A stretch of 64,000 nucleotides of DNA from a virus: IMG/VR virus record IMGVR_UViG_3300025446_000004, positions 1 to 64,000 of that record; one strand, written 5' to 3'. Positions 1 to 64,000 of this stretch are shown one piece after another. Within the stretch, counting starts at the first letter, position 1, and each line of letters starts with the position of its first letter. The translations under genes and the position numbers were made by a program. The notes under the pieces were generated by a model. That model was not told the DNA's origin. It saw nothing but the letters and a program-made list of their open reading frames with translations, and did no database searches.

Positions 1-560
1 CGTACAGTGTTCTTAGTCTCAGTTGCCTTAGTAACGGTAAAAGTTCCGCTTCCTGTGATTGGAGAGCCGCCTACTGAAAACTCTCCCGGCATTGACAAAG
101 CCGCGCTTGTTACTCCACCGCCCGACAAAATCTGATACTGTACACCATCACTAACAAGGGCTATAATCTGTCCAGAATGTATTTCTCCCCCAGTTAAAGG
201 AGTGGCACCACTTTTGGTAACTGCAACTGCCGGTGTACTGTTAACCGATATGGTAGTTGCACCGGTATTCGCGGCAGCAGCTTTAACAACAATTATACTA
301 CCAGCAACAATCGTCGGGGCTGGAGATTGGGACACAACCATAGCGTTAGCCACGCCAGTATCAGCAGCGTATACATACTTTTCCTGCTGAATGGCTGAAA
401 TCGTAGCCGCATCCGTTGAAGGTGTTACGTTATCCCAACTAGCACCATTATCACGAAAAATCTGAAATGTGTCATTGGTATAATATATTCTTCCCGGAAT
501 ACTGGCCGATGGTATGGCCGATTCTGCGCCGTACTCAATTACACTAGCAAGTGTGCTCAT
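1..560 (-). CDS. Tail fibre-like protein, truncated by window edge
   Basis: Not in ORF track. ATG at 560 overlaps the stop of 560..859; reads MSTLASVIEYGAESAIPSASIPGRIYY...YAADTGVANA...AANTGATTISVN and stays open to position 1. The YAxDTG..ANTGxxTxxVN pattern is typical of phage tail fibre shoulders. Confidence 0.7.
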   Translation of the reverse strand, partial: MSTLASVIEYGAESAIPSASIPGRIYYTNDTFQIFRDNGASWDNVTPSTDAATISAIQQEKYVYAADTGVANAMVVSQSPAPTIVAGSIIVVKAAAANTGATTISVNSTPAVAVTKSGATPLTGGEIHSGQIIALVSDGVQYQILSGGGVTSAALSMPGEFSVGGSPITGSGTFTVTKATETKNTV

Positions 561-859
561 TAGTCTGGAACCCCTATCACTACTATGATGTCGCCGCCCG
601 TGGTTAGTGTGGCTGCGAATATAAAGTTAGCATTTCCGTCCGTCAAAGGCTCTGCGTGCGTATGCGTTGCAATCTCTGACAGAACCCATGCGTTAGTAGC
701 AGCATTATACTCCAACACCGCTCCATCAAAAGGAGTGCTTTTTGTAATGGGTATACTTATGATGCCAACTACTTCAACGTTTTTATTACCAGCCTGTGAC
801 TGTACATCACCCGTAAGCGGATAAATACTTGCTGCTCCTGTTGCGATTTCCCTGTTCAT
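560..859 (-). CDS. Hypothetical virion protein
   Basis: 99 aa ORF co-oriented and tightly packed in the tail operon. Confidence 0.6.
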   Translation of the reverse strand: MNREIATGAASIYPLTGDVQSQAGNKNVEVVGIISIPITKSTPFDGAVLEYNAATNAWVLSEIATHTHAEPLTDGNANFIFAATLTTGGDIIVVIGVPD

Positions 860-862
860 TGT

Positions 863-1573
863 TTAACTCTCAATAGGAACAAACTGAAATGTCACCGTGA
901 GTGCCACAGATGATGTCGCGCTTACATTAGTAATCGTAACATAAATAGCAGATGTTTGTGGATTGTCTGCATTGGCCCCAATGCGATTCTGATATGACCA
1001 TTGGTAGGGTACGGTATCAATGGACACATCTGAAATCAAGTTCTGCATCGTACCGGCAGGAGGGGGAACATCTAACGCTCTGGAAAAATCCTGTGCTTGC
1101 GCGGCTGCTGTGCCGTAAAGTTCTACCCTACACGGTGCGCTAGCTGTTACCAACAAAAGCTGAAAACTATCAGACATAGTAACAGAACTTATGAAAGTAC
1201 CTCCCGGAGGTAGCGTAGGAGTCTTTACAACGACCTGAGAAGATTTCAATAAATTGTTAGTTGAACTGCCGCCACCACTTATGGGTGACAGGCCTTCAAT
1301 AATCGTCGTCCCCGCTACAGATGCACCCCCACCCACCGGTTGTGGAGGATTAAATAGCCTAGTTTGCGGAATCTTACCACCAACATACATTTCCCTAAGT
1401 GCATCTGGGGACGGCTGCCAAATGGCCGGAAGAAGGCACCTAGTATACGCTCCTCTAACGGGCTGCAAACTTTCGTTTACACCTGTGGTAGGTGGGAATC
1501 GCGCAGCCGAAGCAGGAGAGTAACCAGACAGGTCAAGGTTCCGAATTAGCGAATCTACAAGATTTTCGGGCAT
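863..1573 (-). CDS. Putative tail-associated protein
   Basis: 236 aa, S/T/V/P-rich beta-type C-terminus, in the tail operon. Confidence 0.6.
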   Translation of the reverse strand: MPENLVDSLIRNLDLSGYSPASAARFPPTTGVNESLQPVRGAYTRCLLPAIWQPSPDALREMYVGGKIPQTRLFNPPQPVGGGASVAGTTIIEGLSPISGGGSSTNNLLKSSQVVVKTPTLPPGGTFISSVTMSDSFQLLLVTASAPCRVELYGTAAAQAQDFSRALDVPPPAGTMQNLISDVSIDTVPYQWSYQNRIGANADNPQTSAIYVTITNVSATSSVALTVTFQFVPIES

Positions 1574-2025
1574 CTGTGTTCCTCTAGGTATGACATTGCG
1601 GCCAACAAAACACTCGGACTATCGTGAAATGACCCTAGGCCAGCGTTACAACTGGTACATAAAAGGGCACGAATTTTTCCGGTAAAATGATCATGATCCA
1701 CGTGTGGCTCTTTCAACTCTTCGCCACAAATGGCGCAATACCCCCCCTGTTCGGCTAGCATTGTTTGCATATCCTCAAGGGAAATACCGTAAGCCCCCAT
1801 TAGCCAGTTATTCTTGTGATAATCCGGGTTACGTTCACGCCACTTCGCCCTATGACCGCGCATGTAAAGACGCCTAGTCTCTGTATTACGTTGTCTTGCC
1901 TCGTTCGCTCTTTTGCAGGTACGGCAAAAGCTAGAGCCAGATTTTTTGTGAAAGTAAGTGTTTTCAGGTGTAAATTCGTGCCCGCATTTGTAGGACAATT
2001 TTAATTGCGGTGAATTATTGTCCAT
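1555..2025 (-). CDS. Free-standing endonuclease VII-family homing endonuclease
   Basis: CAIC...HVDHDH.TGKIRALLCTSCNAGLG motif; N-terminal CGHEF...CRTC zinc module. Confidence 0.85.
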   Translation of the reverse strand: MDNNSPQLKLSYKCGHEFTPENTYFHKKSGSSFCRTCKRANEARQRNTETRRLYMRGHRAKWRERNPDYHKNNWLMGAYGISLEDMQTMLAEQGGYCAICGEELKEPHVDHDHFTGKIRALLCTSCNAGLGSFHDSPSVLLAAMSYLEEHRCPKIL

Positions 2026-2049
2026 AAGTTCCTTATTTTCAACAACTTA

Positions 2050-5000
2050 TCAATGCTCTTGAAGATAACTACCAAAGATTGTCAAAGAAATCAACTCATT
2101 GGGTGCGTTTTCTTGCGCCCACTCTACCTTCATTTGACAATGCCGACAGGCTGCTTCGTCGTCTTGCCCGGTTAGGTCCGACATATAAAACCGTTGCGAG
2201 AAAAACGATTTACTCGTCTTTAATCCCGGAGGATCAGATTCCCAACTCTTGAGAATGTTGAACGCCCCGGTGTAATAGGGCACTGCCTCGTCCATGATGA
2301 TTCCAAGTACGAGAGGGGTGCCAACTTTTACCGAGTCTGTGGCAATGAACGAAACAACCGCAATCTGTCCGGGTTGTGCCAACACCGCAGACCCTATAAT
2401 TGCAAAGGCCGGGTACGTGCTGACGTTATCAAGGCTACTATCTAAATCTCTGGCAAGAAGCGGTCCAGTTCCGTAAGGTCCGACTATTAAGGTATGTACC
2501 CCCGGAGATGTCTCCACTGCCTTTACCGCCTTACACCCACCTACAATAGATGCAAACGGGGACCAAGTAAACCCTTGCTCTGGGGCAGGAGTTGTAATAA
2601 GTTTGTACCAACCAAACTTACCGTCAGAAACAAACCATCCCTGATCTTCTCCGTTGGTGTACCATGTAACATAAACATTAGCTGGATTCCAACTCCGTCC
2701 GGGTACTCCATTGTTGAGCCTAAATTGGTCTCCAATGTTGAATCCGGGATACTCGATCATGCCGTTGGGATTTAATATGCAGAACTGGTTATCACTTGTA
2801 AAGAACCCTATCGATGCACCATTAACCTCAAGAGCGTTGTAACTCAGTAACCCAACACCCTGCGCAAGAAGTTGAGGGTTACGAATAGGATCGTTAGTTG
2901 TACCAGACCCCTGAATAACCCAAATGTCAGACACAGTGAATATAATTGCACCAATAGCAGTCGGAACAATCCTCTTAACGAGAGAAGGAAATGGCACATA
3001 ATTGATAAGTGGCTGTGTTCCGTTCAATCCGTTTCCAGCCGGTGTAGCTGGCCCGGATGTGTAATATACCACGTTACCGACCGAGTACCACAACCTGCTT
3101 ATGTGATACGAAATATTTTGTGCCCCTATATCCGGTGGCGTATTTTCCCCTGAGAATGGGGCCTGAATCAAGTTATTCAAACCCGTGTCGGGAGTCTTGT
3201 CAACATATCCATCCGTTAGATACACAGACAACGGAAGAGTGCCCACCGCAACCGGAACTTGTCCCGGAATAAGCAACGGTATATTCTGCCCGTCTACTGT
3301 TCTAAAAATGGCTACATAATCAGCCTGTGGGTCAATCTGTGAAAGCGCAGGTAACCCGGCAGCGGGGGGAATAGTTACCCCATCGGCACCAATAAAGTTC
3401 CCAGTAGCAGCCGATAAATCAGTAGAATTTGAAACAGTGTTATCAAGCGTGTTTACAAGGGATATAACATACTTCCACCCGCCCAAGAAAGTACTTACAG
3501 TACCTATCGGCGCTGACCCCGCTGTTCCTTGGTTAATCCACGTCAAATTTGGATTGTCCAAGGTAAGGACATTTATTCCAGTAGAAAAAACAGGAGCCTT
3601 AGAGCCGCTAACGCCGGTACGATATGGTGCCTCAATGTTTCCATTCGGGTCTATAATGGTAGTAGATGGCAACGTAAATCTTGTACTAGCTGCCCAAGAA
3701 AAGTCTGTAACTGGTCCTAAATTCTCCCATGTCAACTGGCCACCGTTCTCTGTCACGGTTGGATAATTAGGAGCGAACTGCGTAGTCCAAGAAGGCCAAA
3801 CTGGTTGCACAGAGCCACTAGTTCCTGTAAGGCTTCCAGACGTAATGTTAGCCAAAGGATAGCCATTTACCAATATGTTGAACTGTTGACCAGAATGGTA
3901 CCAATAGGCATAATCAAATTCAAACGGATAAGTACCAGCAGTTTGGAACGTCACCGTAAATGTGTCAGTCCATACCGGCGATCCAGACCATGTATTAGTT
4001 CCGGCATTATAGGTGCCACCGCCCATTAGCCCTCTATTGGTTCCTCCAAAAACAGGGTAGCCCTCTGCTGCTGTTTCTGTCTGCGGAGGGGATACCGCTG
4101 TACTGTTCGTACCACTTACAAGCACCGGGGTTGACCCGCCGTTGCTGCCCATTCCCCAAATCATGCCATCATGATGATTTACAGTAAAAGTATACGTACC
4201 GGCAACAGGAACATACATGGCACCCAAAATAATAAGTGCATAAGTGTTGGTAAATGCCGGAAACGGGGCAGTCTGCCCGATGATCGTACCGGCGCCATTA
4301 ACAGTGTTCCACTTCAACGTAGCACCCACACCCAATGGTGACCCTGCAAATGAAAGGCTGTTCAAAGTTGTGTCACTCGCAAGGGCGCTTCCAATGCTTG
4401 TAGGAAATGTCTGTGTGAATACACCCACATTGCCTGACCCGTTTCCGGGAAATACATATGCGCTAACATTCCCAGTAACTGACGGTTGAACTGCTGGAAC
4501 CACTGTAAATAAACAATTGGTACCAAAAGCATTCCCTATGACAAACGAACCTTGACCCACAGCAGAAGCAGCATTGGTTTCGGCAATGGCACTAGAATTT
4601 GAAAGAGTTAACGTACTAGCAGACGATGCACTGCAAGTAAATACTCCGTTATTTCCTGTATTAGAGAAATCTGTGACTATAAAAGTCTTTCCAGCGTAAG
4701 CACTAGCTGCCCCGTTAGTAATTGCCCCCGTATATACAGCGGTGCTCCCTATAGATGCTGCTACTGATGTCAACGAAAACTGTAGCGTAGGGGTGTACGC
4801 AGTGTTAGGCTGCCAAACAAGAGAGGAAGCAGTCTGAATCATCTTCCACGTAACTGTTCCGTCTATTGTTGTAAGACCCACAGATGTAGCCCACGTGGGG
4901 GCAGTGCTATCACTTACGCCTATCCCTATGACTTGTTGCAAATTCCCATTGGTATCCACAACAACGCCCGGCAAGGAATAATAGGTGTTCGGTTGCCAAG

Positions 5001-6021
5001 CAATGTTCGACGCACCAACTATAGGCTGTAATACTCCCGTTGGCGGCTGTATGCCCCAATTTTCAACCGGTGATCCACGGTTAACCCATTGGATCATGCC
5101 GTCGATGGTAATTCCACCCTGAAAATTGTTGGACGCAGACGGCACTACCGTGCTCCAAACCGGAACAGTACCGCCAGAAATAGGATTAGCGCCGCCAGTA
5201 GTCTCCGTAGCAACGATCCCCGATTCTGAACCAGAGTAATCGTCGTTAACGAAGTTGGCGGTAAAAGTGCTTGACGTAACGCCCGTTATGGTGACTACTT
5301 GATTGTCTAAGAAAGTAGCCGCCATTCCGTTAGGAAACGTCATCTCCATGCCAGTCTCAAGAACACTCGTAAGAGGCGACTCGGAGGATGTAATTGTCAG
5401 CACATTCGACACCACAGAAACACCAGTTACAGGCACAACCGTGGCCATAAGCTGCTGGATATTTCCGTTTGGGTCAATCAAAAACGTAGTGAAGTACGGA
5501 GTCAAAGCCGTGTTCCACTGTGTATTAGCTGCCCACTTTGTCAAGGAGTCGAGATACTTTTTATTGTCAACACCATTGGCAAAAAACAGCGTATTGCCAA
5601 CCGATTGCATGAAACTCTGACCGGCACCCGTACTCTTCGTCCACAGTGTACTTTTTGTACCTTGATACAAGGTGTACAACGCATCAGCTTGGTCAACCAT
5701 CAACAAAATCTGTTCCTGAGTTGCGCTGAATGTGCGGAAACTGTAGTACGATAGCGGGGAATCATAGGAATTTGCATCGAACACGGGGTTACCGGGACGC
5801 CGCGCAAGCGTAAGCCTGTTCGTAATCTCGGTGTTGCCACCGGCAATAAGGGCATCGCCAGCTTTTCCATAAAACTTTTCCACAATACGGCTAGTCGTGG
5901 CGTCCCTTAGTGGGCTGCGATTAGTCCAAATGCCGGATGACCAACGACCAGTATAAATGGGCGCAAATCTAGTGGGAGAATTTCTATCCTGTGCCCCATT
6001 GAGTCCTAGTTCATTAGCCAT
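2050..6021 (-). CDS. Large tail protein (putative nozzle/stabilisation protein) with inserted carbohydrate-binding-like and PA14-like modules
   Basis: 1323 aa; repeated WQPNTxY and GxSxxxxPxW...TxDGxVTW modules; YVPVAGTYTFTV..DG...AGTYPFEFDY PA14-like segment; position in the morphogenesis operon. Confidence 0.6.
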   Translation of the reverse strand: MANELGLNGAQDRNSPTRFAPIYTGRWSSGIWTNRSPLRDATTSRIVEKFYGKAGDALIAGGNTEITNRLTLARRPGNPVFDANSYDSPLSYYSFRTFSATQEQILLMVDQADALYTLYQGTKSTLWTKSTGAGQSFMQSVGNTLFFANGVDNKKYLDSLTKWAANTQWNTALTPYFTTFLIDPNGNIQQLMATVVPVTGVSVVSNVLTITSSESPLTSVLETGMEMTFPNGMAATFLDNQVVTITGVTSSTFTANFVNDDYSGSESGIVATETTGGANPISGGTVPVWSTVVPSASNNFQGGITIDGMIQWVNRGSPVENWGIQPPTGVLQPIVGASNIAWQPNTYYSLPGVVVDTNGNLQQVIGIGVSDSTAPTWATSVGLTTIDGTVTWKMIQTASSLVWQPNTAYTPTLQFSLTSVAASIGSTAVYTGAITNGAASAYAGKTFIVTDFSNTGNNGVFTCSASSASTLTLSNSSAIAETNAASAVGQGSFVIGNAFGTNCLFTVVPAVQPSVTGNVSAYVFPGNGSGNVGVFTQTFPTSIGSALASDTTLNSLSFAGSPLGVGATLKWNTVNGAGTIIGQTAPFPAFTNTYALIILGAMYVPVAGTYTFTVNHHDGMIWGMGSNGGSTPVLVSGTNSTAVSPPQTETAAEGYPVFGGTNRGLMGGGTYNAGTNTWSGSPVWTDTFTVTFQTAGTYPFEFDYAYWYHSGQQFNILVNGYPLANITSGSLTGTSGSVQPVWPSWTTQFAPNYPTVTENGGQLTWENLGPVTDFSWAASTRFTLPSTTIIDPNGNIEAPYRTGVSGSKAPVFSTGINVLTLDNPNLTWINQGTAGSAPIGTVSTFLGGWKYVISLVNTLDNTVSNSTDLSAATGNFIGADGVTIPPAAGLPALSQIDPQADYVAIFRTVDGQNIPLLIPGQVPVAVGTLPLSVYLTDGYVDKTPDTGLNNLIQAPFSGENTPPDIGAQNISYHISRLWYSVGNVVYYTSGPATPAGNGLNGTQPLINYVPFPSLVKRIVPTAIGAIIFTVSDIWVIQGSGTTNDPIRNPQLLAQGVGLLSYNALEVNGASIGFFTSDNQFCILNPNGMIEYPGFNIGDQFRLNNGVPGRSWNPANVYVTWYTNGEDQGWFVSDGKFGWYKLITTPAPEQGFTWSPFASIVGGCKAVKAVETSPGVHTLIVGPYGTGPLLARDLDSSLDNVSTYPAFAIIGSAVLAQPGQIAVVSFIATDSVKVGTPLVLGIIMDEAVPYYTGAFNILKSWESDPPGLKTSKSFFSQRFYMSDLTGQDDEAACRHCQMKVEWAQENAPNELISLTIFGSYLQEH

Positions 6022-6506
6022 TACAGTGCGCCCTCAAGTATCAAAGTTTTAGCCCATTCTCCAAGAATAACTAACTCCTCCAATGAGGCGCTGTTTTTCA
6101 GCTTGTTAGCCTTGGTAGATATAACCTGTATGTTGTCCTTTGTGTACCCCCTAGTTGAGTCAATTCTGTCAATGCTAGGTGAATTATCACTGGATTGTCC
6201 ACCAACACGGTACAACCGTATTCCAAGAATAGGGCAGAATTCCGGGATAACAATATCTTTTTCGGTTATAGAAAACTCAATTCCACGCGCCTTGGCCCTT
6301 TGTTTTACAGCCCCAATCCATAATTTATCTGGATGTGACTTGCGATAAGTAGCCTGTCGAATATTGTGTTTTTTAGGGTCGCGCATTTGCCATTCCTTAA
6401 CCCTTCTTTTGCTTTCTTCCTTGTTGTCCTTATACCACTTACGTTTGGATAGTCTGTCAACTTCTTTGTGCCGCTCTTTCTTTCTTTCCTTTGATAAAAT
6501 TGACAT
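6021..6506 (-). CDS. HNH-like (His-Me finger) homing endonuclease
   Basis: CPILG...SPSIDRIDSTRGYTKDNIQVISTKANKLK motif with basic N-terminus. Confidence 0.8.
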   Translation of the reverse strand: MSILSKERKKERHKEVDRLSKRKWYKDNKEESKRRVKEWQMRDPKKHNIRQATYRKSHPDKLWIGAVKQRAKARGIEFSITEKDIVIPEFCPILGIRLYRVGGQSSDNSPSIDRIDSTRGYTKDNIQVISTKANKLKNSASLEELVILGEWAKTLILEGAL

Positions 6507-6530
6507 TTTTCCTCCAACAAGCGATGATAC

Positions 6531-7061
6531 CTATGAACCCAATGGCTTTGTGTTGCCAATGTTGATGCCCACGGATGTTTGTCCCGGAACCGTCAACAAA
6601 ATTCTGAGTCCAATAGACTCCACCACGAAAGAGCCAACATAATTGGACAATTGCAGTGTAGCTTGAAAACTGAATGCAACGGAAAATGCTTCTAAATCGG
6701 CCTGTGTATTTCCAATGCTCGGCCCTATCCACGTACCAGACGAGGGTAAGGTTGGGAAACTTCCGGGAGCAAAGAAAGCAAGCGCATCTTTGTCATCATT
6801 GCTCAACGCTCCACTATAAACTATAACAGGAACTATGGAGTCAACTGTGACACCGGCAAATAGGGTTGGCCACTGAAAACCACTCCAACCAAGAACGGTG
6901 TGAACGCCTTCAAAAAGATTAAACGGGGGAAACACACCAGATACATCCATTGATCCGCTGGTGTTTGTCGCGCTTGCAGATGCCCCGTTTGTTGGCCCAA
7001 CAGAGATAACCGCAGCATTGTTCACTGTTGCCGTAGATGTTATGGAAAGATTGCTTGACAT
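6531..7061 (-). CDS. Hypothetical virion protein
   Basis: 176 aa, translationally coupled to the upstream gene. Confidence 0.6.
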   Translation of the reverse strand: MSSNLSITSTATVNNAAVISVGPTNGASASATNTSGSMDVSGVFPPFNLFEGVHTVLGWSGFQWPTLFAGVTVDSIVPVIVYSGALSNDDKDALAFFAPGSFPTLPSSGTWIGPSIGNTQADLEAFSVAFSFQATLQLSNYVGSFVVESIGLRILLTVPGQTSVGINIGNTKPLGS

Positions 7062-7762
7062 TACACGACCACTCCGCTAAGTGTGACGCCAACATTAGCC
7101 AACGTCGCGTCTGGCACCGCTTGTCCAATTATCGTCAACACATCTCCGACATTGAACGCCGCGCCAACTGCCGACGCGAACACCGATGTGCCGTCAGTCG
7201 CAAAAGTCAACGTCGCCACTTGTGTTCCATTTTTCTTGATGGAAAAAACCGTGCTTGATGTGGGGTGTACGCCGCACGCTGCAACACTAGGAGCAAATGC
7301 CGGTGCAAAGCGTACTGCCCTTTCAATTGGAAGGAGCAGCACGGTTTGATTAGCTACATACTGACCCGGAAAAAACAGCCCAATGTCATAGGTCGTTACG
7401 TTTCCCTCAAGGAGATTGACCGATGATGGCACCCACACAGTAATATTATATGGGCTAGGAGAGCTAAGAACCTGCTGCGAATTCGGACCCCAAACTAGTT
7501 GACCTTTAGAAGTATATGCCGACACTGTGTAAAATGTGTTCACTGGTACAATAACATCATTGGGCCAAAGATACTGTGCAGGAGACGTAGAAACGTTACC
7601 ACTTGCGTCAAGATTTACCATAATCTCGCGTCCAGCCGCAACCTGTGATGTACCATTTACAAGCCCATCTTGGCTCAAGACAAACAGCAAGTACCCATTA
7701 ACCAAAAGATTACCGGCAGCATCTTGAAAGGCTCCACCCGTGATTTGCACTTTTGTTGACAT
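7061..7762 (-). CDS. Putative tail fibre/head-binding adaptor protein
   Basis: N-terminal FQDAAGNLLVNGYL...VNLDASG resembles tailspike particle-attachment domains; related to 7773..8050. Confidence 0.55.
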   Translation of the reverse strand: MSTKVQITGGAFQDAAGNLLVNGYLLFVLSQDGLVNGTSQVAAGREIMVNLDASGNVSTSPAQYLWPNDVIVPVNTFYTVSAYTSKGQLVWGPNSQQVLSSPSPYNITVWVPSSVNLLEGNVTTYDIGLFFPGQYVANQTVLLLPIERAVRFAPAFAPSVAACGVHPTSSTVFSIKKNGTQVATLTFATDGTSVFASAVGAAFNVGDVLTIIGQAVPDATLANVGVTLSGVVV

Positions 7763-7772
7763 TCTTCACACC

Positions 7773-8054
7773 TTAAACAACGATGAACTCAGGACCAGAT
7801 ACCATCTCACCGGTAGACGTATACGCTGTAAGCGAGTACAGCACATCATCAGGTAACAACGAGACACATGGATAAACCTGCGGGACAACTATCATTGTTC
7901 CTGTACCGTCAAGAGCAACCTTAAGAGGTAGGTTACCACAAATCTGACCATCAGGAGACAAGGCATCATCGGTAAGACTTATATAAACATATCCGTAAGC
8001 AAGGGGCGCTCCCGATGGGGCATAAAACACCGTAATTGGAAAGTCCACTCGCAG
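7773..8054 (-). CDS. Small paralogue of the 7061..7762 N-terminal domain
   Basis: FYAPSGAPLAYGY..LTDD...ALDGTG...YSLTAYTSTG aligns by eye with FQDAAGNLLVNGY..LSQD...NLDASG...YTVSAYTSKG; start approximate. Confidence 0.55.
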   Translation of the reverse strand: MRVDFPITVFYAPSGAPLAYGYVYISLTDDALSPDGQICGNLPLKVALDGTGTMIVVPQVYPCVSLLPDDVLYSLTAYTSTGEMVSGPEFIVV

Positions 8055-8056
8055 CA

Positions 8057-8992
8057 TTACATACCCCGTGCCTGACCACCCTGTTGCATTCTGGCGGCAT
8101 TCTCTACCGGCTGCCCGGTAATAGCTTGCCAACCTTGCAGGAAGATATTCTTCTTCGTTTCGTCAAGTCCCTCAGCCGTAGCGAGCAACTGTGCAACGAA
8201 CTTCTGATTGGCCTGTGTAAAACGCGGATCATCGGCAAACGCCCACATAAGAGAAAGAAAGCCCCACGTGTATATTCTCTGATATTCATCTGGAATAGGC
8301 GTCCACGTTTGGTTGACGGACGTAAAGATTAGCGGCTTTTGCTGCAATGTAATAGTAACAGGGTACGCCTTATCGGGTACCGGCATCACACGGAATGTTA
8401 TGTTTCCGTTACCATCATCAGCTTGCGCTGAAACAAATCTAGGACGGCCCTGTGCAGAATCCCGCGCCAAATCCATCATGTTGGTAATCTGTACCCACTT
8501 GTTAGGCGTAGATGTAATATCCAACACTGAGGCGTGCTCAACAAATCCCATAGTGTATGTGGAAGAAACACTTATAGGCTGAGCAACAGAAGTAGCTCCC
8601 AATATGGGTCCAAGATTTGTCCACGTAACGCCGTTGTCCGTAGTAGTTCCACCAGTAGTAACGTTCCAACTTGGCAAACCACTTCCACTCGTACCAGCCG
8701 TAGTAACCTGCTGACAGTTACCATTACTGTCTACACAAAGAATTCCCTTGGCATATGCAGTAGATGCTTGCCAATTAACTATCTTGTAATCCTGCTGACC
8801 GGGAGTGCATATAAAACCTGTTACAACCCGATTCCAATACCATTCAAACGGAGGCCCAAGAACAGTCTGCATGATTAGGTTGGCACCCGTAAGCGCCGGT
8901 TCAAGAAAGTTCCCGATTGCCGATCTACGACCAAAATTAAGCCTTTTAGCCCATTCCATCGTGTTTAGCAATGTGAAACTTGAATTAGCCAT
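8057..8992 (-). CDS. Putative tail tubular/head-tail adaptor protein
   Basis: GRPRFV...RVMPVPDKAYPVTI...TPIPDEY pattern of adaptor proteins; one inserted WQASTAY...DNGVTW module. Confidence 0.6.
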   Translation of the reverse strand: MANSSFTLLNTMEWAKRLNFGRRSAIGNFLEPALTGANLIMQTVLGPPFEWYWNRVVTGFICTPGQQDYKIVNWQASTAYAKGILCVDSNGNCQQVTTAGTSGSGLPSWNVTTGGTTTDNGVTWTNLGPILGATSVAQPISVSSTYTMGFVEHASVLDITSTPNKWVQITNMMDLARDSAQGRPRFVSAQADDGNGNITFRVMPVPDKAYPVTITLQQKPLIFTSVNQTWTPIPDEYQRIYTWGFLSLMWAFADDPRFTQANQKFVAQLLATAEGLDETKKNIFLQGWQAITGQPVENAARMQQGGQARGM

Positions 8993-9285
8993 TACACACC
9001 TTCCTGAATAATTTCCCTAGCAGCCATGGGCCACTTTTCCTTACACACGCGCTGCACCGCATTCAACCATGCCTCTCGCTCCCCTATAAGGGATAAAGTT
9101 GCATAAAGTGTACGCTGATCACCAGAAACTATCTGCCATTCTTTGCGCTTGCCTTGCAGTACAATATTGTGCTCAATCTCTAAAATCTTTGCGTCCGGAT
9201 GTACAGCCCTGACGACTTGAATCAACACATCAGTTGGAAAGGATTTCAAAAAACTGTACACTTCTTCCCCTACGCTCTTTTTCAT
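8992..9285 (-). CDS. Hypothetical protein
   Basis: 97 aa with RBS, coupled to the downstream gene. Confidence 0.6.
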   Translation of the reverse strand: MKKSVGEEVYSFLKSFPTDVLIQVVRAVHPDAKILEIEHNIVLQGKRKEWQIVSGDQRTLYATLSLIGEREAWLNAVQRVCKEKWPMAAREIIQEGV

Positions 9286-9294
9286 TACCTGTCC

Positions 9295-9987
9295 TTATTT
9301 AACCGTTGAATACGCAACAGCTTCTTTAATTTGGTCGGGCGTAAGAGTGAACACAAGGGCATAAGACATAACAAACCTCTGCGGGTCATCTAGAGAATTT
9401 CCGTGTATATCATTACCATCAATTAAGCCAATCACGGTTCCATTCGCATCAAACATAGCTGCCCCACTGTCTCCTTCACCAGTATGTATTTCGAGAAGAA
9501 CCTCTGGTATAATACCCTCAGTAAAACCACTAAATGAGGATGATCCAGCTACATAACCCCTTCTGAATACATTGGAGAAACCATGAGGATTACCAATAAT
9601 GAACACATCCTGACCAAAATCAAACTTATGCTCAAGGTCTACCAAAGCATACGATAGAAATTTGTACCCAGAAATCAACAGTATAGTGTGATCGGAACCA
9701 TCACGAATTTGTTTATCAATAATCACTGTTATATCAGGATTATTACCTTTTCCCTGCAAAGTAAGCTGGTTACTAGGAAGCTCACAGTGCGTAGCAGTCA
9801 AAAGCGCCTGTGGTCCAATAGCCGTAGCAGAGCACAAACTTTTATCCGCCGCAGTCATTTGGGCAGTGTGATAGGTGTTATCATATGCCTTAGCAATAAC
9901 CTCTGGACTTTGCGCAGATGCAAAACCAAGGGTTCCTACTATAAAAATAGCAACCCCAAAAAGAAACTTCGTGATTAACTTCTTCAT
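9295..9987 (-). CDS. Trypsin-like (S1) serine protease with signal peptide
   Basis: LLTATHC, D in DHTILL, GDSGA catalytic motifs; MKKLITK + hydrophobic stretch + ASA cleavage-like site; GAGGAG RBS supports the 9987 start. Confidence 0.85.
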   Translation of the reverse strand: MKKLITKFLFGVAIFIVGTLGFASAQSPEVIAKAYDNTYHTAQMTAADKSLCSATAIGPQALLTATHCELPSNQLTLQGKGNNPDITVIIDKQIRDGSDHTILLISGYKFLSYALVDLEHKFDFGQDVFIIGNPHGFSNVFRRGYVAGSSSFSGFTEGIIPEVLLEIHTGEGDSGAAMFDANGTVIGLIDGNDIHGNSLDDPQRFVMSYALVFTLTPDQIKEAVAYSTVK

Positions 9988-10019
9988 AACCATTCTCCTC
10001 CATTTTACATCTAAGTCCT

Positions 10020-11132
10020 TTAGTTTGTATTCCATGCCCCGAACGGGTAGGCCGGGTTGATAGGATTAACAGCAATTCCAGTCTCCATAATGGACAGACC
10101 CGGATAGAAACCTACATCATCTTGCTCTTTGTCGGCCTGTTTGACAGACTTATCCAGAGCATCCAAAAATAACTGACGTTCCAATGTATACTTCGCACGT
10201 ACCCTAGCATCAGGGTTGCGACGATAGCACTCAGCAAAGAACCCCTGCTTAAAGAACGTAGCGAAATCATCCGGCACCGGTTCAAGATATTGAGTAATAG
10301 ATGTAAATCTAGGCGCTTTCCATTGACATACTGCCTGAATTAGCCAACAAATACCAGTTTGAGGAGGAATGGGATTCAATCTAAATGCCATACCAGACGG
10401 ATTGATTGCAGTCCATATACACGTACCATCAGTAACAGTGGTAGCGACCGTATTTGGACTTTGAAATGATGGATAAACAGGGGATGCGGGCCAAATAGGC
10501 TGCACACTGCCACACGTACCAAACTGTGTCAACACCCAAAGATTGCCGTTGGGGTCTTTGATGCACGTAGTAGCGTTGATTGGTTGATTTGGTATACCAA
10601 GGGGATTCGTATAAACTACATTCGGACCCGGATTCTGCAATCCGCTTGGATTAGTGCCTATAGATGTAACCGCACCGGATGGATTTAGAACAGTAGGACC
10701 AAGAGGGGCAGCACCCCACGTACCAGTCTGAGCCGTACTGTTTGGAATCCAGCAGAGCTTTCCCGGATAACCTGTCTGGTCATAGGTAATAAGAAGATCA
10801 CGATGAACTTCAAGTTGCTGCTTCTGTTTTGGAATGGATGTTTGATTGATGTTAGATGCCCATGCGCTCTCAATCCAACCAAGATTTACCAGTCCCGGTA
10901 TAAAGTTATCCTGTTGATAGCTGATAGTGGGAAACGCGGGGGCATTGAACCTATTCCACTTCCAATTATATGGAGCACCACCGGGACCACCATTAACCAT
11001 AGCTGACATTACATCAGTAGCTATAGACAATGCAGGGGCATCAGAGAGACCGCCCGTAGCAAGAGCAGGAGCAGTGTCACCCAAAGACTGAGCATCATCA
11101 ACTATATCTTGAAGTCTTATTGTGCTGTTCAT
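10020..11132 (-). CDS. Putative tail tubular/adaptor protein (paralogue of 8057..8992)
   Basis: PYNWKWNR vs PFEWYWNR, RLNPIP vs RVMPVP, EPVPDDF vs TPIPDEY. Confidence 0.6.
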   Translation of the reverse strand: MNSTIRLQDIVDDAQSLGDTAPALATGGLSDAPALSIATDVMSAMVNGGPGGAPYNWKWNRFNAPAFPTISYQQDNFIPGLVNLGWIESAWASNINQTSIPKQKQQLEVHRDLLITYDQTGYPGKLCWIPNSTAQTGTWGAAPLGPTVLNPSGAVTSIGTNPSGLQNPGPNVVYTNPLGIPNQPINATTCIKDPNGNLWVLTQFGTCGSVQPIWPASPVYPSFQSPNTVATTVTDGTCIWTAINPSGMAFRLNPIPPQTGICWLIQAVCQWKAPRFTSITQYLEPVPDDFATFFKQGFFAECYRRNPDARVRAKYTLERQLFLDALDKSVKQADKEQDDVGFYPGLSIMETGIAVNPINPAYPFGAWNTN

Positions 11133-11149
11133 CTACCAAACCTTTGTAC

Positions 11150-11190
11150 AAAAACGACAAAACTGGCCCCGATTTTTAGTTCAGGGCCAG
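11150..11190 (-). terminator. Rho-independent terminator
   Basis: CTGGCCC...GGGCCAG stem followed by T-rich tract on the minus strand. Confidence 0.55.
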
Positions 11191-11206
11191 CATCGGAAAC
11201 ACTATG

Positions 11207-11815
11207 TTACCGTAATGTCGAGTCTTTGGTTACCTCGCGGAAGTGTTGACCACCATCCGAGAAAGCAAACGTATAGGACGAAGAGGGAGAATTGTTTGTA
11301 GGCAACATCTTTGCTGCCTCATATTCCACCACAGCCTCCTGATACTTCACGTCGCTTGGGTACGAACTACGAACCGGCGGTTTCCATGTCTTGCCACAAC
11401 GCAAGCAACGAATCCACAAGTCTCCATTCAGCATACGATGCTTCATCAGGGCGAAGTACACTGACGTACCCTGACCAGTAATAACCTCATTCATACTGTT
11501 TCCACCTTTACGGTGGTTGCATCGTCCTTGCACTTGAGCTTGATCGCGCAGGGTAACGTTAATGGTTGCCCCATTCGTAGTCGCCAACTGACGAATATTA
11601 TGACGCCTCATCTGACGCTCAGCAAGGCGCTCATTAATATCCTCAAGATTGGCTTTCTTTTCAAGAAGCTCATAACGTTTTAATTCAAGATCAAGGGCCT
11701 GTGCCTCAATTTCATCTTTAGTAAGCGTTACCTTTGATACGGGCGCTTCCACAACAGCCTCAACCGCGCCCGTAGAAACCGGGGCGACAAGTTCGGCTAC
11801 ACTTTTACCTGACAT
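11207..11815 (-). CDS. Hypothetical coiled-coil/zinc-binding protein
   Basis: 202 aa; heptad region then CNH...CLRC; GGAGGA RBS. Confidence 0.7.
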   Translation of the reverse strand: MSGKSVAELVAPVSTGAVEAVVEAPVSKVTLTKDEIEAQALDLELKRYELLEKKANLEDINERLAERQMRRHNIRQLATTNGATINVTLRDQAQVQGRCNHRKGGNSMNEVITGQGTSVYFALMKHRMLNGDLWIRCLRCGKTWKPPVRSSYPSDVKYQEAVVEYEAAKMLPTNNSPSSSYTFAFSDGGQHFREVTKDSTLR

Positions 11816-11835
11816 TTTTCTCCTCCATATCCGGC

Positions 11836-12468
11836 TTAAACTGCCTTAGCCTGTCCATTCCTTATCGCATACAATGTGGCATTGTATCGGTTGGAAGCTG
11901 GTCCGCGTGCCGGTCCAAAAGTTTTTTCTGCCAATTCTTCTGTGATAAATCCTTTTAGGATCATCTGCAAAAGAACCGTTCTCCAACCCCTCCGTCGCGT
12001 ATTTACCACGACACCCCTTTCGTCAAAGTTAACAAATTCGTACTCTGGCATGATACCATTGATTTGTACCCATGCAGCTACTTTTTCTTCGCCATGATGA
12101 ATCACATACAAAGTAGCCTTATCGGGGTGAGGATGTTGACGATAATGACAACGTACACCAGCCTTGCGAAGCTTATTAATCAAGTCAGCATGACTCATTA
12201 ATATGCCAATCCTAGCATCATGGTCTTTATACTCATCCTCGCTCAACCACTGATACTCTTTGGCAACTTCCCTATTTATCTCACGCTGCTCCGCAAGTAG
12301 CTCCTTATTCTGATTTGAAGTTTCCTCTAGCTCATAACGCCTTTCGGCATATGCATTCACCGCAGACTCAAGCTCCGGTGATAACTTCAAATCCAACTCA
12401 GAAGCATATGTTTCCCAAGGTGCCTTTTCACTAAGACGTGTGCCTTGTCCCGTCATGTTTGGTTCCAC
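11836..12468 (-). CDS. Hypothetical protein
   Basis: 210 aa; AGGAGG RBS before GTG. Confidence 0.7.
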   Translation of the reverse strand: MEPNMTGQGTRLSEKAPWETYASELDLKLSPELESAVNAYAERRYELEETSNQNKELLAEQREINREVAKEYQWLSEDEYKDHDARIGILMSHADLINKLRKAGVRCHYRQHPHPDKATLYVIHHGEEKVAAWVQINGIMPEYEFVNFDERGVVVNTRRRGWRTVLLQMILKGFITEELAEKTFGPARGPASNRYNATLYAIRNGQAKAV

Positions 12469-12649
12469 GCCAACCTCCTTGGGCGAAACACATACGACAT
12501 ACTATAATGTTCGGCCAACTAACGTTGCACATAGTATGCCGTGGACCTGTTGCGCATTCATCCTAAAATGGACACAGGGCCAATAAAGGTAATATATTAC
12601 CCGTTAACATGGTAATCCACCTTATAACGGAAACATGTTACCTATAAAC

Positions 12650-12967
12650 TTATTCTGCGGTTACAGGTTGAGAGTTCGTGTGGCCTTCGATCTTATTGAG
12701 CTTTCTTACTGCCTCAATAGAACGCTCGATCATATAACTATAATCCTGTGGGCCGCAATCAAACTCGCCACTCCCCCACAGTTCCCCCATTGCCTGTTCT
12801 GCCGCAGGGTTAGTGTCACACAGGGCCAAGAATATTTCATCGGCCCGCTCATCTCCATGCCTGACACGTTTCCTCAAAAGACTAACGACACGACGCAGTA
12901 CGCGATTGTGTCTGCGTACCACGCCATGCTCGTCGTTTATTTCATCGAAACCTTTTTCATTGTCCAT
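12650..12967 (-). CDS. Hypothetical protein
   Basis: 105 aa; GGAGGAG RBS. Confidence 0.6.
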   Translation of the reverse strand: MDNEKGFDEINDEHGVVRRHNRVLRRVVSLLRKRVRHGDERADEIFLALCDTNPAAEQAMGELWGSGEFDCGPQDYSYMIERSIEAVRKLNKIEGHTNSQPVTAE

Positions 12968-12995
12968 TACACTCCTCCATATAATGTTAGTGAAG

Positions 12996-13886
12996 TTAGG
13001 CTACGACTTGTACATTGACTTCCGCGTAAATCTTGTTGCTAGGAAGCCCGTTCATTGGGTTAGTTACGCCGCCTGTCTGACCAGTGCTTACAATTGCAGG
13101 AGCAGAGTTGTCAAACGCAGGATACGATACCTCCACAACCGATTCACCCTCTGCAACCGCAGTCAAGAGACCTTTAGAGCTAACTGTAGCCGCCGCAGGA
13201 CTATACGACACATAGGTAAGAGAGTTACTCTGATCCTGTAATGTCGCCAGTGCCGCAGCCGTAACAGCCACGCCGTTAGCGTTCTCAAGGGTAAGACGAG
13301 TAGTTGAAGATGCCGTGCAAATATACGTACCATTGCTGGCCGTATACGGTGCCACAAATCCGGTCACTGTATATGTTTTTCCTGCAAGTGCATTAGTAGC
13401 ACCGTTTGGAAACACACCAATGTAAACCGTTGCACCACCCGAAGCAGCGCCCGTAGTACCGGTAAGTATAAACTGTTGCTCTGCCGTCGCAGCCTTAGTC
13501 TCAGCCACGCTACTAGAATTATTAGTCGTGATAGACGTAGTGCTAGACGCCGAAACAGAAAACGTACCGTTATTTTCCGCCGTAGAAAAACCAGCGACAA
13601 CAACTTGTGTACCAACAAGACCGCTAGACCCACCATCAGGGAATGTACCGGCATAAACACCGTTACCAGTTCCAGCAGAACTTAGAGCATACACAGTACC
13701 AAGAGCAAGCTCGTTACCAGATGCATCCTTAAGATTAGGATCAAGTTGATAAGTCTCTGGATAACCACCAGCAGCCGTTAGAGACAAAACAACGTTATTA
13801 TAACCCGGAGTAACTACACCAGCATTAACGTTTCCTGCAACTGCAATCTTCGCGGCAACTCCCAAACCATCAGTTTGTTGTGCCAT
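12996..13886 (-). CDS. Putative capsid decoration protein with Ig-like (Big_2-type) C-terminus
   Basis: Directly after the capsid gene; YSPAAATVSSKGLLTAVAEGESVVEVSY Ig-like motif; two internal repeats. Confidence 0.65.
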   Translation of the reverse strand: MAQQTDGLGVAAKIAVAGNVNAGVVTPGYNNVVLSLTAAGGYPETYQLDPNLKDASGNELALGTVYALSSAGTGNGVYAGTFPDGGSSGLVGTQVVVAGFSTAENNGTFSVSASSTTSITTNNSSSVAETKAATAEQQFILTGTTGAASGGATVYIGVFPNGATNALAGKTYTVTGFVAPYTASNGTYICTASSTTRLTLENANGVAVTAAALATLQDQSNSLTYVSYSPAAATVSSKGLLTAVAEGESVVEVSYPAFDNSAPAIVSTGQTGGVTNPMNGLPSNKIYAEVNVQVVA

Positions 13887-13962
13887 TTATTTCTCCTTTA
13901 CGCAGCGTAGAACCGACGCGAGAGGCTAAGCCCTTACGCGCCGGTCTACTCTGTTTGATTGC

Positions 13963-15578
13963 TTACGAAATTGCCGAAGCTGCGTCAATTTCACGAATAC
14001 GAACCGTAGTATCCGGTCCAAGGCTGGTCGTAAAGTGGACCTTGTAAGAAGTCCATCCGGGGATCAAACCTTCGGGATCGGCAACAGTCGGCTCAGCATT
14101 CTGCACGATGTTACAGTTGATGTTCTGCCACTCACCATCACCAAACTCGGTATCACCTTGAGCACCAAGCTTAATGCTGAAAATGCCATCGCGTCCGAAA
14201 ATGTAGGTACGCAGCGCATACAGACCAGTAATGGCACCATGAGTCCCGTCATTGTAATTCGGGGTAATGGTAACCTGATTGGTCTGGAAGAACTGAACAC
14301 CGGAACCCGGAAGCTCAATCATTTCAGTCAAGTCAGTAGACACCAAATCTTCCATTCGAGCAAGACCCACAGGGGTATGCTTCAAAATGTCGATAGGCGA
14401 ATCATTTGTCGAGTCTGACACAACATCACCAACAGCGAATGGGTGGATCACACCACAAAACATCTTTGATGCTTCGTCAAACGGACGGACAGAACGACCA
14501 GCAAGGCTCTGAACAGCATTACGGATAGCGTTAAGGCTAAGAGTCGTAAAGCTCGAAGTGCTAGTAGCGGGCAACTTCACCAACACGCTTGAATCAACAG
14601 CAGAAGCGCCATCAGCAGTTGCACGAACCAGACCACTCAGCGACTCACCAAGACGATACGACATTTCACGGGCAACGTTCTCAACCGTATTGTCAATAGC
14701 CGTAGCCAGAGACAGCGAAGAGAAGTTCGCGTAATCAGCGTATTCACCGATGGTTGCAGTCGTATTCAGGACGGACACAGAAATCGAAGTGCCCACAGTA
14801 CCTTCCGTAGTCTGAGTGGTATTAGCAATCAGCGGAACATACATGAACATCTCGTACTGGTTACCGGCATTCCTTGGCAAGTCCAGACGTTCGGAACAAG
14901 CCACGAACGGAGTCTGAGCTTTCAGGTTCTCACGAAATTTCTTCAACAATGTTATTGCCCGAAACTCGGACAAAGCTAGACATTTCTGCTAACTTCATAC
15001 AGTTTTCATTCCTGTATGATCGGACTATCGCATCGCGTATCGTGAAGATTAAGATATGCATATATCTTTTCCAACAATGTTGGATGATTCTCCACTACAC
15101 CAACCAGTATATTGCAATACCAATGAACAAGTCCGCGAACTTTTTCAGAAACATGGTCATGATCCACTTGACAATTTCTGTCAAACACATCGGCCATTGG
15201 TTCGCCGCACACTGCACACAAACTTTTTTGGTCTGCATACATTTTTTCCTTGTCCGCAATCGTTATCCCATACTTGCGCTCAAGGTGTGCCGGTGCATCT
15301 CTGTGTGCATCACGGTACTTTTTGGCATACTTACGCATCTTAACCCGATTGCGTTTACGCCAATCCGCTTGATATTGTTTTATCTGTTCTGGTGTTCTTG
15401 TTTTACGCGCCATCTCATTTAGTCTCTCAGCGTGCCTTTCGGCTTCGCCCTTGTTGGCATTTCAGCTTTCAAGTCAATTAGAGGCAGTTTTACTACGACA
15501 AGATTATCGTTTATCGTAGAACTTGACAGTAGACTGCGGAAGTTGGGCTTGGCCGTTTCCAGCAGGAGTATATGCCAT
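13963..15578 (-). CDS. Major capsid protein (N4-gp56-like), spliced: exon 1 15513-15578, exon 2 13963-14943, 348 aa
   Basis: Joined frame MAYTPAGNGQAQLPQSTVKFYD|KKFRENLKAQ...LPRNAG...EG...EYADY...GVIHP; RBS GAGG before 15578; follows portal and scaffold. Confidence 0.85.
14944..15512 (-). mobile_element. Group I self-splicing intron (569 nt)
   Basis: 5' exon ends in U (CUACGAU) pairing with IGS GUCGUAG via U.G wobble; P7 elements GAGACUA and GAUAGUCC; terminal G at 14944; removal restores the frame. Confidence 0.9.
15006..15413 (-). CDS. Intron-encoded endonuclease VII-family homing endonuclease
   Basis: CAVC...VDHDHVSEKVRGLVHWYCN; starts between the two P7 strands and runs into the 3' core. 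Confidence 0.85.
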   Translation of the reverse strand: MARKTRTPEQIKQYQADWRKRNRVKMRKYAKKYRDAHRDAPAHLERKYGITIADKEKMYADQKSLCAVCGEPMADVFDRNCQVDHDHVSEKVRGLVHWYCNILVGVVENHPTLLEKIYAYLNLHDTRCDSPIIQE

Positions 15579-15836
15579 TTGTGAATTTCCTCACACACAG
15601 GTACGCCTTAACCTTCTCCTACTCCCATAAGATAGGTAGCGTTACCGCCCTCTATGTGTGCGGCCCGTAAAGTAGTAATCCGACTACATTCGTAACCGTT
15701 TCGATCAGGGATTTGACCGAGTGTGCCTCTCACATAATTAGGGAATGCCGTACAGTAATCCGACTGCCGAATCATTCAAATCTTTCCCGATTCCCTAAAG
15801 AATCTGGACCACTATATAAATATAGTGGGATGAAAC

Positions 15837-16904
15837 TTATTGTTGGGCTTGCGCCCTCGCACGCCTACGAGACTCAGCCTCTTGTTCAAGCCTTGCCTCA
15901 AGCGCGACATTCTTTGGATCGCTCAAAATCCATCTACGGTATACTTCGGACGGCATGGCATTGATTGCCGACAATCCTTTGTATAACTTTTTCTCACCAC
16001 GCACCAAAACCTCATAAACAACTTCGTCATCAGAGGGTTTAATGGGCGCAGATGAATCAGAGTTTTCACGATTGAATCCAGTAGGAATATGAGCAGTACC
16101 CGGCGTAAGATCGGGAGTCTGTTCTACCACTGGTGCTGGTACTGGTGCCGCTTGCACAACAGGCTCAACAACAGGAACCGCTTGCACCGGTACAACAGGA
16201 ACCGCCTGCACTGGACGCTCATCTTCAGGAACATCCGTATAACTCACAACCAAAACACCAGACTTTTTCAACGTGTCATAAGCCAGTTGAAAATTCTCCC
16301 TTGTTGGAGCCAAATCGTAACGCACCATCCAACTTGTAATAGCCTCAAAATTGCCATTACACTTAACATAATCTGGATTGGCAGCTACAAACGCATCAGA
16401 CTCAATCTTGGCAAGAATACGAATATTCGTGCCCTGCACTTCTGCAAGAGTCTTTATAATCTTCTCAGGCTGCACACCAAATTTAGCAGTAACCAGTGCA
16501 TCACTAGCTTCGTCAAACTTTTCAGGGTCTAGCAAATCACGAGAAATCTGTATTCTCTGCTCATCAGTAAGAGTAACCGGCTTAAATGAAATAGGTTCAG
16601 CAAACTTAGCAGACTCGGCAGGAATTTCATCAGCTTCCGCAGTTCCAAGACGATTCTGGCGCGTAACAGAGCGCAACTTTCTAACCAAAAGCGTGTTCTG
16701 TTCCGCCAACTTATCTGCCAACTCTTCAGAAGTCCTATACTTGATAACCTGCTTTGCTCCGAGTGGTCTGCCTTCCTCATCTTTAGGCTGATAAACATAC
16801 CGAAGTTCAGGAAGCTCAACTGGTGCAACAGCAACGGTCTCGGCCACTACAGGCACCTGTGATTCACCGTCCTGTACGGCGTTATTATCTACGTTCTCTG
16901 CCAT
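15837..16904 (-). CDS. Putative capsid scaffolding protein
   Basis: 355 aa, acidic, Pro/Val low-complexity linker, located between portal and capsid. Confidence 0.6.
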   Translation of the reverse strand: MAENVDNNAVQDGESQVPVVAETVAVAPVELPELRYVYQPKDEEGRPLGAKQVIKYRTSEELADKLAEQNTLLVRKLRSVTRQNRLGTAEADEIPAESAKFAEPISFKPVTLTDEQRIQISRDLLDPEKFDEASDALVTAKFGVQPEKIIKTLAEVQGTNIRILAKIESDAFVAANPDYVKCNGNFEAITSWMVRYDLAPTRENFQLAYDTLKKSGVLVVSYTDVPEDERPVQAVPVVPVQAVPVVEPVVQAAPVPAPVVEQTPDLTPGTAHIPTGFNRENSDSSAPIKPSDDEVVYEVLVRGEKKLYKGLSAINAMPSEVYRRWILSDPKNVALEARLEQEAESRRRARAQAQQ

Positions 16905-17305
16905 TAAACTCCTCCTTCAATAAGCAGATCAAGTGATTCGTCACGTTCCACGTCATCTGGTGTACTAGGACGCTCACCAATATCCAACACGCCCTCAGTG
17001 TCGTCTGAGGGAGTATTAGACTTATGTTGTGCCATATACTCTTTATACGTCGCTATTTCAGAGTTCACATGATTGACCAGTGACGTAAACAATTGCGCAG
17101 CTACCTTACTCATCAAAAAACGCGCAAAAAGTAAGTCTTTGTCGTTTTCTGGCGTGTTTAACAAATAAGTAGTGTAACCATCAACTACAGATTTGAAAAT
17201 CTTATTGAAAACTACTTGACCGGGAGTTGTAATAGTTTGCATCAACTGTGCCCGTTCATCGTCTGTCAATGTGATTTCTGGAAAATATGCTTTCTCGTCC
17301 TGCAT
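16904..17305 (-). CDS. Hypothetical head-assembly protein
   Basis: 133 aa helical protein directly after the portal. Confidence 0.6.
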   Translation of the reverse strand: MQDEKAYFPEITLTDDERAQLMQTITTPGQVVFNKIFKSVVDGYTTYLLNTPENDKDLLFARFLMSKVAAQLFTSLVNHVNSEIATYKEYMAQHKSNTPSDDTEGVLDIGERPSTPDDVERDESLDLLIEGGV

Positions 17306-17333
17306 TTAACCTTTCCCTCCTCCGGTCAAATGA

Positions 17334-19466
17334 TTAGACCACTGAGGGCATCATACCCTCAAGTCCACCCGTAGATGGAACGCCCTCAGTAGCTTCGCTC
17401 ATTGAACTATCCCTGAATGAAGCTACAACAAGGTCGCGTTTAATTCTATCGTCAGCCGACTGCTGCTGTAAAGCAGACTTCTGTAAGAATTTCTGCTGAT
17501 TACTCTGAGCAGTGATAGCCGCTTTAGATTGCGCTTGGGCCGCTTGGGACTTCTGTTGCCTACGTTGCAACATTTCAGGCGTAAGCGGCTTGAGAATGTC
17601 TTGCTTATTTTTCCACTCAGTCGCTTCCATCCACATACTAAAGATCGGTTTGAAATCAATGTACTCGCCGTTAATGTCAGCCAGATTTTCCTGCACACCC
17701 GGATTCTCAAGAAACTGAGTAATCAACATCATTGACTGTGCCATGGTGCGCTTTGCCGCAAGGCTTGCACCAGCAAGAATCTCATACTCAACACGACCGT
17801 CATGGAATTCCTTAAAGTTGAGTTCATAATCCTTGCCCATTTCATCGCCAAGAATATTGAAAATCTCGGCATCAGAGAGATAGCAAAAAATCAAACCATC
17901 AAGAATATACATGAATGGCAAAAACACTTGGTCTATAAAATTATCTAACGGTCCATCCAAGCGAGTCGCACTAGCATTCGCCAGAATGCCAGCACCACCA
18001 GCAGTGCGGCCCATGCCGTTTCTAGGCCCGGCTGTTGATCCTTGCACAAGTGCTTGATCGGCACCAGAGGAACTTTCTGTTGCTTTCTCGGATTCTCCTA
18101 GTGCTTGCCAAATGCCATCCGGCACCTTTGGTGTCTCAAGTAACTTGTAAACCTTCGACAAATCTCCATCAGAAGGAGCATCTACCGTAAAAATCTTGCC
18201 GATACTTGTACGCATCATTTGCGTCGGTGCGTTTGAATCTCTCCTACGAAGATACACAGGGTTAATACCAAATGACAGAATTTTAAGAATAGAGTTAATT
18301 GTACCTTGGTCAACTCTTTGATTCTGTCCAACAATCAACCCAAGACCCATGCCATAAAACGCCCTTGATCTATTCCACCAATTTGCAGAAAGAAACGGAA
18401 CCTTTTTGAACTCATTATCGCCCGAGTACATAACGTGCTCTCTACTCAGAACGAAAATCTTGCGTCCCTTATCCCAATACTCAAGTAACTCTTTCTTGGT
18501 TGCCAGCATATCAGGAGTAGCCTGTACATTGGCGTCTTGAGCATGGTGAACAAACCCCTTCGCTTCGGCTGCTAACTCGACTGCCAGAGGCGCTGCCGTG
18601 GAATTCTGGTTAGGTGGAAACCACCACGACATAAGACCCTTTTCGTCCATCGGGAATCTCCAACCTTTACGGTCAGGATGATCTTCCGGTAATTCAGCGA
18701 GAGCCTTACGAATTTTATCAATGTCGTAAAAATCTACATAACGCACGTCAATTACATACCGTGCGTGACGAATGTCACCAATATAAGTTTTAGGATCAAC
18801 CAGCACCTTATCCAAAGGACGCGACTCAAAAAACGGTCTCGGCACTATGCGCGTTTTTCTGATTAACTTTGGCGGCGTATCCTTGTGAACGGTAACTTGT
18901 TCGGCAGGTGCTCCGGGAGCAGTATTACCAGTGGACGCAATAGCGGAATCTGGCTCTCTAGTTATAGTCTCTATTTCTTTATAATCAATACCCCACTTCC
19001 AAATACCTGTTCCAAACAAACCCATACACTCAAGCCCGGCGCGAACCTCAGCCTTAAAGTTGCACTCATCGAGCAACACGGATGCAAGCGTTTTCTTGGC
19101 ATCCACCACTTTCTGAGAAGTTCCCGGACGAGGGCGCGGCAGAAAAGGAGGGTCAGTATAAAAAAGACCCTTGTACAACTGCGGCACCACGGCGTTCAAA
19201 ACCTTGGCTACTGTGAATCGCTGCACATTAGGCTCAAGGATATAAGTATTTTCATATACCGTCAAAGGACGGGGCGACTGATAAAGCAAATCGGCATCAC
19301 GCCAAAGCAGGTTCCACTGCTTATTCGTAATGAATGACTCTGCCCTACGGGCAGCGCCCGTAACCAAAGCTAGGTCGGCGTCAAATGTCTTTAGGACCGC
19401 ACCGGGACCGTAGTCTTGGGGTGTTAATGACCGACCTTCGTTACCATCTTTTACCAAATCTGCCAT
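17334..19466 (-). CDS. Portal protein (podovirus-like)
   Basis: 710 aa after terminase; FGTGIWKWG, FYGMGLG, RTAGG motifs; Q/A-rich C-terminal helix. Confidence 0.8.
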   Translation of the reverse strand: MADLVKDGNEGRSLTPQDYGPGAVLKTFDADLALVTGAARRAESFITNKQWNLLWRDADLLYQSPRPLTVYENTYILEPNVQRFTVAKVLNAVVPQLYKGLFYTDPPFLPRPRPGTSQKVVDAKKTLASVLLDECNFKAEVRAGLECMGLFGTGIWKWGIDYKEIETITREPDSAIASTGNTAPGAPAEQVTVHKDTPPKLIRKTRIVPRPFFESRPLDKVLVDPKTYIGDIRHARYVIDVRYVDFYDIDKIRKALAELPEDHPDRKGWRFPMDEKGLMSWWFPPNQNSTAAPLAVELAAEAKGFVHHAQDANVQATPDMLATKKELLEYWDKGRKIFVLSREHVMYSGDNEFKKVPFLSANWWNRSRAFYGMGLGLIVGQNQRVDQGTINSILKILSFGINPVYLRRRDSNAPTQMMRTSIGKIFTVDAPSDGDLSKVYKLLETPKVPDGIWQALGESEKATESSSGADQALVQGSTAGPRNGMGRTAGGAGILANASATRLDGPLDNFIDQVFLPFMYILDGLIFCYLSDAEIFNILGDEMGKDYELNFKEFHDGRVEYEILAGASLAAKRTMAQSMMLITQFLENPGVQENLADINGEYIDFKPIFSMWMEATEWKNKQDILKPLTPEMLQRRQQKSQAAQAQSKAAITAQSNQQKFLQKSALQQQSADDRIKRDLVVASFRDSSMSEATEGVPSTGGLEGMMPSVV

Positions 19467-19474
19467 TTAGCTTC

Positions 19475-22438
19475 CTACCCCATCAAATCAGCAAACGGAT
19501 CAATGGATTCAGGCTCTTGCACAGCCTGTGCTTGTTCAACTTGAAAAGCCGTCCGTGGGTTATCGTCAGCCGCCATATTACTACTCAAATACGAATATTT
19601 TCCAGTACAGTAAACCAAATCCGAAAGCTCAGCCTCTCTCTGGTGGGCGGCATAATCTACGTTGGTTACTTCTAACCTACTACCCATATCCGCATACGCG
19701 CTAAACTGACTAACCAGTAATGACAATGCATCCACTATGTCATCATGAACGTCATCGCTAGTGCCGGTAAACTGCTCCATCTCGTTATAGATTTCTTCCA
19801 ACCCTTCGCAGGATTTAGAAAAATATAGTCGCTCATCCCCCAACAAACGAAGCACTGGTTTTGCTTTCAGTTGCTTTGATTTCGCCTTAGTACCTAACCC
19901 AAGCGACACGAACTCAACAGGAATGGAAATCTGTAGCTTCTGCATTTCCCGTCGCAACTCGGGACTAATCCACTTCACGCCCACAGAGTTTTCGATACAT
20001 ATCCTCTTAGGCTTCCACTTCAAACCAATAGCCGCGATCACAGACGGCAACTCATACTCATTAAACCGTCCCCTGACCATATTCAAGATGTAAAACCTAC
20101 CCCCATAAATCAGGGCAGTAATAATCACAGTGTAATCTGCCCATGACTTCAAAGAATACGCAGCATCTACTACCGATACAATCACTCCCTGTTGAGGAAG
20201 TTGTATCTGTGGAATTGTACGGCGCATCAAAAGTTCACGTGGAAACTTTATCTTATGCACCTGACGCGGATCATTGAGATACTTGATTGGAAAAACATCG
20301 GGGTCTTGTTCCTTCAAACCCATCAATGTATCATATGACAGAAGTTCAGGAAACCAAATAACCCAATCACTTGCTACTGTCTCTTCCTCAATCTTACCTA
20401 GTCGTTTGGCTTCATCTGTGAGCCAAAGCGCAGCACGAAGGTGTACCTTTGCCAAAACCGCACTATCAAATTGCCCGCTGTCAATAGAACCACGTATGTT
20501 GCCTTGCAAACCATGTCTTTCTGCACTTGAAATCTCTTTGGAAATCATCTGGCCGTAATAATCGTGCTCATCATACCACGTACCAATAACATCCAGAAAA
20601 CCATACGGATGCATTAGAGCTTTATTGATGCCTATTTGCCTGTTAACTTTTGCAAGTCGATCAAGGGTCAAACTGTTTTCGTTTGTAACCACGTCATCCA
20701 ACTTCATCACACAGTTATGTGTAACTGCACCAACTATGCAAATTGTTTCGTCCTCTTCTATCTGAACAGAAATAACAGAACCCACACCAACACGGTCTAC
20801 ACTTTCAACAATAGATGTGTCGCTTCCGTTTCTTGGGTTAGTTGGTTTTCCTTCATATAGTCCTACATTTCCCCATACACGCAAAGTATGATTCTCTTTA
20901 ACGGCCACGCTGCAAGACTGTTGCAAACCGAGTTTTTGCTTTATCATTAAAGCACCGGCAGCTATTTCATCTGATATGGTTGTCAGGCTACCACGGTCAT
21001 CTCCATCACCAGACCACATCCCACGAACAAGGGCCATCAATAATTCCCTTGGAGAATTTATTAACCATGCCGGTATATTTTTCCTGCATGGCCCAACATA
21101 CATTGACCGAAAAACATCAGTAAAAACTTTTGGTGCCTTTCGTATATAAAGAACAATCCCTCTATCACAAACCTGCTTTATTCTATAACTATCTGCTCCA
21201 TATGCAACAAAAAGTTTTCCTAAATTTTCAAAAACCTCAGTTTCATCGATATTGCCTGAAAATTGAACCTGATTATTACGAATAGAACCTTCTGCAATAA
21301 ACCAACCAAACATATTATAAACAGATTCTAACTGCGGTATAGGGGATGAGGGAGATTCATTTACAACAGGTCTCATAATTTTTGTTCCAATTACTAGATT
21401 TTCAGCATCTTCCCAACCCTGGTCTGTCAAAAACGGGTGGTCAACCGAACAAGTAACCGGGAACGCTCCAATCTTCTTAAACGTGATTGTTACTCTATCT
21501 GATAATCTTTCTTTTAATGCAACAACCCTCCTGTACCTTCCTTTATGAGTAAGAACTTTGTCTCCAATTTGAAAGTTCTTAACTTGCTTTACACCATCCT
21601 CGGTATAGACCCAAGTATCTGGAGAAAGACAATAGTGCGCACCAGACAAAGCTTGTTCAATAGATGCCGACCGTACTGACGGTTCCCTTATCTCACCAGC
21701 AGCAGCGGTTTGAAACTCTGTTTGAATACCTTCACCGGGAGGAATACAGTGTTCAGGAAACAAAACTTGAAAAATACTGGTCTCTTTATCTCCCGTAACG
21801 CGGTCCAAAACCTTACATGGCCTATAAATAGGCTTTTTTGTGGTTTCGTCTATGCTCCCGCTATCTTCCATCATAAAGTGCGCTCTAAGCTCCGAAATAA
21901 AATCAGTAGCGAGCTTGAACACTCCGGTCATAATGGCTATAGTTATCTCTGGATAGCAAACAATCCACTGTACACAATCAGCAATGTCAATAGAACTCTT
22001 AAATCCACCACGAGGAACCAAAAGCAAGCGACTTTTCAGGTCACCGTAACCATCTGCAAACGCACGAAACGTAGGAAGAGTGGGGTCTTTCTGCACAAAA
22101 AAACTATTGCATATATACTCATGTGCGCCTAACGTAACCTGACCGTATATAACCAACAACTTGCACATGAAATATAAATTAGTCTGCGCCAAAAAGCGCA
22201 GTCTCATCATTTCCCCGGTCGCATTAACCTGTTCCGCATGGTCACCAGATTCAGAAAGAAATTTATGCCAACTATCAAAAACTGCACACTGTTGTTCGTC
22301 TGATAACCTCTGGAAACTACGAACAGAAAGCTGCATGAATTCGCCGTCAGGTTCATTATCGTCATGAAGCCGATAATACTGATAGTGTTCATTCGCACGA
22401 CACTCTGCCGCTACCCGCCTAAGCTCCTCCAAGTTCAT
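19475..22438 (-). CDS. terL: Terminase large subunit (intein-containing)
   Basis: Walker A LVPRGGFKSS, Walker B MKLDD, coupling motif VIGTWY, nuclease VDAA...DY...HDDIVDAL. Confidence 0.9.
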   Translation of the reverse strand: MNLEELRRVAAECRANEHYQYYRLHDDNEPDGEFMQLSVRSFQRLSDEQQCAVFDSWHKFLSESGDHAEQVNATGEMMRLRFLAQTNLYFMCKLLVIYGQVTLGAHEYICNSFFVQKDPTLPTFRAFADGYGDLKSRLLLVPRGGFKSSIDIADCVQWIVCYPEITIAIMTGVFKLATDFISELRAHFMMEDSGSIDETTKKPIYRPCKVLDRVTGDKETSIFQVLFPEHCIPPGEGIQTEFQTAAAGEIREPSVRSASIEQALSGAHYCLSPDTWVYTEDGVKQVKNFQIGDKVLTHKGRYRRVVALKERLSDRVTITFKKIGAFPVTCSVDHPFLTDQGWEDAENLVIGTKIMRPVVNESPSSPIPQLESVYNMFGWFIAEGSIRNNQVQFSGNIDETEVFENLGKLFVAYGADSYRIKQVCDRGIVLYIRKAPKVFTDVFRSMYVGPCRKNIPAWLINSPRELLMALVRGMWSGDGDDRGSLTTISDEIAAGALMIKQKLGLQQSCSVAVKENHTLRVWGNVGLYEGKPTNPRNGSDTSIVESVDRVGVGSVISVQIEEDETICIVGAVTHNCVMKLDDVVTNENSLTLDRLAKVNRQIGINKALMHPYGFLDVIGTWYDEHDYYGQMISKEISSAERHGLQGNIRGSIDSGQFDSAVLAKVHLRAALWLTDEAKRLGKIEEETVASDWVIWFPELLSYDTLMGLKEQDPDVFPIKYLNDPRQVHKIKFPRELLMRRTIPQIQLPQQGVIVSVVDAAYSLKSWADYTVIITALIYGGRFYILNMVRGRFNEYELPSVIAAIGLKWKPKRICIENSVGVKWISPELRREMQKLQISIPVEFVSLGLGTKAKSKQLKAKPVLRLLGDERLYFSKSCEGLEEIYNEMEQFTGTSDDVHDDIVDALSLLVSQFSAYADMGSRLEVTNVDYAAHQREAELSDLVYCTGKYSYLSSNMAADDNPRTAFQVEQAQAVQEPESIDPFADLMG
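20714..21631 (-). mobile_element. Intein with LAGLIDADG endonuclease (306 aa)
   Basis: Starts CLSPDTWV, block B SVDHPFLT, GWFIAEGS and GMWSGDG motifs, ends VTHN followed by C(+1). Confidence 0.92.
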
Positions 22439-22453
22439 GGTTTTTCCTATCAG

Positions 22454-22657
22454 TTACCCGCCGTGATGCCAACCTTTCATGTTTTTTGCCAAAACCGCCA
22501 TCGATTTTACATGCGGATTAGAACTATTGGTAGCTGCTTCTAGTTTATCTTCAGGAATTTTCTCCCCTTCAGGAACATGCAGCGCCTTATGAAGGCCGCC
22601 CTTCGCTAAGTGCATAACCACGCGGTGCTTACTAAGTTTTACTGTCTCTTCTGCCAT
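22454..22657 (-). CDS. Small basic phage protein
   Basis: MAEETVKLSK...GGLHKALHVPEGEKIP; start reassigned to the ATG at 22657 after GGAG. Confidence 0.6.
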   Translation of the reverse strand: MAEETVKLSKHRVVMHLAKGGLHKALHVPEGEKIPEDKLEAATNSSNPHVKSMAVLAKNMKGWHHGG

Positions 22658-22658
22658 T

Positions 22659-23432
22659 TTATGCTCCCATAGTAGGTCCAGCAGCAGGACTAGCAGCAGG
22701 ACTAGGACCAGCCATTGCAGCCGGTGATGCAGCAGCTTCAATAGCCGCATTCGGTGACGCGCCGGGCTGATAATTTTCCGGGGTACCAGCCTCAGCCTCG
22801 GCTTCTCCGGGATTCGGAGTACCGGCATGAGTCAACATGTGATGAACCATACCATCATCATCGGCAGCATAATGATGCTCCACCGGATGATGATCGGGAT
22901 GTGTATGATGATGCTCAAAGTGATGCCCACCACCCTGTATTTTATGATGGACGATATGGCTAATCTTTTTGGGCGGCTTCTCACCAGTCTTGCCAGCAAG
23001 GCCATCCTTGGCATTTCCTGACCAATCTTTTGCCATTTTGTTTTTTGCCTCTCTGAATTTACCTGCGTCCGCTGTGTTCAACACAGCCTCACCCTTTTTA
23101 AGAACAGCGGGGCCAGTCTCAGGAACGTAGTCGGTACCTTTGTGATACTTTTTAGGAGCCGGTGTAGTTTTCTTTACGGGTTGCACCGGTTGTGACGAAC
23201 CAGAAGAATCTTGGTCGGTCTTTACGCCAAATGATTTATTAGCTTCGCGCACCTGTTGATCATGCCAAGATGTGTCTACAGGCTTTTTTCCAGTCCAAGA
23301 ATCTGGTATAATTTTATCTACCGTGTCAATGACTGTTTTCACAGGCTTTATGAGTGTGTCTTTTAAAGTATTAGACAAGCTATCTGCGGGACCATTAGCC
23401 ATTTTGTTCCACCAATCCTGTTGGGCCGCCAC
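22659..23432 (-). CDS. His-rich hypothetical protein
   Basis: 257 aa; YHKGTDYVPETGPAVLKKGEAVL motif and a dense His tract. Confidence 0.65.
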   Translation of the reverse strand: MAAQQDWWNKMANGPADSLSNTLKDTLIKPVKTVIDTVDKIIPDSWTGKKPVDTSWHDQQVREANKSFGVKTDQDSSGSSQPVQPVKKTTPAPKKYHKGTDYVPETGPAVLKKGEAVLNTADAGKFREAKNKMAKDWSGNAKDGLAGKTGEKPPKKISHIVHHKIQGGGHHFEHHHTHPDHHPVEHHYAADDDGMVHHMLTHAGTPNPGEAEAEAGTPENYQPGASPNAAIEAAASPAAMAGPSPAASPAAGPTMGA

Positions 23433-23943
23433 TTCCCCTTATCCAACAATTAAGTGTTCCCCAATGTTGTTTAGCCCATGTGTGTACCCCAATGTCGGGG
23501 TCATAATTCCGATAAAGCCCGTGGAAAATTCTCTGAGCTTGTACAAAGTTGTATGGCAACTCGCCAATACTCCTCAAGTAAAGCATCGCCATCGTAGGCC
23601 CGCGTGAACGCCCGGCGTTACACGCAACCAAAATTCTACGTCCCTCTGCTAACTGTGCATCGATAAACCGCAATCCCTTTTTTATCATTTCTTCTGGAAT
23701 ATAATTAGGATCATCGTTGTCAATATAGTTAAGAGCCATCCTGTGACCACGCACAGCCGCCAAATACTCTGGTCCCTTTGGTGCGCCACGTGTAGTGTAT
23801 CCCACTGTCTCTTTATGGCTTCCGGGACCATCCTTACAGCATCTAAGAAATGAAAAATCCGACCTACCCTTTAACTTGTTGTAGTCAGTGTCGCCGCCTA
23901 CCCACAGCTTATTGATTACTTCTTCCATCATGTGCCTCGGCAA
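23395..23943 (-). CDS. Dual-specificity/tyrosine protein phosphatase family
   Basis: ILVACNAGRSRG CX5R loop with upstream D (YIDNDD). Confidence 0.8.
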   Translation of the reverse strand: MPRHMMEEVINKLWVGGDTDYNKLKGRSDFSFLRCCKDGPGSHKETVGYTTRGAPKGPEYLAAVRGHRMALNYIDNDDPNYIPEEMIKKGLRFIDAQLAEGRRILVACNAGRSRGPTMAMLYLRSIGELPYNFVQAQRIFHGLYRNYDPDIGVHTWAKQHWGTLNCWIRGSGGPTGLVEQNG

Positions 23944-24094
23944 GAAGCTTCTCTATATCATGGGTTCCATACTTTGCCACAAATGCCTTTGCATCCAAAA
24001 ATGCATAATCCCAACGAAGCTGGTCGATACGCGCCCCATCGGAAACAGCAATCTTAAACGATCGATGTGTGTAATACTTCATCTTCTCCTCCAA
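23909..24094 (-). CDS. Hypothetical protein
   Basis: Short co-oriented ORF filling an operon gap. Confidence 0.45.
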   Translation of the reverse strand: MEEKMKYYTHRSFKIAVSDGARIDQLRWDYAFLDAKAFVAKYGTHDIEKLLAEAHDGRSNQ

Positions 24095-24102
24095 GATAAA
24101 TA

Positions 24103-24507
24103 TTAGCGAACTACATTAAACTCTCCACTAATACCACGCGGCAAAACAGCACCAGAAGTAGCCGTACCCCTTGACGCCTCATTTCCCGTGCTTCCACACG
24201 TAACCGTATATGGCGGCATAATCGGGTCACCAATATACGGAAATGGAAATGGAAATGGCTGATAAGGCGGAACTGTTGGCGCTGGAATAATAACCGGATG
24301 TGGATAAATTGGCGGTGGAACCGGCTGACCACAGTGTTTGCAGCGACCGCAATACGGACAAACGTGTTCAGGTTGGTTAACCTGAATCACTTGCCCTGTT
24401 TGCAAACCACCTGTGGTCGTACCACTCGTTTGACTGTTTGTTGCACGAGCCATAGCCGCCTTGGCTTCGTCAATGTTTTTCTTCTTTTGTGACATTCGTG
24501 TGCTCAT
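24103..24507 (-). CDS. Pro-rich protein with CPYCGRCKHCG zinc knuckle
   Basis: Motif in translation; GGAGGG RBS. Confidence 0.6.
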   Translation of the reverse strand: MSTRMSQKKKNIDEAKAAMARATNSQTSGTTTGGLQTGQVIQVNQPEHVCPYCGRCKHCGQPVPPPIYPHPVIIPAPTVPPYQPFPFPFPYIGDPIMPPYTVTCGSTGNEASRGTATSGAVLPRGISGEFNVVR

Positions 24508-24715
24508 TGATTCCCTCCGTCAGAATCTTTGGCTGCGCTTGTGAGGCTTTGATCCTATTTACAAGAGAATTCAACGTCACATTCGCAAAATCTCTTGCAA
24601 ACGTAAGGTGTACATCATCAAAGATGATGGTGATACCATTGTAATTCCACACGCGGGAAAATCCACGCGCATCCTCAAGCCCCACTTGGACTGCTTGAAT
24701 TTGTTTTGCTGGCAT
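24470..24715 (-). CDS. Hypothetical protein
   Basis: MPAKQIQ start after GGAGGAG. Confidence 0.55.
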   Translation of the reverse strand: MPAKQIQAVQVGLEDARGFSRVWNYNGITIIFDDVHLTFARDFANVTLNSLVNRIKASQAQPKILTEGINEHTNVTKEEKH

Positions 24716-24974
24716 GTAGCTCCTCCACATGTTTAGCAACTTCGTTAATAATTCTTCGTGCTTTATCGTCGGGCGTCAACTCAGGTTCAGGTACTTCTTT
24801 ATTAAGCTTTACCCGTTCATTGTCATCAGCCTTTAACCTAGCGAAACCCTGCAACGATGATTGTGCAAAAAACAATTTTTCCTGAACATCCTCAGAAGAA
24901 AGAAATACAATCCAACCCTCAAGCATCACCCGTAATCTCGAATGAACTTTGGGGTCTTTGGCAAGTTTAATCAT
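24675..24974 (-). CDS. Hypothetical protein
   Basis: Co-oriented ORF; start uncertain. Confidence 0.5.
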   Translation of the reverse strand: MIKLAKDPKVHSRLRVMLEGWIVFLSSEDVQEKLFFAQSSLQGFARLKADDNERVKLNKEVPEPELTPDDKARRIINEVAKHVEELHASKTNSSSPSGA

Positions 24975-25031
24975 TCGCTTACGCGAACAACTCTTCCAAG
25001 ACTTTGCATAGGCAACGTGTGGCATATCTCC

Positions 25032-25451
25032 TCACTTTATATACGACTGTTTCAACGGAACCACGTGGTCTGTACCCCAAAACCTCGCACGGGTTTTGTT
25101 GTCGTATGTGGACACAATGCCGCAAACTCTGTATCCTTCAGAGATACAGATTTTGTAATCAGCCTCAGACATTACTGAATCCCATTGTGGATGAGAATGT
25201 ATGAACCCAATTATGCGCTTTCCAGATGCTTCCGCTTTTTCCTTTACTTTCTCGTAATCAGCTTGATACCAAGCGACACTACTTTCCGACTGGTGTGCAT
25301 AATTCGTCGTGTACTCAAACGAATCTATGGTAGCAGTGGTAGGGGACAATACCTCACCAACTAAATAGGCAAGTATCTCCTCCTTTGAATCGCGTGCCAA
25401 TTTACGAAAATAGCAAAGCTGACCTTTCTTCAACTTCACTGTTCCGCGCAT
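25032..25451 (-). CDS. JAB/MPN (JAMM) metallo-isopeptidase domain protein
   Basis: E near N-terminus (EEILAYLVG) plus GFIHSHP-x(5)-MSEAD, a complete JAMM motif. Confidence 0.8.
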   Translation of the reverse strand: MRGTVKLKKGQLCYFRKLARDSKEEILAYLVGEVLSPTTATIDSFEYTTNYAHQSESSVAWYQADYEKVKEKAEASGKRIIGFIHSHPQWDSVMSEADYKICISEGYRVCGIVSTYDNKTRARFWGTDHVVPLKQSYIK

Positions 25452-25548
25452 AAGATTGTCCCTTCAAACTAACCCGGATAAACCGGGTCGGCTGCTCGAT
25501 TAAGTGTAAGCCATGCTCATAACAAGGCGAACAGCGGCAGCGCAAACT

Positions 25549-25788
25549 TTATATCTTAACAGGAGAAACCGCGTTGAATTCATTAACGCGCCTAACGAGT
25601 CTCAAAAATGCCTCCTGCAATTCAGCAAATTCTTTTCTCGATACATCAAAAGTATTATCTTCGTCAAGAATGTCGCCCTCATCTGTTGCAACCTCTGACG
25701 CTGGTGCTTGGTTCGCGGCAACTACCGCATCCCGATCCACACCAAAAAGATTTTCAACTGTATTTCCTGCTTCCATTGTCTCCTCCAC
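25549..25788 (-). CDS. Hypothetical acidic protein
   Basis: 79 aa co-oriented ORF. Confidence 0.55.
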   Translation of the reverse strand: MEETMEAGNTVENLFGVDRDAVVAANQAPASEVATDEGDILDEDNTFDVSRKEFAELQEAFLRLVRRVNEFNAVSPVKI

Positions 25789-26159
25789 TACAAACCGCTA
25801 ACCACCTGAATTTGATGGTCACCAGAATTCCAAATCAACTCACGAAGCACGCGCGCCAACACAATACATCCCTCACTGGCTGTACCCGGCTCCTTAATCG
25901 AGTCCCCATGAATACGAAAATCGCCACGACCAAACATCTCATTCGATGGGTCAGGCACAAGGTTCATAGTATATGGTCCCGTCTTGGGATTCATATACGG
26001 CTCAGTGATCGTATATATTCCTACTGGAAGTGGCCCCTCATTTTTCAACTGTTCGTCAGCCGGATTGTCAACATAACCGGGCGCACCAGAGTAACCACTG
26101 CCCGCGCATGCTCCCTGACCATTAAACAACTTACCGTCACACTGTTGAAATTTCCACAT
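25788..26159 (-). CDS. Tlde1/DUF2778-like L,D-transpeptidase-fold protein
   Basis: GPLPVGIY...GRGDFRIHGDS...ASEGCI (His...Cys catalytic motif). Confidence 0.8.
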   Translation of the reverse strand: MWKFQQCDGKLFNGQGACAGSGYSGAPGYVDNPADEQLKNEGPLPVGIYTITEPYMNPKTGPYTMNLVPDPSNEMFGRGDFRIHGDSIKEPGTASEGCIVLARVLRELIWNSGDHQIQVVSGL

Positions 26160-26469
26160 TTATTTCTCCCCACAAAAACACAGCCCCCGCCGGGCCAGCA
26201 GTTCCACGGCGGGGGACATTAAAAACAGGAGGGGTCGGTAGTACCAAAACCATTTCTGGCTCAAAGCACTAGGAGGAGGCCGACACCCTCCAATAGCAAT
26301 ACCGGTTTAGAGAAAAAAAGAATATATAAGAAAGGCTCTGAAACCGCTCCTCAATCTTTTTTTTCCTACTCACATAACGTTACACACGTGTCAAGTGAAT
26401 AAATTTCAACATAAAACCAATAAAATGAGACACATACACCAAAAATAACCATTTTTCATGTAATAAAAT

Positions 26470-27042
26470 TTATTTTTTATAGTAACATTTATCACGAAGG
26501 CACCGAGTCATTTCATACCACTCATCATAAGTGAATCTATCCCCCTTACCACAATTACACCGGGCACAACACGCCACACAATTTTCTTTAGAATATCCCT
26601 TGGTATTATCCTTTCGATCCAAATTGTACGCCACAGTTCCAGAAATATGCTTATACCACACCAACTCCATTCCACAATAATGACAAAACTTCTCATTAAC
26701 AAATAATAAAAACTCTTCATATGTTAAATCAACGGGGTATCTCAATTTGTTTCTATCTTTTAATACCCGATAAACTGCCTCATATGGCCGCAATCTGGCA
26801 CTCTTTCCCCATACTTCACGAATCAAACAACCACAAGACTCTCTTCCTGCTATAAGGCCGCATCTCTTCACTTTACATAACCCACCACAATCACACTTAC
26901 AAGACCACACACTGCCGCCGCGCCTAACAGGAAAAACTCTACCTAACACAACTAATTTCCCAAACCTCATTCCTGTCAAATCCTTTGGCAATCTTCTTGG
27001 TTTTTCACTACCGTACACCGGCAACCTTGGGTTTCCCATCAT
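26470..27042 (-). CDS. HNH-type homing endonuclease
   Basis: DLTGMRFGKLVV...WSCKCDCG...SCGC module plus CHYCG...LDRKDNTKGYSKENCVACCARCN. Confidence 0.85.
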   Translation of the reverse strand: MMGNPRLPVYGSEKPRRLPKDLTGMRFGKLVVLGRVFPVRRGGSVWSCKCDCGGLCKVKRCGLIAGRESCGCLIREVWGKSARLRPYEAVYRVLKDRNKLRYPVDLTYEEFLLFVNEKFCHYCGMELVWYKHISGTVAYNLDRKDNTKGYSKENCVACCARCNCGKGDRFTYDEWYEMTRCLRDKCYYKK

Positions 27043-27558
27043 ACCTCCATAAACTTTATACTAAAACACCCGTTAAATTATTACACTTCTAGCATTCCCT
27101 CTCGTCATATCTTTATACCACACAGGCACTTATGACCCGTATAGCTACACCAGTATATAGGATATTACTGGCATATATACAACCTTTTTATTATGTGCAA
27201 CATACACACAACTTGTTGATTGTAAAAGATTTACACGGTTGCCTATCGGCGTGCGAAAAGCAGGGATTCCCCCTCTGCGACCAATCATTTTCAATTGGTC
27301 AATATAATAATCCCCCGTTGTATGGCTGTTTTTGTTCATATGACTTTGTTCGACCGGGACGTATGCTTTTTCGGCGCATCAACTAGCGCCCCGTTGCCCG
27401 GAAAACCGCCCTTGCGTGGCGGAACAGACCTTACGTTGCTCCTCACTAACTGCTGTGTTATCAGGTTTCCTCAGTATGATATAAGGTTGACTAGAACAAA
27501 TACACTGAAACTACTACGAACTGGTACATGACACACCAATACGCAAGTTTCAGTTCTT

Positions 27559-27632
27559 ACTGTATCACAGTTTGTGTTATTTGTCAAGTGGTGCCGATTG
27601 GACTTGACAAATAAAGAGAGTTGTGCTACTGT
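27559..27632. promoter_or_regulatory. Back-to-back divergent sigma70-type promoters at the strand switch
   Basis: Minus: TTGACA(27587-82)-17-TACAGT; plus: TTGACA(27604-09)-17-TACTGT; both with TG extended -10. Confidence 0.75.
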
Positions 27633-27659
27633 AAAAGAAACAGTTGAAAAGGCGCGAGT

Positions 27660-27872
27660 ATGTCTGATACAGTTCATGGGCCATTCACAACCGTCCGCGA
27701 AGCTTTAGCGAAGATTGATGAGCTAACCAGCGCTAAAAAGAAGGCATTTCTCAGCAGTAGGATGGTAAAAGGCACAGATAAGTATCACAAACGGCTTGGG
27801 TTTCTTAAATCAGGAACGTTCGAGTGGTTTGTAAAAGAAGGGAAGAAATCAAATGCGTCAGATAACACGTAA
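27660..27872 (+). CDS. Hypothetical protein
   Basis: First ORF after the promoter. Confidence 0.55.
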   Translation: MSDTVHGPFTTVREALAKIDELTSAKKKAFLSSRMVKGTDKYHKRLGFLKSGTFEWFVKEGKKSNASDNT

Positions 27873-28158
27873 AGCAATCGAGAAAACGTTAGCACAGTAT
27901 GAGATTAAGCCGGGCGGCAAGGAATTCATGGCTGGTGCTATATTGTTAGCAGGACTGAATGTTGGCCCCAATGTCAAGCGTGTGGCAAAGGTTCTCAAAG
28001 TCTCCCGCAAAGAAGTACAACCCTATGCACAACGTTTGCGCCAGAGTAAGATATGGAGTGGTGGTAAGATTAACTGTGGATGGTTTGAAAAAGAAACAAG
28101 CGGTATTTCATTCTTGCTTGACCTGTCTGTAGCCATGGGATTTCTACAACGCGCATAG
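27853..28158 (+). CDS. Putative winged-helix DNA-binding protein
   Basis: NVKRVAKVLKVSRKEVQPYAQRLRQSKI HTH-like pattern. Confidence 0.5.
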   Translation: MRQITRKAIEKTLAQYEIKPGGKEFMAGAILLAGLNVGPNVKRVAKVLKVSRKEVQPYAQRLRQSKIWSGGKINCGWFEKETSGISFLLDLSVAMGFLQRA

Positions 28159-28172
28159 CCGAGGGATACCAC

Positions 28173-30854
28173 TTGGAAATCAAGCTTCTTAAAGCGGATG
28201 ATGTAAAACCGCCAATGAATATTACCACAATCACAGATATTAAACAGCTTCCGCTTCTTGTGGATTTTTTCAATAACTCTGGTGGTGTGTTTGGGTGGGA
28301 CATTGAGACAACTCCACTTAAAGATTTCTTCTATCGTCGCACTCGAACCGTTCAGTTTGGAAATCGAGAAAAACAATTTGTTGTCGATCTTCTGGCACTA
28401 TGCGACGGTGATCCTGATTTGCTCTTTGAGGCTCAAGGGAATTATGGCGCGAATCTCTACAAAGCGCCAAAACTCAAACTCTTTATGGACACCATTGCTC
28501 CGGTGCTTTGCGCTGCTGACTGTACAAAGGTTGGTGTGATGCTGAGTTTTGAGTACGAAAATTTTTACTGGCAATTCGGCCTTCGTACATGTGGATTCTT
28601 TGATTGCTCACTTGTAGAGAAAGTAATTTACGCCGGACTGCACTCATTGAAGCACTATGAGTTTTATTCCATGGAGGCCATGACTCAACGCTATTTCGCA
28701 TTCCAGATTGACAAGGGTTTGCAAACATCATTCAACCTGTCCGACCCACTCAGTGAAGACCAAATCAAATATGCAGCCCTTGATAGCCGCTTGCCGCTGG
28801 CCCTTCGTGATGCACAAATGCTTGTTCTTAAGGGCCGTACAGTAAAAGACTTGCTCGTGAAAGGAAACCCATCGGCTGCGATTCTTGCTAGATTAAACCC
28901 CCTTGTGCTTGGTGATAACCTCGTGGAGATTGCACAAATTGAAAATGATGCCATTGGCGCATTTCAAGACATGCACATTCACGGGGAGCGCATCAACTGT
29001 GAGAAGTGGCTTGCTCGATGCACCAAGCTTGAGGAAGAATTCAATAATCTGATTTTCAACGTGCTTGATCCTATATTTATACCAATTGTCGGGAACAAGA
29101 ACGATCTCATAACCGATGAATCCATTGAAACAGCAACACAGGAATGGAAGGCCCTTAACATAGTAACCGATGAGGAATTAATTCTAAAAAAGGATGCAAG
29201 GGGAGCGCGAAAACAGGGTCTACATTCTGTGGCAAGAGATTTGGAAATTAAAGCAGGAGAATTAGAAACCGCACGACGAACAAAAAAAGATGCCCTAAAA
29301 GAACAGACCAATGCACTAAAACGTACACGCACGGTACAATATGCTCTCTTGGAAAAATGTGAGGGCAATGCGCTCATCAACTATGGTTCAAACAAACAAC
29401 TGATAGCAGTAGTGCAACAGATACCGGGTCTCAAGAAAGTTAAGGATATGGAAGATGAGACCCTTGAAAAGTATTCTGTTTATGCTGTCATGCGTGCAAT
29501 TAAAGAGTATCATCGAATTTCAAAAGAACTGAGTACTTATGGCAGACCGTGGGCAACACAATGGAAAACACATGCGTGCAATGAAGAAGGATGGCTAAAT
29601 CCCGGCGATGGTCGCTTGCACTCTGTGTTCAATCAACTTGAAGCTGAAACAGGACGGTCCAGTTCTGAAAAACCAAACGGCCAGAATGTACCACAAGATA
29701 AAGAAGTACGCAGTTGTTTTATTGCTGACCCACCAAATGAAAACATCCGGATTAGTGGCTGCTGTGAGGACGACACAAGCTTTGAACCAGACGCTTTTGG
29801 AGCAAATCAGTTTTATTGTTTGAAGTGTGGGCAGCCTTGTGAAACCCACGCCGAAGAGTATGTAATCATTACTGCCGACATGTCTGGTGCCGAATTGCGC
29901 ATTATTGCTGAATGCGCCGATGATCCGTTGTGGATCATGGCATTCGCTCGTGGTAAAGATATTCACTCAGTAGGAACCGAACTTCTGTATGAAGAGAAGT
30001 GGCCCGTTCTTGCGCTGCCTGACTGTGACTACTATAAACTTCATACATGTGAATCGGTGGCGAAGAATCCGCTTTGTCAAGTTGGTGAACCACAATGCAA
30101 GAAATGTGAATGCCCTGAACACAAAGAACTTCGTGATGACAACAAGAGTACCAATTTTTTGTTAGCCTACGGGGGTGGTGCATATACGCTAGCGGCTCGC
30201 ATCAAGAAGACAGTCCGTGAAGCTAAAATCCTTATGGCCCTTCACGAACAGAAGAATCCGCGCATTTGGGAATATTTGAAAAAATCTGGTAAAATGGCCG
30301 TAAAGATCAAACGCGCATTCGACATGTTCGGACGCCGTAGATTGTTCCCAGAACCGACCATGGAACTCGCTAAGGAACGGTTCATGGAGGATCACGAAGA
30401 TAAGTTAGAAATTGAGCCGAATGAGGCCGATGAACGGATAGAAGATTTCGTTTCTACATATAAGCGAAAACCGACTGCCGAGGAAAAATGGTTCTTGACA
30501 CATCGGCTGCCAACACAGAACCAAATAAAAAGTTCTTGGAAAGGAATGCACGAGTCCATCGAACGGCAAGGCAAGAACCACTGCATTCAGGGAACCAACG
30601 CGACAATTGCAAAACTGGCTATGGGGTCTGGATGCGATAAAGATGGTAAACCATACCTATGGGTGACATTGCCACAATATCGTGCCAAGTTGGTAAAGTT
30701 CGTTCACGATGAGTTGGTGATTCAAGCACCAAAGCAATATGCTCAGATTGTGGTAGAATTGGTGGGAGACGCTTTTAAACGATCGGCGTCCACAAAGATG
30801 AAGAAGGTGGTCATGGAGTTTGATGCCCACGTTGCGGAGTATTGGAAGAAATGA
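28173..30854 (+). CDS. polA: DNA polymerase, family A, with 3'-5' exonuclease
   Basis: Exo DIETT and YAALD; TGRSSS..PN.QN; motif A ADMSGAELR; motif B R...KSTNFLLAYG; motif C FVHDE. Confidence 0.93.
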   Translation: MEIKLLKADDVKPPMNITTITDIKQLPLLVDFFNNSGGVFGWDIETTPLKDFFYRRTRTVQFGNREKQFVVDLLALCDGDPDLLFEAQGNYGANLYKAPKLKLFMDTIAPVLCAADCTKVGVMLSFEYENFYWQFGLRTCGFFDCSLVEKVIYAGLHSLKHYEFYSMEAMTQRYFAFQIDKGLQTSFNLSDPLSEDQIKYAALDSRLPLALRDAQMLVLKGRTVKDLLVKGNPSAAILARLNPLVLGDNLVEIAQIENDAIGAFQDMHIHGERINCEKWLARCTKLEEEFNNLIFNVLDPIFIPIVGNKNDLITDESIETATQEWKALNIVTDEELILKKDARGARKQGLHSVARDLEIKAGELETARRTKKDALKEQTNALKRTRTVQYALLEKCEGNALINYGSNKQLIAVVQQIPGLKKVKDMEDETLEKYSVYAVMRAIKEYHRISKELSTYGRPWATQWKTHACNEEGWLNPGDGRLHSVFNQLEAETGRSSSEKPNGQNVPQDKEVRSCFIADPPNENIRISGCCEDDTSFEPDAFGANQFYCLKCGQPCETHAEEYVIITADMSGAELRIIAECADDPLWIMAFARGKDIHSVGTELLYEEKWPVLALPDCDYYKLHTCESVAKNPLCQVGEPQCKKCECPEHKELRDDNKSTNFLLAYGGGAYTLAARIKKTVREAKILMALHEQKNPRIWEYLKKSGKMAVKIKRAFDMFGRRRLFPEPTMELAKERFMEDHEDKLEIEPNEADERIEDFVSTYKRKPTAEEKWFLTHRLPTQNQIKSSWKGMHESIERQGKNHCIQGTNATIAKLAMGSGCDKDGKPYLWVTLPQYRAKLVKFVHDELVIQAPKQYAQIVVELVGDAFKRSASTKMKKVVMEFDAHVAEYWKK

Positions 30855-31264
30855 AAAAACTTATATTGAAACGCCGAACCATTGAAGTAGTTCCATACAA
30901 CCACGATGTTACCGTAATCTTAACTACTGACATTAAACGTGCAGTATTAAAACTTAAGGGTGAACTTGGTGACGATATAATAACCCGCATAAAACCCAAC
31001 ATGCACGCCCTGACAGTCTTTTCAGATGGCAACTCTAATATATTTATATTCCTAGAAATGAAGCCGGATGTTGGCACCCTTGTGCATGAAGTTTATCATG
31101 CAGTGGATTTCATTTTACGTGATGCGGGGGTCAAAAATGATCCACACGTCAACGATGAAACGTGGGCTTACCATTTGGGCGACTTGACAAGACAAGTGGT
31201 AAAGTTTTATCATCACGCTAACAGCAAGGGAAAGTTCAGTACCAACAATCGGGCTAAGACTTGA
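30851..31264 (+). CDS. Zincin-like HExxH protein
   Basis: TLVHEVYHAV...DETWAY. Confidence 0.6.
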   Translation: MKKLILKRRTIEVVPYNHDVTVILTTDIKRAVLKLKGELGDDIITRIKPNMHALTVFSDGNSNIFIFLEMKPDVGTLVHEVYHAVDFILRDAGVKNDPHVNDETWAYHLGDLTRQVVKFYHHANSKGKFSTNNRAKT

Positions 31265-31289
31265 CAAACGGAAAAAAGTGTGCTATAGT
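31261..31289 (+). promoter_or_regulatory. Sigma70-type promoter
   Basis: TTGACA-17-TATAGT with TG extension. Confidence 0.8.
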
Positions 31290-31420
31290 CATAAAAGAAT
31301 GCGGCGAAGGTGAGAAAAGAGCGGGCCGGTGGTCCGGGGAGCTTGGGGAACTGCTTACGGCACCGGTCCAAAATCACGGTTCGCCGCATAAGGCGTAGAA
31401 AAATTATATGGAGGAATCAA

Positions 31421-31642
31421 ATGACACTGGTATCTGATGTTGAAGCGGTGGCAAAGAAAATTGAAACAAACGTGATTGCAGACGCGAAGGCAGTTGAAGC
31501 CAAGTTGGCTGCTGCTCTTGCAAATGAGGCAACAAAGGCTAAGGCCCTTATCCTTGTAGAGGTTCAGAAGGCCAGTGTAAGCGCACAGACTTTAGCAGAG
31601 ACGCTTAAGGCCCTGTTTCTTGCTGAGCTTTCCAAGCTGTAG
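31421..31642 (+). CDS. Small Ala-rich helical protein
   Basis: ATG at 31421 after GGAGGA; MTLVSDVEAVAKK... Confidence 0.65.
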   Translation: MTLVSDVEAVAKKIETNVIADAKAVEAKLAAALANEATKAKALILVEVQKASVSAQTLAETLKALFLAELSKL

Positions 31643-31879
31643 TAGTTTGGGTGTACTCGCTGTTTAATAGCGGAGACAAAACAACGTGCCCTGTGCGGGC
31701 CAGTGTGGCTGATACCAACGTTGACAAATCGCTATCTCTGTCAGGGGACACCGGTGTAATTCGAATTCATCGGCGGCGAGTCGCAGCGACCGTGGGATAC
31801 GTCTAGTCGTTTCGCGTCTAGGCGTGTCTCACGGTCTAGGTTTTAAGGAGAGTTGTAATATATTTTTATAGAAAATCCG

Positions 31880-31920
31880 CTTTTTCCCTTTATATTACTA
31901 CGTAATATAAAGGGAAAAAG
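31880..31920. repeat. Perfect 19-bp inverted repeat with 3-nt spacer
   Basis: CTTTTTCCCTTTATATTAC-TAC-GTAATATAAAGGGAAAAAG. Confidence 0.95.
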
Positions 31921-31955
31921 TAAAAAGAAAGCGAAAGTGGGAAGAGGAGGCGAAC

Positions 31956-32147
31956 ATGGTGAAACTCTACGTGATACAACTTAAGAAATGGAAACGATGG
32001 AACAAAACCATCTGGACCCACGGCAGACATGAATATGGTGGACCGGTTTCTTTACGGTCCGCCATGAAAGCCTTGACGAAAGCACAAAAAGCATTTCCAA
32101 AAAGTGAATATCGAATTGCTGTGTATCGTCCAAGGAAAAAGAAGTGA
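31956..32147 (+). CDS. Small basic hypothetical protein
   Basis: GAGGAGG RBS; 63 aa. Confidence 0.6.
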   Translation: MVKLYVIQLKKWKRWNKTIWTHGRHEYGGPVSLRSAMKALTKAQKAFPKSEYRIAVYRPRKKK

Positions 32148-32155
32148 AAGCGGGC

Positions 32156-32314
32156 TTTTCCACCGCAACCGGGAGAACCTAGCGGGGCTTAATGGTCCGG
32201 TCATGCAAAGGATGCACCGTTACCTGACCACGTGGAGTAACGGGATAGGGTACGCACAGTGTTGCACTGTGCGTGACCCGCATAGGCGGTAAAAATCCGC
32301 CCGATGGAAAACCA
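32156..32314 (+). ncRNA. Candidate multi-stem structured RNA ending in CCA
   Basis: TTTTCCA/TGGAAAA closing stem then CCA; several internal hairpins. Confidence 0.45.
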
Positions 32315-32315
32315 A

Positions 32316-32417
32316 GAGGGTGTAGCTCAGATGGTGAGAGCACCCGACATGTTTCAGCCTTAAGGTAGACCAAAGGCACGTGCCGGGAGGCCGCAGGTTC
32401 GATTCCTGTCACCCCTT
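32316..32417 (+). tRNA. tRNA-like RNA with expanded anticodon arm (no assignable anticodon)
   Basis: TAGCTCAG..TGGT.AGAGC D arm, GCAGG-TTCGATT-CCTGT T arm, GGGTG/CACCC acceptor pairing; 35-nt insert in place of the 7-nt loop. Confidence 0.65.
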
Positions 32418-32542
32418 GGATTTTGATGCCGAGAGACACTTAGTGTAGCGGCATCGGGAAACGTCTCTTGTTTGACTAGGGGAGACCATGGGCGACGTTT
32501 TGGAGAGAGTATCTTGGGTTTTGGCCGTCCACCAAAAGTTTT

Positions 32543-32617
32543 CGCGGGGTAGCTCAGTCCGGTAAGAGCGAAAGATTCATAATCTTTAGGCCACAGGTTC
32601 AAATCCTGTCCCCGCAA
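32543..32617 (+). tRNA. tRNA-Met(CAT), initiator-like acceptor stem
   Basis: CGCGGGG/CCCCGCA with C1xA72 mismatch, loop TTCATAA, T loop TTCAAAT; CCA not encoded. Confidence 0.9.
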
Positions 32618-32628
32618 CATTGGTTGCT

Positions 32629-33030
32629 ATGAACGAAAAACGTAGAGAGTATATGAAAATATATCACCACGAGTGGTATATTAATACCATGGTGAAACGA
32701 AGAGAACAGTGGTTTGTAGAAAATGGCCCATGTGTGGATTGTGGTAGAAATATAAATCTTGAAGTTGATCATATAGACCCATCCACCAAAATAAGTCACT
32801 GTGTTTGGAGTTGGTCAGAAAAGCGACGCAAAGAAGAATTAGAAAAATGTGTTGTACGCTGTAACGAATGTCATAAAATAAAAACAGCATCGGAGATTAG
32901 GGCAAAACTTTCTCGTCCCCCTGTACACGGAACAAGTTCAGGGTATATACACCACAAGTGTCGTTGTCATTTATGCAAGGATTTCCATAAAAATTATAGA
33001 CATTCCTACTATTTACAAAGTGGTAAATAG
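32629..33030 (+). CDS. HNH endonuclease
   Basis: CVDCG...LEVDHIDP...CVVRCNECH; C-terminal HGT..GY..CRC..C module. Confidence 0.85.
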   Translation: MNEKRREYMKIYHHEWYINTMVKRREQWFVENGPCVDCGRNINLEVDHIDPSTKISHCVWSWSEKRRKEELEKCVVRCNECHKIKTASEIRAKLSRPPVHGTSSGYIHHKCRCHLCKDFHKNYRHSYYLQSGK

Positions 33031-33035
33031 TTTTT

Positions 33036-33602
33036 ATGAATCAAACTCATTTCACGGCTGATGAGCATATCGGTCACAAAAATATAATTATTTACTGCAA
33101 CCGCCCCTTTGCGGACATTCGTGAGATGCGCGATGAGATGATCCGTCGCCATAACGAAGTTGTCTCGGATGGTGATATAGTATATCATATCGGTGATATG
33201 TTTTGGCGTTTCAACAAGACAAAGGAAGTTTTAGACTACCTCTATTCACTCAACGGCACTCACCGATATGTTCTCGGGAACCATGAGGAAGCCATTCGAG
33301 ACCTTTTCAATAAATATCCAGACTGTGAATTCTTTGGTCCCCTATTTGAGCGCGTGTACTTAAATGGGGTGTCTACGGGAACGCCGGGCGGCATTGTGCT
33401 TGACCACTATGCCGGACGCGTGTGGCAGAACAGCAGTCACGGCTCGTGGCAATTATTTGGGCATAGTCACGCTGCACTACCTGACATTGGACTTTTACAA
33501 ATGGATGTAGGAGTTGACGCCCACAACTTCTATCCTGTATCATTGGATCAAGTAAAAGCGATCATGGCAAAGAAAATGGAGAGCCAGAGTGAGCGACCCT
33601 GA
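33036..33602 (+). CDS. Calcineurin-like metallophosphoesterase
   Basis: DEHIGH, HIGD, GNHE, GHSH, DVGVD motifs. Confidence 0.9.
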   Translation: MNQTHFTADEHIGHKNIIIYCNRPFADIREMRDEMIRRHNEVVSDGDIVYHIGDMFWRFNKTKEVLDYLYSLNGTHRYVLGNHEEAIRDLFNKYPDCEFFGPLFERVYLNGVSTGTPGGIVLDHYAGRVWQNSSHGSWQLFGHSHAALPDIGLLQMDVGVDAHNFYPVSLDQVKAIMAKKMESQSERP

Positions 33603-34377
33603 TAAAAATATATCCCACGTCTATGAAAAAGACGAGTCTCCTTGTGAGCACAAATGGTCGCTCTATCGCCCTAGAAACAGTGGTATTGTAAAACGCTGCC
33701 TAAAATGTGGCTACATTCTTATTGAAAAAACCCCATGTCAACATCCCAATGCTTATTATATTGGCATCGATCCAGAGGCGCAGGGGCCAACATCTGTTTA
33801 CCGGTGTGAATCATGTAGAGAAGATTTTAAAAAAGAAGGCTGTTGGCACTTACACCGCGCAATAGCACGGCGAGAGCTTGAAACCAACGCAGCAGGAGAA
33901 CAACTATATTTATATTACGAAACATGTTTGGACTGTGGTGAGCGGCTTGTCAAAGCTCCGGAGCCGTATCAAGATAGTAACTGCACCAGTTGTCACCGCA
34001 GGGGCACAGTTCTATTCCATAGATTACCTAGTGGAAAAAACATTGCTCTATGTACGATGTGCGGTAAATACACCGACTTGTCAGTAAACTCCCCGGCAGC
34101 TACCATTACCACAGCAGCCCAACAATTAAACGAACAAATGACCCGCAATCGGGCAGCTAGGGATTTACTCAGAGCCAGTTTGCCCACAGATACTTTACAA
34201 GAACAAAGAATAATGCAAGGAATTGTAAATACGCAATTAGAAGCTTTAGCTAGAAATATGACCCCCGCATTTGCACGTAGCCAACCAAAAACCACGGCTA
34301 TAGTTGTAAAAAGGGAAACCACAACTCTTGTTGTGTCTACCGACCAAAGACCGCGTAAGTTCATTTGGGACGCATAG
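33589..34377 (+). CDS. Multi-zinc-ribbon hypothetical protein
   Basis: Repeated CxH...CxxC units. Confidence 0.6.
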   Translation: MSDPDKNISHVYEKDESPCEHKWSLYRPRNSGIVKRCLKCGYILIEKTPCQHPNAYYIGIDPEAQGPTSVYRCESCREDFKKEGCWHLHRAIARRELETNAAGEQLYLYYETCLDCGERLVKAPEPYQDSNCTSCHRRGTVLFHRLPSGKNIALCTMCGKYTDLSVNSPAATITTAAQQLNEQMTRNRAARDLLRASLPTDTLQEQRIMQGIVNTQLEALARNMTPAFARSQPKTTAIVVKRETTTLVVSTDQRPRKFIWDA

Positions 34378-34385
34378 GGGGAACA

Positions 34386-34653
34386 ATGGAGTATACTCAA
34401 AAACTTGATGTACTTTGTACCGAAGTACGAAATGAAGTCACACGTGCTGTATCTCTTCATGGCGGTATGAAAAGTCAGCACGAGGCTTATGCTGTAATCC
34501 TTGAAGAACTTGATGAGTTTTGGGATTTGGTGAAAATCAACCCAAAAAAAACTTCCACCCGAGGAACAAGATAAACGGTTGGACGACATGCACGTTGAAC
34601 TCATCCAAATCGCAGCTATGGCAATCCGAACGATCTATGATCTAGCATTATAG
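34386..34653 (+). pseudogene. MazG-like all-alpha NTP pyrophosphatase, frameshifted in an A8 run
   Basis: VILEELDEFWD in one frame continues as LPPEEQ...ELIQIAAMAIR in the +1 frame after 34544-34551. Confidence 0.6.
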
Positions 34654-34661
34654 GAGGAAGC

Positions 34662-35123
34662 ATGAAATCACAAACCCTGCTGCAATCATTCGTTACATAC
34701 TGCCAAGACCATCCAGAGGAACGCTTCTGGCAAGCCTTGCGAAACTGGTCAAAGTGGAGTTTTATTGGTGTATCAAATGACTTGGTGAGTTGGCGAGATA
34801 CAATGTTTTGGGAGGGCCGATCAAGCTTTATTGAGGGGATCGGACCGGACCAGAAAATTAAAAGCCATAGGATTGACGTTCGACACGTCTGCGCTATCTG
34901 TGATAAGGTGTATGGAGAACATGAGGCATATAGCAACCGATGCACATATGGCCCAAAAAGTGCCGTGCTGAATGGAGTGAAATTTCTGGACACTGTGTTT
35001 GCTCCCAAGAAGGGGTGGGAACCACCGGCGGATGACTCTAATAAAATGTTAGTACAAGACAGGCTCCAAAGCAGACGTTATCAGGGTGACGAGCAAGAAA
35101 GTTCCGCAGAGAGGTTGAGCTAA
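34662..35123 (+). CDS. Hypothetical protein
   Basis: AGGAGG RBS; HPEERFWQALRN motif. Confidence 0.65.
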   Translation: MKSQTLLQSFVTYCQDHPEERFWQALRNWSKWSFIGVSNDLVSWRDTMFWEGRSSFIEGIGPDQKIKSHRIDVRHVCAICDKVYGEHEAYSNRCTYGPKSAVLNGVKFLDTVFAPKKGWEPPADDSNKMLVQDRLQSRRYQGDEQESSAERLS

Positions 35124-35353
35124 TGTATATATCTTGTTACCGAATTTACAAACTCCGTCCTGACATGAAACCTGTTTGCTGTGAATCGTGTCATACGGAT
35201 GATGAAGAATTTGGTTATGATTTATGTGCAGTTGACGGTCCAGATGGATCAATTGGTGAACATACTGGTGGAGTTTGTTGTAGAATGTCGATGCAACTTG
35301 ACGATAAACCCTTAACTGTTGAAGAATGGGAAAAACTGAAAACGGAGGAGTAA
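35123..35353 (+). CDS. Cys-rich hypothetical protein
   Basis: CCESCH...VCC; coupled ORF. Confidence 0.55.
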   Translation: MYISCYRIYKLRPDMKPVCCESCHTDDEEFGYDLCAVDGPDGSIGEHTGGVCCRMSMQLDDKPLTVEEWEKLKTEE

Positions 35354-35829
35354 TGGCTAAAAAGAAATCATCCAAGCGTCCTATGAAGCCATACTGGACA
35401 TTCGTGAACGACATTACATACTATCTAAAAGACCACTTCTACCTGCACTCGTGGACTCTTCATGTTCTGCAAGTAAAGAACGACAAGACTAGCCAGAACG
35501 ATACAAATGCCGAAGTGATTGCTAGCATGGGTAGTGATGATACCTATATGGACGCGACTCTTAGTTTGTATCCTCTAGCAAAAAGAATGTGGAAAGAAAG
35601 GCGATGCAATTCCCTTGGACGTGCCATTGTACATGAATTCTGTCACGTCATAACCGATCCTCTGTACAAGATTGCTTGTAACGGGATATGTCGCCGCGAA
35701 GGTCCGGGGCTGGAACATACGCGAGAGAATACGACACAACACATATGCAACATTGTCATGCCCGGCATCGACAAAAAAATCTTCTCTCCATATAAAAATA
35801 TCAGGAGTAAACGACAATGCATACATTGA
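35353..35829 (+). CDS. Zincin-like HExxH protein
   Basis: AIVHEFCHV; GGAGGAG RBS. Confidence 0.6.
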   Translation: MAKKKSSKRPMKPYWTFVNDITYYLKDHFYLHSWTLHVLQVKNDKTSQNDTNAEVIASMGSDDTYMDATLSLYPLAKRMWKERRCNSLGRAIVHEFCHVITDPLYKIACNGICRREGPGLEHTRENTTQHICNIVMPGIDKKIFSPYKNIRSKRQCIH

Positions 35830-36080
35830 CAACGGACCAGAAAATGACAATTCGTAGAAATGCACAGCGAGCCATTGACGAATGCGACTATCGGGCATTC
35901 AGAAACAGTCTGTTATCCCCAGAGCAGATTGTCGCCCTGCTGGATGAAACAGAGGCCATAAGGAATCGTCTCTCGACCATCTACCGGGAAGATTCCTATG
36001 AAGTCAGGCGACAAGCCAATCCACCTATAATGATCTCAGCCGTATCTGCTAGACGTAAGGCGATGCAATACCCATTGTAA
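35817..36080 (+). CDS. Hypothetical protein
   Basis: AGGAG RBS, 87 aa. Confidence 0.5.
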   Translation: MHTLTTDQKMTIRRNAQRAIDECDYRAFRNSLLSPEQIVALLDETEAIRNRLSTIYREDSYEVRRQANPPIMISAVSARRKAMQYPL

Positions 36081-36126
36081 TAAAAGATAAAAATATATTG
36101 GAACTAAAGGACAAGGAGGAACCACA

Positions 36127-36330
36127 ATGGTAAAGTATTCATTCAGACATACACATGGTTGGATCGTAAAAGTATTGTGGGAAGAAATCATCCAATCAAG
36201 TAACGATATATTGTTATTGAAACAAATGGCAATCGATGGCAACGACAAATTGCAAGTAGTCATCATCAACATGCAGGACCGCCGGGAGAGGATGCTAAAT
36301 CTCTACGACTTCTTTACACCAAAGGATTAG
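36127..36330 (+). CDS. Hypothetical protein
   Basis: AGGAGG RBS, 67 aa. Confidence 0.55.
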   Translation: MVKYSFRHTHGWIVKVLWEEIIQSSNDILLLKQMAIDGNDKLQVVIINMQDRRERMLNLYDFFTPKD

Positions 36331-36356
36331 TTCAAGAAGTGCCATTTGAAATAACT

Positions 36357-36395
36357 CCTGCACAATAACTCGCCCAAAGTTATCGTGCAGGTTTT
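36357..36395 (+). terminator. Rho-independent terminator
   Basis: CCTGCACAATAACT...AGTTATCGTGCAGG followed by TTTT. Confidence 0.65.
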
Positions 36396-36564
36396 GTGTA
36401 TTCACAAAATTTATATTAGAACACTTCTAATAACATTATATTGAAGTGACCCCCTTTTCCGCATATCTCCAACCGGCCCCCTGACACCCTTCCAGCCTTG
36501 ACACAAGCCCTTTATATCCCCATAGGCTTGACACTACCCCGTTAAGACCCCCTTCCTATACCAA

Positions 36565-36580
36565 TGTTCCACGTGGAACA
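36565..36580. promoter_or_regulatory. parS: parS centromere-like site
   Basis: Perfect palindrome TGTTCCACGTGGAACA matching the bacterial chromosomal ParB-binding consensus. Confidence 0.8.
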
Positions 36581-37069
36581 CAGTGTGAAACATTTGATTC
36601 CATTGGGAGCGTCTGTGTTTCATGCTGCCATGCCGGGATAGCTGCGCACGCTGTTAATTATTACAACGCGCTGGATTAGTGGGGTATCCGATTTTGGCCA
36701 CACCAGCAAAAGCTGACGAACGCATACCCCTGTGGGGTCTGGCGGCACGGTCGGCCCGGTACTTCTTAACCACCCTATAACCCCTGTAAAATCTTATACA
36801 TGCGCCATGTAAACGGTTACAATGTTTCTGGGTTGCAACCTTTTACCGTTGGAATTCTGCGGCATCCGGTTTGTAACTCGTTTGGTTTTAATGGGATGGT
36901 CGCAATGTAAACAAAATCACATAATGTTGACAAATGGTCACAGGTTATCAACTAATAAATTAGTTGATGGTTTGGAAACAAGATTGTGTGACGTGGCGCA
37001 TAGTAAACGACAGGATACGGCCCATTTAATCTTTACATCCGTTCCCCTATTGAACTCGGTCCGTTCCGG

Positions 37070-38380
37070 GGTTCGCATCCGGCCCGGTTCTATTGCGGCC
37101 CGTTGCCGGTGTTCCTATAGTTGCTTGTGTCGATGTTCCCCGGCCCGTTTGGAGTCAACATCTGGCGGCCCGGTCGCCGGTGTTCTCGGTTGTCATGCTG
37201 CTACGTTGACCGGTTTGATTAGTTTGACCAGCGTCCCATTGCCGGGGTTATATGGTCTCAAGGTTCTATGGGGGGGTCACTGTCAATTGCCCGGCTTGGA
37301 CCATTGCCGATAAAAATATAGTGGAACTCGCACAGGGCGATTTAAGCGGTTCGGATCATTGCCGGGGTAATTCCCCATACCTGTGGTTAATACGGGCGCA
37401 GAGTGGCCCGGTTCTATTGCGGCCCGGTCGCCGGTTGCATGGCGGCCCGGTTGCTATGCTGGCATTGACCGGCAGCCCCTTGGTTCGGGGTTACTAGGGT
37501 TCTATGGTTAAGGTATAAGGTCGAAGTCAATTGCTCGGCTCGGCCCGATCCGTTGCCGATAAAAATATATTGAAACTAACGCAACGTGATTTTACCGGCG
37601 GCCCGGTTCCACGGTTGACCAATTGACCGATTGACCGGCGGCCCATATCAGGCGGCCCGGTTGCCGGATCATTGCCGGATTACTGCGGCCCGTTACGCTC
37701 GCGGTTGTCGGTTTAATCTGGCGGCCCATTGCCGGGGTTGTTAGGTATAAGGGAACGTGAGCTAAACGGGCCGGGCCGGATCATTCCCGATAACTTTATA
37801 TCGTAACTCACTGCAAGGCGATTTAAACGACCTGTACCGTTGCCGGGGATCATTCCATACTGGCGGCCCATTGAACGCATGGCGGCCCGGTTCTGATCAC
37901 TGGCGGCCCGTTGTAATTGGCGGCCCGGTTCCTGGGTTGCGTTATCGGTTGCTGATCATTTGGAGCAACCGGCGGCCCGTGGTTCTAATATTTTTTTCGT
38001 GGAATTCAACCGCTAGCACGTACAATGCCAAACGGCCCAATGTACTGTGAAAATTCCGAACGAAAGTAATACCGCTAAAATATGGCTCGGCGGCCCGGTT
38101 CGCATTGTAATGTTATAAATAAATCGCTTTACTTGCGGTTTTGTAAACGATTACATTTCAGCCAATTAGTAAAGCGATTTACTAGCGGCTCTGTATGTCC
38201 TTGATTCTATTAACTAAATCGCTTTACAATCGCTTGCAAGCTAAATCAATTTACCTTGCCCGGTGTTGATCCGATTTTGAAAAATGAGGTGACCGGTCAA
38301 CTCACGGCCCGGCGGCCCGTCTAGCGCGAAATACAGTTTCCCATATCAGGCGAATATTAAGAGAATATTTGCGGCCCACA
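37070..38380 (+). repeat. Left non-coding repeat block (GGCGGCCC-rich; degenerate ~240-bp units; GTAAA-N4-TTTAC boxes)
   Basis: 13 GGCGGCCC copies by manual count, all on the + strand. Confidence 0.9.
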
Positions 38381-38487
38381 GTTGGCCTGCGACTCGTATT
38401 TTGCTATTACTTTAGTTTTCTTCAATTCTTTTATTGTGTTGTAATTTTGTTCGAGCTAGCCGCATAATCAAGGGGAAAGGGGAAAAA

Positions 38488-38685
38488 ATGGAAACATACT
38501 TCATTGTCATGGCCCTGTTAGCAACCGTGGTTCTAATGTTGGCCGGTCTTGTATGGCTCAATCATTGTCACCATAAAGCAACCATGATCTGTTTACTCAT
38601 GCTCGTGTGTTGCTTTTTTCCGCCATTCCTTATCGTGGCTATTTTGATCGTGATGTGCGGTCAAGGAAAGGGGGAACCCCAATGA
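38488..38685 (+). CDS. Small membrane protein
   Basis: Two hydrophobic segments; purine-rich RBS. Confidence 0.55.
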   Translation: METYFIVMALLATVVLMLAGLVWLNHCHHKATMICLLMLVCCFFPPFLIVAILIVMCGQGKGEPQ

Positions 38686-38972
38686 TGTACAAAGTGAACC
38701 TCAAGGGTTACAACGGCAACCGCAATAAATCAGTTCTGGTGTTAGCTCCCGATAAAAATGCAGCGATTAGCATCGCCTTACACGAGTCTGGTTTTTTCAG
38801 TGTCGAATCCGTTCAACCGGAACCGGTCGAATTTGGTTTTGACTATAAGCATCAAGCTTGGGTCCGAAACAACCGATACGTTGGATGCGGCCACACGAAC
38901 CGGCCCACGTGCGGTTGCTTTGGCTCACTTCATGCCGGGGAACCGGTTCGGGCCGATGCGGAGTTTAAGTAA
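38682..38972 (+). CDS. Hypothetical protein
   Basis: MMYKVNLK start overlapping the previous stop; CGH...CGC...H metal-binding pattern. Confidence 0.6.
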   Translation: MMYKVNLKGYNGNRNKSVLVLAPDKNAAISIALHESGFFSVESVQPEPVEFGFDYKHQAWVRNNRYVGCGHTNRPTCGCFGSLHAGEPVRADAEFK

Positions 38973-39283
38973 AAATATATGGAAACTGCATTGCACCTTG
39001 ACAGAATACCGGCAAACGTTTGGCGCGAGTACGTGCAAGCGATACAGCGCACCGGGTTAACTCATCCGCTCAATGTCGCACTTGACCGGTTGCAGTTTTT
39101 ATTTTCACTTTCCCCGGTTGACGTGGAAAAATATTTTCAAGAGAGGAGGAGCGCATGATCCAAATGGTAGAAAGCTTTTTCCTGCTTTACACCGCGGCAG
39201 TGAGCGTGGTGTTGATCCTTGGCGCAATAGCTGTCAAGAACTCGGACCGATAACGCAACACTAACCAGAAAGGAAAAACTCGA

Positions 39284-39529
39284 ATGTTTAATCTTTACAA
39301 ATTCGTGTTTGTTTCAAAATCGCATGACGGAAAAAGGGCCGAAATACGGCGAGTAAACAAGTACACCGGCGCAACGAAAACTTTCCACGGTGTGAAATGC
39401 GGAGACGGGTTCCAAATCATTACCGGTTCGCGTGGTTTTTTTGACAACGGAAAAACGGTAACACTTCCGGTTTACACCTTGCTTAAGGCGAGCGAAATTG
39501 AATCGTCCCCGGCAACCGAAACGTTGTAA
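39284..39529 (+). CDS. Hypothetical protein
   Basis: AAAGGA RBS, 81 aa. Confidence 0.55.
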   Translation: MFNLYKFVFVSKSHDGKRAEIRRVNKYTGATKTFHGVKCGDGFQIITGSRGFFDNGKTVTLPVYTLLKASEIESSPATETL

Positions 39530-39724
39530 TAACATTTTCAAGAAAGTGTATCAAAGCAATGCAAAGTTTAGTTATTGGACGTGCCAGCGATTGTGACTGT
39601 AACTTGTGCCGTGGGTATGGCTGGCACATTTTCGCACCTTGGACAGTCCGAATGTGGCATAAGGTTTCCCGATTTTTCATTGAGAGTTATCAACAACATT
39701 TCAACCAGAAACGAGGATGAAAAA

Positions 39725-39940
39725 ATGATTGTCACGGAAACAATATCCTATAGGGTCTCAGGTATAGGGAAAACGTGGGAGGGGTTTAACATCACTTTTT
39801 CTCGTGAGTTTGACTATTTTCCGAGTTTGGATAATGTTCTCAAAACAACCGGAGACTTTGAGACAATTGATCATATTAAGGTGCATTGCGTGCACACTGT
39901 AACGTGTGAAGAAACCACTAAGTGTGCATTGGCTTTGTAA
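39725..39940 (+). CDS. Hypothetical protein
   Basis: MIVTETISY start after GAGGA. Confidence 0.5.
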   Translation: MIVTETISYRVSGIGKTWEGFNITFSREFDYFPSLDNVLKTTGDFETIDHIKVHCVHTVTCEETTKCALAL

Positions 39941-39977
39941 ATATTATGAATTCAACCCGAAACGAGGATTTTGACCT

Positions 39978-41528
39978 ATGGATTTTGTAACGCAATACCG
40001 GGCGGCCCGGCGAGTATCAACACCGCTGCTAGTCGTCCGCACATTTGACAGTAATTCAACCATCCGAACGATACGCGCAACTATCGGGGAAAAAATTGAG
40101 GATGTTGCGCTTATTCGTTGGGATATTTGCCACGGTTGCGAACCATTAACCAAACGGGCCGGGATCGAATTAAACGAAATGCTAGCGGGGGAAGAACCCG
40201 ATATTACCCTGTCACTAGAAAACACTTTGAGGCTAGCAGAAAAACAGGCACACTCTGACCAGTCAACCATGGTCACATTGTTTATTTGTAACGCTCATTT
40301 GTTCTGGCGTGATAATCCGCAAGTGATTCAAGGAATTTGGAATTTGCGCGATCTTTACAAGTCAAACGCTAACATGCTGGTGTTACTTACTTCCCCCGGT
40401 CAAACGGTACCGGCAGAATTGTCGAACGATGTTCTTGTGTTAGATGAACCGCTCCCCACACGTTCCGAACTCGGAAAAATCATTACTGATACTTTCCACT
40501 TTGCAAAATGGACTGCCCCAACTGGTGACCCACTAGAGCGGGCAGTTGATGCATTAGTGGGAGTGCCGGCTTTCGCAGCAGAGCAAAGTACCGCGATGAG
40601 TCTTGAAAGCAAAACTCAAGATTTAAATCTAAGCTCACTGTGGCAACACAAGCGAACTATTATTGCTCAGACTCCGGGGTTATCGTTATTTGACGGCGAC
40701 GATACGCTTGACAACATCGGAGGATTGGACAGTATCAAGTCATTCATTAGTTGTTTAATGAATGGGAAGCTTCCCCCGGCAGTGATCCTGTTTTCAGATG
40801 AAATTGAAAAAGGGTATGCCGGTACCGGAACCGATTTGAGCGGCACTAAAACGGAATTGACCGGCGGCACACTCACATGGACTGAGGAAAAAGGAATTGA
40901 CGGTATCCTATTACTTGGAGTACCCGGTGTGGGAAAATCGGCAATTATTAAGGCCATGGGTGGAACGTACAATCGGCCCGTTATCGGGTTCGATGTTGGA
41001 GCAATGCAGGGTTCGCTCGTGGGTCAATCAGGCGCAAACTTCCGCACTGCTACAAAAACGGTTGACGCAATTTCGGACGGAAAAATCCTGTGGGTCGCAA
41101 CATGTAACAGTGTTAATGCACTGCCTCCGGAGTTACGCTCACGATTCAAATTAGGCACTTTCTTTTTTGATGTTCCAACTGAAACGGAACGGGCCGCGAT
41201 TTGGAACATATACCGGGCAAAGTATGAAATACCGACGAATGATCCTACTCCGGATTGTACGGGGTGGACAGGCCGCGAAATTCGAGAGTGTGCATATAAG
41301 GCATACAGGTTTGGTATCACACTCAAGGAGGCGGCCCGGTACGTTGTTCCGGTAACCATTTCGAGTAAAGAACAAATTCAAGGCTTGAGGCTAGCAAGCT
41401 CTGGGAAGTATCTTTCGGCTAGTTACCCCGGTCTGTTCAATTGCCGGGGAGAGTTACCAGCAGCGAACATTGCAACCGTACCGGTTCTCCGTGCGGCCCG
41501 GTCACTCCAATTTGATGAGGAAAGGTAA
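39978..41528 (+). CDS. Ycf46-like AAA+ ATPase with rearranged motif order
   Basis: Degenerate N-terminal AAA domain; IGGLDSIK; VILFSDEIEK precedes GVPGVGKS; then VATCN..LPPEL.RF..FFFDVP. Confidence 0.85.
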   Translation: MDFVTQYRAARRVSTPLLVVRTFDSNSTIRTIRATIGEKIEDVALIRWDICHGCEPLTKRAGIELNEMLAGEEPDITLSLENTLRLAEKQAHSDQSTMVTLFICNAHLFWRDNPQVIQGIWNLRDLYKSNANMLVLLTSPGQTVPAELSNDVLVLDEPLPTRSELGKIITDTFHFAKWTAPTGDPLERAVDALVGVPAFAAEQSTAMSLESKTQDLNLSSLWQHKRTIIAQTPGLSLFDGDDTLDNIGGLDSIKSFISCLMNGKLPPAVILFSDEIEKGYAGTGTDLSGTKTELTGGTLTWTEEKGIDGILLLGVPGVGKSAIIKAMGGTYNRPVIGFDVGAMQGSLVGQSGANFRTATKTVDAISDGKILWVATCNSVNALPPELRSRFKLGTFFFDVPTETERAAIWNIYRAKYEIPTNDPTPDCTGWTGREIRECAYKAYRFGITLKEAARYVVPVTISSKEQIQGLRLASSGKYLSASYPGLFNCRGELPAANIATVPVLRAARSLQFDEER

Positions 41529-41532
41529 ACCG

Positions 41533-41916
41533 ATGAGTGCATATTCTGAATTCCCAATGTCCGAGTTTAAAGACTGTAACCTCTTGATCGAGGCAATGGA
41601 AAAAATGGGATACAGTCAAATCAGCCTCGACAAAACGAACTATGAATTGAGGCCAATGCAACCCGATTTAGTGTTTCGTAAAAATGGCGCATACGCTAGC
41701 ACGTGGAACGATGTAGGCTTCAAGCGTACCCCGAACGGCACTTATAGTGCTATGTTCTCGGATTACGCAACCGGCAATACTCAAACATGGGTGCAAAAAC
41801 TCAAAGGCGAGTACATCGAATGCGGTGTGATTCTCCAAGCCAAGAAAATGGGATTGCGGCCTGTGGGTCGCACTGAGAAAAATGGTAAGGTAACGCTCGT
41901 TTATCAGCGTGCATAA
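41533..41916 (+). CDS. DUF1257/Ycf35-like protein
   Basis: MSAYS...FKD..LLIEAMEKMGY...DVGFKR..NGTY; position next to a Ycf46-like ATPase. Confidence 0.75.
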   Translation: MSAYSEFPMSEFKDCNLLIEAMEKMGYSQISLDKTNYELRPMQPDLVFRKNGAYASTWNDVGFKRTPNGTYSAMFSDYATGNTQTWVQKLKGEYIECGVILQAKKMGLRPVGRTEKNGKVTLVYQRA

Positions 41917-41951
41917 CGCAAGCGCAACCGAAAGGAAAAGGTAAAAATATC

Positions 41952-42149
41952 ATGGCGAAAACGAAACTTGTAACCATTACGATTGACAAAGAAGCCGGCG
42001 GAGGATTCACATGCGATACAACCGGTTTCGAGGGCAAAGGGTGTGCCGATATTCACAGGATGTTTGAGTCTATTGGCGGCCCCGGCAAAACGGATCATAA
42101 GCCAGAGTGGAACCAAATACAACGGTTGAACGTTACGGCGGGGAGGTAA
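41952..42149 (+). CDS. DUF2997-like protein
   Basis: VTITIDK..G...DTTGFEGKGC...E..G.....KPEW, 65 aa. Confidence 0.75.
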   Translation: MAKTKLVTITIDKEAGGGFTCDTTGFEGKGCADIHRMFESIGGPGKTDHKPEWNQIQRLNVTAGR

Positions 42150-42152
42150 TCT

Positions 42153-42791
42153 ATGTTAGTTCATGCACGTATCGATAGCTCACAAGTCAATGGGCCGGGG
42201 AACCGGGCAGTGCTATGGTTTCAAGGTTGTTCCCTTAACTGCCTCGGATGTTGGAATGAGGGCACTCACCCATTTGATTTTGCTTATCACGTAGAATGGG
42301 GAACCATTCAAACATGGTTGATGAATTTACCGGCAGATGTAACAGGGTTGACCCTATCAGGGGGAGAGCCATTGCAGCACTCGTTTGACGTGCTAGCAAT
42401 AGCCGATTTTTTGAGCCTAGTACGGCCCGGTTTTTCCATTGGCTTATTCACGGGGTACACTCTGCCAGAGTTACGGGCCGGTCGATTCCAAACTATCGAC
42501 CAAACCGGAACCCGTTTGATACTCGGGGAACCGGAATTATGGGCCGCGATTGAAAACAGAATCGATTTTGCAGTAATGGGCCGGTTTAATCCGGGATTAG
42601 TAACCATTAAAAAACCGTTATGCGGTTCCGATAACCAAAGGGTTGTTCTATTCTCGAACCGCCATAAGCTTGCGGATTTTGACGGGCAAGCTTGCGAGAT
42701 TACAATTGGGGAACATGAGGGCCAGATGTGCGCAACTATGACGGGGTTCCCCGGTTCTGAATTCATTACCAGCATCAAAACTGCCCTATAA
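42153..42791 (+). CDS. Radical SAM protein, NrdG/activase-like
   Basis: VNGPGNRAVLWFQGCSLNCLGCWN (CX3CX2C), SGGEP, TGY, GSDNQR. Confidence 0.85.
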   Translation: MLVHARIDSSQVNGPGNRAVLWFQGCSLNCLGCWNEGTHPFDFAYHVEWGTIQTWLMNLPADVTGLTLSGGEPLQHSFDVLAIADFLSLVRPGFSIGLFTGYTLPELRAGRFQTIDQTGTRLILGEPELWAAIENRIDFAVMGRFNPGLVTIKKPLCGSDNQRVVLFSNRHKLADFDGQACEITIGEHEGQMCATMTGFPGSEFITSIKTAL

Positions 42792-42818
42792 CGGGGTAAC
42801 GAAAAGGAAGGTTAGAAC

Positions 42819-43748
42819 ATGGCTGAAAGCAACATTCAGACAATAACATTCAACGATGTAAGCGGGTTATCATCTCAAGTGATGTTTTTACAATTGCGGG
42901 CCGGTTTACTCGGGAACTCTCGAAAAATGGGAGGCGATATTTTCAACACTCCGGGAACCGATGTTGCATGGTTATCCGCAAACAAAAAACTCCTTGAGTC
43001 ACCGCAATTGGACGCGATACGCAAAGCAGACATGCGCATACGTCAGTGGTTATATAACTCAAAGGGACCAGCGTTACCTTGCAGCTTTGATGCGTTTACA
43101 ATTCCTAATGGTTCCGTTGTTTCAGTACGGAACAAGCTTGAGGAATTTAAAACGGAACGGGCCGGGTTGGTTGATGAATTCATGGCGGTGTACGTGGAAC
43201 AATCAAGGGAAGCAAGGGAAAAACTCGGCCCGCAATGGAATCCACACGAGTACTTGACCCCCGAACGTGTTCGAGCGAAATTTTACTTTGAGTATTCCTT
43301 TTATGGTTTCGGAGTCTCCGAAACACTTAAAGAAATTTCGCAAGAACTCTACGATGAACAAAAAAACAAAATCGAATCGGATTTTCGCAATGCAGCGGAC
43401 GAGATCACCGCAGTGATGCGGGAAACTGCTTTCGGGTTACTGCAAAACTTGCAAGAACAATTGACCCCGGACGATACCACGGGCAAAGCTAAAAAACTTC
43501 ATCCGGCGGCCCTTGCGAACGTTAAAAACTTTCTTGAAAGTTTCAGCATCAAGAATGTTACAAATGACAATGAACTCTCAAACATTCTCGCGCAAGTGAA
43601 AACACTGGTGACCGGGGTCGATACAAAAACCATTAAGGCCAGCGAGTCATTTAAAACAAACATGCGCGATAAACTCGCAGAGATTACCGGGAAACTTTCG
43701 ACCATGGTCGAGGAAAAATCGGGCCGCAAGTTTCTATTCGATGAGTGA
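42819..43748 (+). CDS. DUF3150-like helical protein
   Basis: 309 aa; ANKKLL...F...Y.....EAREKLG..W....Y...E.VR.KF.F pattern recalled from this MGE family. Confidence 0.55.
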   Translation: MAESNIQTITFNDVSGLSSQVMFLQLRAGLLGNSRKMGGDIFNTPGTDVAWLSANKKLLESPQLDAIRKADMRIRQWLYNSKGPALPCSFDAFTIPNGSVVSVRNKLEEFKTERAGLVDEFMAVYVEQSREAREKLGPQWNPHEYLTPERVRAKFYFEYSFYGFGVSETLKEISQELYDEQKNKIESDFRNAADEITAVMRETAFGLLQNLQEQLTPDDTTGKAKKLHPAALANVKNFLESFSIKNVTNDNELSNILAQVKTLVTGVDTKTIKASESFKTNMRDKLAEITGKLSTMVEEKSGRKFLFDE

Positions 43749-43814
43749 CAGAACCGGGCCGGGCAACCGGCCCACGGTTCCTTAACACGTTTTTTCAAGA
43801 AAGGAAAAAACCAA

Positions 43815-44480
43815 ATGATTGGAATTACGAAAACTGAACTACAAACCCTGTTTGATGCGATCAAAATTCAAGACAAATTTGACCGCAAAGAGTTTGTGCA
43901 TCTTCTTGTATTGTGCCGTTTGGCGATGCGAACCGGAACAGAAAAGCAATTGTTCGCAGCAGTCGAAGACGTAAACTGGGAACTCGGAATCGAGCAATCG
44001 GAACCGGCGCCCCCGGAACATGATCCACTCGAAAACATGATCGGGAATACGTTACGTGACTATCGGGCCGCCGGTTTACCTAATCCGGTTGAGCCAAGAA
44101 TCCACGAGGTAACCCCGGCAGTACCGGACCCAGCTCCGGAACCTGTGCCAGCTTCGGAACCCGATCTCAATCCCGCAATCACGGAAGCTTTGAACAGTAT
44201 GCGGGGAGAGTCGATCACCCTAGCAGATGGTATCGCCGTTTCGTTTCTTGGAACCGGCCCGATTCCTCTTGGGGTTGCATTGGACGTGGAACCGCGCATT
44301 GAACAATCGGCAAACTATCCTCGCATTATGCGCCGTTTACAAATCGCGCAAGAATTACTCTCAGGTTACTGTCACCAGTACCGCGAAACCGGAACTTTTA
44401 CTCCGGAATATGTCGGGCAAACGTTCCGGGAAAAATGTATTGCAATTCTGCGTTATGTAGTCAACTTGCTAAAAAACTAG
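43815..44480 (+). CDS. Hypothetical protein
   Basis: 221 aa; AAAGGA RBS; Pro/Glu linker. Confidence 0.65.
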   Translation: MIGITKTELQTLFDAIKIQDKFDRKEFVHLLVLCRLAMRTGTEKQLFAAVEDVNWELGIEQSEPAPPEHDPLENMIGNTLRDYRAAGLPNPVEPRIHEVTPAVPDPAPEPVPASEPDLNPAITEALNSMRGESITLADGIAVSFLGTGPIPLGVALDVEPRIEQSANYPRIMRRLQIAQELLSGYCHQYRETGTFTPEYVGQTFREKCIAILRYVVNLLKN

Positions 44481-44489
44481 CCTCGCATT

Positions 44490-45290
44490 TGACCTATAAC
44501 GGGCCGATGTGAATACTCCGGGCCAGTACCATGGCAGAAATGCCGGATACTGGCCCGGTTCTTTTTTGACGGCTCCGGCCCGGCCCGGCGGCCCGTTCCC
44601 ATATAAAAATATATTGAACTTCGACGGCCCGGTAAACGGATCATATGGTCCGGAACCATAGAACCGGCCCTGTAAACTACGGCCCGGCGGCCCACGGTTG
44701 ACTTGTATGGCTCATATACAGTTTTCGTGACCCTATACCCTCAAAAAAATATTTATAAGGTAAACCGATTTACTTTCAAGTTTGAAAAACATTTTACCAC
44801 GGTCAAAGTAAATCGCTTTACCTATAATTTTATATAAGGGTACGGTACCATCCCCCGGCGGCCCGGCGGCCCATGGGGGAACACTGGCGGCCCATGGCGG
44901 CCCGATCTCGTGAGTGACCGGCAACCCCGGCGGCCCGGTACCGGCGGCCCACGTGGCAACCGGCGGCCCGGCGGCCCGGTTCTACAGGCGGCCCCGGTAC
45001 CCTGGTTCTAATATATCTATTGAAATAGTAACATTTTGGTTACACGTTACTAGAGTAATACACCCTACCAATTACATATTACTAAAGTAACTGTATACAA
45101 TTGGCAACAGTAACGTTACCTTAGTCATCATAGTAACGTTACCAAAGTAACAACCGCTCCGGGCGGCCCTTTGGTGGGGTTCGATCTCTTCTAGCAGGAA
45201 AAATCCGAGCAAAATCACTTAGGTACTTGATGATTCCGGTCGTCTCTTCTAGTAATAAAACTTTCGCGGAATTCTCTTAGGTACTTAGGT
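44490..45290 (+). repeat. Right non-coding repeat block (GGCGGCCC-rich; GTAAA-N4-TTTAC and GTTAC-N4-GTAAC boxes; ~58-bp-period direct repeat)
   Basis: 12 GGCGGCCC copies by manual count, all on the + strand. Confidence 0.9.
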
Positions 45291-45322
45291 AATTTGATTT
45301 TACAAGGTGTTGCTTTTTTAGC

Positions 45323-45351
45323 TTGACGTGTTTTTAGGGGCATGATACTTT
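45323..45351 (+). promoter_or_regulatory. Sigma70-type promoter
   Basis: TTGACG-17-TACTTT with TG extension. Confidence 0.55.
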
Positions 45352-45398
45352 AGGCTTGACCCGCAGAGTGGAAACATGAAACGGGATTATTAAATGGG

Positions 45399-45608
45399 AT
45401 GGTCACCATGCCAGAACCAATCAAAAATGAACTCTCGCAAGTCATGGCCGCTATGCGGGCGCGGATTGATTCAACTGACAAGATAGCGCGTGTTACCCGG
45501 CGACCAAAGCCAAGATGCAAGCATCCTCATATAAATTTAGCGCATCGTTACCGCACAGCAGCACAACTGGCGCGTAAGGCAACGAAACCCAACGGGGCGC
45601 CAGTATGA
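45399..45608 (+). CDS. Hypothetical protein
   Basis: First ORF after the promoter. Confidence 0.5.
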   Translation: MVTMPEPIKNELSQVMAAMRARIDSTDKIARVTRRPKPRCKHPHINLAHRYRTAAQLARKATKPNGAPV

Positions 45609-45823
45609 CACAAGAGGAATACGAACGTAAGCGGTACTTTGTCCGCCTTGTTTTTCCAGTATTCAAAATGGAATTCCGATTCAAAGGATGCACTCATTGG
45701 TGGACAGAGTATTTTGATTCTAGCCAATATTGCAATAAATCGGGAAGCTTCAGGGCAGCATTATCACCGTTTTGTGAAATGAGGGAGTTGCAGCCCATAC
45801 TTGAGGAAGGCGGCCAGAAATGA
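45605..45823 (+). CDS. Hypothetical protein
   Basis: ATGA-coupled ORF. Confidence 0.5.
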   Translation: MTQEEYERKRYFVRLVFPVFKMEFRFKGCTHWWTEYFDSSQYCNKSGSFRAALSPFCEMRELQPILEEGGQK

Positions 45824-45915
45824 CACGCTGGAATTGTTATATATTTTTACTGAATGTGTGGTCGTTCATCATAAACTACGCGGCCTACATTCCGCTATTT
45901 TTTTAAGGAGACAAC

Positions 45916-46374
45916 ATGGCCTACAGTCCGTGTCCGAAGTGCCAAACGAAAGAAGAGTTTGATAACTTTTTTGCCACAATGCCCGAGGCGGAAGCAATCG
46001 AGTCCGCTGGATTCGCAGTCATGGAACCGGGATTCCGGTTGAAATGCAATCGAAATCCTGACCATCATTGGGAAACCTCAGAGGGCCTACACAGAGACCT
46101 TGCAGCAGCCGGGCATACAGGCCGCCGGGCGTTGAACGTTATGGAACTACCGGGGACAGCACCCAAGCGTAAACCAGTGCGCTATGAGCGAGGGCCGATT
46201 GGACTCTTGTTCGATATATTGTTTCCAGAATCCGAGGGCTTTCGGTGTAAACTTTTACCGGAAGCCAAGCACTGCCTCCATCGGGCGATGTGCCACTTGC
46301 GCGGTGATTTAAAAAATACATATCCGTCTACCAAGGATGGTGTTCCGGTACCCGGAGTCGTTTGGAACGATTAG
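45916..46374 (+). CDS. Hypothetical protein
   Basis: AAGGAG RBS; CPKC...C...H. Confidence 0.6.
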   Translation: MAYSPCPKCQTKEEFDNFFATMPEAEAIESAGFAVMEPGFRLKCNRNPDHHWETSEGLHRDLAAAGHTGRRALNVMELPGTAPKRKPVRYERGPIGLLFDILFPESEGFRCKLLPEAKHCLHRAMCHLRGDLKNTYPSTKDGVPVPGVVWND

Positions 46375-46407
46375 TTACTTTGGTGACGAGACGTTTTGTT
46401 TTGGTAC

Positions 46408-46435
46408 TTGACAGGTTTAGGTGCAGTGTTACACT
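46408..46435 (+). promoter_or_regulatory. Sigma70-type promoter
   Basis: TTGACA-16-TACACT with TG extension. Confidence 0.6.
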
Positions 46436-46444
46436 AAGGGTGCA

Positions 46445-46900
46445 ATGAAAAATACAACACAAACCGAGTCTTTGGCGTTTCCAAGTGAGCATTGGGCGGT
46501 GTTTAATCTCCATGTTAACAATGCCGGGAAGCGTGCGATTCGAGTGACCGAACGGGAATTTGGAGCAACGAACAAAAAATATATAAAGCTCAAGAACTTG
46601 TTTGAGTTGCACGAAATCATGGCGATCTTTGGGGAGAAGCCCAACCGAGTGACCAAGTTTTTCGCCCATATGGTATATATATTTGCCAATGGGTTTGATG
46701 TGGCTCCGCGCAACACCACCGGACCAACCGACGATGGTATCGTCTATGCGGAAGGCAAGCTCCCAGACAATCGTTTGGTAACATTTTTTTTAAACCGCGA
46801 CACTGGACTTGTAACGGTGGAACTTACAACCAACAAGGGCAATGGCGTGACAACTTTATTGAAAAAGCAGGTTTACAATGGCCGCCAAAAAGCAAGTTGA
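46445..46900 (+). CDS. Hypothetical protein (C-terminus paralogous to the next gene)
   Basis: KLPDNRLVTFFLNRDTGLVTVEL. Confidence 0.65.
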   Translation: MKNTTQTESLAFPSEHWAVFNLHVNNAGKRAIRVTEREFGATNKKYIKLKNLFELHEIMAIFGEKPNRVTKFFAHMVYIFANGFDVAPRNTTGPTDDGIVYAEGKLPDNRLVTFFLNRDTGLVTVELTTNKGNGVTTLLKKQVYNGRQKAS

Positions 46901-47168
46901 GCCGACCCATCTTGGGCCAATAGTCCAATCAGTGACCACTAAGGGCGGTTCAGTAATGTTCAACGAGGCTCACGGCGTGTGGGCATCCTACGCAGTAGCC
47001 GGATGTGGCGATGAGGAACCCCGATTGGAACTGTTCTATGCTGGTATAAAGTTACCAGATGGGCGCAATGTTTTACTGTTTGTCAATCGGGAGAATGGTC
47101 TTGTAGTTGTCGATGTAGTAAATAAAGATCAGCACGGCGGAATCGAAATTTTCCGAAAGAAGGTGTAA
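46878..47168 (+). CDS. Hypothetical protein
   Basis: KLPDGRNVLLFVNRENGLVVVDV. Confidence 0.65.
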   Translation: MAAKKQVEPTHLGPIVQSVTTKGGSVMFNEAHGVWASYAVAGCGDEEPRLELFYAGIKLPDGRNVLLFVNRENGLVVVDVVNKDQHGGIEIFRKKV

Positions 47169-47300
47169 TGTGAAATCAGTCACGACAGGCGGCAAGTCGC
47201 TCAAACGCAACGTGAAGAATCCAAAGGCACACGAAGTGTGGATACAGCGCAAGCGCGAACGCAACGCGCAGAAGGTGAATCCACAGAAGAAGGGGTAACC

Positions 47301-47744
47301 ATGACACCGGTTAATTCAAAGCGATGTAAGATCAAGCGCATGGTTCATAATACCGTGCCTTTAATCAATCACCCGATACGTGAGGGATTTTGTGTGGTTG
47401 ATGGGAAAAAAATATATCCGAACATCAAGGCCGGATGGAGCGCAATAAACTATATCAGGGCGAACGGCAATGATACGCGGCCCCGTAATGATATGCGTCC
47501 ATACCTCAGTGAATCGTGCGGACATATTCACATCGGGCACTACAAGTCTCAGCAGCAAGAGGTAACACCGAGCACCGGGGTTGAGCACGGTGCTCCGAGC
47601 ACGGTGCTCAGTGGACCGAACTACACCGAGCACGGGCCGAGCACCAAGGCACCGGTTAATGCGCGGGGGTTCCAGCATCGGGGGCGCACGATCCGACGCA
47701 AGACGGAACCACCCGCGCACGTGAGTCAAGAAAGGATAAACTAA
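47301..47744 (+). CDS. Hypothetical protein containing a GAGCAC repeat array
   Basis: GKKIY...MRPY...CGHIHIGH motif; start uncertain. Confidence 0.5.
   Translation: MTPVNSKRCKIKRMVHNTVPLINHPIREGFCVVDGKKIYPNIKAGWSAINYIRANGNDTRPRNDMRPYLSESCGHIHIGHYKSQQQEVTPSTGVEHGAPSTVLSGPNYTEHGPSTKAPVNARGFQHRGRTIRRKTEPPAHVSQERIN
47568..47646. repeat. GAGCAC/GTGCTC array
   Basis: 5 GAGCAC and 2 GTGCTC, including tandem GAGCACGGTGCTC palindromes. Confidence 0.85.
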
Positions 47745-47900
47745 TATATGGCCGTTTGCACTATAAAGTTATCCGGGCGGCGATGTCCAAGACCACAGTA
47801 GGGTAACATAATAGGAGGCCATTGCTTATAAAGGGGCGTGCCGGGCCAAAACAAGTTGGTACTCTATATCTTTTTATCAAACTTGAAAGGAGAAAAGAAC

Positions 47901-48089
47901 GTGGGCAAAGCAAACGTGATCCTAGTGAAAGAGTTTTTGAATCTCAACACAAACTGACCAGTACCACTCACCGAAATGAACGAGTTCTGGAAATCATGTT
48001 CCATGGAGGAACGCGAACAGTACGCGGCGGAGGTTCGCAAACTGGTTCCGGAACTTGACGGCGCAACGACTGCGGCTGTACCGGCATAA
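47901..48089 (+). pseudogene. Small protein with in-frame TGA
   Basis: AAAGGAG RBS, GTG start, MGKANVILVKEFLNLNTN*PVPLTEMNEFWKSCSMEEREQY... Confidence 0.5.
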
Positions 48090-48167
48090 CTCCGTTGTCA
48101 CACTGCGCTATTAAATATGCAGTGTGACTCCGGTTTGTTGTAAATTCAACACTGAAAGGAGCATGAA

Positions 48168-48908
48168 ATGTGCAATTTCGCATCATCCGTTATCACCGCT
48201 GACAGAGAATTTTTTCTGCCTACTGAGGATTCTCACAGTACTATTATTCGCCATTTCGGCCTACACGAATGGGGAACTCATGACCCAAACATCGTGAAGG
48301 TTGAAATTACTCCCAATAAAAATATGACCGTGTTCCCAAGTTTGGACACATGGACATATCGTGTGGATCAGGATAAGTTTCCTGAATGGCATACTGCCAA
48401 TCCAGCGGACACTGAGAGACGCGCAAGAGCGGCACTTAAGCTGCGTGCCAAACGTGGATTCAAGGTTGTCGAGTTGAATGGAACTGACAAACTTGTATCG
48501 CTTACTCTTCCAAAAAGAATCGCACGGTTAAACGTTAACGGGGCGCGGCTCCTCAAGAGTGTTGTAGCTCCGGGTGCCAAACAGGTGTCCCTCTACGGCG
48601 TGCCGAATCTGGAAAAACTTACCGTACCAAATGCCACAAAGTATGTGAGTATCGTAAGTTCGAAAAAGTTAACCAAACTGGCACTCCCTAAAGCCGATAC
48701 TGTCGAAGCCAGAGGTAACCCTAACCTACAGTATTTGTCTGCTGCGGTTGCCAACTGTGTTGATGCCCGAAACAATAAAAATCTCGCCAAAATCTATGCG
48801 CCAAAGGCAACGCGAGTGTATGTGACTGGTTGCCTGAAGAACGTCAAGATCAAGGCGAAAAAGGGCGCGTCCATTTATCGTGGGACTGGCACCGCATATG
48901 CCAAGTAA
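48168..48908 (+). CDS. LRR-like beta-solenoid repeat protein
   Basis: Repeats of LxxLxxPxAxxVxxxG; N-terminal domain shared with 50941..51417. Confidence 0.75.
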   Translation: MCNFASSVITADREFFLPTEDSHSTIIRHFGLHEWGTHDPNIVKVEITPNKNMTVFPSLDTWTYRVDQDKFPEWHTANPADTERRARAALKLRAKRGFKVVELNGTDKLVSLTLPKRIARLNVNGARLLKSVVAPGAKQVSLYGVPNLEKLTVPNATKYVSIVSSKKLTKLALPKADTVEARGNPNLQYLSAAVANCVDARNNKNLAKIYAPKATRVYVTGCLKNVKIKAKKGASIYRGTGTAYAK

Positions 48909-48966
48909 CCCCAACCCGTATATTTATATACGGAACTCCCGAGAGGGAGATTTTGGAGAAAAATAC

Positions 48967-49275
48967 ATGGAAAGCAATGACGTAAACACACTCGCAGGAG
49001 CAATAACCGGAATGGACCTAACAGGCAAGGTTGTAGTCATTAAGGCTAGCGAATTGATATACCCATGGAACATTGGTGACCGGCGAGTTCTTATTCAAGG
49101 TGGGTTTGGTTGCAACCCACTTTTCTCGGGGTCCACAGTGTTAGGTATATTTTTTGCCGATGGTAACTCTAGTCGATTCCAGAGAGACAACATTGCGGGA
49201 TTGGCCGCCAATACTGAATTGACCCCGGCAGCACAGGAAACATTGGATAAAGAAAAGGCTAAATTTGGCAAGTAA
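48967..49275 (+). CDS. Hypothetical protein
   Basis: DLTGKVVVIK...GGFGCNP motif; GGAG RBS. Confidence 0.65.
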   Translation: MESNDVNTLAGAITGMDLTGKVVVIKASELIYPWNIGDRRVLIQGGFGCNPLFSGSTVLGIFFADGNSSRFQRDNIAGLAANTELTPAAQETLDKEKAKFGK

Positions 49276-49322
49276 CTTTAGTAATCTTGACGAATTTTGA
49301 AAATCGTGATAAGGTCAACATC

Positions 49323-49541
49323 ATGGTAAAATCAAGCAAACCCGAAAAGAAACTTAGGCGTACTGGCCCAAGATTCTTTTTTGTATTTGATTTTAATTTA
49401 CAATGGTTAGCCCCTAAGTTTTCATATGGACAGAAACTTGGATATATTCATATGGGGTGGTTATCGTTGATGTTTGGATTCGGCATAGCACGGGATACTT
49501 TTTTTGATACACTCGATAAAGGGCTCTGGGGCGCATTGTGA
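49323..49541 (+). CDS. Hypothetical protein
   Basis: ORF following a TTGACG-17-TAAGGT promoter-like sequence. Confidence 0.45.
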   Translation: MVKSSKPEKKLRRTGPRFFFVFDFNLQWLAPKFSYGQKLGYIHMGWLSLMFGFGIARDTFFDTLDKGLWGAL

Positions 49542-50179
49542 ATAGAGCGAAATCAAACCGAGTGGTAAGGCTCATGAACAAGTGGTGGGCCGCAACGAAG
49601 AAAGCTGACGCTATCAAGCGTCAACTGAATGCCCAAATGATTACACAGCCAAACATGGGCAACGGTGTGCCGTGTACCGTCCACTATTCAGCGGGTGATG
49701 AAGGGCAGCCATGGGTACACCCGTCATGGGGAAGCCGCCCAGAGCCGCCAGCACCGGAGAAGTTTGATATAAAGTTTAACGAAGAGACGGCACATCGGGC
49801 AAAAATTATCACGGACAACCTGAAATCTTTACAGGCGAAACTCGAAGGGTTGTCCAATGGTACTTTACGTCCTAACAAGGGTGTTTTCAAAGACTTAACA
49901 AATAGCGTTGAGTCTGCCCGGATGCAAATCGAGAACAACATTCCTTACATCCAACAGTGCGCTGCTGAGGAACTGGAAAAAAAGGTAGGGGCAGCCGTAA
50001 TGGAATTTGAGGCGTACATGACTCGAAGCTGTGAAGCTAGAGGGTTAGCAGCGATGCGCTCCGGGGCACCTGTATTGGCCCTACAAGCGTCTACTGGCCC
50101 GGATAGGGTCGATGTACCCCAACTGACAGATGGCGCGTCTGAAGACGAATCTGAGCCACTAGAAGGGCATGGGGTATAA
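49538..50179 (+). CDS. Hypothetical protein
   Basis: 213 aa; NMGNGVPCTV motif, helical C-terminus. Confidence 0.65.
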   Translation: MNRAKSNRVVRLMNKWWAATKKADAIKRQLNAQMITQPNMGNGVPCTVHYSAGDEGQPWVHPSWGSRPEPPAPEKFDIKFNEETAHRAKIITDNLKSLQAKLEGLSNGTLRPNKGVFKDLTNSVESARMQIENNIPYIQQCAAEELEKKVGAAVMEFEAYMTRSCEARGLAAMRSGAPVLALQASTGPDRVDVPQLTDGASEDESEPLEGHGV

Positions 50180-50531
50180 TATGGAAATCACCAAGCTACA
50201 AAGTGGATTTGCTCAGCATGTATCTCATATTGAGCGCGATAATGAGATACATGCCCAATATTATTCAACCATGTTCGAGCAGTTTGTTGATATAAATATA
50301 TTACATAAACCAGAACGCGATATGGGTACAGCGCAGAAAGCCATAGAAGAATACAAAAAACAGTATCCATCGCAGATAAGGTTTCGCATTGTTTTGACCG
50401 ATAAATCCAGTATGGTCATTGATGTAACGTATCCGAAGGAAACAACTGGTACAGTTTGTCCACATTACCATCGGGACGGTCACGTAGCCGGTTATTGCCC
50501 GGCCTTGACAAGAGAAGATCACATAGGATAA
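50169..50531 (+). CDS. Hypothetical protein
   Basis: 120 aa co-oriented ORF. Confidence 0.55.
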   Translation: MGYNMEITKLQSGFAQHVSHIERDNEIHAQYYSTMFEQFVDINILHKPERDMGTAQKAIEEYKKQYPSQIRFRIVLTDKSSMVIDVTYPKETTGTVCPHYHRDGHVAGYCPALTREDHIG

Positions 50532-50539
50532 AGTAGAGT

Positions 50540-50912
50540 CATGGTCCCGGTACCTGTATCTACCGGGTGGTGGAGGGCCGTTGGGTGCCCCTCGTAGCAG
50601 TCAGTCGTAAGGCTGCTACGTTTTAAGCATGTAGAAAGGTGCGGAATACAATTTCGGACACGGGTTCGACTCCCGTCGCTTCCACCATAAAAATATATGG
50701 GAGCGTCACGGTTTCGACGGAATTGAAACATGCAAGCTAGTTCATGCCGGGATTGGTGCTCACCGTGACGAGAACTAAACACAAACTGCCACACTGCGTG
50801 ACGGTTGGAATAGGCTTAAGGCGGCGTTCTTCGGAACGTTTGCGTTTAGTCCTGTTCTTGCGACTGCTTAACCGTAGTCAAGGGTTTCCCGTGTCCTTAA
50901 CCAATCACGGGA
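50540..50912 (+). ncRNA. ssrA: Circularly permuted (two-piece) tmRNA
   Basis: 3' part GGACACGGGTTCGACTCCCGTCGCTTCCACCA ends at 50687; 11-nt spacer; 5' part GGGAGCGTCACGGTTTCGAC starts at 50699; stem GGGAGCG/CGCTTCC with G3.U70; tag ORF 50788-50871; outer limits approximate. Confidence 0.88.
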
Positions 50913-50940
50913 TTTGTAATATGTTTTTAGGAGGAATATC

Positions 50941-51417
50941 ATGTGTAAGTTCGCAAGCTTTGTTCTAACAAAGGATCAAGAGTTTTATGACGAAACTGGA
51001 GATTTGCACAGCGAAATTATCTCTCAAAACAATCTTCACGAATGGGGAACTCATGGCCCAAACATCGTCAAGGTTGAAATCACTCCCGTTGACAAAATCA
51101 AAAAATGGCCATCGTTAAAAGCATGGGTATTTAAAATAGATCAAGACATTTTGCCGAATTGGGCTGACGCCGAAACTTGTGAAAAACGTACACGGGCAGC
51201 GTTAGCGAGAAGAAGCAAAAAAGGTTTCAAAACAGTGGACGCAAGGGGTTGCACAGCTTTGACGGAACTCAAGGCGGGCGCAGCTACGTATGTGGACGCA
51301 AGGGGTTGCACAGCTTTGACGGAACTCAAGGCGGACGCAGCTACGTCTGTGGACGCAAGAGGTTGCAATACAAATCTTAAGATCAAAGCTAAAAAAGGTG
51401 CAACAATTTATCGCTAA
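50941..51417 (+). CDS. LRR-like repeat protein (paralogue of 48168..48908)
   Basis: MCKFASFVLTKDQEF...LHEWGTHGPNIVKVEITP; 19-aa repeats VDARGCTALTELKAxAAT. Confidence 0.75.
   Translation: MCKFASFVLTKDQEFYDETGDLHSEIISQNNLHEWGTHGPNIVKVEITPVDKIKKWPSLKAWVFKIDQDILPNWADAETCEKRTRAALARRSKKGFKTVDARGCTALTELKAGAATYVDARGCTALTELKADAATSVDARGCNTNLKIKAKKGATIYR
51235..51367 (+). repeat. 57-bp tandem repeat (about 2.3 copies)
   Basis: Units start at 51235, 51292, 51349. Confidence 0.9.
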
Positions 51418-51428
51418 TGCTACCTTAA

Positions 51429-51992
51429 TTGAGGATATACTTGATCGTGAAATATTTAACCATTGACGAGCTACAACGACTATTGGCAGCGGTGGATAAT
51501 CCACGCCATAAGTTGATGCTCAAGGTTGCGTTTCTTCACGGTCTCAGGGTCTCGGAGTTGATCGGGCTTACCACTAAAAATATACAGGGAGACTATTTGA
51601 CAGTACAACGACTCAAAGGGTCTCGTAAAACATCGCAACCGCTGGCCGGTGATCCGGACCAACCGTTATTTAATGAGGTTGTAGAGCTAAATGAGTTGGT
51701 ACTCAAGCTAAACCCCGGAGATCGGTTGTTTCCCATAACCCGCTTTGGAGTCTATAACCTCATTCGCAGAGCCGGAAAGAAAGCCGGGATAAACGAGACG
51801 AAATTGTTCCCACACGCGCTTAAGCATTCGATTGCAATGAGTGCGATCAATACGTCGGGTATTCAATTCGTTAGGCAATGGCTAGGGCACAAGTCAATTG
51901 CTAGCACCGGCTACTATTTGGAAGCAACAGATGACGAAGCGGCTAAATCGATTTATAGGGCGCTGCATGTAGCCGGGGAGACAAAGCTATGA
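51429..51992 (+). CDS. FimB/FimE-like tyrosine recombinase (catalytic domain only)
   Basis: HGLRVSE, RLKG, PHALKHS, WLGHKSI..T..Y. Confidence 0.85.
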   Translation: MRIYLIVKYLTIDELQRLLAAVDNPRHKLMLKVAFLHGLRVSELIGLTTKNIQGDYLTVQRLKGSRKTSQPLAGDPDQPLFNEVVELNELVLKLNPGDRLFPITRFGVYNLIRRAGKKAGINETKLFPHALKHSIAMSAINTSGIQFVRQWLGHKSIASTGYYLEATDDEAAKSIYRALHVAGETKL

Positions 51993-52315
51993 AATACATT
52001 GGCAAGATGGACCCCGAATGCATCCCTTTATGTGATGCCATGAATGCTCTGCCCGGCATCAAGACATTTGAATCGTGTTGCGGACACGGTAAACATGCAT
52101 TTATTGTGTTTTTTAAAGCACCCTCATTTAACGCCATTAAACCCATCATAGCGGCAGCGGAGATTTGGTATTGGACAGTTCGAGTAAAGTGTTCCAGTGT
52201 TACTGATGAAATGTACTTTATATTAGAATCACCAGAACCAGACAGTAATTGGAAATTTGACACCATTCTCAGCACAGTAGAGGATATTACAAAAATTTTG
52301 GGAGAAAAAAGATGA
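51989..52315 (+). CDS. Hypothetical protein
   Basis: MDPECIPLCDAMN.LPGIKTFESCCGHG motif. Confidence 0.65.
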   Translation: MKYIGKMDPECIPLCDAMNALPGIKTFESCCGHGKHAFIVFFKAPSFNAIKPIIAAAEIWYWTVRVKCSSVTDEMYFILESPEPDSNWKFDTILSTVEDITKILGEKR

Positions 52316-52665
52316 AACTTCGTGTGTGGTGGATTCCTCAAGTCCCCGGTAAGCGGTTTTTTGTTCCAGTAGAAGGGTTCGTACAGGCTAAACTTATATT
52401 AAAAGTCTTAGCCGAGTATGACTTGTTCCAACTGGCGAACAATATCAAAATCAAACCAGACTACTACAACATTGGTGGTCTTGAGGTTTATAATGAATGC
52501 GCGGAAGATGGTGAAGTTATCGGATGGGAGGCTTGGAACGATTATGACCAAGAGGATTCATGCTGCACCTATGGTACTATTGACGATGTAGACTTTGAGC
52601 GGGCAGTGGAACTAGACCGGCGCAGTGGCATCATCAATCATATAATCGAAGGAGATGAGGTTTGA
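52312..52665 (+). CDS. P22 gp17-like protein (often annotated superinfection exclusion)
   Basis: MKLRVWWIPQVP...LAEYDLFQ..NNI..PDY.N.GGLE pattern recalled from this family. Confidence 0.7.
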   Translation: MKLRVWWIPQVPGKRFFVPVEGFVQAKLILKVLAEYDLFQLANNIKIKPDYYNIGGLEVYNECAEDGEVIGWEAWNDYDQEDSCCTYGTIDDVDFERAVELDRRSGIINHIIEGDEV

Positions 52666-52666
52666 G

Positions 52667-52909
52667 ATGGAGCAGCGGGAATCAGGGCTTAACATTACGA
52701 TGAAATTGGCGCATAGTCGGTTGAACAATTGGGAAGGAAAAAAGTTGCGCCCGTTGTGTTTGAACTGTGGTGAGAAGGCGACCAATGAGTTGCCGTCTTG
52801 CAGTAACCCGAAATGCATTCGGATTGTGCGACCAATCTATCGATGGGCTGTCCGTGTTGCGAAGTGGGCGACAACCAAAGCCGTTAAACCAGCAAAGGCA
52901 ACACTATGA
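52667..52909 (+). CDS. Zinc-finger hypothetical protein
   Basis: CLNCG...C....C. Confidence 0.5.
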   Translation: MEQRESGLNITMKLAHSRLNNWEGKKLRPLCLNCGEKATNELPSCSNPKCIRIVRPIYRWAVRVAKWATTKAVKPAKATL

Positions 52910-53463
52910 TCGACACCATATGTGCTCTCGTGGATTGGAAATGTAATCTCAAGTGTAGCTATTGCTGCAATGAGATTCCACGGTTCCGCAATCAGATTAA
53001 ACCGATTGCCTTTGCCGATATTGATTGGAAGAAGTATCCCAACGTGTGCATCAGCGGCGGGGAGCCTTTGCTTTTTCCTGAGCGAGTCAAGCGCATCTGT
53101 GTGGCAGCACTGGATGCTTATAAAATTTTATATACTAACGGAGTTTTTCTGACCGAGGGTATGGCTGACGATCTTAGCAGATGGGGCATCGCGGCTGTAA
53201 ATGTTGGCCTACACGTAGAAAAAAGTTTCGATGTGTTGATAAAGCGTATTTGCTATAATGTTCGTTACCAAAATTTCAACACCCGATTCCATGTACGGAA
53301 CATTTATAGACCGTTGGTTTATAAGTGGGAGGCCCAAGGGATTAACTTTAGGTACTGGAAGATGGGTGACTGTGACCGACCGAACGAAGATCGAGTCATT
53401 ATTACAGACCGGAACAAATTGGAGGGAACCGAATGTCCGTTACCGTTATTGACACAGGTGTAA
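52906..53463 (+). CDS. Short radical SAM protein
   Basis: CNLKCSYC, ISGGEPL, LYTNG. Confidence 0.85.
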   Translation: MIDTICALVDWKCNLKCSYCCNEIPRFRNQIKPIAFADIDWKKYPNVCISGGEPLLFPERVKRICVAALDAYKILYTNGVFLTEGMADDLSRWGIAAVNVGLHVEKSFDVLIKRICYNVRYQNFNTRFHVRNIYRPLVYKWEAQGINFRYWKMGDCDRPNEDRVIITDRNKLEGTECPLPLLTQV

Positions 53464-53681
53464 ACACACCAAAGAAGCGGCGTCACAGAATACGTGTCCG
53501 CAATCATGTGATCCAGAATATTCTTGGTTCACTCTTTGGGGCGTCGGCTATTGCCGCGATTAGCACATTTTCACCGTTCGCTGCTATCATTGCCGTAGGG
53601 TCACTTATTGGCATGATTATGGCCGACCGTGTGGATATTGAAGAGGAAGAGGAACTGTCTGATGAAGCCAAGTCTAGCTAA
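53433..53681 (+). CDS. Small membrane protein
   Basis: Two hydrophobic helices, acidic tail. Confidence 0.55.
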   Translation: MSVTVIDTGVNTPKKRRHRIRVRNHVIQNILGSLFGASAIAAISTFSPFAAIIAVGSLIGMIMADRVDIEEEEELSDEAKSS

Positions 53682-53868
53682 AATTATATTAGCTTCGTGC
53701 TTCCTTCTGGCGGCTTGCGGGCACCAACCAGCACGGGTTGTGTTCCTTGACAATCAAGGTGCGCCCGTGCTTATATGTAAGTATGATGCGGCAACTGATT
53801 TGGTACTTAGTTGTCATTTGAAAGGCCGCAAGGCGCTGGATAGATTCGCCAATCGGCACATGAGGTAG
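53662..53868 (+). CDS. Small lipoprotein
   Basis: MKPSLAKIILASCFLLAAC lipobox. Confidence 0.55.
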   Translation: MKPSLAKIILASCFLLAACGHQPARVVFLDNQGAPVLICKYDAATDLVLSCHLKGRKALDRFANRHMR

Positions 53869-53872
53869 ACAA

Positions 53873-54238
53873 ATGCTCAACACGACGCTTGCATCAATCG
53901 CAGAAATGAGTGAACAAGAGTTGACTGAAATGCTCGAAGGTCTAGTCGAAAAAATTGGACTTGAGATAAACCAGCCAATGCATCAAATATTTGTGTCATT
54001 TCACCGTGATGCCAACAAGAGTAGTAATTTTGATATAGGCAAAGAAGGTTGGCCTGGAGGCGTTGTGGTTATTGCCCGTGGGCCGATAGATGCGGCCTTA
54101 CAGTTATTTGACCGGAATCTTTATCCCGGCGGTACTGCTGCGTTCTATGATGTTCCTGTGTATGCGGAGGTTGATGAGTCTGATAGATATAGGGCGCTGA
54201 ACAAAAATGATCTCATACGCTTTGCAGCAGAGGTATAA
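53873..54238 (+). CDS. Hypothetical protein
   Basis: GAGG RBS, 121 aa. Confidence 0.6.
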   Translation: MLNTTLASIAEMSEQELTEMLEGLVEKIGLEINQPMHQIFVSFHRDANKSSNFDIGKEGWPGGVVVIARGPIDAALQLFDRNLYPGGTAAFYDVPVYAEVDESDRYRALNKNDLIRFAAEV

Positions 54239-54239
54239 T

Positions 54240-54488
54240 ATGTTTTTATGGGTGTTGTTGTGGTTGCTGGTTTGTTCTCCGATTGGTCTATTGCTGGCCG
54301 GGTTTTTATATGGCCCGTACTATTATCACCCGGCGATTGGAACACACGGTAACATGCTGAAAGTCATCCGCTGGAACTGTATCGCAATGGGCATTGTATT
54401 AGGTTTGCTGATCGTAGTTCCCGTGCTATTTTTTTATACAGACAATGCCGACACGGTGAAAAAAGCCCGTTGGAAGTCCGTATTTTGA
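54240..54488 (+). CDS. Small membrane protein
   Basis: Two TM-like segments. Confidence 0.55.
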   Translation: MFLWVLLWLLVCSPIGLLLAGFLYGPYYYHPAIGTHGNMLKVIRWNCIAMGIVLGLLIVVPVLFFYTDNADTVKKARWKSVF

Positions 54489-54502
54489 CAGGAGGATTAA
54501 CA

Positions 54503-54712
54503 ATGAAGAGTGTAGTCATGGATCAATGGTACTCAATTGAGCATCAATTTAGAGGAAAAGGGGCATGGTCTCCAAGTGTACTCCAAGCGGACAAATACAT
54601 TACCCGAAAAGAAGGGCGCAAGGCGCTCAAAGAAGCCAAGAAAACCAATCCAGCAGGGAAATATCGCCTTGTGAAAACAACCGTGCTGACGCGAACCAAG
54701 GTAGTTCGGTAG
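54503..54712 (+). CDS. Small basic protein
   Basis: AGGAGG RBS; loosely similar to 31956..32147. Confidence 0.55.
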   Translation: MKSVVMDQWYSIEHQFRGKGAWSPSVLQADKYITRKEGRKALKEAKKTNPAGKYRLVKTTVLTRTKVVR

Positions 54713-54716
54713 CAAT

Positions 54717-54745
54717 TTGACAAATGAACGAAAATGTGCTATGTT
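54717..54745 (+). promoter_or_regulatory. Sigma70-type promoter
   Basis: TTGACA-17-TATGTT with TG extension. Confidence 0.65.
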
Positions 54746-54770
54746 ATAATTAGCACAGTGGAAACATGTC

Positions 54771-55457
54771 ATGCCAGAAAATATCGCAGTGCCGACACTC
54801 GGCCATGATTATTCGTTGATAGCTAATGCGGAATCACCGTTTGGTTTTATACCATTTATGTCACCTACCCCGACACCGGACAGCACTGTGCGTGTACGCT
54901 ATTGGGAAATGCCCCCAGAGATGAAACCGGTGCAAACAGAGTTTGAGTTTCCTCCTATAATTATGGACAAATGGAAAGACCTGAACACAAGCAGTCATAT
55001 GCGCCCATATTTGACTGCTGAAAGTTTACAGCAAAGGTTGGATTTAGCCGAACGGGCATTACGGATGTGTCTCCATAAGTTCGACGCCATTGCGTTCCAA
55101 GGCATGTCAGGGGCTTTTCTTGGGCCGCCGCTGGCCATGCGACTGCACAAAGATATGATTCTTGTCCGCAAGGATTGTGACGATTCTCATTCGGGACTGT
55201 CCTTTGAAGGTGTAAAATCATGCAGTCAATATGTAATTGTAGATGATTTTGCAAGTACAAAGAATACGATTCGACACATTGTAACAACTATATATAAACA
55301 TATGGGACCAGAGGTTAACTGTGCCGGTTTAATTCAAGTTGAGTACCTAAACGAAAATATTCTAAGGGACATTGCAATTGGGATATGCGATCCTTTTGAG
55401 TACACTAAAGATGTGAATGAAATTCTCGCTAACCTGAAATGCGGCATTGAGCCATGA
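54771..55457 (+). CDS. Type I phosphoribosyltransferase-like protein
   Basis: DAIAFQGMSG, ILVRK, YVIVDDFASTKNTI (PRPP-binding loop variant). Confidence 0.7.
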   Translation: MPENIAVPTLGHDYSLIANAESPFGFIPFMSPTPTPDSTVRVRYWEMPPEMKPVQTEFEFPPIIMDKWKDLNTSSHMRPYLTAESLQQRLDLAERALRMCLHKFDAIAFQGMSGAFLGPPLAMRLHKDMILVRKDCDDSHSGLSFEGVKSCSQYVIVDDFASTKNTIRHIVTTIYKHMGPEVNCAGLIQVEYLNENILRDIAIGICDPFEYTKDVNEILANLKCGIEP

Positions 55458-55702
55458 AAAAGAAAAAAGTTGTTGAAATTCCGCCTGAAATTCCGCAAGT
55501 GGGAGAGCTAGTTCGGTATTTTACCGAACAGGGTTGGCATATAGGAACGCTAGTTAAAAAGGTTGGCAAACGGTTTGTGATCAGTCCTGTTGCGGCGTAT
55601 CATAAAGTCAAAGGCAAGCGTTGGAATGTGTGGGTGCCATTGACAGATGTACAAAAATTACCGCCTCGTATGGCAAACTACAATACACCCGTGGAGTTGT
55701 AA
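55454..55702 (+). CDS. Small SH3/KOW-like protein
   Basis: PQVGELVRY...GTLVK pattern. Confidence 0.45.
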   Translation: MKKKKVVEIPPEIPQVGELVRYFTEQGWHIGTLVKKVGKRFVISPVAAYHKVKGKRWNVWVPLTDVQKLPPRMANYNTPVEL

Positions 55703-56986
55703 ATGAACGACCTTGACCAATTTGTTGACCGATTCTCTGGACTCTCAGAGGAATATAAGTTTTATGGCGGTACTGTCACGCTCCAATATGAGCCGAAGAG
55801 TCACACCTATTTTCTTGTGCGCCCGAATGGTGAGCTTGAGCCACAACAGGGTGTAACGTCTGTCTGCCATATTATCGACAAGAGTAAGCAGCTAATCCCG
55901 TGGGGCTGCAAGATGATGGCTGCTAAATTGTTAGCCAATATCCCAACCCAAGCTGTAACGGTTGGCTTGGGGAAAGAATTAGTCGATGGTGGTATAATTG
56001 TTCCTTCTATAGATTTTGCCGACTTTGAGCATTTGGTACTCGATGCTAAGACGGCCCATAAAGAAAAGTTGGAAGAGGCCGCTGAGCTTGGAAGCTTTGC
56101 TCATTCATGGGTAGAACGGTACATCAAATCTATCCTTGCAAACGGCCCGGACTCTGAAATCACACAAGAAATTCTTTCAAATTTCCCATTTGATGACCGA
56201 GTTAAGAATTGCTGCTATGCCGCGTTAGACTGGATGCGGAAACACAATGTCCGTTGGCTCAGTGCCGAACGGAAGATTTATAGCCGCAAGCATAAGTATG
56301 CTGGAACGGCTGACGGCTTTGCACTGGTTGATTCGTGCGATGATCCTGCGTGTTGCCCGGTAAAGTTCAAAGATCGATTCTCGAATGTCGATTGGAAATC
56401 ATCAAACTATCTTTATATTGAGTACATCCTCCAAGGGGCGGCGTATACAGCGGCCTATAACGAAGAATCATTATCTGATTACCTTGCGGCTGTAAACGGA
56501 TCACCAATCAATAGTTATATCGAGACACCATCGATGATTACAGATCGATGGGTAATCCGTCTTGGCAAAGAGGATGCCGAATTTGACCCGTGGCACTGTG
56601 AAGAGGGGACGTTTAAGGCCGACCTTAACGCCTTCCTAGAGGCGCTGGCTCTTAAGAATAGTGTGGAAGCCATTGAGAAACGCATGGACGCCTATACGAC
56701 CCTGCGGCGTGAGGCCAAGAAGCAAGCTAAGAAGGCCGCTACAGCAGCCGATAAGCAAAAAGCTAAAGAAGAAAAGGCTGCCAAGAAAACAGAAGCCAAG
56801 GCAAAGGCCAAAGAGGATTTAAAGATCAAATGCAAAGGTGCTGACCGGTATCGGGGCGTCAGGCGACCAACCTGTAATGACGGCAAAGGTTGTCAAACTT
56901 GTATAACAATATATCAGAATGCTCAGGCGGCTAAAAAAGTATCACAACATGCTGCTGCATCCAGTCTGTTGAGCCTATTGAAATGA
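55703..56986 (+). CDS. PD-(D/E)XK nuclease (phage exonuclease/Cas4-like)
   Basis: GVTSV, G..AH..VE, AE.KIY...YAGTAD, VDWKSS, QGAAY. Confidence 0.8.
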   Translation: MNDLDQFVDRFSGLSEEYKFYGGTVTLQYEPKSHTYFLVRPNGELEPQQGVTSVCHIIDKSKQLIPWGCKMMAAKLLANIPTQAVTVGLGKELVDGGIIVPSIDFADFEHLVLDAKTAHKEKLEEAAELGSFAHSWVERYIKSILANGPDSEITQEILSNFPFDDRVKNCCYAALDWMRKHNVRWLSAERKIYSRKHKYAGTADGFALVDSCDDPACCPVKFKDRFSNVDWKSSNYLYIEYILQGAAYTAAYNEESLSDYLAAVNGSPINSYIETPSMITDRWVIRLGKEDAEFDPWHCEEGTFKADLNAFLEALALKNSVEAIEKRMDAYTTLRREAKKQAKKAATAADKQKAKEEKAAKKTEAKAKAKEDLKIKCKGADRYRGVRRPTCNDGKGCQTCITIYQNAQAAKKVSQHAAASSLLSLLK

Positions 56987-57273
56987 GTTACATGCACGAG
57001 CAAGTTGGGCGATGTGATCCGGGTCGCTTGGCTCGATGGGCCAAAAAGCGTCGTGTCACTAGGTGCCTTTTTAATTTCTTTTTTGGAATTGAATCAGAAA
57101 TACCGTTGTGTTGTGTCATTGAGTATACTATACGAAATGCTGGGCATCCAATTAAAAGTTTTTGTGTAGGAAATAACGCATGTCATGCAAATTTTGCACA
57201 CTGTTGGTTCCACAGAAGATATGAGCATTTTCACGTGGTCCCGCGAGATTATGTAACTTCTTCTATGCTTTAA
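56983..57273 (+). CDS. Cys/His-rich hypothetical protein
   Basis: ATGA-coupled ORF. Confidence 0.45.
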   Translation: MSYMHEQVGRCDPGRLARWAKKRRVTRCLFNFFFGIESEIPLCCVIEYTIRNAGHPIKSFCVGNNACHANFAHCWFHRRYEHFHVVPRDYVTSSML

Positions 57274-57622
57274 CCATAACAAATGGAGGAACAAATGTTC
57301 ATGCTCTGGAACTTCTTAGGTAATCTGGCTGCACAGGTATTATATGTGGTCCTGTTAATCATTGCGTCCCTAGTCGGGATTGCCATCTGCATTGCGTTTC
57401 CGTTCCTTATTATGGTAATTCTATTGGTTTTATTCGTGTTCCATAGGGAGTAGAAAAAATGCAGGAACGATGGGTACGCACAGAGGATTTAAGAATCGTG
57501 GCTAGAAAGCGTAAATGGGTACCTGCATGGTTGTGGATAAACATTATAGCTTTCTACAAGTTGTATGAAATATGGCCGCTTGGTTGGATGTGCTGCTGCA
57601 TCCGAAATTGGTAATTCTTAAC

Positions 57623-57651
57623 TTGACAACCGACCTGAAATGTGTTATAGT
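57623..57651 (+). promoter_or_regulatory. Sigma70-type promoter
   Basis: TTGACA-17-TATAGT with TG extension. Confidence 0.75.
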
Positions 57652-57712
57652 AATGCTGTATAGTGGAAAAAGGCAGGTACTCAGTGCCTAGCCTGTGGAA
57701 GCAAGGAGAAAC

Positions 57713-58570
57713 ATGAGCACTGCTCTTACAATCCCGAGTGGGGATACCGCGCTGGCTACCGTTCAAGAAGGGGGCCGTGGTATTGACTTCGGCGCGAGGA
57801 TTTTCAAACTTCGGCCATCAACATTAACAATTGTTCAACCAAACAGTCAAGCCGAAGGTGCAATCAAGGGCAAGCTTCGTATCTCTCAGACCGGTGACCA
57901 GTACGATGAATTGGAAATGGTTCTTCTGAGTATGCCTGTTGAGCGTCGAGCCTACTACTTCGGCAAGCCGGGAGAGCTAAACCGGACTCCTGAGAACCTT
58001 ATGTGCGCTTGTTCCTTGGTGATCCGTGATCGGAATGGTAAGGAACTGAGCGGCCCGGATGAGGGCGTTCGTGTTCCGGGGGCACTGAAATGCGCTAGTT
58101 GCCCCAAGGGTGACTGGTCCAAGTACCGGCAGACACATGAGCGCGAGGATATTCCACCTTGTGACCTGTTCTATCGTGGACTCTTCCTTGATACACAGTA
58201 CCAACTACCGCTGCAATGGTATCTCCGCAGTACGGCTAAGACAGCGTTCGAGGGAGGCATGGCTAACCTATCACGCAAGTTTGTCATGATGAAGGCTAAG
58301 GGTCTGAACCCAAACATCTACGATGTGAGCTTCAAGGTCACAACGAAGAAACAGCAAAAAGGCAATCTGCTTACCTATGTGCCGGTATTCAGTGACTTCA
58401 CCCTGTTGTCACCAGAATCAATCGAAAAGTTCGGTGAAGTCTATCAGCAATTTGTTGGTTTCGCTGAGAGCGCGGACGATGGTGATGTAGTGGACCCGGT
58501 AGCACAAACTGAAACGGCTATAAACGATCAAGTGGGTGGGGAAGATTCAAGCGCACCCATTGAAATCTAA
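57713..58570 (+). CDS. Putative ssDNA-binding/annealing protein
   Basis: C...CASC...C zinc module, acidic C-terminal tail, near the exonuclease; AAGGAG RBS. Confidence 0.6.
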   Translation: MSTALTIPSGDTALATVQEGGRGIDFGARIFKLRPSTLTIVQPNSQAEGAIKGKLRISQTGDQYDELEMVLLSMPVERRAYYFGKPGELNRTPENLMCACSLVIRDRNGKELSGPDEGVRVPGALKCASCPKGDWSKYRQTHEREDIPPCDLFYRGLFLDTQYQLPLQWYLRSTAKTAFEGGMANLSRKFVMMKAKGLNPNIYDVSFKVTTKKQQKGNLLTYVPVFSDFTLLSPESIEKFGEVYQQFVGFAESADDGDVVDPVAQTETAINDQVGGEDSSAPIEI

Positions 58571-58776
58571 CGGAAGTGATGGGTTGCGTTGGCGCATCCC
58601 TTAACGGCTGACCTAATACTTAGGGAACTCATGGCACCAAAAACCTGTAGTGGAATCGCCATTGTAGAAATGCCGGTGTAACAGTTGGGCCAATGACTGC
58701 CGGGAAAGACCGGCGCTTTTTCCCATGTGTAGCGGCTGTGGTAAGCATGGGTTTATGGCGCAGCCTCCGGGATCGT

Positions 58777-58816
58777 AGGAACCGTAGCGATCAGGACATA
58801 CCCACGGTTCCTTTTT
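58777..58816 (+). terminator. Rho-independent terminator-like hairpin
   Basis: AGGAACCGT...ACGGTTCCT followed by TTTT. Confidence 0.5.
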
Positions 58817-58834
58817 GTTAGACTAGGGGGAGCT

Positions 58835-60016
58835 TTGCACCTATATTCTTATCTGGATATTGCCAAACTGGAACGGCACATTAAAGACGGCCTGGTGACA
58901 GTGAATCACCACAAGACACTACCTCTCCGTCAATTCACATACACCCGTGCAACAATTTTAGAAAACAAGTGGGACGATGTGACCACTAAGTGCCGTGGTC
59001 TGATTGTTGGGCCGAATCAAAAAATCATTGCACGTCCATTTGAGAAGTTTTTCAATTTCCAGACAAGTTATCGACCTGAGACGCATCTTGCCAATATGCC
59101 AAAAACACTACCCATTGTTACAGAAAAAATCGATGGTAGTCTTGGCATATTATATCATTTTCCAGAGACATTTTATTGGAAGATAGAGAATGGAAAAGAG
59201 CCAACAAAAATTGGCGATAATTATACAGGCATTGCTACCAAAGGATCATTTCATTCTGACCATGCGGTATGGGCAACTCTTCATTACTTGAGCCAATATA
59301 AATATGCAAAATGGCCCGTAGGATACACACCACTTTTTGAGATTATCAACGAACAGATACAGCACCACATTATCCACTATGGTTGTCCCGGTAAGCTCGT
59401 GTTGATTGGATTGGTTAACAACGAAACCGGGGAAGAGGCTGACTACAACACGTGCTATTTTTGGGCCAAGCGCAACGGCATGGAGCTTGTAGATATTTAT
59501 GGAAAAACTGTGGAAGAGGTTTGTACAGAAGATCGAATCAACCATGAAGGCTATGTTTTGACATGGACGAGAACCGGCGAGTCACCACTTAAACTCAAGG
59601 TCAAGCATGAGAATTTTTTAGCTATGCAAGCAATCGTTCACAATGCTACTCCCAAGGCTATTCTAGCGGCCCTTGAGGATGAGAGATACGAACAGATCAA
59701 AGAGTGGACCACAACAGTAACGGGACCAGTGACGAATTGGATTCAAGGTTGGGTAACCCGGCTGACAGAAGCATTCAATACAACTTACGCCAAAGCGTAT
59801 CATCTGTATTTAGACACAGGGTACGTAGCACGAATTCGTAAAGAGTTTGCTGAAATCGTGATCGGAAAAGCGCCAGAATTGGCAAACATTTGTTTTGCCC
59901 TTCTTGACCGAAAAAAGTATAAAACAGCAGTCTGGAAAGTTGTCAAAGAACAGTTTAAAAACCAACTGGCGCAGCCATTCACCACGAGTACAGAAGTAGA
60001 CGAGGAGTTGGAATAG
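58835..60016 (+). CDS. RNA ligase, T4 Rnl1 family
   Basis: CRGL, ARPFEKFFN, motif I TEKIDGSLG, FEII, EGYV, KLKVK. Confidence 0.9.
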   Translation: MHLYSYLDIAKLERHIKDGLVTVNHHKTLPLRQFTYTRATILENKWDDVTTKCRGLIVGPNQKIIARPFEKFFNFQTSYRPETHLANMPKTLPIVTEKIDGSLGILYHFPETFYWKIENGKEPTKIGDNYTGIATKGSFHSDHAVWATLHYLSQYKYAKWPVGYTPLFEIINEQIQHHIIHYGCPGKLVLIGLVNNETGEEADYNTCYFWAKRNGMELVDIYGKTVEEVCTEDRINHEGYVLTWTRTGESPLKLKVKHENFLAMQAIVHNATPKAILAALEDERYEQIKEWTTTVTGPVTNWIQGWVTRLTEAFNTTYAKAYHLYLDTGYVARIRKEFAEIVIGKAPELANICFALLDRKKYKTAVWKVVKEQFKNQLAQPFTTSTEVDEELE

Positions 60017-60424
60017 ATGCTAAAAGTTTATTTGGCAGCGCGGTATGACCGTAAAGAGGAAATGAAGGCTTATCGTGAGATTTTACAACGTGACCACAAT
60101 GTAAAGGTTACCTCAAACTGGCTCGATGAGCCAACTAGTCCAAGCAGCAACATGGGAGAAGAGACAGATATATTCTATACTATGACAGCCTGTAAAGACC
60201 TTATGGACGTTGATGCTGCTCATGTGGTGATCTTCTTTAGTGAAAACCCATTGCAAAGATGGAAGCGCGGTGGGCGACACGTTGAGTTTGGTTATGCACT
60301 GCGGGCTGACAAAACTATTTGGGTAGTAGGTCCAAAGGAAAATGTTTTCCACTATCGACCACGAGTGCATCATTTTGAAACTTTTGAAGAATTAGTAGAA
60401 AAAAAGTTATCGAGGAAGAAATAA
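60017..60424 (+). CDS. Nucleoside 2-deoxyribosyltransferase-like protein
   Basis: KVYLAA...DL.DV..A...GRHVEFGYAL...K. Confidence 0.7.
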   Translation: MLKVYLAARYDRKEEMKAYREILQRDHNVKVTSNWLDEPTSPSSNMGEETDIFYTMTACKDLMDVDAAHVVIFFSENPLQRWKRGGRHVEFGYALRADKTIWVVGPKENVFHYRPRVHHFETFEELVEKKLSRKK

Positions 60425-61131
60425 TGGACGAAATTGTTTTGGTAGGCGAGGCTGTAGCCGGTGAGTCAGCAGCGGCCCGAAAGAAACTTGAATCCCTGAT
60501 TAACGCTGCAACTCAAAATCTGTTCGATATTGGCGAACAATTTTTTAAAGTAAAAGACGGCAAGCTGTACCAGCCTGAGTTCAATACCTTTAGAGATTAT
60601 ATTCGCAGTTTGAAATTCAAGGAGAGCCGGGCACGGTATCTTGTGCGCATCTTTGAAGTTACCAAAGAACTTAAGATACCGAAATGCAAGTATGAACCCT
60701 TGGGTACTACGCGCATGAGGGAGATCACATCGCTGGACCCCAAGGGCGAATGGATCAATCCGGAGAACGGTGACAAGTACGCCATCAAGGACTTCATCTT
60801 GAAGTTTATTCAGGCCGGTGAAACCATTTCAATAGACGACTTGCGCCGTCACGTCCGAACACTTAAAGGTTTGATTGGCGAGAACGATTTGATGCATATA
60901 ACGTTCACACTTAAGCGCATTGGGTATGAAAATAATCTTCGCCCGGCGCTTGAAAAAGTGAAGCTACTCATGGGCACGAAGCCCAAAGACGAAGAGGGCA
61001 ATGCAGAGCTACCGAGTGATGGGGCTGCTCTTGAAATCATGGCAATTATCATCAACGCTGACGAAACACTGACACTTGAAAAGTTTGAAACGTTACCGGA
61101 CCCGGAGGAGAAAAATGAAGCGACTGTTTAA
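60424..61131 (+). CDS. Hypothetical (possibly DNA-binding) protein
   Basis: IG..F..VKD.KLY...F.TF.DY helical motif. Confidence 0.6.
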   Translation: MDEIVLVGEAVAGESAAARKKLESLINAATQNLFDIGEQFFKVKDGKLYQPEFNTFRDYIRSLKFKESRARYLVRIFEVTKELKIPKCKYEPLGTTRMREITSLDPKGEWINPENGDKYAIKDFILKFIQAGETISIDDLRRHVRTLKGLIGENDLMHITFTLKRIGYENNLRPALEKVKLLMGTKPKDEEGNAELPSDGAALEIMAIIINADETLTLEKFETLPDPEEKNEATV

Positions 61132-61324
61132 AAATTTCATCAAAACCTTTATTGCCAAACATACCGGGTTCATTTATAATGGACCCGATGTTCACAACAA
61201 CAAAGGGGGCTTTGGCTTTTTGTTCTATTCGGTTGATAGCCCATCGGTCTATGATCCTGCCCGTATAGCTAAAACGCTGGCATGGATTATTGTCGGGAGT
61301 CACGTCTACAAGTTTAGCAAGTAG
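61115..61324 (+). CDS. Hypothetical protein
   Basis: GGAGGAG RBS. Confidence 0.5.
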   Translation: MKRLFKNFIKTFIAKHTGFIYNGPDVHNNKGGFGFLFYSVDSPSVYDPARIAKTLAWIIVGSHVYKFSK

Positions 61325-61330
61325 GGACAA

Positions 61331-61513
61331 ATGAGACACCAGCTTAATATATTGTTATGGAAACTAGGCGGTGCGTTTGTTCCCTTCATGGCGTTGTTGG
61401 TGGTGCCTGTCTATGGAAGCATGATCCTGAATATAGGATTGATTGCTTCGGTAATCATTTGGGCCAATACTGCCGGATATTTGGAGGGCAGAAATGCCGA
61501 AAAGAAAAATTGA
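61331..61513 (+). CDS. Small membrane protein
   Basis: Two hydrophobic segments. Confidence 0.5.
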   Translation: MRHQLNILLWKLGGAFVPFMALLVVPVYGSMILNIGLIASVIIWANTAGYLEGRNAEKKN

Positions 61514-61781
61514 ACCATTGGGTTATCATCTTCTTGGAAACCTAGTCGATGCAAATAATATCCGTATGGCTGTCCTTGAAGTTGAACCAGATTTGACCGA
61601 TGTAATTCCACGTGTACCTGCAGCTGTACGCGATGATTTTGGCCGTGTAGGGGTTTTAATGAGCACTGCTCCAATTACTTATCGATGGGTTGGAAAAGTG
61701 ACAAAAGCAAAAGCAATTGAGTGTTTTGCACCAAAGGGAAAAAAAGTTTCCGCTGCTGTTGCGAAAAAGAAAATGGCATAG
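61494..61781 (+). CDS. Hypothetical protein
   Basis: GGAGG RBS, 95 aa. Confidence 0.55.
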   Translation: MPKRKIEPLGYHLLGNLVDANNIRMAVLEVEPDLTDVIPRVPAAVRDDFGRVGVLMSTAPITYRWVGKVTKAKAIECFAPKGKKVSAAVAKKKMA

Positions 61782-61797
61782 TGGACAGGAGGAACAA

Positions 61798-61944
61798 ATG
61801 CCGTTACTTAAAGGTAAGTCGCGTGGCGTAATGAGCCACAACTACAAGGTCGAGCGGGCCGCTGGCAAGCCAAAAAGGCAAGCCATTGCGATCATGCTTA
61901 ACAAAGCTGGCGTCAAAAAGGCAAAGAAAAAGAAGAGGCGCTAA
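61798..61944 (+). CDS. Small basic phage protein
   Basis: MPLLKGKS...GKPKRQAIAIML; AGGAGG RBS. Confidence 0.6.
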   Translation: MPLLKGKSRGVMSHNYKVERAAGKPKRQAIAIMLNKAGVKKAKKKKRR

Positions 61945-62408
61945 TGAATCCATGGTACGGATTTGACCTAGATGGAACCCTTGCAACCTATGATGGATGG
62001 AAGGGTCCGCATCATATTGGAGAACCAATTCCGACTACAATTGCCCGACTTAAGGAACGTCTTAGGTTAGGTCAGGAAGTCCGTATTTTTACGGCTCGCG
62101 TAGCACCGCCTGATCCAATACTATCTTCGGAACAGTTCGCTCGTCGTTCGGAAGAGGTAAAAATAGCGTACTATGAAATTAAAAAGTGGTGCCTCAAGTA
62201 CATTGGAAAGGTGCTGCCAATTACTTACCAAAAGGACTTTGGCATGGTGAACCTTGAAGATGATCGCTGCACCCAACTTGAACCCAATACTGGCCGTTTA
62301 GCTACAGAGGTTTCCTATCTCAAGGGCTTCGGTGATGGTATGTTAGCAGCACAAAATACGGAACAATTACACCATGACTTTGAAGAGGCAGTTAGGATTG
62401 CCGACTGA
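61944..62408 (+). CDS. HAD-family phosphatase (polynucleotide phosphatase-like)
   Basis: FDLDGTLA, IFTAR, K, EDDR motifs. Confidence 0.8.
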   Translation: MNPWYGFDLDGTLATYDGWKGPHHIGEPIPTTIARLKERLRLGQEVRIFTARVAPPDPILSSEQFARRSEEVKIAYYEIKKWCLKYIGKVLPITYQKDFGMVNLEDDRCTQLEPNTGRLATEVSYLKGFGDGMLAAQNTEQLHHDFEEAVRIAD

Positions 62409-62658
62409 GCTATCTACAGCATGTTTTAAACGGGATGGGTATCGTTGCCGACACTGTGGGGATTCAAATGGGCTGCATCCGCACCATGTGATCTATAGAA
62501 GTCATGGCGGTGCAGATGAACTAAACAACTTACTCACACTCTGTTGGAGTTGCCACAGAGGTACTCACGATGGGAGCCTGAAAATTGAAGTTTTGTCTTT
62601 ACTGGAAACTAATTTGGTAGTAAAATTCACACGGATTGGAAAATGGATACCAAAATAA
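62374..62658 (+). CDS. HNH endonuclease
   Basis: RDGYRCRHCG...HHVIYRSHGG...NLLTLCWSCH. Confidence 0.85.
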   Translation: MTLKRQLGLPTELSTACFKRDGYRCRHCGDSNGLHPHHVIYRSHGGADELNNLLTLCWSCHRGTHDGSLKIEVLSLLETNLVVKFTRIGKWIPK

Positions 62659-63173
62659 AAACATGCACTAGGTGCAAAAATCTAAGAAATTTTCACAATT
62701 TTACAAGTATACCGGGAGCACTGCGAGGCGCTCAATTTGCAAGAACTGTTACAAAAAACTCAATAAATTGTGGAGAAAAAAGAATCGAAAACAAAGATTG
62801 CTGTATGACAGGCAATACAGACGAGCACACAGCAACCGGATAAATGAAACACGTCGTATACGAGATGCCAACAATCCAGCACAAAAAATGCTTATATGGG
62901 CTAAACGTAGGGCAAAAAAAAATTGGCGTTTCATTTTCTCTAACGAGTGGTGATATTTTTATACCAAAAGTTTGCCCGGTCCTTGGTATACCTTTATTTG
63001 TTGGAAAAGGAAAGCAAGGTCCAAATTCTCCTAGTCTTGACCGTATTGATTCAAAATTAGGATACATGTCGGATAACGTTATGGTAATATCGTATAAAGC
63101 AAACGCGATGAAGCAAAACGCTAGTAAAGAAGAGTTGCTTTTATTTGCTGATTGGGTATACCAGAATGTTTGA
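62643..63173 (+). pseudogene. HNH-like homing endonuclease broken by two frameshifts (paralogue of 6021..6506)
   Basis: KTCTRCK / KSKKFSQFY...WAKRRAKK / IGVSFSL...CPVLG...SPSLDRIDS lie in three frame segments joined at A-runs. Confidence 0.65.
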
Positions 63174-64000
63174 GGATCGTCCATATCAAACAGAGGCAAA
63201 AGATGCCGTATACTCCGGTGTCAAGGCTGGTGTGTTTAAACAACTTGTCGAAATGGCTACCGGTACTGGCAAAACTATTGTATTTGCAAAGCTTTATGAA
63301 CATTTAAAGCCGTTGCTTCCCGGTAAAATGTTGGTGTTGGCCCACCGAGAAGAGTTGATCGACCAGAACATTGAGAAACTAAGGCTAACCAACCCATCCC
63401 TCCGAGTAGACAAAGAGAAAGCAGAGCATCACGCAGACCCGGCCAACGCTGACATTGTAGTGGCTTCTGTGGCGACGTTAGGGCGTAAGGGTACCAAGAG
63501 GCTGGAATCCTACGACTGGTCGCAATTTGACAAGATTGTGGTCGATGAGGCTCATCATTCTACAGCCCCTAGCTATACAAATATCCTTGAGGCGATTGGA
63601 GTCTTAGCGGACGACAATAAACGACTGCTTTTAGGGGTCACGGCAACTGGTCGAAGGGGCGACGGGCAACCTTTAGCGAAGGTTTACAAGAAGATAACCT
63701 ATCACTATCCGCTACGGAAAGCCATTGAAGATGGTTGGCTAGTTGAACTTCGTGGATATAAAGTTAGTACAACTGCTTCCTTAGATGGTATTAAGATTGT
63801 AGCCGGTGATTATGACCAAAGAGAACTGGCAAACACTGTTGACACCCCCGAACGCAACCAGACAGTTTTAGATGCATGGCTTAAATATGGGGAAAATCGG
63901 CAGACCATAGGGTTTACGGTGAGTATAGAACATGCCAAGAATCTTGCGGCCATGTTCCAGCAACACAGCGTAAAAGCCGAGGCTATTTGGGGTGATGATC
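63166..64000 (+). CDS. Superfamily 2 DEAH helicase, truncated by window edge
   Basis: Not in ORF track. MFEDRPYQ, MATGTGKT, VVDEAHH, LGVTAT motifs; open to the end of the window. Confidence 0.9.
   Translation, partial: MFEDRPYQTEAKDAVYSGVKAGVFKQLVEMATGTGKTIVFAKLYEHLKPLLPGKMLVLAHREELIDQNIEKLRLTNPSLRVDKEKAEHHADPANADIVVASVATLGRKGTKRLESYDWSQFDKIVVDEAHHSTAPSYTNILEAIGVLADDNKRLLLGVTATGRRGDGQPLAKVYKKITYHYPLRKAIEDGWLVELRGYKVSTTASLDGIKIVAGDYDQRELANTVDTPERNQTVLDAWLKYGENRQTIGFTVSIEHAKNLAAMFQQHSVKAEAIWGDD

Follow-up and report, generated by a model that had tools for sequence, protein, structure and literature searches.

A five-gene module of AAA+ ATPase, DUF1257, DUF2997, radical SAM and DUF3150-like proteins between two non-coding blocks of an Acidobacteriota phage

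Introduction

In cyanobacteria and plastids, the gene for the AAA+ protein Ycf46 adjoins those for Ycf35 (DUF1257) and a DUF2997 protein, and we know of no function for the cyanobacterial set. The glycyl-radical enzyme activases NrdG and PflA are small enzymes with a CX3CX2C cluster motif and a GGE motif. The cyanobacterial DUF2997 and ycf35 genes also adjoin the ferredoxin gene fed7 (PMC4284462), and the lytic podovirus phi29 has sites bound by the chromosomal ParB/Spo0J of its host (PMC2731898).

The locus described here lies in a window of 64,000 nucleotides, positions 1 to 64,000 of IMGVR_UViG_3300025446_000004, the 89,756-bp (~89.8 kb) genome of a soil phage of Acidobacteriota. Its AAA+ gene adjoins DUF1257 and DUF2997 genes as in the Ycf46/Ycf35/DUF2997 set, and beside the fed7 link of cyanobacteria may be placed the Fe-S radical SAM enzyme that follows DUF2997 in the phage (PMC4284462). 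That enzyme shares both motifs and the small size of NrdG and PflA, and the phage bears a host-type parS, as does Bacillus phage phi29 (PMC2731898). As in the first-step-transfer region of T5, genes of unknown function occupy ~9% of the genome and are bounded by repeat-rich non-coding DNA.

The phage and its assembly

The phage is distantly related to Tunturiibacter phage Tunturi_3, with a major capsid protein 85% identical and a collinear genome; by the description in PMC11924767 it is a podovirus relative rather than a T5-like phage. We read it as a Tunturi_3-like podovirus of Acidobacteriota, with the stretch in the plus-strand non-structural arm, and this assignment belongs to a composite explanation of the locus that we give, taken together, about an even chance.

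The stretch was present in 24 peat/wetland runs from 23 studies, each with 60% or more of the sampled words. Mis-joined repeats or a chimeric insertion might account for the blocks or the island, and in run X3 the contigs do break inside the right block, one of them skipping 95 bp there. That break, however, has copies of one repeat on either side, as a strain variant would give, and a strain variant skips 44587-44683 in this block. Single contigs of X1 and X2 span 32000-50000 unbroken with at most one difference each, and 26 of the 29 pieces of X13, a 2025 run, have at least 99% likeness across the region. A chimeric assembly at the junctions, a concern raised by the initial annotation, is excluded by the single contigs of two runs that cover 32-50 kb, and we consider an assembly artefact next to impossible.

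Organization of the operon and its flanking blocks

Between the two non-coding blocks runs an 11-gene operon on the plus strand (genes at 38488-44480). It opens with five small ORFs (38488..39940; 65, 97, 59, 81 and 71 aa) that have no family assignment; four of the five lack a relative in 160 related loci at E 1e-6, and at E 1e-3 p59 matches L007 and p71 matches L008. The last gene is the ORFan p221 (43815..44480, 221 aa), found in the present phage only. A hairpin with a 15-bp stem and a T run (36357..36391) ends the upstream, replication-arm operon, and a terminator-like hairpin with a T run (44542..44572, plus strand) follows the last gene. Because of these terminators the stretch is read as one insulated operon, at ~38.44-44.57 kb, between two control regions, a part of the composite explanation that shares its evenly balanced standing. 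A sigma-70-like promoter candidate, TTGTAA-18-CATAAT (38439..38468, plus strand), precedes the operon as a consensus match only, and the operon lacks a good promoter of the CTTGACA type that its neighbours have. From position only, an "early" timing of the operon is suggested.

The left block (36331..38487, plus strand, 2.16 kb) joins a control region conserved across the lineage to a phage-specific array of GGCGGCCC. A C-rich repeat tract opens it in all relatives looked at. It carries a host-type parS, a conserved palindrome ATCAACTAATAAATTAGTTGAT (36947..36968) with related copies in L013, L023, L007 and L010, the GGCGGCCC array (37164..38318; 13 copies, all on the plus strand), and a cluster of operator-like GTAAA-N4-TTTAC palindromes (38117..38260, perfect copy at 38169) that also occur upstream of AAA in L012, L013, L019 and L023. 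The array includes ~247-bp sub-repeats that bear an GATAAAAATATA..GGAACT element (37312, 37561). The right block (44481..45340, plus strand) holds 12 GGCGGCCC copies at 44587-45169, the palindrome GTAAA-N4-TTTAC at 44760 and 44808, GGTTCTAATAT at 45004, and AGTAAC/GTAACGTTAC repeats at 45030-45145. The ORFs within the two blocks all lack relatives in the 160 related loci, and RNA folding of the array units gave nothing out of the ordinary (z -1.6, -1.6 and -2.7).

In the window, GGCGGCCC has 32 matches against 1.57 expected, the largest number in 100 shuffles being 5. Genome-wide, 29 copies lie on the plus strand and 3 on the minus strand, and all 29 plus-strand copies fall between 37164 and 45162, ~9% of the genome, with 25 in the blocks and four within genes (40001, 41330, 42075 and 43505). 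The extended core is CYGGCGGCCCRKT, and the spacing is irregular (8-277 nt). TAAAAATATATTGAA occurs at 37560 and 44604 only, GGTTCTAATAT at 37981 and 45004 only, and GTAAA-N4-TTTAC genome-wide at 38169, 44760 and 44808 only, while GTGACCGG is found at 38289 and 44914 with two further plus-strand and two minus-strand copies. The blocks have 51 10-mers in common in direct and 23 in inverted orientation, against 2.8 on average and at most 12 in the dinucleotide-shuffle control. The initial annotation of two non-coding blocks with common motifs around a gene block is thus borne out; since the motifs come in a different order in each, the right block does not repeat the left collinearly. Blocks that share elements with the left one and lie in the equivalent position occur in Tunturi_3, L006, L012, L013 and L023; Tunturi_3 has no right block, and L006 has its own polar motif confined to an equivalent 8.8-kb domain. 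The left block, with its parS and conserved palindromes, is a control region conserved across the lineage, and only this phage has the GGCGGCCC arrays and the right block.

The parS palindrome TGTTCCACGTGGAACA (36565..36580, 16 bp) is unique in the genome. As first proposed, a parS lies at the left edge; the site is real, and it is of host type: it is identical to two chromosomal sites 87 bp apart in an Acidobacteriaceae MAG, 1.3 kb upstream of that MAG's best ParB_N gene. It is also found in the related phages L016, L013 (1 mismatch) and L057.

Two other readings of the blocks were weighed. The 8.7 kb might be a long direct terminal repeat or a T5-like first-step-transfer segment, in which the blocks are injection-stop or terminus signals and the operon carries pre-early genes. 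Strictly polar arrays within ~9% of the genome, the polar motif kept by L006 inside its own domain, the C-rich tract at the start of the left block, the lack of a good promoter of the neighbours' type, and the IMG record, which is "linear" without end repeats, all agree with it. However, contigs of two runs pass straight through both blocks, and contig depths, a weak measure since they come from contigs and not reads, give no doubling inside the block (7.07, 4.71 and 6.24 inside and 8.08, 6.83, 5.23, 7.59 and 7.12 outside in X13; 18.2 inside vs 16.9 outside in X3), which speaks against the terminal repeat first suggested. With the right block missing from Tunturi_3, flanking repeats missing from most viral cassettes (see below), and a podovirus relative rather than a T5-like phage (PMC11924767), such a segment is quite unlikely. 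The two arrays could also be iteron clusters of a bipartite region for replication and maintenance, with ParB/parS and an Xer-like recombinase supporting a plasmid-like carrier state. Analogues are P4 ori/crr and the P1/F iterons on both sides of rep, and one short direct repeat in two clusters several kb apart fits this arrangement, as do the host-type parS and a short Xer-like tyrosine recombinase at 51429-51992 that is conserved in Tunturi_3. ORFans private to the phage could supply the array binder, and phi29 gives a precedent for a lytic phage using host ParB (PMC2731898). Yet none of the proteins encoded between the arrays was recognised as initiator-like, GC skew has no switch at 36-45 kb, the spacing is unlike that of classical iterons, and Tunturi_3 and most relatives, which also have to replicate, lack the arrays; we regard this reading as unlikely.

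The five-gene module and its distribution

The core of the operon is a five-gene module, encoding a p97-like AAA+ ATPase, DUF1257, DUF2997, an activase-type radical SAM enzyme and a DUF3150-like protein, all on the plus strand. The p97/VAT-like ATPase (39978..41528, 516 aa) matches PF00004 at 35.7 bits, over the cut-off, and has an acidic DEIEK motif upstream of Walker A; the best PDB matches of its profile are p97/Cdc48/VAT unfoldases (E 2e-18 to 1e-16), which cover Walker A and beta2 only (query 303-356), sensor-1 and the lid being matched separately. The DUF1257-like protein (41533..41916) has 127 aa from ATG, in an ORF open from TTG at 41470. The DUF2997-like protein (41952..42149, 65 aa) keeps the family invariants G25, G28, C31 and E52, and the DUF3150-like protein (42819..43748, 309 aa) ends in ..GRKFLFDE. 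The phage's own Pfam scores for these three are all below cut-off (DUF1257 17.6, DUF2997 12.8 and DUF3150 17.2 bits), and the assignments are supported through homologues. A strict C-terminal tail motif occurs in 51 of the 152 distinct sequences of AAA and in 81 of the 131 of DUF3150, so that only a third of AAA proteins fit, and the phage's own AAA tail (..ARSLQFDEER) lies outside the strict pattern; in the other three families the motif was found in 0/72, 0/73 and 0/37 sequences.

In Tunturi_3, gp103, gp102, gp101 and gp96 are AAA, DUF1257 (32.3 bits), DUF2997 (29.1 bits) and DUF3150-like (33% identity), and the same arm runs from DNA polymerase through phosphoesterase, a non-coding block and AAA to the DUF3150-like gene. 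Four of the five genes are thus vertically conserved in the phage lineage. Being syntenic core genes there, with a gene G+C in the stretch equal to that of the genome, AAA, DUF1257, DUF2997 and DUF3150 do not form the captured island that had been proposed. Nor is the cassette generally bracketed by repeats, the test set beforehand: 58 of 69 viral and 57 of 57 MAG loci have no flanking repeats, taken as an 8-mer repeated at least 3 times on both sides. The cassette itself holds up as real and recurrent, and no description of it was found in the literature as far as searched. Most of 80 IMG/VR loci have a DUF3150-like gene close to AAA. In a set of 80 genome loci, which come almost entirely from MAGs of Acidobacteriota and lie in some cases on contigs of Mb size, radical SAM was found in 69, DUF3150 in 68 and DUF1257 in 60, counts that rest on binning, which can be wrong for short contigs. 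In 119 of 161 loci, ORFs of DUF2997 size cluster. All five genes recur together in MAG loci of Acidobacteriota, and those loci that were annotated are mobile elements of PRTRC type, with a Gp3-like RDF, AEP-TOTE primase, SSB, Prok-E2_D, ThiF, PRTRC_E, an SNF2 helicase and a DUF6094 methyltransferase as neighbours.

The radical SAM enzyme

The radical SAM enzyme (42153..42791, 212 aa; CX3CX2C and GGE motifs) matches Fer4_12 at 81 bits and is extended at the C terminus by ~45 aa that include a conserved TGFP. Its best family matches are NrdG models, at 72.9 bits against a cut-off of 126.1, in a match that ends at residue 165 of 212; its sole PDB relative is PFL activase (structures 3c8f and 8fo0). 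As had been noted for the window, this NrdG-like enzyme lacks a glycyl-radical partner, and this holds for the entire 89.8-kb genome, where neither NrdD nor a Gly_radical domain was found. Five module-carrying MAGs had no NrdD (0/5); in three of them no Gly_radical domain was found, and in two a PFL-type glycyl-radical enzyme lies elsewhere in the genome. The phage has no such partner, so the substrate of the activase-like enzyme is, judged from sequence, probably non-classical.

The gene could instead be an ordinary auxiliary nrdG, placed in a variable slot by chance, whose product boosts an anaerobic ribonucleotide reductase of the host in anoxic peat. The top family matches and the peat/wetland habitat agree with this, phage matches of the enzyme are annotated as NrdG, and the content of the slot between DUF2997 and DUF3150 varies, with four small genes in Tunturi_3 and a 108-aa ORF in 38 viral loci. 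But the score lies under the NrdG cut-off, the C-terminal extension is family-specific, and linkage of the gene to the cassette, in two gene orders, holds in 69 of 80 MAG loci; with NrdD found neither in the phage nor in the five MAGs, an auxiliary NrdG is very unlikely. In viral loci the gene occurs in 5 of 80, four with the phage's gene order, and it is absent from the other 75 and from Tunturi_3; therefore the phage module may work without radical SAM, or the gene may be accessory.

Proposed role

As a whole, the explanation we favour, with confidence about evenly divided, is that of an insulated operon with a five-gene protein machine in a regulated domain. The module would act as a protein machine in which the ATPase unfolds or remodels a target, DUF1257 and DUF2997 serve as adaptors or substrate, and the radical SAM enzyme acts on a module or host protein rather than on ribonucleotide reductase. 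DUF3150 and the ATPase may be recruited via their similar basic-hydrophobic-acidic C-terminal tails. Because the module is common to phages and integrative elements, it would most likely aid the establishment of incoming DNA, via host takeover or counter-defence. The polar GGCGGCCC arrays are predicted binding arrays for a phage-specific factor and, together with parS-loaded host ParB, may mark the operon off as a regulated domain. No GGCGGCCC-binding factor was identified.

Comparison with known systems

The T5 parallel is limited in that the present phage is of a different type, a podovirus relative, with no sign of a terminal repeat in contig depths, a weak measure, and with bracketing repeats that are not conserved among its relatives. 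As described in PMC2731898, phi29 has five sites and a role in spore entrapment, whereas the present phage has one site and belongs to hosts of a non-sporulating phylum. The MAG cassettes resemble PRTRC-type (ParB-related, ThiF-related cassette) integrative elements in adjoining Prok-E2_D, ThiF, PRTRC_E, SSB and primase, but the link is one of neighbourhood in host elements only, and PRTRC models had no match among the phage's module proteins. The radical SAM enzyme differs from NrdG and PflA in falling under every equivalog cut-off, in its 45-aa C-terminal extension with TGFP, and in the lack of an NrdD/Gly_radical protein in the phage and in three of the five module MAGs. The ATPase has one AAA domain where p97/Cdc48/VAT have two, and its N-terminal region (phrog_8638) is unrelated to theirs. 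In contrast to the Ycf46/Ycf35 set, the phage version resides on phage and mobile elements of Acidobacteriota, and it adds an activase-type radical SAM enzyme, a DUF3150-like protein and DEIEK before Walker A.

The five-gene module and its distribution

An AAA-type ATPase (39978-41528), a DUF1257-like protein (41533-41916), a DUF2997-like protein (41952-42149), a radical SAM enzyme (rSAM, 42153-42791) and a DUF3150-like protein (42819-43748) are encoded next to each other in the phage. A family search with the ATPase yielded 1302 proteins at E <=1e-10 among 8000 scored candidates; 213 IMG/VR stretches and 386 genome stretches (species representatives) were confirmed to carry the ATPase, and 80 loci of each kind were examined. 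The best 80 of the 386 genome stretches come nearly all from Acidobacteriota metagenome-assembled genomes (MAGs); some of them lie on 0.8-3.65 Mb contigs and occur more than once in a genome. These 80 loci contain the rSAM (69/80), DUF3150 (68/80) and DUF1257 (60/80) genes, in the order AAA-1257-2997-rSAM-3150 or 1257-(2997)-rSAM-AAA-...-3150. In most of the 80 IMG/VR loci, found by ATPase-profile search, a DUF3150-like gene lies downstream of the ATPase; the rSAM gene is rarer in the viral loci (5/80), and four of these five hold it in the same slot as in the phage. Single-linkage clustering, which merged overlapping or shadow ORFs into giant clusters and of which only the small clean clusters were used, groups ORFs of DUF2997 size from 119 of 161 loci.

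Neighbours of the module in the MAG loci include a Gp3-like directionality factor, an AEP-TOTE primase, SSB, Prok-E2_D, ThiF, PRTRC_E, an SNF2-type helicase and a DUF6094 methyltransferase, and by these genes the annotated MAG loci are PRTRC-type mobile elements. Judged by gene content, the five-gene module appears to be common to phages and mobile elements of Acidobacteriota. No description of it was found in the searchable literature on DUF1257/DUF2997 and DUF3150, and the accessible portions of the DUF1257/DUF2997 papers, including PMC4284462, treat no phage module. The proposal of the initial annotation that the cassette is an undescribed system thus agrees with the searchable literature, and the cassette is recurrent in both MAG and viral loci.

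Components of the module

The ATPase carries a GVPGVGKS P-loop and, as in the classical AAA+ clade, exceeds the PF00004 cut-off (35.7 bits; cut-off 21.2); G314, P316, G317 and K320 are invariant across 30 relatives. The PF00004 match covers model positions 1-57 of 131 only. Pfam and PDB matches take in Walker A and beta2, with sensor 1 matched separately, and an invariant acidic DEIEK motif (D274, E275) precedes Walker A (G314-K320) within 40690-41220. The best matches of the ATPase profile are VAT and p97.

The DUF1257-like protein scores 17.6 bits with PF06868 (cut-off 22.2), L338C_052 scores 36.8 bits, and BLASTP relates the phage protein to gp102 of the cultured phage Tunturi_3 at E 4e-07. 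The DUF2997-like protein scores 12.8 bits with PF11211 (cut-off 24.1), matches Tunturi_3 gp101 at E 3e-05 by BLASTP and has GxxGxGC and K[PR]E[YF] motifs in common with 29 relatives. For the DUF3150-like protein the PF11348 score is 17.2 bits (cut-off 24.9), and 25 of 65 aligned relatives match that family at E <=0.001, the best at 4e-08. In the Atlas it reaches a feature score of 0.98 and a TM of 0.86 to DUF3150 clusters, and the DUF3150 profile found nothing below E 0.2 in the PDB. A C-terminal tail of basic, hydrophobic and acidic residues ([GS]-R-[KR]-hydrophobic-x-hydrophobic-acidic) occurs in 81 of 131 distinct DUF3150-like proteins and 51 of 152 distinct ATPases, and in none of 72 rSAM, 73 DUF1257 and 37 DUF2997 sequences. 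The tail of the phage's own DUF3150-like protein (..GRKFLFDE) fits this pattern, and that of its ATPase (..ARSLQFDEER) does so loosely.

The CX3CX2C cysteines of the rSAM (C26, C30, C33) are invariant across 42 relatives, and Fer4_12 is matched with 81.1 bits against a cut-off of 22, as in activase-like radical SAM enzymes. The score with the NrdG model TIGR02491 is 72.9 bits, below the NCBIfam equivalog cut-off of 126.1, and every other activase model is likewise matched below its cut-off. The NrdG match stops at residue 165 of 212, and the extension beyond it bears a family-wide TGFP motif. Neither NrdD (PF13597; 0 matches) nor a Gly_radical domain was found in the 89.8-kb phage genome; among five module-carrying MAGs, which may be incomplete, NrdD was found in none and the Gly_radical domain was absent from three. 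By these profile matches the rSAM appears activase-like and not an NrdG, and an activase-type enzyme without a glycyl-radical partner points to undescribed chemistry. A second short radical SAM ORF (52906-53463, + strand, 185 aa) matches PF04055 with 38.4 bits and has weak MoaA- and viperin-type matches.

Genome context and integrity of the assembly

The IMG/VR record has 89,756 bp, of which the window is the first 64 kb, and is classed as 'linear', with a CheckV completeness estimate of 95%. Structural genes (major head protein, portal and large terminase) occupy 1-27 kb on the - strand, and the + strand arm encodes the DNA polymerase (28173-30854), an exonuclease and an RNA ligase. The sole cultured relative is Tunturiibacter phage Tunturi_3 (PP885686), with 85% identity in the major head protein; the two genomes are collinear at low nucleotide identity. 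Tunturi_3 is described as a podovirus of 97.6 kb from tundra soil with an Acidobacteriota isolation host (PMC11924767). A search with its TerL found no second cultured relative, and megablast of the region gave no matches among cultured phages.

Several further features of the genome were observed. The large terminase (19475-22438, - strand) has 987 aa, against 686 aa in Tunturi_3; residues 248-372, within its extra part, match a PHROG annotated as NrdD at 8e-7, and an intein or homing-endonuclease insertion is the probable source of this part. An Xer-like tyrosine recombinase of 187 aa (51429-51992, + strand; PF00589, 82 bits) consists of the catalytic domain alone and has its counterpart in Tunturi_3 gp84. 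ARAGORN reports a 95-nt 'tRNA-Leu(taa)' at 50593-50687, within 50536-50914, and TAAAAATATAT follows at 50688.

The order in Tunturi_3 (locus L001) agrees with that of the phage: DNA polymerase, phosphoesterase, a 1.66-kb non-coding block, gp103 (ATPase), gp102 (DUF1257 protein, 32.3 bits), gp101 (DUF2997 protein, 29.1 bits), four small genes and gp96, which is annotated in the record as an HNH endonuclease (L001:2608-3312 to 12696-13655). The DUF3150-like protein of the phage is 33% identical to gp96, and the HNH annotation of this homologue looks doubtful. The G+C content of the module genes equals that of the genome and is raised by the repeat arrays only. A captured island, as the gene block had been interpreted, does not fit this shared order, the linkage of ATPase and DUF3150 in most viral loci or the equal G+C.

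The stretch is present in 24 peat or wetland metagenome runs from 23 studies, 11 of which were flagged as possible sources. Contigs of two runs cover 32000-50000 with at most one difference each, and 26 of 29 pieces in a 2025 run (X13) match at >=99% likeness; the layout is therefore no assembly chimera, as had been considered for the junctions. In another run (X3), one contig omits 95 bp (44587-44683) between two copies of GGCCCGGCGGCCC, which shows between-strain variation in array length.

The block had also been proposed to be a T5-type terminal repeat or first-injected segment. Depths of Logan contigs, which convey neither read starts nor true coverage, were 7.07, 4.71 and 6.24 inside the block and 8.08, 6.83, 5.23, 7.59 and 7.12 outside it in X13, and 18.2 over 32000-44573 against 16.9 over 44722-50000 in X3. 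No doubling appears inside the block, and these contig depths speak weakly against a collapsed two-copy terminal repeat.

Non-coding blocks and repeat arrays

The operon is flanked by two non-coding blocks, 36331-38487 and 44481-45340, and their shared motifs are real. The short polar repeat GGCGGCCC has 32 copies in the window against 1.57 expected; genome-wide, 29 lie on the + strand, all within 37164-45162, and three on the - strand. The left block holds 13 co-oriented copies and the right block 12. Furthermore, 51 direct 10-mers are common to both blocks (shuffles: mean 2.8, maximum 12), and TAAAAATATATTGAA, GGTTCTAATAT and GTAAA-N4-TTTAC palindromes occur in both and nowhere else in the genome. 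For ORFs inside either block, no relative was found among 160 related loci.

Part of this region recurs in relatives. The left-block features are conserved in order in Tunturi_3 and four other viral loci (L006, L012, L013, L023): first a terminator, then a C-rich tract and a G+C-rich hairpin, with GGGTTGGTT and TTCTAAA words after the hairpin, and last the word GTATGTTATTGA. A palindrome at 36947-36968 is common to the phage, L013 and L023, and GTAAA-N4-TTTAC palindromes, the only matches of the blocks to relatives in a nucleotide comparison, are common to the phage, L012, L013, L019 and L023. The left block thus keeps its position and part of its content in relatives. Private to the phage are the GGCGGCCC arrays and the right block, and Tunturi_3 has neither. 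The closest full relative, L006, has a polar motif of its own, GGGCCGG-N7-CCGGCCC, which forms hairpins and occurs in 14 copies on one strand, scattered between genes of the equivalent 8.8-kb domain.

Among viral loci in which both flanks could be compared, 11 of 69 have at least three copies of some 8-mer on each side of the cassette, several of these 8-mers being ribosome-binding-site-like or AT-rich; among MAG loci the count is 0 of 57. Flanking repeats thus accompany few homologous cassettes and, by the refuting condition of the initial annotation, are not part of the cassette. The earlier interpretation is partly supported as a whole: the five-gene module stands, and the island and the repeat-bracketing do not. 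TRF arrays near the cassette in relatives have periods of mostly 12, 15, 18 or 63 nt, with consensus units that in frame resemble pentapeptide or hexapeptide coding repeats (a reading of the consensus, not of ORFs); as they look like coding repeats, they were rejected as counterparts of the non-coding arrays. Long tandem repeats of 15-nt period stand beside the module in four viral loci (L016:11640-11971, L027:12120-12431, L037:19554-20043 and L038:14512-14710), and their consensus units, again not read from ORFs, give pentapeptides in frame.

What the arrays do was approached through several candidates. Structured RNA was rejected: Rfam found no family in the blocks, with a single chance-level miRNA match at E 0.12, and the folds of array-unit RNAs are not unusual (z -1.6, -1.6 and -2.7). 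The GGCGGCCC arrays are not hairpins. In five Acidobacteriota MAGs, which may not be the host's, the counts per 6.7-9.3 Mb are 11-21 for the 12-mer CCGGCGGCCCGG and 3-16 for its reversed control; since the 12-mer is not over-represented there, a Chi/KOPS-like polar host word was rejected for these five genomes. Three close GGCGGCCC copies were met in at least 120 unrelated IMG/VR contigs, many matches being 32 nt long, a size that fits a 12-nt period, so that these matches are presumed to be coding repeats. Clusters of one short direct repeat are typical of iterons, and the 13 and 12 co-oriented copies are of this kind; family searches found no Rep-like initiator family in the operon. The arrays may be an iteron-like maintenance region or a binding array for one of the operon's private ORFans (p221, p65, p97, p81). 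For p221 (43815-44480) the sole homologue is an 89% variant, and the Atlas model of p221, of low quality at pLDDT 0.50, led to no usable match. An element of about 20 nt, GATAAAAATATAtTGgAACT, occurs on the + strand at 36089, 37312, 37561, 38971 and 44605, one copy lying 38 nt upstream of the ATG at 36127, and may be a phage-specific promoter element.

An insulated operon and a candidate parS

Eleven ORFs, all co-oriented, lie between the blocks. They are read as one insulated operon, since a strong hairpin terminator (36357-36391) and a promoter-like site (38439-38468) precede them and a terminator-like site (44542-44572) follows them. Nine sigma-70-like CTTGACA-N17-TAtagT promoters were observed in the + strand arm (27603, 31183, 31260, 46407, 50504, 53746, 57622, 64576 and 67590), and none of this type with a good -10 box was found within 36.3-45.3 kb.

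At 36565 lies a 16-bp palindrome with exactly the sequence of a pair of sites in an Acidobacteriaceae MAG (G004:C32:57683 and 57770), which are 87 bp apart. The pair stands 1.3 kb upstream of the gene with the best ParB_N match in that genome (103.8 bits), as chromosomal parS sites lie beside a host parB. Among related phages, L016 has a perfect match, L013 has a site with a single mismatch, located likewise where the block starts, and L057 has TGTTTCACGTGAAACA. The phage encodes no ParB_N protein, and the palindrome is a candidate parS that would be bound by host ParB. The host-type sequence of this site ties the uncultured peat phage to Acidobacteriaceae.

Proposed role and comparison with known systems

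The module could be a new radical-SAM-armed unfoldase machine of mobile DNA, although this full scheme is regarded as unlikely. The rSAM, having no glycyl-radical enzyme to serve, would place a radical or covalent change on a small module protein, for which the invariant GxGC loop of DUF2997 is a candidate site. The p97-like ATPase, putatively permuted and docked through the shared C-terminal tails, would then use or recycle the modified protein, so that a host function might be disarmed upon entry of the phage or integrative element. The phage's operon would, in addition, form a separate ParB-loaded domain delimited by the polar arrays.

The AAA/DUF1257/DUF2997 gene set has a wide distribution that reaches from plastids to phages, and to our knowledge it has no known function. 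The form met here, extended to five genes, is very common, and this module with its orphan activase-type rSAM is the valuable part. Experiments on the module are possible, since four of its five genes are present in Tunturi_3, which is cultured on Tunturiibacter. For the candidate parS, a published precedent exists in phi29, which in the accessible portion of the source has five host-type parS sites used via host Spo0J (PMC2731898). The term 'host ParB' was not met in the literature searched on parS sites in phages, and the present phage would join phi29 as the second known case in which a lytic-type phage has host ParB sites.

Follow-up and report, generated by a model that had tools for sequence, protein, structure and literature searches.

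The soil phage described here carries 29 exact copies of the octamer GGCGGCCC on the + strand, all located between positions 37164 and 45169 (about 8 kb): 13 in a left non-coding block, 12 in a right one, and 4 within the genes in between. No other cis-acting signal in the genome is as clear as this word, which marks two control regions; our preferred, tentative reading is that a sequence-specific protein docks at these twin regions, along arrays of head-to-tail copies. Copy numbers and strand are those reported in the initial annotation, which had also noticed no other + copy in the window (the whole stretch of 64,000 nucleotides under analysis): this holds even for the full 89,756-bp phage contig, whose scan revealed no + copy beyond 37164–45169. 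The - strand of the contig contains three copies (23423, 44065 and 55122), of which only that at 44065 falls within the island, again as anticipated. Polarity within the island is 29 to 1, and the word is found in 9% of the phage genome only. Exact copies prevail: on the + strand of the island, 29 are found, as compared to 11 with one mismatch. The octamer is the core of a site of about 13 nt, C-Y-GGCGGCCC-R-K-T.

The excess was evaluated against several controls. In the window, 32 matches to GGCGGCCC compare with a mean of 1.57 (maximum 5) after shuffling, and none of 100 shuffles reaches 32; the enrichment is 18-fold over shuffles in the window, and about 10- to 100-fold locally. Local Markov simulations of orders 1–3 (300 each) produce means of 0.08–1.67 (maximum 6) for the 13 copies of the left non-coding region, 0.07–3.04 (maximum 9) for the 12 of the right one and 0.10–0.12 (maximum 2) for the 4 of the coding part. 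An order-4 model gives means of 6.6–7.2, but is an unfair control, because it is trained on the block itself and learns the word. Synonymous codons were shuffled 1000 times in 11 island ORFs (5,730 nt), keeping the island's own codon usage: GGCGGCCC is found 4 times against 0.27, CGGCCC 10 against 1.33, GGGCCG 12 against 3.26 and CCGG 69 against 43.8, and in no case do any of the 1000 shuffles reach the observed number.

The enrichment also stands when duplication is taken into account. The longest stretch common to the left and right blocks is 16 nt, so that recent duplication does not explain the GGCGGCCC excess. Within the left block, three diverged units of about 240 bp can be aligned only weakly (column identity averages 52% across the 5 sequences aligned), but the copies of the word in them are exact: this, along with the lack of long homology between the blocks, points to purifying selection on the word itself.

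Conservation was evaluated in related genomes. Two distant relatives, G001 and G002, whose AAA protein is 53–57% identical, keep GGCGGCCC in the same orientation and at the syntenic place, with a 5- to 10-fold enrichment: 10 + copies are found in G002 (mean 1.0–1.9) and 6 in G001 (mean 0.8–1.0), and none of 200 simulations reaches either number. The word is absent in 10 of 14 other large relatives and in Tunturiibacter phage Tunturi_3. Tunturi_3, G001 and G002 feature, at the same synteny point, a 1–1.7-kb repeat-rich non-coding block with other short words, as expected if DNA-binding specificity co-evolves with its sites. The initial proposal, that the segment is under selection to carry the word, survives the window shuffles, the Markov and codon controls, the block comparison and the inspection of distant relatives; that selection, not composition or duplication, keeps the segment rich in GGCGGCCC is a conclusion from sequence statistics, which holds against every control run.

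It is highly improbable that the word lacks a function, having arisen through old duplications of the units, as arms of hairpins, or as part of the foreign oligonucleotide signature that a horizontally acquired module brings along. The three diverged units would fit such an origin, as would the distinct codon and k-mer signature of the island genes (CCG for Pro, 0.45 vs 0.34; CGG for Arg, 0.29 vs 0.16); many of the CGGCCC/GGGCCG copies of G002, moreover, form the arms of hairpins between genes, and in the wider family tandem arrays near the cassette are mostly coding repeats. Yet the words are exact inside weakly alignable units, the blocks share no long homology and hold no inverse copies for hairpins, the excess outlasts synonymous shuffling, and the word persists at 53–57% protein identity.

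The two control regions have a similar organization. The left one (36331..38430, + strand, 2.1 kb) contains no credible ORF and starts further left than 37070, the position initially given as the start of the island; family-conserved elements come first, followed by the three diverged units and the word array. The left array (37164..38318) has spacings of 277, 156, 40, 14, 69, 142, 19, 21, 17, 52, 118 and 222 nt. The right region (44481..45398, + strand, 0.9 kb), also non-coding, holds an array (44587..45169) with spacings of 99, 171, 8, 21, 10, 33, 14, 19, 8, 17 and 175 nt, where 9 of the 12 words are packed in 138 bp (44857–44994). Spacings, ranging from 8 to 277 nt, are irregular, and helical phasing is absent (vector strength at most 0.31 at periods 10–11).

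Each dense cluster is followed by the 11-mer GGTTCTAATAT, of which only two copies exist in the 89.7-kb genome, one per block: the first (37981..37991, +) lies 3 bp past the final word of the left dense cluster, the second (45004..45014, +) 10 bp past that of the right one. GGTTCTAATAT may be a promoter -10 region. Downstream of each copy are operator-like palindromes and then the first gene of an operon, starting at 38434 and 45399, within 0.4 kb. Promoter-like boxes and operator-like palindromes are common to both blocks: the 18-mer TAAAAATATAGTGGAACT (37311..37328, +) has relatives, with 0–3 mismatches, at 36088, 37560, 38970 and 44604, while the inverted pair TAAATCGCTTTACT / AGTAAAGCGATTTA (38120..38181) has a similar counterpart at 44758–44823 in the right block. 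AT content, which bears on an unwinding element of the kind found in iteron origins, is 59–61% at 36831–37030 and 65% at 38131–38230. Sigma-70-type promoters are not in excess (11 found, 14.2 expected). Sigma-54 promoters (GG-N10-GC) were considered and rejected: the TGGC-N7-TTGC geometry fails, as TTGC is found at the right distance after 2 of the 29 words.

According to the docking reading, which we hold tentatively, many copies of a sequence-specific DNA-binding protein, probably encoded by the phage, would bind head-to-tail at the two regions bracketing the AAA-ATPase cassette. As a dense array directly precedes GGTTCTAATAT, followed by palindromes and an operon start at no more than 0.4 kb, the most likely job of the arrays would be loading RNA polymerase onto, or keeping it off, a pair of early promoters; as a second option, pairing of the two arrays might provide an iteron-like control of replication. 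Some features fit less well. GGCGGCCC is short and unusually exact, closer to Chi, KOPS or restriction-type sites than to typical operators or iterons; spacing is irregular and unphased; no sigma-70-type excess is found; promoter control leaves the four genic copies, as well as the two-strand genic excess of CGGCCC and CCGG, unexplained. No DNA-binding family was found by Pfam or PHROGs scans among 28 island and neighbouring proteins, nor ParB_N or NusG domains in the genome.

Known systems offer partial parallels. Phage early promoters can carry upstream arrays of activator or repressor sites; the arrays described here are likewise located directly upstream of a -10-like element, with operator palindromes downstream, at two operon starts, but it is unusual to find so many copies (12–13 per region), and such exact ones. 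Iteron arrays flank a replicon gene in P1 oriR/incA and F ori2, while P4 ori/crr is a pair of octamer clusters, and each of these arrays is bound by a single phage or plasmid protein. As in P1, F and P4, a short direct repeat forms two clusters that lie several kb apart with genes in between, and, as in P4, the repeat is an octamer; the 13 and 12 head-to-tail copies in one orientation also agree with iteron origins. Typical iterons, however, are 17–22 bp long, as compared to a site of about 8–13 nt with unphased spacing of 8–277 nt. No Rep or initiator family was recognised among the 28 proteins scanned, and a classic-type PF00004 AAA ATPase is encoded between the arrays. DnaA boxes do not cluster in the two blocks, where a single site with at most one mismatch is found, of 35 genome-wide.

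The exactness of the octamer, the scarcity of degenerate copies, the 29 to 1 polarity and the irregular spacing over coding and non-coding sequences are shared with Chi and KOPS/SRS. The word might then be a directional signal for a moving machine, either Chi-like, attenuating a host RecBCD/AddAB-type nuclease, or KOPS-like, giving direction to a translocase (possibly phage-encoded), on the DNA first exposed. The use of different reading frames by the genic copies is consistent with this proposal, and three to four tandem promoter-like boxes in the left block would suit a leading end, T7 being the comparison for tandem promoters at the leading end of a genome. We regard it as unlikely: only 9% of the phage genome carries the word, and nine copies in 138 bp are more than a signal of this kind would require. 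Nor was support found for a host signal, as the initial annotation had suggested: the word is over-represented in none of 201 sampled Acidobacteriota genomes (the candidate host phylum), the top ratio to the reversed-word control being about 1.7 and many ratios below 1, although the phage's own host may not be among them. The single genome for which all copies were listed has + and - copies mixed along a 274-kb contig. Similarly, the local word of Tunturi_3 is dispersed in Tunturi_2, a phage of the same host strain, with 17 + and 19 - copies, neither clustered nor polar. A more specific version, in which the family marks the cassette segment of about 8–10 kb with a lineage-specific directional word, read by a phage-encoded machine (possibly the cassette's ATPase complex) as a viral counterpart of Chi/KOPS that sets apart or drives the early portion of the genome, perhaps the one entering first, appears quite improbable; if true, it would represent a novel type of genome organisation for phages.

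Upstream of the left array, family-conserved boxes are found, namely GACCCCC-type motifs and GGCCACACCAGC (36696..36707, +), the latter also found in the corresponding blocks of Tunturi_3 and G001. A perfect palindrome, TGTTCCACGTGGAACA (36565..36580), is also located there, which we take to resemble parS. The arrays, with these family-conserved boxes just upstream, might be a packaging or terminus region, where a ring of small terminase sits on direct repeats (pac/cos-type) or short repeats lie beside a terminal repeat (as in the T5 injection-stop region or at the concatemer junction of T7). Small-terminase rings bind repeat arrays, and the nine head-to-tail copies, spaced 8–33 bp apart, would suit such a multimer. 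Of three relative contigs that close into circles, two have their break at the site of the block, between the phosphoesterase and AAA genes. The overlaps at contig breaks (97, 127 and 30 bp), however, resemble those left by assembler k-mers, and repeats would be expected to cause breaks in any case; one sequencing run has a single 35,851-bp Logan contig across the whole stretch, without any joint; two arrays 6.3 kb apart correspond to no known pac layout, and no small terminase was identified. Such a role is therefore quite unlikely. As described in 10.1101/866236, the T5 iss, in the left terminal repeat, is also a large untranslated region rich in repeats, inverted repeats and palindromes, and the blocks resemble it as repeat-rich untranslated regions ahead of early genes, conserved in position across relatives; the fixed set of 8 DnaA boxes reported there for iss has no equivalent cluster here.

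Promoter-like boxes precede the words, and all genes of this area are on the strand that carries them. The words might act in RNA, as a leader or mRNA motif for an RNA-binding protein or nuclease, or in transcription, as an ops-like non-template pause or antitermination element; GGCGGCCC has GGCGG in common with the ops core, a weak likeness. This is very unlikely: the genome has no NusG/RfaH-like domain, and polarity as such is silent on which strand is read. A structured non-coding RNA finds no support: the blocks have no match to Rfam families, and their fold z-scores are -1.40 (left) and -2.67 (right), the latter mostly reflecting the operator-like inverted repeat.

The hexamer core, CGGCCC/GGGCCG, is found 24 times in the coding part (38431–44480), in agreement with the initial estimate of about two dozen; it does not share the polarity of the octamer, as 11 copies are on the + and 13 on the - strand. 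Being enriched on both strands, the core as found in genes does not belong to the polar signal. The abundance of CCGG, and its usual contact with the word, were correctly perceived: density is 12/kb in island genes and 18–25/kb in the blocks, compared to 4.1–4.7/kb elsewhere, and CCGG overlaps 21 of the 29 copies, all of which contain GGCC. These overlaps, and a site that is asymmetric with nearly all copies in one orientation, would suit a methylation target or a one-orientation decoy (the Type III logic of EcoP15I sites in T7), as would the strong avoidance of the word, relative to the reversed control, in some Acidobacteriota genomes (e.g. 2 vs 114; 10 vs 200). A restriction or modification role is nevertheless hardly credible. 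The methylation mark initially proposed finds no C5 or N4/N6 methyltransferase to support it: PF00145 and PF01555 have no match at E <= 1 in the 89.7-kb contig, 95% complete by CheckV estimate. Neither GGCC nor CCGG is avoided by the phage or by six relatives (observed/expected 0.74–1.22), and one inverse copy (44065) lies inside the island. The Type III-style bias was rejected, as evasion predicts one orientation genome-wide without enrichment, whereas the word is enriched at least 18-fold and confined to 8 kb.

To our knowledge, nothing is known on origins, promoters, genome ends or regulators of Acidobacteriota phages. These phages have received hardly any study, and were first isolated in 2025 (PMC11924767). 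The word can serve directly as bait in the search for its reader protein and, as the cassette lies between the arrays, may be a handle on the cassette's role. The largest cassette gene encodes the AAA ATPase (39978..41528, +; Pfam PF00004, E 1.4e-8; phrog_8638, E 3.5e-38); a radical SAM / 4Fe-4S protein (42153..42791, +; PF13353, E 1.2e-22) is present, among the six relatives compared, in G002 only. The four genic copies use two different reading frames: two are in the AAA ATPase gene (40001..40008 and 41330..41337), one in a small ORF (42075..42082, in 41952–42149) and one in an ORF with a weak DUF3150-like match (43505..43512, in 42819–43748), while the sole reverse copy of the island (44065..44072) is in ORF 43815–44480. 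The copy at 40001 falls on the codons for R-A-A-R, and G002 carries GGCGGCCC at the homologous codons.

The octamer GGCGGCCC, hereafter "the word", occurs 29 times on the + strand: 13 copies lie in the left block, 4 in the genes and 12 in the right block, exactly as counted in the initial annotation, and all fall within positions 37164-45169 (the island). The single - copy inside the island was found again, along with 2 further - copies elsewhere in the contig, and the absence of + copies outside the island now extends to the whole 89,756 bp. Shuffling of the whole window yields a mean of 1.57 copies; order 1-3 Markov models, trained per region, yield means of 3.0 or less in the blocks, against 12-13 observed, and of about 0.1 in the gene part, against 4. 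The word is sharply exact, with 29 exact and 11 one-mismatch + copies in the island, and the site extends to the consensus C-Y-GGCGGCCC-R-K-T. Spacing between words is irregular (8 to 277 nt), and no helical phasing was found in it. On comparison of the sequences, duplication is not the cause of the word excess: the left and right blocks have no common stretch longer than 16 nt. The left block contains three old units of about 240 bp, weakly alignable (mean column identity 52% over 5 aligned sequences), within which the words are still exact.

The left non-coding region has its true extent at 36331-38430. It starts with a terminator-like hairpin and C-rich GACCCCC-type motifs, followed by a perfect 16-bp palindrome, TGTTCCACGTGGAACA (36565-36580), which we take to resemble a chromosomal parS site, and by GTGTGAAACA and TGTGTTTCA half-sites. 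The palindrome and a box, GGCCACACCAGC, precede the three units; a promoter-like box, TAAAAATATAnTGnAACT, stands at the head of every unit, and the words come after. The sequence GGTTCTAATAT is found at 37981 and 45004 and nowhere else in the genome, 3-10 bp after each dense word cluster; downstream of it, both blocks carry operator-like palindromes of the GTAAAnCGnTTTAC type, and the first gene of the following operon begins within 0.4 kb. Small ORFs and a cassette, composed of an AAA ATPase, a weak DUF1257-like ORF, a radical SAM protein and a weak DUF3150-like ORF, are located between the blocks; no literature tying DUF3150, DUF1257 or DUF2997 to phages was found. A sigma-70 scan revealed no promoter excess, and sigma-54 geometry is present at 2 of the 29 words. 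Neither block has an Rfam match, and their fold scores are weak. In the right block, the array is separated from the final copy of the word by a run of AGTAAC / GTTAC words at 45025-45155, which includes the palindrome AGTAACGTTACC twice and probably represents a distinct set of putative binding sites.

The exactness of the word, its head-to-tail arrays and the duplication of the layout ahead of two operons are best fitted by docking arrays for a putative sequence-specific protein, placed at twin control regions. Promoter control would be the likeliest task of such arrays, with iteron-like control of replication ranking second; the iterons of P4, P1 and F provide the general background for the latter comparison. 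As no protein binding the word was found, the docking mechanism is one that we infer. Phage control regions with arrays of short direct repeats have precedents; the unusual features in this case are that the octamer is strictly one-stranded in placement, dense and confined to a bracketed cassette, and that it occurs in this phage family. A literature search for GGCGGCCC and GGGCCGCC as whole words returned nothing relevant in print.

The genes of the island fit docking arrays less well. In its 11 ORFs, the word is found 4 times against 0.27 under synonymous shuffling, a count reached by 0 of 1000 shuffles; 26 hand-picked + strand ORFs served as control genes for this analysis and for codon usage, which in the island genes is distinct from that of the controls. 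The enrichment of the core within coding sequence, noticed in the initial annotation, is confirmed (CGGCCC 10 against 1.33; GGGCCG 12 against 3.26); it is not polar, the hexamer and its complement both being in excess. CCGG occurs 69 times in the island genes, against 43.8 under synonymous shuffling, with 12 copies per kb in these genes, 18-25 in the blocks and 4.1-4.7 elsewhere. A directional signal is therefore still a live explanation: docking arrays account poorly for so short and exact a word, for its occurrence within genes and for the excess of CCGG and CGGCCC on both strands there.

The specific form of such a signal first proposed, a Chi/KOPS-like word of the host, found no support: when compared with a control word made of the same letters reversed, the octamer is not over-represented in 201 Acidobacteriota genomes. 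An apparent polarity in two genomes (among the matches listed, all 19 on + in one and 19 of 20 in the other) was discarded, the complete set of matches in one genome being on mixed strands. The local word of Tunturi_3, the nearest isolate, is unclustered in Tunturi_2, an unrelated phage of the same host strain, and no ParB-type or NusG-type readers were found in the genome. Another suggested role, a methylation mark, fared no better: no methyltransferase domain of the C5 or N4/N6 type was detected in the phage, and neither GGCC nor CCGG is avoided. Operator arrays for a host factor were also considered and rejected. A triple-word pattern is present in 39 of 401 Acidobacteriota genomes, and the reversed control is found in many as well; the listed matches lend no support, because they are mostly Gly/Pro-coding or regular tandem repeats. 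In five genomes of the host survey the word is far rarer than the reversed control (G029, 2 vs 114; G047, 10 vs 200; G067, 46 vs 599; G077, 5 vs 179; G091, 8 vs 172), which suggests that some Acidobacteriota lineages strongly avoid something inside it.

Conservation was evaluated in 14 relatives, with contigs of at least 58 kb, drawn from the best 80 of 240 head-protein relatives. The word is absent from both strands in 10 of these 14 large contigs, and from Tunturi_3; this is unremarkable, because the reversed control is as rare there. Copies are carried by three related contigs, G001, G002 and G014. G002 features 10 + copies at 10.4-19.8 kb, around its AAA cassette (1.0-1.9 expected), and G001 features 6 + copies in its block (0.8-1.0 expected). 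For neither relative did any of 200 simulations attain the count seen; in these two the word is thus conserved in this region, contrary to the refuting condition set in the initial annotation. In G014 no word cluster is found. The AAA gene of G002 has the word at codons homologous to those that carry it in this phage. A repeat-laden non-coding block of 1-1.7 kb lies at the same synteny point in Tunturi_3, G001 and G002; the boxes GGCCACACCAGC and AGGGTTGGTTAGGGACGTTA are common to the three blocks, while other short words differ, and AGGGTTGGTTAGGGACGTTA is not present in this phage. An ORF at 47238-47744, considered as a candidate binder, was dropped because G014 has it and lacks a word cluster. 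It is also present in G001 and G002, and missing from Tunturi_3, G003 and G004; it has no Pfam family, a lone, marginal PHROGs match (phrog_14788, unknown function, E 0.0092), Atlas scores of 0.84 or less and a weak fold model.

Whole-genome k-mer analysis of 6 relatives revealed local polar words near the cassette: CAGCG[GA]A in Tunturi_3, CAGCGC[AG] in G014, CGCAGGTC in G001 and CGGCCCAG in G002, all above the Tunturi_2 baseline (top -log10P 11.4 for 7-mers and 8.5 for 8-mers). For TACCGGGG of G003 (12.6 and 10.7) this baseline is not exceeded. That several relatives have polar 7-8-mers of their own around the cassette is taken as a lead only, because in one-strand genes ribosome-binding-site, codon or hairpin effects can produce them. 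The word has persisted across deep divergence, and words that differ between lineages occupy a constant place in the genome; both observations favor the docking arrays. A family-wide array rule is not claimed: in 50 AAA-centred loci, most of the tandem arrays close to the cassette are within open frames and have periods divisible by 3; only 2 are clearly non-coding (61-nt and 11-nt periods). Arrays of the same word in IMG/VR (at least 120 loci) are uninformative on relatives: spacings in multiples of 3 and high GC indicate that nearly all are coding repeats of the Gly/Pro type. The related contig G004 carries a 15-nt tandem array at its start (L223) and a 12-nt one at its end (L227), directly after the AAA gene; the assembly broke within repeats, and the remaining cassette is missing.

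The phage contig (GC 45.8%; the window is its first 64 kb) is 95% complete according to CheckV and encodes a large terminase, a portal protein, a major head protein and a DNA polymerase. It shares most of its gene order with Tunturiibacter phage Tunturi_3, and the head proteins of the two have 85% identity. Tunturi_3 is reported as a podovirus infecting Acidobacteriota (PMC11924767). Megablast gave 0 near-identical matches in the phage collection searched; in IMG/VR, 240 contigs have related head proteins, no close relative of the AAA protein was found, and the DNA polymerase retrieved one contig, ending just beyond that gene. Metagenomes of peat and wetland origin, produced by 23 studies, contain DNA of this phage; it is present as contigs in 24 sequencing runs, none of them RNA among those listed. 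The four runs compared are near-identical to this phage and thus give no test of word conservation; in one run, a single 35,851-bp contig spans the whole word-bearing stretch without a joint. In X13, a peat population from one run, contigs have loose ends at 36541 and 36707, and the palindrome-bearing segment is therefore in another context. An X13 contig begins at 44960 with 12 loose letters, equal to the sequence just 5' of the word at 44857 (44843-44971), which suggests a shorter array variant, or assembler collapse inside the array.

Head-protein relatives are also present in two MAG contigs, L229 (158.8 kb, Bryobacteraceae; 60% identity) and L230 (217.6 kb, Terriglobia; 49%), both longer than every phage in the family; such relatives could be prophages or episomes, and they give a hint of the phylum of the host. 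The large terminase ORF (19475-22438, - strand) is 987 aa long, with the terminase match confined to residues 580-922 and a ribonucleotide-reductase-like piece at residues 248-372; since the Tunturi_3 homologue has 686 aa, the ORF may contain an intein or some other insert. A permuted tmRNA gene is located at 50627-50819 (Rfam RF04321, 79.2 bits, full model), overlapped by a tRNA-Leu-like piece called by ARAGORN at 50593-50687. A 102-nt Rfam tRNA match at 32316-32417 (44.4 bits), without an ARAGORN call, adjoins a normal tRNA-Met (32543-32618). TTAA is nearly missing from the whole records of Tunturi_3 (0 in 97.6 kb), G001 (1 in 98.6 kb) and G014 (1 in 58.3 kb), with observed/expected ratios of 0.00-0.02, and is present in 124-469 copies in this phage, G002, G003 and G004, a pattern suggestive of restriction avoidance by some members of the family. 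GATC is under-used in G003 (observed/expected 0.32).

What the first reader, a model, noticed from the sequence alone, without database searches (positions are those of the whole stretch)
40690..41220. AAA+ ATPase with Walker B segment placed before Walker A (internal permutation)
Seen: in one uninterrupted ORF the order is IGGLDSIK, then PPAVILFSDEIEK..GTDLSG..TELTGGTLTWTEEK (Walker B plus following helix, from 40782), then GILLLGVPGVGKS (Walker A, 40917-40940), then FDVGAMQGSLVGQS..VDAIS, then ILWVATCN (sensor 1) and LPPELRSRF. Established: canonical AAA+ domains, including Ycf46, run Walker A, strand 2, Walker B, sensor 1. Here the strand after VDAIS has no DE and goes straight to sensor 1. 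Inference: two consecutive beta-alpha blocks were swapped while all catalytic residues were kept, giving a rewired P-loop topology that standard HMMs would only partly match.
Basis: partly seen in the sequence, partly recalled or inferred. Interest (0 to 1): 0.85.

Follow-up and report, generated by a model that had tools for sequence, protein, structure and literature searches.

The report
AAA ATPase with swapped Walker blocks
A peat-soil phage gene encodes an AAA-type motor ATPase in which the piece of chain carrying the catalytic Walker B acids lies in front of the ATP-binding P-loop piece instead of behind it, a rewiring shared by a very large phage and prophage family that keeps every catalytic residue.

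Summary
Confirmed. The intact 516-aa ORF 39978..41528 (+) has the order N-domain, GGLD helix, [strand-Walker B-helix, res 265-305], [Walker A to helix 2, res 308-366], sensor 1, arginine finger, lid. A profile of normal-order relatives hits it in four pieces whose profile coordinates run 18-275 / 351-390 / 294-352 / 394-441. The same out-of-order pattern occurs in 119 of 120 database homologues, 148 of 150 cluster representatives, 80 of 81 viral loci and 80 of 80 bacterial-genome loci. Normal-order relatives give one contiguous hit.

It is not a misassembly: contigs from four other peat or wetland runs are collinear.

Catalytic residues are essentially invariant in 344 sequences. AlphaFold confidence is high (pLDDT 92.7), and covariation puts the moved strand next to the sensor-1 strand.

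On a tree the swap needs one change. The gene sits in a conserved AAA-DUF1257-DUF2997-(radical SAM)-DUF3150 module.

I found no paper describing it. This scan has noted the same family in at least 26 other genomes. ATPase activity and the ring assembly remain untested.

The parts
39978..41528 (+). Whole gene: 516-aa two-domain Ycf46-like AAA ATPase with swapped core blocks
   Evidence: ORF list. Homologues. AF2 model pLDDT 92.7.
39978..40682 (+). N-terminal domain (res 1-235): degenerate AAA-like 'D1' domain without Walker motifs
   Evidence: Canonical-family HMM positions 18-275 match res 3-258, i-E 7.7e-16. phrog_8638 matches res 11-257. The whole model aligns to p97/Cdc48 D1-D2, Z 18.7, 399 residues aligned, rmsd 3.9.
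40716..40760 (+). Helix alpha0 with the GGLD motif (res 247-261); in normal-order relatives it leads into strand beta1
   Evidence: Translation. Helix 251-261 in the model. Aligned to GGLenlkeW of the canonical HMM.
40770..40892 (+). Block B (res 265-305): strand beta3, Walker B D274-E275 (40797-40802), helix alpha3 with the LTW motif; relocated upstream of Walker A
   Evidence: Maps to canonical HMM positions 351-390. The window's own i-E is 0.066; the family median is 1.2e-6, and 111 of 119 are below 1e-3. Strand 269-273 and helix 290-305 in the model. Covariation with the beta4 strand and alpha2.
40899..41075 (+). Block A (res 308-366): beta1, Walker A GVPGVGKS (40917-40940), alpha1, beta2, pore loop LVG (41016-41024), alpha2
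   Evidence: Canonical HMM positions 294-352, i-E 1.2e-13. Pfam AAA profile 1-57. K320 in 344 of 344 and G349 in 344 of 344 sequences.
41085..41147 (+). Block C start: sensor-1 strand ILWVATCN (N377) and second region of homology LPPELRSRF (R387, R389)
   Evidence: Canonical HMM positions 394-441 match res 369-415, i-E 2.4e-5. Pfam AAA profile 100-124, weak, E 0.19. N377 in 344 of 344 and R389 in 343 of 344 sequences.
41181..41402 (+). Helical lid subdomain (res 402-475)
   Evidence: Helices 402-415, 432-445, 449-453, 459-474 in the model. Structural alignments to Vps4, spastin and p97 D2 run to res 478-487.
41533..41916 (+). Downstream partner 1: DUF1257 (Ycf35)-like protein, 127 aa
   Evidence: Pfam PF06868 E 0.0046, below cut-off. 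The Tunturi_3 counterpart gp102 gives 1.2e-7. Present downstream in 50 of 81 viral loci and 68 of 80 genome loci.
41952..42149 (+). Downstream partner 2: DUF2997-like protein, 65 aa
   Evidence: Pfam PF11211 E 0.11, weak. Tunturi_3 gp101 gives 9.1e-7. Present in 47 of 81 viral loci and 66 of 80 genome loci.
42153..42791 (+). NrdG-like radical SAM activase inside the module
   Evidence: Pfam Fer4_12 1.2e-22. NCBIfam NrdG 2.7e-20, below cut-off. Present in 6 of 81 viral loci and 66 of 80 genome loci.
42819..43748 (+). Downstream partner 3: DUF3150-like protein, 309 aa
   Evidence: Pfam PF11348 E 0.0034, below cut-off. Atlas clusters named DUF3150: feature score 0.98, structure TM 0.86. Present in 76 of 81 viral loci and 62 of 80 genome loci. 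AF2 model pLDDT 88.9.

Best explanation
This is a real, inherited, non-circular permutation inside the alpha/beta core of a classical-clade AAA ATPase.

Normal-order Ycf46-like relatives run alpha0, [beta1-Walker A-alpha1-beta2-pore loop-alpha2], [beta3-Walker B-alpha3], beta4 (sensor 1). Here the 41-residue beta3-Walker B-alpha3 unit is encoded directly after alpha0, in front of the 59-residue P-loop block, and alpha2 runs straight into the sensor-1 strand.

Shown: the order, the exact breakpoints, its presence in every close homologue examined, near-invariance of the catalytic residues, a confident five-strand model, and covariation that places the moved strand beside the sensor-1 strand and the moved helix on alpha2.

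Inferred: the chain is re-threaded through an otherwise normal 5-1-4-3-2 parallel sheet. That strand order is established knowledge of the AAA+ fold. With it, both new connections (alpha3 to beta1, alpha2 to beta4) cross the sheet in the same direction as the old ones, so every helix can stay on its usual face and only three loops change. On this reading ATP is bound by K320/S321 and hydrolysed with D274/E275. N377 acts as sensor 1, and R389 (with R387) reaches into the neighbouring subunit of a ring. The LVG loop 347-349 pulls on a substrate.

The protein is a two-tier (D1-like plus D2) remodelling ATPase. It probably works with the co-inherited DUF1257, DUF2997 and DUF3150 proteins in the early/replication region of phages of Acidobacteriota.

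The swap most likely arose once. The likeliest route is tandem duplication of the two blocks followed by loss of the outer copies, or a direct in-frame move of about 120 bases. No intermediate was seen.
For: Order and mapping:
- The canonical-family HMM hits the window protein in four pieces: residues 3-258, 265-304, 308-366 and 369-415, at HMM positions 18-275, 351-390, 294-352 and 394-441.
- The same 'B before A' pattern occurs in 119 of 120 homologues, with the 120th, P0092, the same by eye. It occurs in 148 of 150 representatives at 50% identity; P0322 is the same by eye and block B is undetected in P0374. It occurs in 80 of 81 viral loci including Tunturi_3, with L065 the same by eye. It occurs in the full-length gene of 80 of 80 genome loci; one extra fragment, in L097, is unclear.
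- Controls: Corndog gp96 and L338C gp050 give one contiguous hit and match Pfam AAA positions 2-130. By motif search, 117 of 120 L338C-like proteins are in normal order and 0 are permuted.

Not an artefact:
- Contigs from runs X13-X16, none flagged as a possible source, are collinear with no joints or indels.
- X16 record 12 spans 40019-41358 with 12 substitutions, 11 of them at third codon positions. X13 record 2 spans 40142-41009 with none.

Selection (344 sequences): K320 344, E275 344, N377 344, G349 344, R389 343, D274 340 (the other 4 are E).

Fold:
- AF2 pLDDT 92.7, all five models at or above 90.8. The core has five strands: 269-273, 308-314, 335-338, 370-376 and 393-397.
- Z 16-17 to Vps4, spastin and p97 D2 for res 226-487, and Z 18.7 to p97 D1-D2 for the whole model.
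- Mean-field DCA (327 sequences, Neff 236). Moved strand with beta4: L271-W372 (z 7.2), S273-W372 (6.6), I276-A374 (8.9). Strand start with the end of alpha2: V269-S366 (15.9). Alpha3 with alpha2: W301-D363 (11.0), K305-D363 (8.8). Beta1 with beta5: L312-F397, V315-V399. Beta1 end with the residue after sensor 1: L313-V379.

Single origin: on a tree of 95 rows, the 57 permuted rows form one side of a branch, SH-aLRT 99, one change. This also holds with the swapped columns removed.

Module: partner counts. The normal-order phage L338C also has DUF1257 (4.8e-9) and DUF2997 (2.5e-5) after its ATPase.
Against: - No coordinates of the model are available, so I could not measure the distance from D274/E275 to K320 or inspect the sheet. 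The 3D claim rests on secondary structure, confidence and covariation.
- The AF2 model and the DCA draw on overlapping alignments, so they are not fully independent.
- For the window's own protein, block B alone scores weakly against the canonical HMM (i-E 0.066) and gets no Pfam hit on its own. The mapping is carried by the family.
- The DCA control on normal-order proteins was underpowered (Neff 49). Only 2 of the 60 top pairs were shared (p 0.012). The shared alpha2-alpha3 pair ranked 5th of 22,155, but the beta3-beta4 pairs ranked only 679-1046.
- The pore loop lacks the usual aromatic residue (L347; Leu in 241 of 344). Position 388 of the RRR stretch is Ser in the window.
- There is no biochemical evidence of ATP hydrolysis, oligomer state or substrate.
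- The tree samples only four normal-order lineages (three sampled sets and one single protein), each chosen by me, and used the quick search with SH-aLRT only. An unsampled normal-order lineage could fall inside the permuted group.
Confidence: 0.8

Rival explanations
1. Assembly, frameshift or chimera artefact: the order is an error in this one contig.
For: The window comes from a metagenome-type assembly. Logan contigs of single runs are short, and none of those listed spans the whole 1701-base stretch.
Against: Contigs from four runs not flagged as the source cross the B-A and A-C junctions collinearly, without joints, indels or loose ends. An isolated, sequenced phage, Tunturi_3 gp103, has the same order. 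So do hundreds of proteins from unrelated samples at 36-72% identity.
Confidence: 0.01
2. No re-threaded fold. The upstream DE block belongs structurally to the N-terminal degenerate domain or to a linker, and the C-terminal domain is a Walker-B-less, ATP-binding but non-hydrolysing AAA module.
For: Pfam sees only the Walker A half. Many AAA+ proteins carry inactive modules. I could not inspect coordinates.
Against: Block B maps to the D2 positions 351-392 of normal-order relatives, including the LTWMQ helix. It lies after the GGLD helix that precedes the D2 core. The N-domain already has its own five strands: 17-21, 44-49, 99-104, 133-138 and 153-156. Block B residues covary with beta4 and alpha2 of the C-terminal core. 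D274 and E275 are conserved in 340 and 344 of 344 sequences, which an unused motif would not be.
Confidence: 0.05
3. Three-dimensional domain swap. Block B of one subunit completes the core of the neighbouring subunit, so the active site is built in trans rather than by re-threading within one chain.
For: Covariation cannot tell contacts within a chain from contacts between chains. AAA proteins are oligomers. The complex predictor was not available.
Against: The monomer model folds block B into its own core with pLDDT 90-96 across res 261-310. Only 2 residues separate helix 290-305 from strand 308-314, and only 3 separate helix 348-366 from strand 370-376. This fits packing within one chain and leaves little slack for reaching a neighbour.
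Confidence: 0.07

Closest known systems
Normal-order two-domain Ycf46-like AAA ATPases of phages: Rhizobium phage vB_RleS_L338C gp050 (AHC30467.1, 'AAA+ family ATPase') and Mycobacterium phage Corndog gp96 (NP_817947.1). JGI names relatives 'SpoVK/Ycf46/Vps4 family AAA+-type ATPase'.
   Same: Homologous over the whole length at 24-25% identity. Same degenerate N-domain, GGLD helix, Walker A, pore-loop VG, Walker B DE(I/V)(E/D)K, LTWMQ helix, sensor-1 Asn, LPPE..R..R, and lid. L338C has the same downstream DUF1257 and DUF2997 genes, near replication genes.
   Different: Their AAA core is collinear with Pfam AAA positions 2-130. In the window family the Walker B unit precedes Walker A. About 12 linker residues between alpha0 and the first strand are missing: canonical HMM positions 276-293 go unmatched.
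Cellular Ycf46 of Acidobacteriota (P0388-P0507; P0442 carries the UniRef name 'Uncharacterized AAA domain-containing protein ycf46', Solibacter usitatus)
   Same: Same two-domain build. It is present in the same Bryobacterales genome that carries a permuted copy (G002).
   Different: Normal order: one contiguous HMM hit, positions 31-525. It is a separate branch on the tree, SH-aLRT 100. No DUF1257/DUF2997/DUF3150-like neighbour was detected by phmmer in the 4.2-kb locus.
Type II classical AAA unfoldases p97/Cdc48, NVL, Rix7, and single-tier Vps4 and spastin (solved structures)
   Same: Best structural matches: Z 18.7 for the two tiers, and Z 16-17 for res 226-487 with 199-214 residues aligned at rmsd 2.6-3.4. 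Second region of homology with arginine finger. No sensor-2 arginine motif is evident; in its place is GWTGREI, like the G(F/Y)SGA(D/E)I that I recall for this clade.
   Different: 12-20% identity. The first tier here has no nucleotide motifs. The chain order of the second tier is swapped. The pore loop is LVG rather than aromatic-hydrophobic-Gly.
Circularly permuted GTPases (RsgA/YjeQ, RbgA/YlqF, YqeH, YawG), with G4-G5-G1-G2-G3 order (PMC6912228, passages read)
   Same: A P-loop NTPase whose conserved motifs occur in a non-standard order along the chain while the fold is kept.
   Different: Those are circular permutations of a GTPase domain, with new N and C termini. Here the termini of the core are unchanged and two internal blocks have changed places (order N-B-A-C), in the AAA+ (ASCE) division.
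Non-circular permutation of the HK97 capsid fold in Bordetella phage BPP-1 (PMC3863775; search listing only; my 'find' returned nothing)
   Same: A phage protein in which internal segments of a well-known fold are re-ordered without loss of the fold.
   Different: A structural protein, an unrelated fold, and no catalytic site.

Membership tests
Classical AAA domain (Pfam PF00004) | Walker A GxxGxGK[ST] | tested here: met
   GVPGVGKS at res 314-321. K320 in 344 of 344 sequences; S/T321 in 344 of 344.
Classical AAA domain (Pfam PF00004) | Walker B hhhhDE | tested here: met
   AVILFSDE at res 268-275. D274 in 340 of 344 and E275 in 344 of 344 sequences.
Classical AAA domain (Pfam PF00004) | Chain order Walker A, then Walker B, then sensor 1, collinear with the family profile | tested here: not met
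   Pfam matches only profile positions 1-57 of 131. The pieces map to 1-53 and 100-124 with nothing between. Canonical HMM coordinates run 351-390 before 294-352.
Classical AAA domain (Pfam PF00004) | Sensor-1 Asn and second region of homology with arginine finger(s) | tested here: met
   N377 in 344 of 344, R389 in 343 of 344, R387 in 233 of 344 sequences. Position 388 is R in 265 of 344 and Ser in the window.
Classical AAA domain (Pfam PF00004) | Pore loop 1: aromatic-hydrophobic-Gly (recalled definition) | tested here: inconclusive
   LVG at 347-349. G349 in 344 of 344 and V348 in 293 of 344 sequences. Position 347 is Leu in 241 and Phe in only 15 of 344.
Classical AAA domain (Pfam PF00004) | Five-stranded parallel core sheet plus helical lid | tested here: inconclusive
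   The model has five core strands and a helical C-terminal subdomain at pLDDT above 90, with Z 16-17 to Vps4, spastin and p97 D2. Covariation supports beta3-beta4 and beta1-beta5 neighbours. Coordinates could not be inspected. Pfam AAA_lid_3 is not hit in the window protein but is hit in Corndog gp96 and L338C gp050.
Classical AAA domain (Pfam PF00004) | ATP hydrolysis and ring (hexamer) assembly | not testable with these tools
No biochemical data exist.
Ycf46-like two-domain AAA proteins with DUF1257/DUF2997 partners | Homologous degenerate N-terminal domain | tested here: met
   Canonical HMM positions 18-275 match res 3-258, i-E 7.7e-16.
Ycf46-like two-domain AAA proteins with DUF1257/DUF2997 partners | DUF1257 and DUF2997 genes next to the ATPase | tested here: met
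   The window's own hits are weak (E 0.0046 and 0.11). Tunturi_3 gp102 and gp101 pass Pfam cut-offs. Found in 68 and 66 of 80 genome loci. L338C has both.
Circularly permuted P-loop NTPases | Circular permutation: the order is a rotation of the normal one, with new termini | tested here: not met
   The order is N-B-A-C with flanks unchanged. This is an internal exchange, not a rotation.
IteA/IetA anti-phage ATPase (NCBIfam NF042959, PADLOC PDLC02196) | Full-length match above the curated cut-off | tested here: not met
   24 bits against a cut-off of 510, P-loop region res 309-357 only. PADLOC gives 22 bits, res 310-357 only.

The most novel reading that the evidence does not exclude
A single ancient in-frame exchange moved the beta3-Walker B-alpha3 unit in front of the P-loop block and produced a re-threaded but fully active AAA+ core. 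That core then radiated into roughly a thousand 50%-identity clusters in phages and prophages, above all of Acidobacteriota. As far as I could find, this would be the first natural non-circular permutation inside the ASCE P-loop core. It would show that the chain order of this fold is historical rather than obligatory. It also tethers the catalytic Walker B unit directly to the N-domain/alpha0 linker, so the N-domain or the partner proteins might gate hydrolysis in a way normal AAA proteins cannot.
Probability: 0.6. Interest if true: 0.8.

Novelty: new variant of a known kind. Interest (0 to 1): 0.75.

Why it matters
The AAA+ core is one of the most studied enzyme folds, and its motif order (Walker A, Walker B, sensor 1) is treated as fixed. 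Profile libraries assume it, which is why Pfam sees only half of this domain and NCBIfam names nothing.

A large natural family that works with two core blocks exchanged would do four things:
- It would give a natural experiment on how folding pathway and chain connectivity matter for a P-loop motor.
- It would explain a systematic annotation blind spot in soil viromes.
- It would offer a template for engineering permuted motors.
- It would come with a cultivable test system, Tunturiibacter phage Tunturi_3 gp103 (PP885686). This is the only one of 43 matching records, in a collection of 50,697 phage records, that holds the permuted form.

The co-inherited DUF1257, DUF2997 and DUF3150 proteins have no known function, so the module is an open functional question in its own right.

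Tried and rejected
- Block B alone (window:40761-40895) against Pfam at E up to 10 gave no family. The piece is too short for the filters, so the canonical-family HMM was used instead.
- The sequence search of PDB found only the Walker A half (best E 0.002, res 309-387).
- Foldseek and VIA alignments are sequential and report ranges only. They cannot show where the moved block sits. About 200-214 of about 255 core residues align, which is compatible with one block being left out but proves nothing.
- Complex prediction (three copies of res 236-490 plus ATP) was not available, so there is no result on oligomers.
- Fold search for the DUF3150-like model was switched off. A profile search of PDB sequences gave nothing meaningful (best E 0.15). 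The Atlas only confirmed DUF3150-type clusters, mostly viral.
- The DCA control on normal-order proteins was underpowered (Neff 49).
- No RNA holder was listed among the 24 runs, so nothing can be said on expression.
- NCBIfam and PADLOC gave only partial P-loop hits to IteA/IetA, far below cut-off. Membership in a known defence family was rejected.
- I looked for B-A-B intermediates (two Walker B copies) among the 120 + 150 + 81 + 80 sequences classified and saw none. Hits below the listed ranks could not be examined.
- Literature. (AAA+ with permutation terms) gave only methyltransferase or GTPase permutations. One search gave no paper with 'Walker B precedes', 'Walker B motif precedes', 'Walker B upstream' or 'reversed order Walker'. 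One search gave 0 papers for 'permuted AAA', 'permuted P-loop', 'permuted ATPase', 'permuted Walker', 'permutation of the AAA' and 'permuted NTPase'. In the Tunturi phage paper (PMC11924767) a 'find' gave 0 occurrences of ATPase, AAA or Walker in the main text. DUF3150 occurs in one unrelated preprint. Only open-access papers and bioRxiv were searched.
Full report
**Observation.** The window carries an uninterrupted 516-aa ORF at 39978..41528 on the + strand.
- IGGLDSIKSFISCLM (40716-40760).
- LPPAVILFSDEIEKGYAGTGTDLSGTKTELTGGTLTWTEEK (40770-40892, with D274-E275 at 40797-40802).
- DGILLLGVPGVGKS...LVGQSGANFRTATKTVDAIS (40899-41075, Walker A at 40917-40940).
- ILWVATCN (41085-41108) and LPPELRSRF (41121-41147).

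No acidic pair follows VDAIS. Pfam's AAA model matches residues 310-366 only, profile positions 1-57 of 131.

**Is it a swap?** Two distant phage relatives with the same overall build are Mycobacterium phage Corndog gp96 and Rhizobium phage L338C gp050, at 24-25% identity. They have the usual order and match Pfam AAA positions 2-130 in one piece. In alignment A1 their Walker B segment has no counterpart at that place in the window family. The window family instead has an extra, similar segment upstream.

I collected 120 relatives of L338C gp050. By motif search, 117 of 120 are in normal order, 0 are permuted, and 3 miss one pattern. I built an HMM of 554 positions from them.

Against the window protein this HMM gives four hits:

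| Residues | HMM positions |
|---|---|
| 3-258 | 18-275 |
| 265-304 | 351-390 |
| 308-366 | 294-352 |
| 369-415 | 394-441 |

The two middle blocks are exchanged with clean borders. The window's own block-B hit is weak (i-E 0.066). The family median is 1.2e-6, and 111 of 119 are below 1e-3.

**Family-wide, not an artefact.** The out-of-order pattern was found as follows:

| Set | 'B before A' | Exceptions |
|---|---|---|
| Best database homologues | 119 of 120 | P0092 the same by eye |
| Representatives at 50% identity | 148 of 150 | P0322 by eye; block B undetected in P0374 |
| Viral loci (80 IMG/VR contigs plus Tunturi_3) | 80 of 81 | L065 by eye |
| Bacterial-genome loci | 80 of 80 | one extra fragment unclear |

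The exhaustive representative search counts 5636 clusters at E up to 1e-3, 3302 at 1e-10 and 1125 at 1e-30. The best 150 are all at or below 1e-93 in one contiguous stretch. IMG/VR holds 376 contigs and the GTDB species genomes 416 stretches that encode a relative.

The gene's DNA is present in 24 listed peat or wetland metagenome runs. Contigs from four runs not flagged as a possible source lie collinearly over the junctions, with no joints, indels or loose ends. One of them is a variant with 12 substitutions, 11 at third codon positions. Misassembly is excluded.

**Selection on the active site.** Counts in 344 aligned family members:

| Residue | Role | Count of 344 |
|---|---|---|
| K320 | Walker A | 344 |
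| S/T321 | Walker A | 344 |
| E275 | Walker B | 344 |
| D274 | Walker B | 340 (the other 4 are Glu) |
| N377 | sensor 1 | 344 |
| R389 | arginine finger | 343 |
| G349 | pore loop | 344 |

An intein with a LAGLIDADG endonuclease interrupts one member (P0314) between block A and the sensor-1 strand. I recall that inteins favour conserved functional sites.

**Fold.**
- AlphaFold2 on a 118-sequence alignment gives pLDDT 92.7 and pTM 0.83, with all five models at or above 90.8.
- After helix 251-261 the model has strand 269-273, helix 290-305, strand 308-314, helix 320-330, strand 335-338, helix 348-366, strand 370-376, strand 393-397 and a helical lid. That is five core strands, as in AAA domains.
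- The whole model aligns to p97/Cdc48 D1-D2 (Z 18.7, 399 residues, rmsd 3.9). Residues 226-487 align to Vps4, spastin and p97 D2 (Z 16-17, 199-214 residues, rmsd 2.6-3.4). The N-terminal 235 residues are therefore a degenerate first AAA tier.
- The strongest couplings join block B to the places it would occupy in a normal AAA core. V269 pairs with S366, the end of alpha2, z 15.9. These two positions are neighbours along the chain in normal-order proteins. L271 and S273 pair with W372, and I276 with A374, which places the moved strand next to the sensor-1 strand. W301 and K305 pair with D363, E293 with G352, and G297 with R356 and F355, which places alpha3 on alpha2.
- The usual beta1-beta5 pairs (L312-F397, V315-V399) and L313-V379 are also present. 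Together, I276-A374 and L313-V379 bring the Walker B loop, sensor 1 and the P-loop to the same edge of the sheet.
- A control DCA on normal-order proteins was underpowered (Neff 49). It shared 2 of the 60 top pairs (p 0.012), including the alpha2-alpha3 pair, at rank 5 of 22,155.
- From the established 5-1-4-3-2 strand order, both new connections (alpha3 to beta1, alpha2 to beta4) cross the sheet in the same direction as the old ones. This is inference. It means the helices can stay on their faces and only loops change.

**Origin.**
- I built a tree in profile coordinates from 57 permuted proteins, 22 L338C-like proteins, 15 cellular Ycf46 proteins of Acidobacteriota and Corndog gp96.
- The permuted proteins are one side of a branch with SH-aLRT 99, and the order changes once. 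This also holds when profile columns 277-393 are dropped.
- The tree used the quick search and a sample of normal-order lineages that I chose, so one origin is supported but not proven.
- The breakpoints are the same in all sequences.
- Duplication of the two blocks followed by loss of the outer copies is the textbook route to such an order. I saw no intermediate.

**Context and likely role.**
- The genome is one 89,756-base virus record. It has family A DNA polymerase, terminase and RNA ligase genes.
- Downstream of the ATPase lie a DUF1257-like gene, a DUF2997-like gene, an NrdG-like radical SAM gene and a DUF3150-like gene.
- The partners recur on the same strand:

| Partner | Viral loci (of 81) | Genome loci (of 80) |
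|---|---|---|
| DUF3150-like | 76 | 62 |
| DUF1257-like | 50 | 68 |
| DUF2997-like | 47 | 66 |
| radical SAM | 6 | 66 |

- The best 80 genome loci are almost all Acidobacteriota MAGs (Terriglobia, Bryobacteraceae, Solibacter). Some genomes hold several copies; in G001, six places match through the Walker A block only.
- Their neighbours are phage replication genes: SNF2-type helicase, Sipho_Gp157 and SSB.
- Normal-order L338C has DUF1257 and DUF2997 after its ATPase too. The module is therefore older than the swap, or at least shared.
- I infer a ring-forming, ATP-driven remodelling enzyme of the early/replication programme of Acidobacteriota phages. The small partners would be its adaptors or substrates. 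Nothing here tests that.

**Comparison and novelty.**
- The protein works like a classical AAA ATPase and is homologous to Ycf46-like proteins. It fails the defining collinearity of the family profile (see Membership tests).
- The known precedent among P-loop NTPases is the circularly permuted GTPases (PMC6912228, passages read). Those are rotations with new termini, in another division.
- None of my searches of open-access papers and bioRxiv found a description of an AAA+ domain with Walker B ahead of Walker A.
- Within this scan the same family has been noted in at least 26 other genomes, and several follow-up agents reached the same verdict. Those are unchecked AI notes. My conclusions rest on the calls above, most of which were made before I read them.

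**Limits.** There are no coordinates, no oligomer prediction, no fold search for the DUF3150-like partner, no expression data and no biochemistry.

Noticed in passing
P0314 (896 aa, metagenome homologue); probably also L097:2518-4813: One family member carries an intein of about 400 aa with a LAGLIDADG homing endonuclease (Intein_splicing 1.3e-10, LAGLIDADG_3 5e-17) between block A and the sensor-1 strand. In L097 the match spans 2296 bases instead of about 1500, and the gene appears in two pieces.
   Followed up: partly
window 19475-22438 (-): The 986-aa terminase large-subunit ORF (phrog_38, res 579-921) has an N-terminal part that weakly matches an anaerobic ribonucleotide reductase large-subunit PHROG (res 247-371, E 8.3e-7). 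An NrdG-like activase lies at 42153-42791, but I saw no separate NrdD gene.
   Followed up: no
G001 (genome of L088; CAWHRX01 contigs): One 9-Mb Acidobacteriota MAG has six places that match through the Walker A block only (the hit pattern given by permuted genes), some on contigs of 2-3.6 Mb. A Bryobacterales MAG (G002) carries both a permuted copy and a normal-order cellular Ycf46 (L164:1495-3117, minus strand).
   Followed up: partly
window 42153-42791 and loci L084-L163: The NrdG-like radical SAM gene sits inside the ATPase module in 66 of 80 Acidobacteriota genome loci but in only 6 of 81 viral-contig loci. Why an activase of glycyl-radical enzymes travels with this module is unexplained.
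   Followed up: no
window 42819-43748: The DUF3150-like partner folds confidently (pLDDT 88.9). The model has a small sheet plus two helices of about 40 residues, 97-139 and 175-215. It has no solved relative by sequence. In genome loci an SSB gene often follows it.
   Followed up: partly
window 40523-40577: A contig from run X16 differs from the window at 12 positions clustered in 55 bases, 11 of them at third codon positions, and at no listed position elsewhere in its 1340 bases. This looks like a small recombined or strain-variable patch in the N-domain.
   Followed up: no
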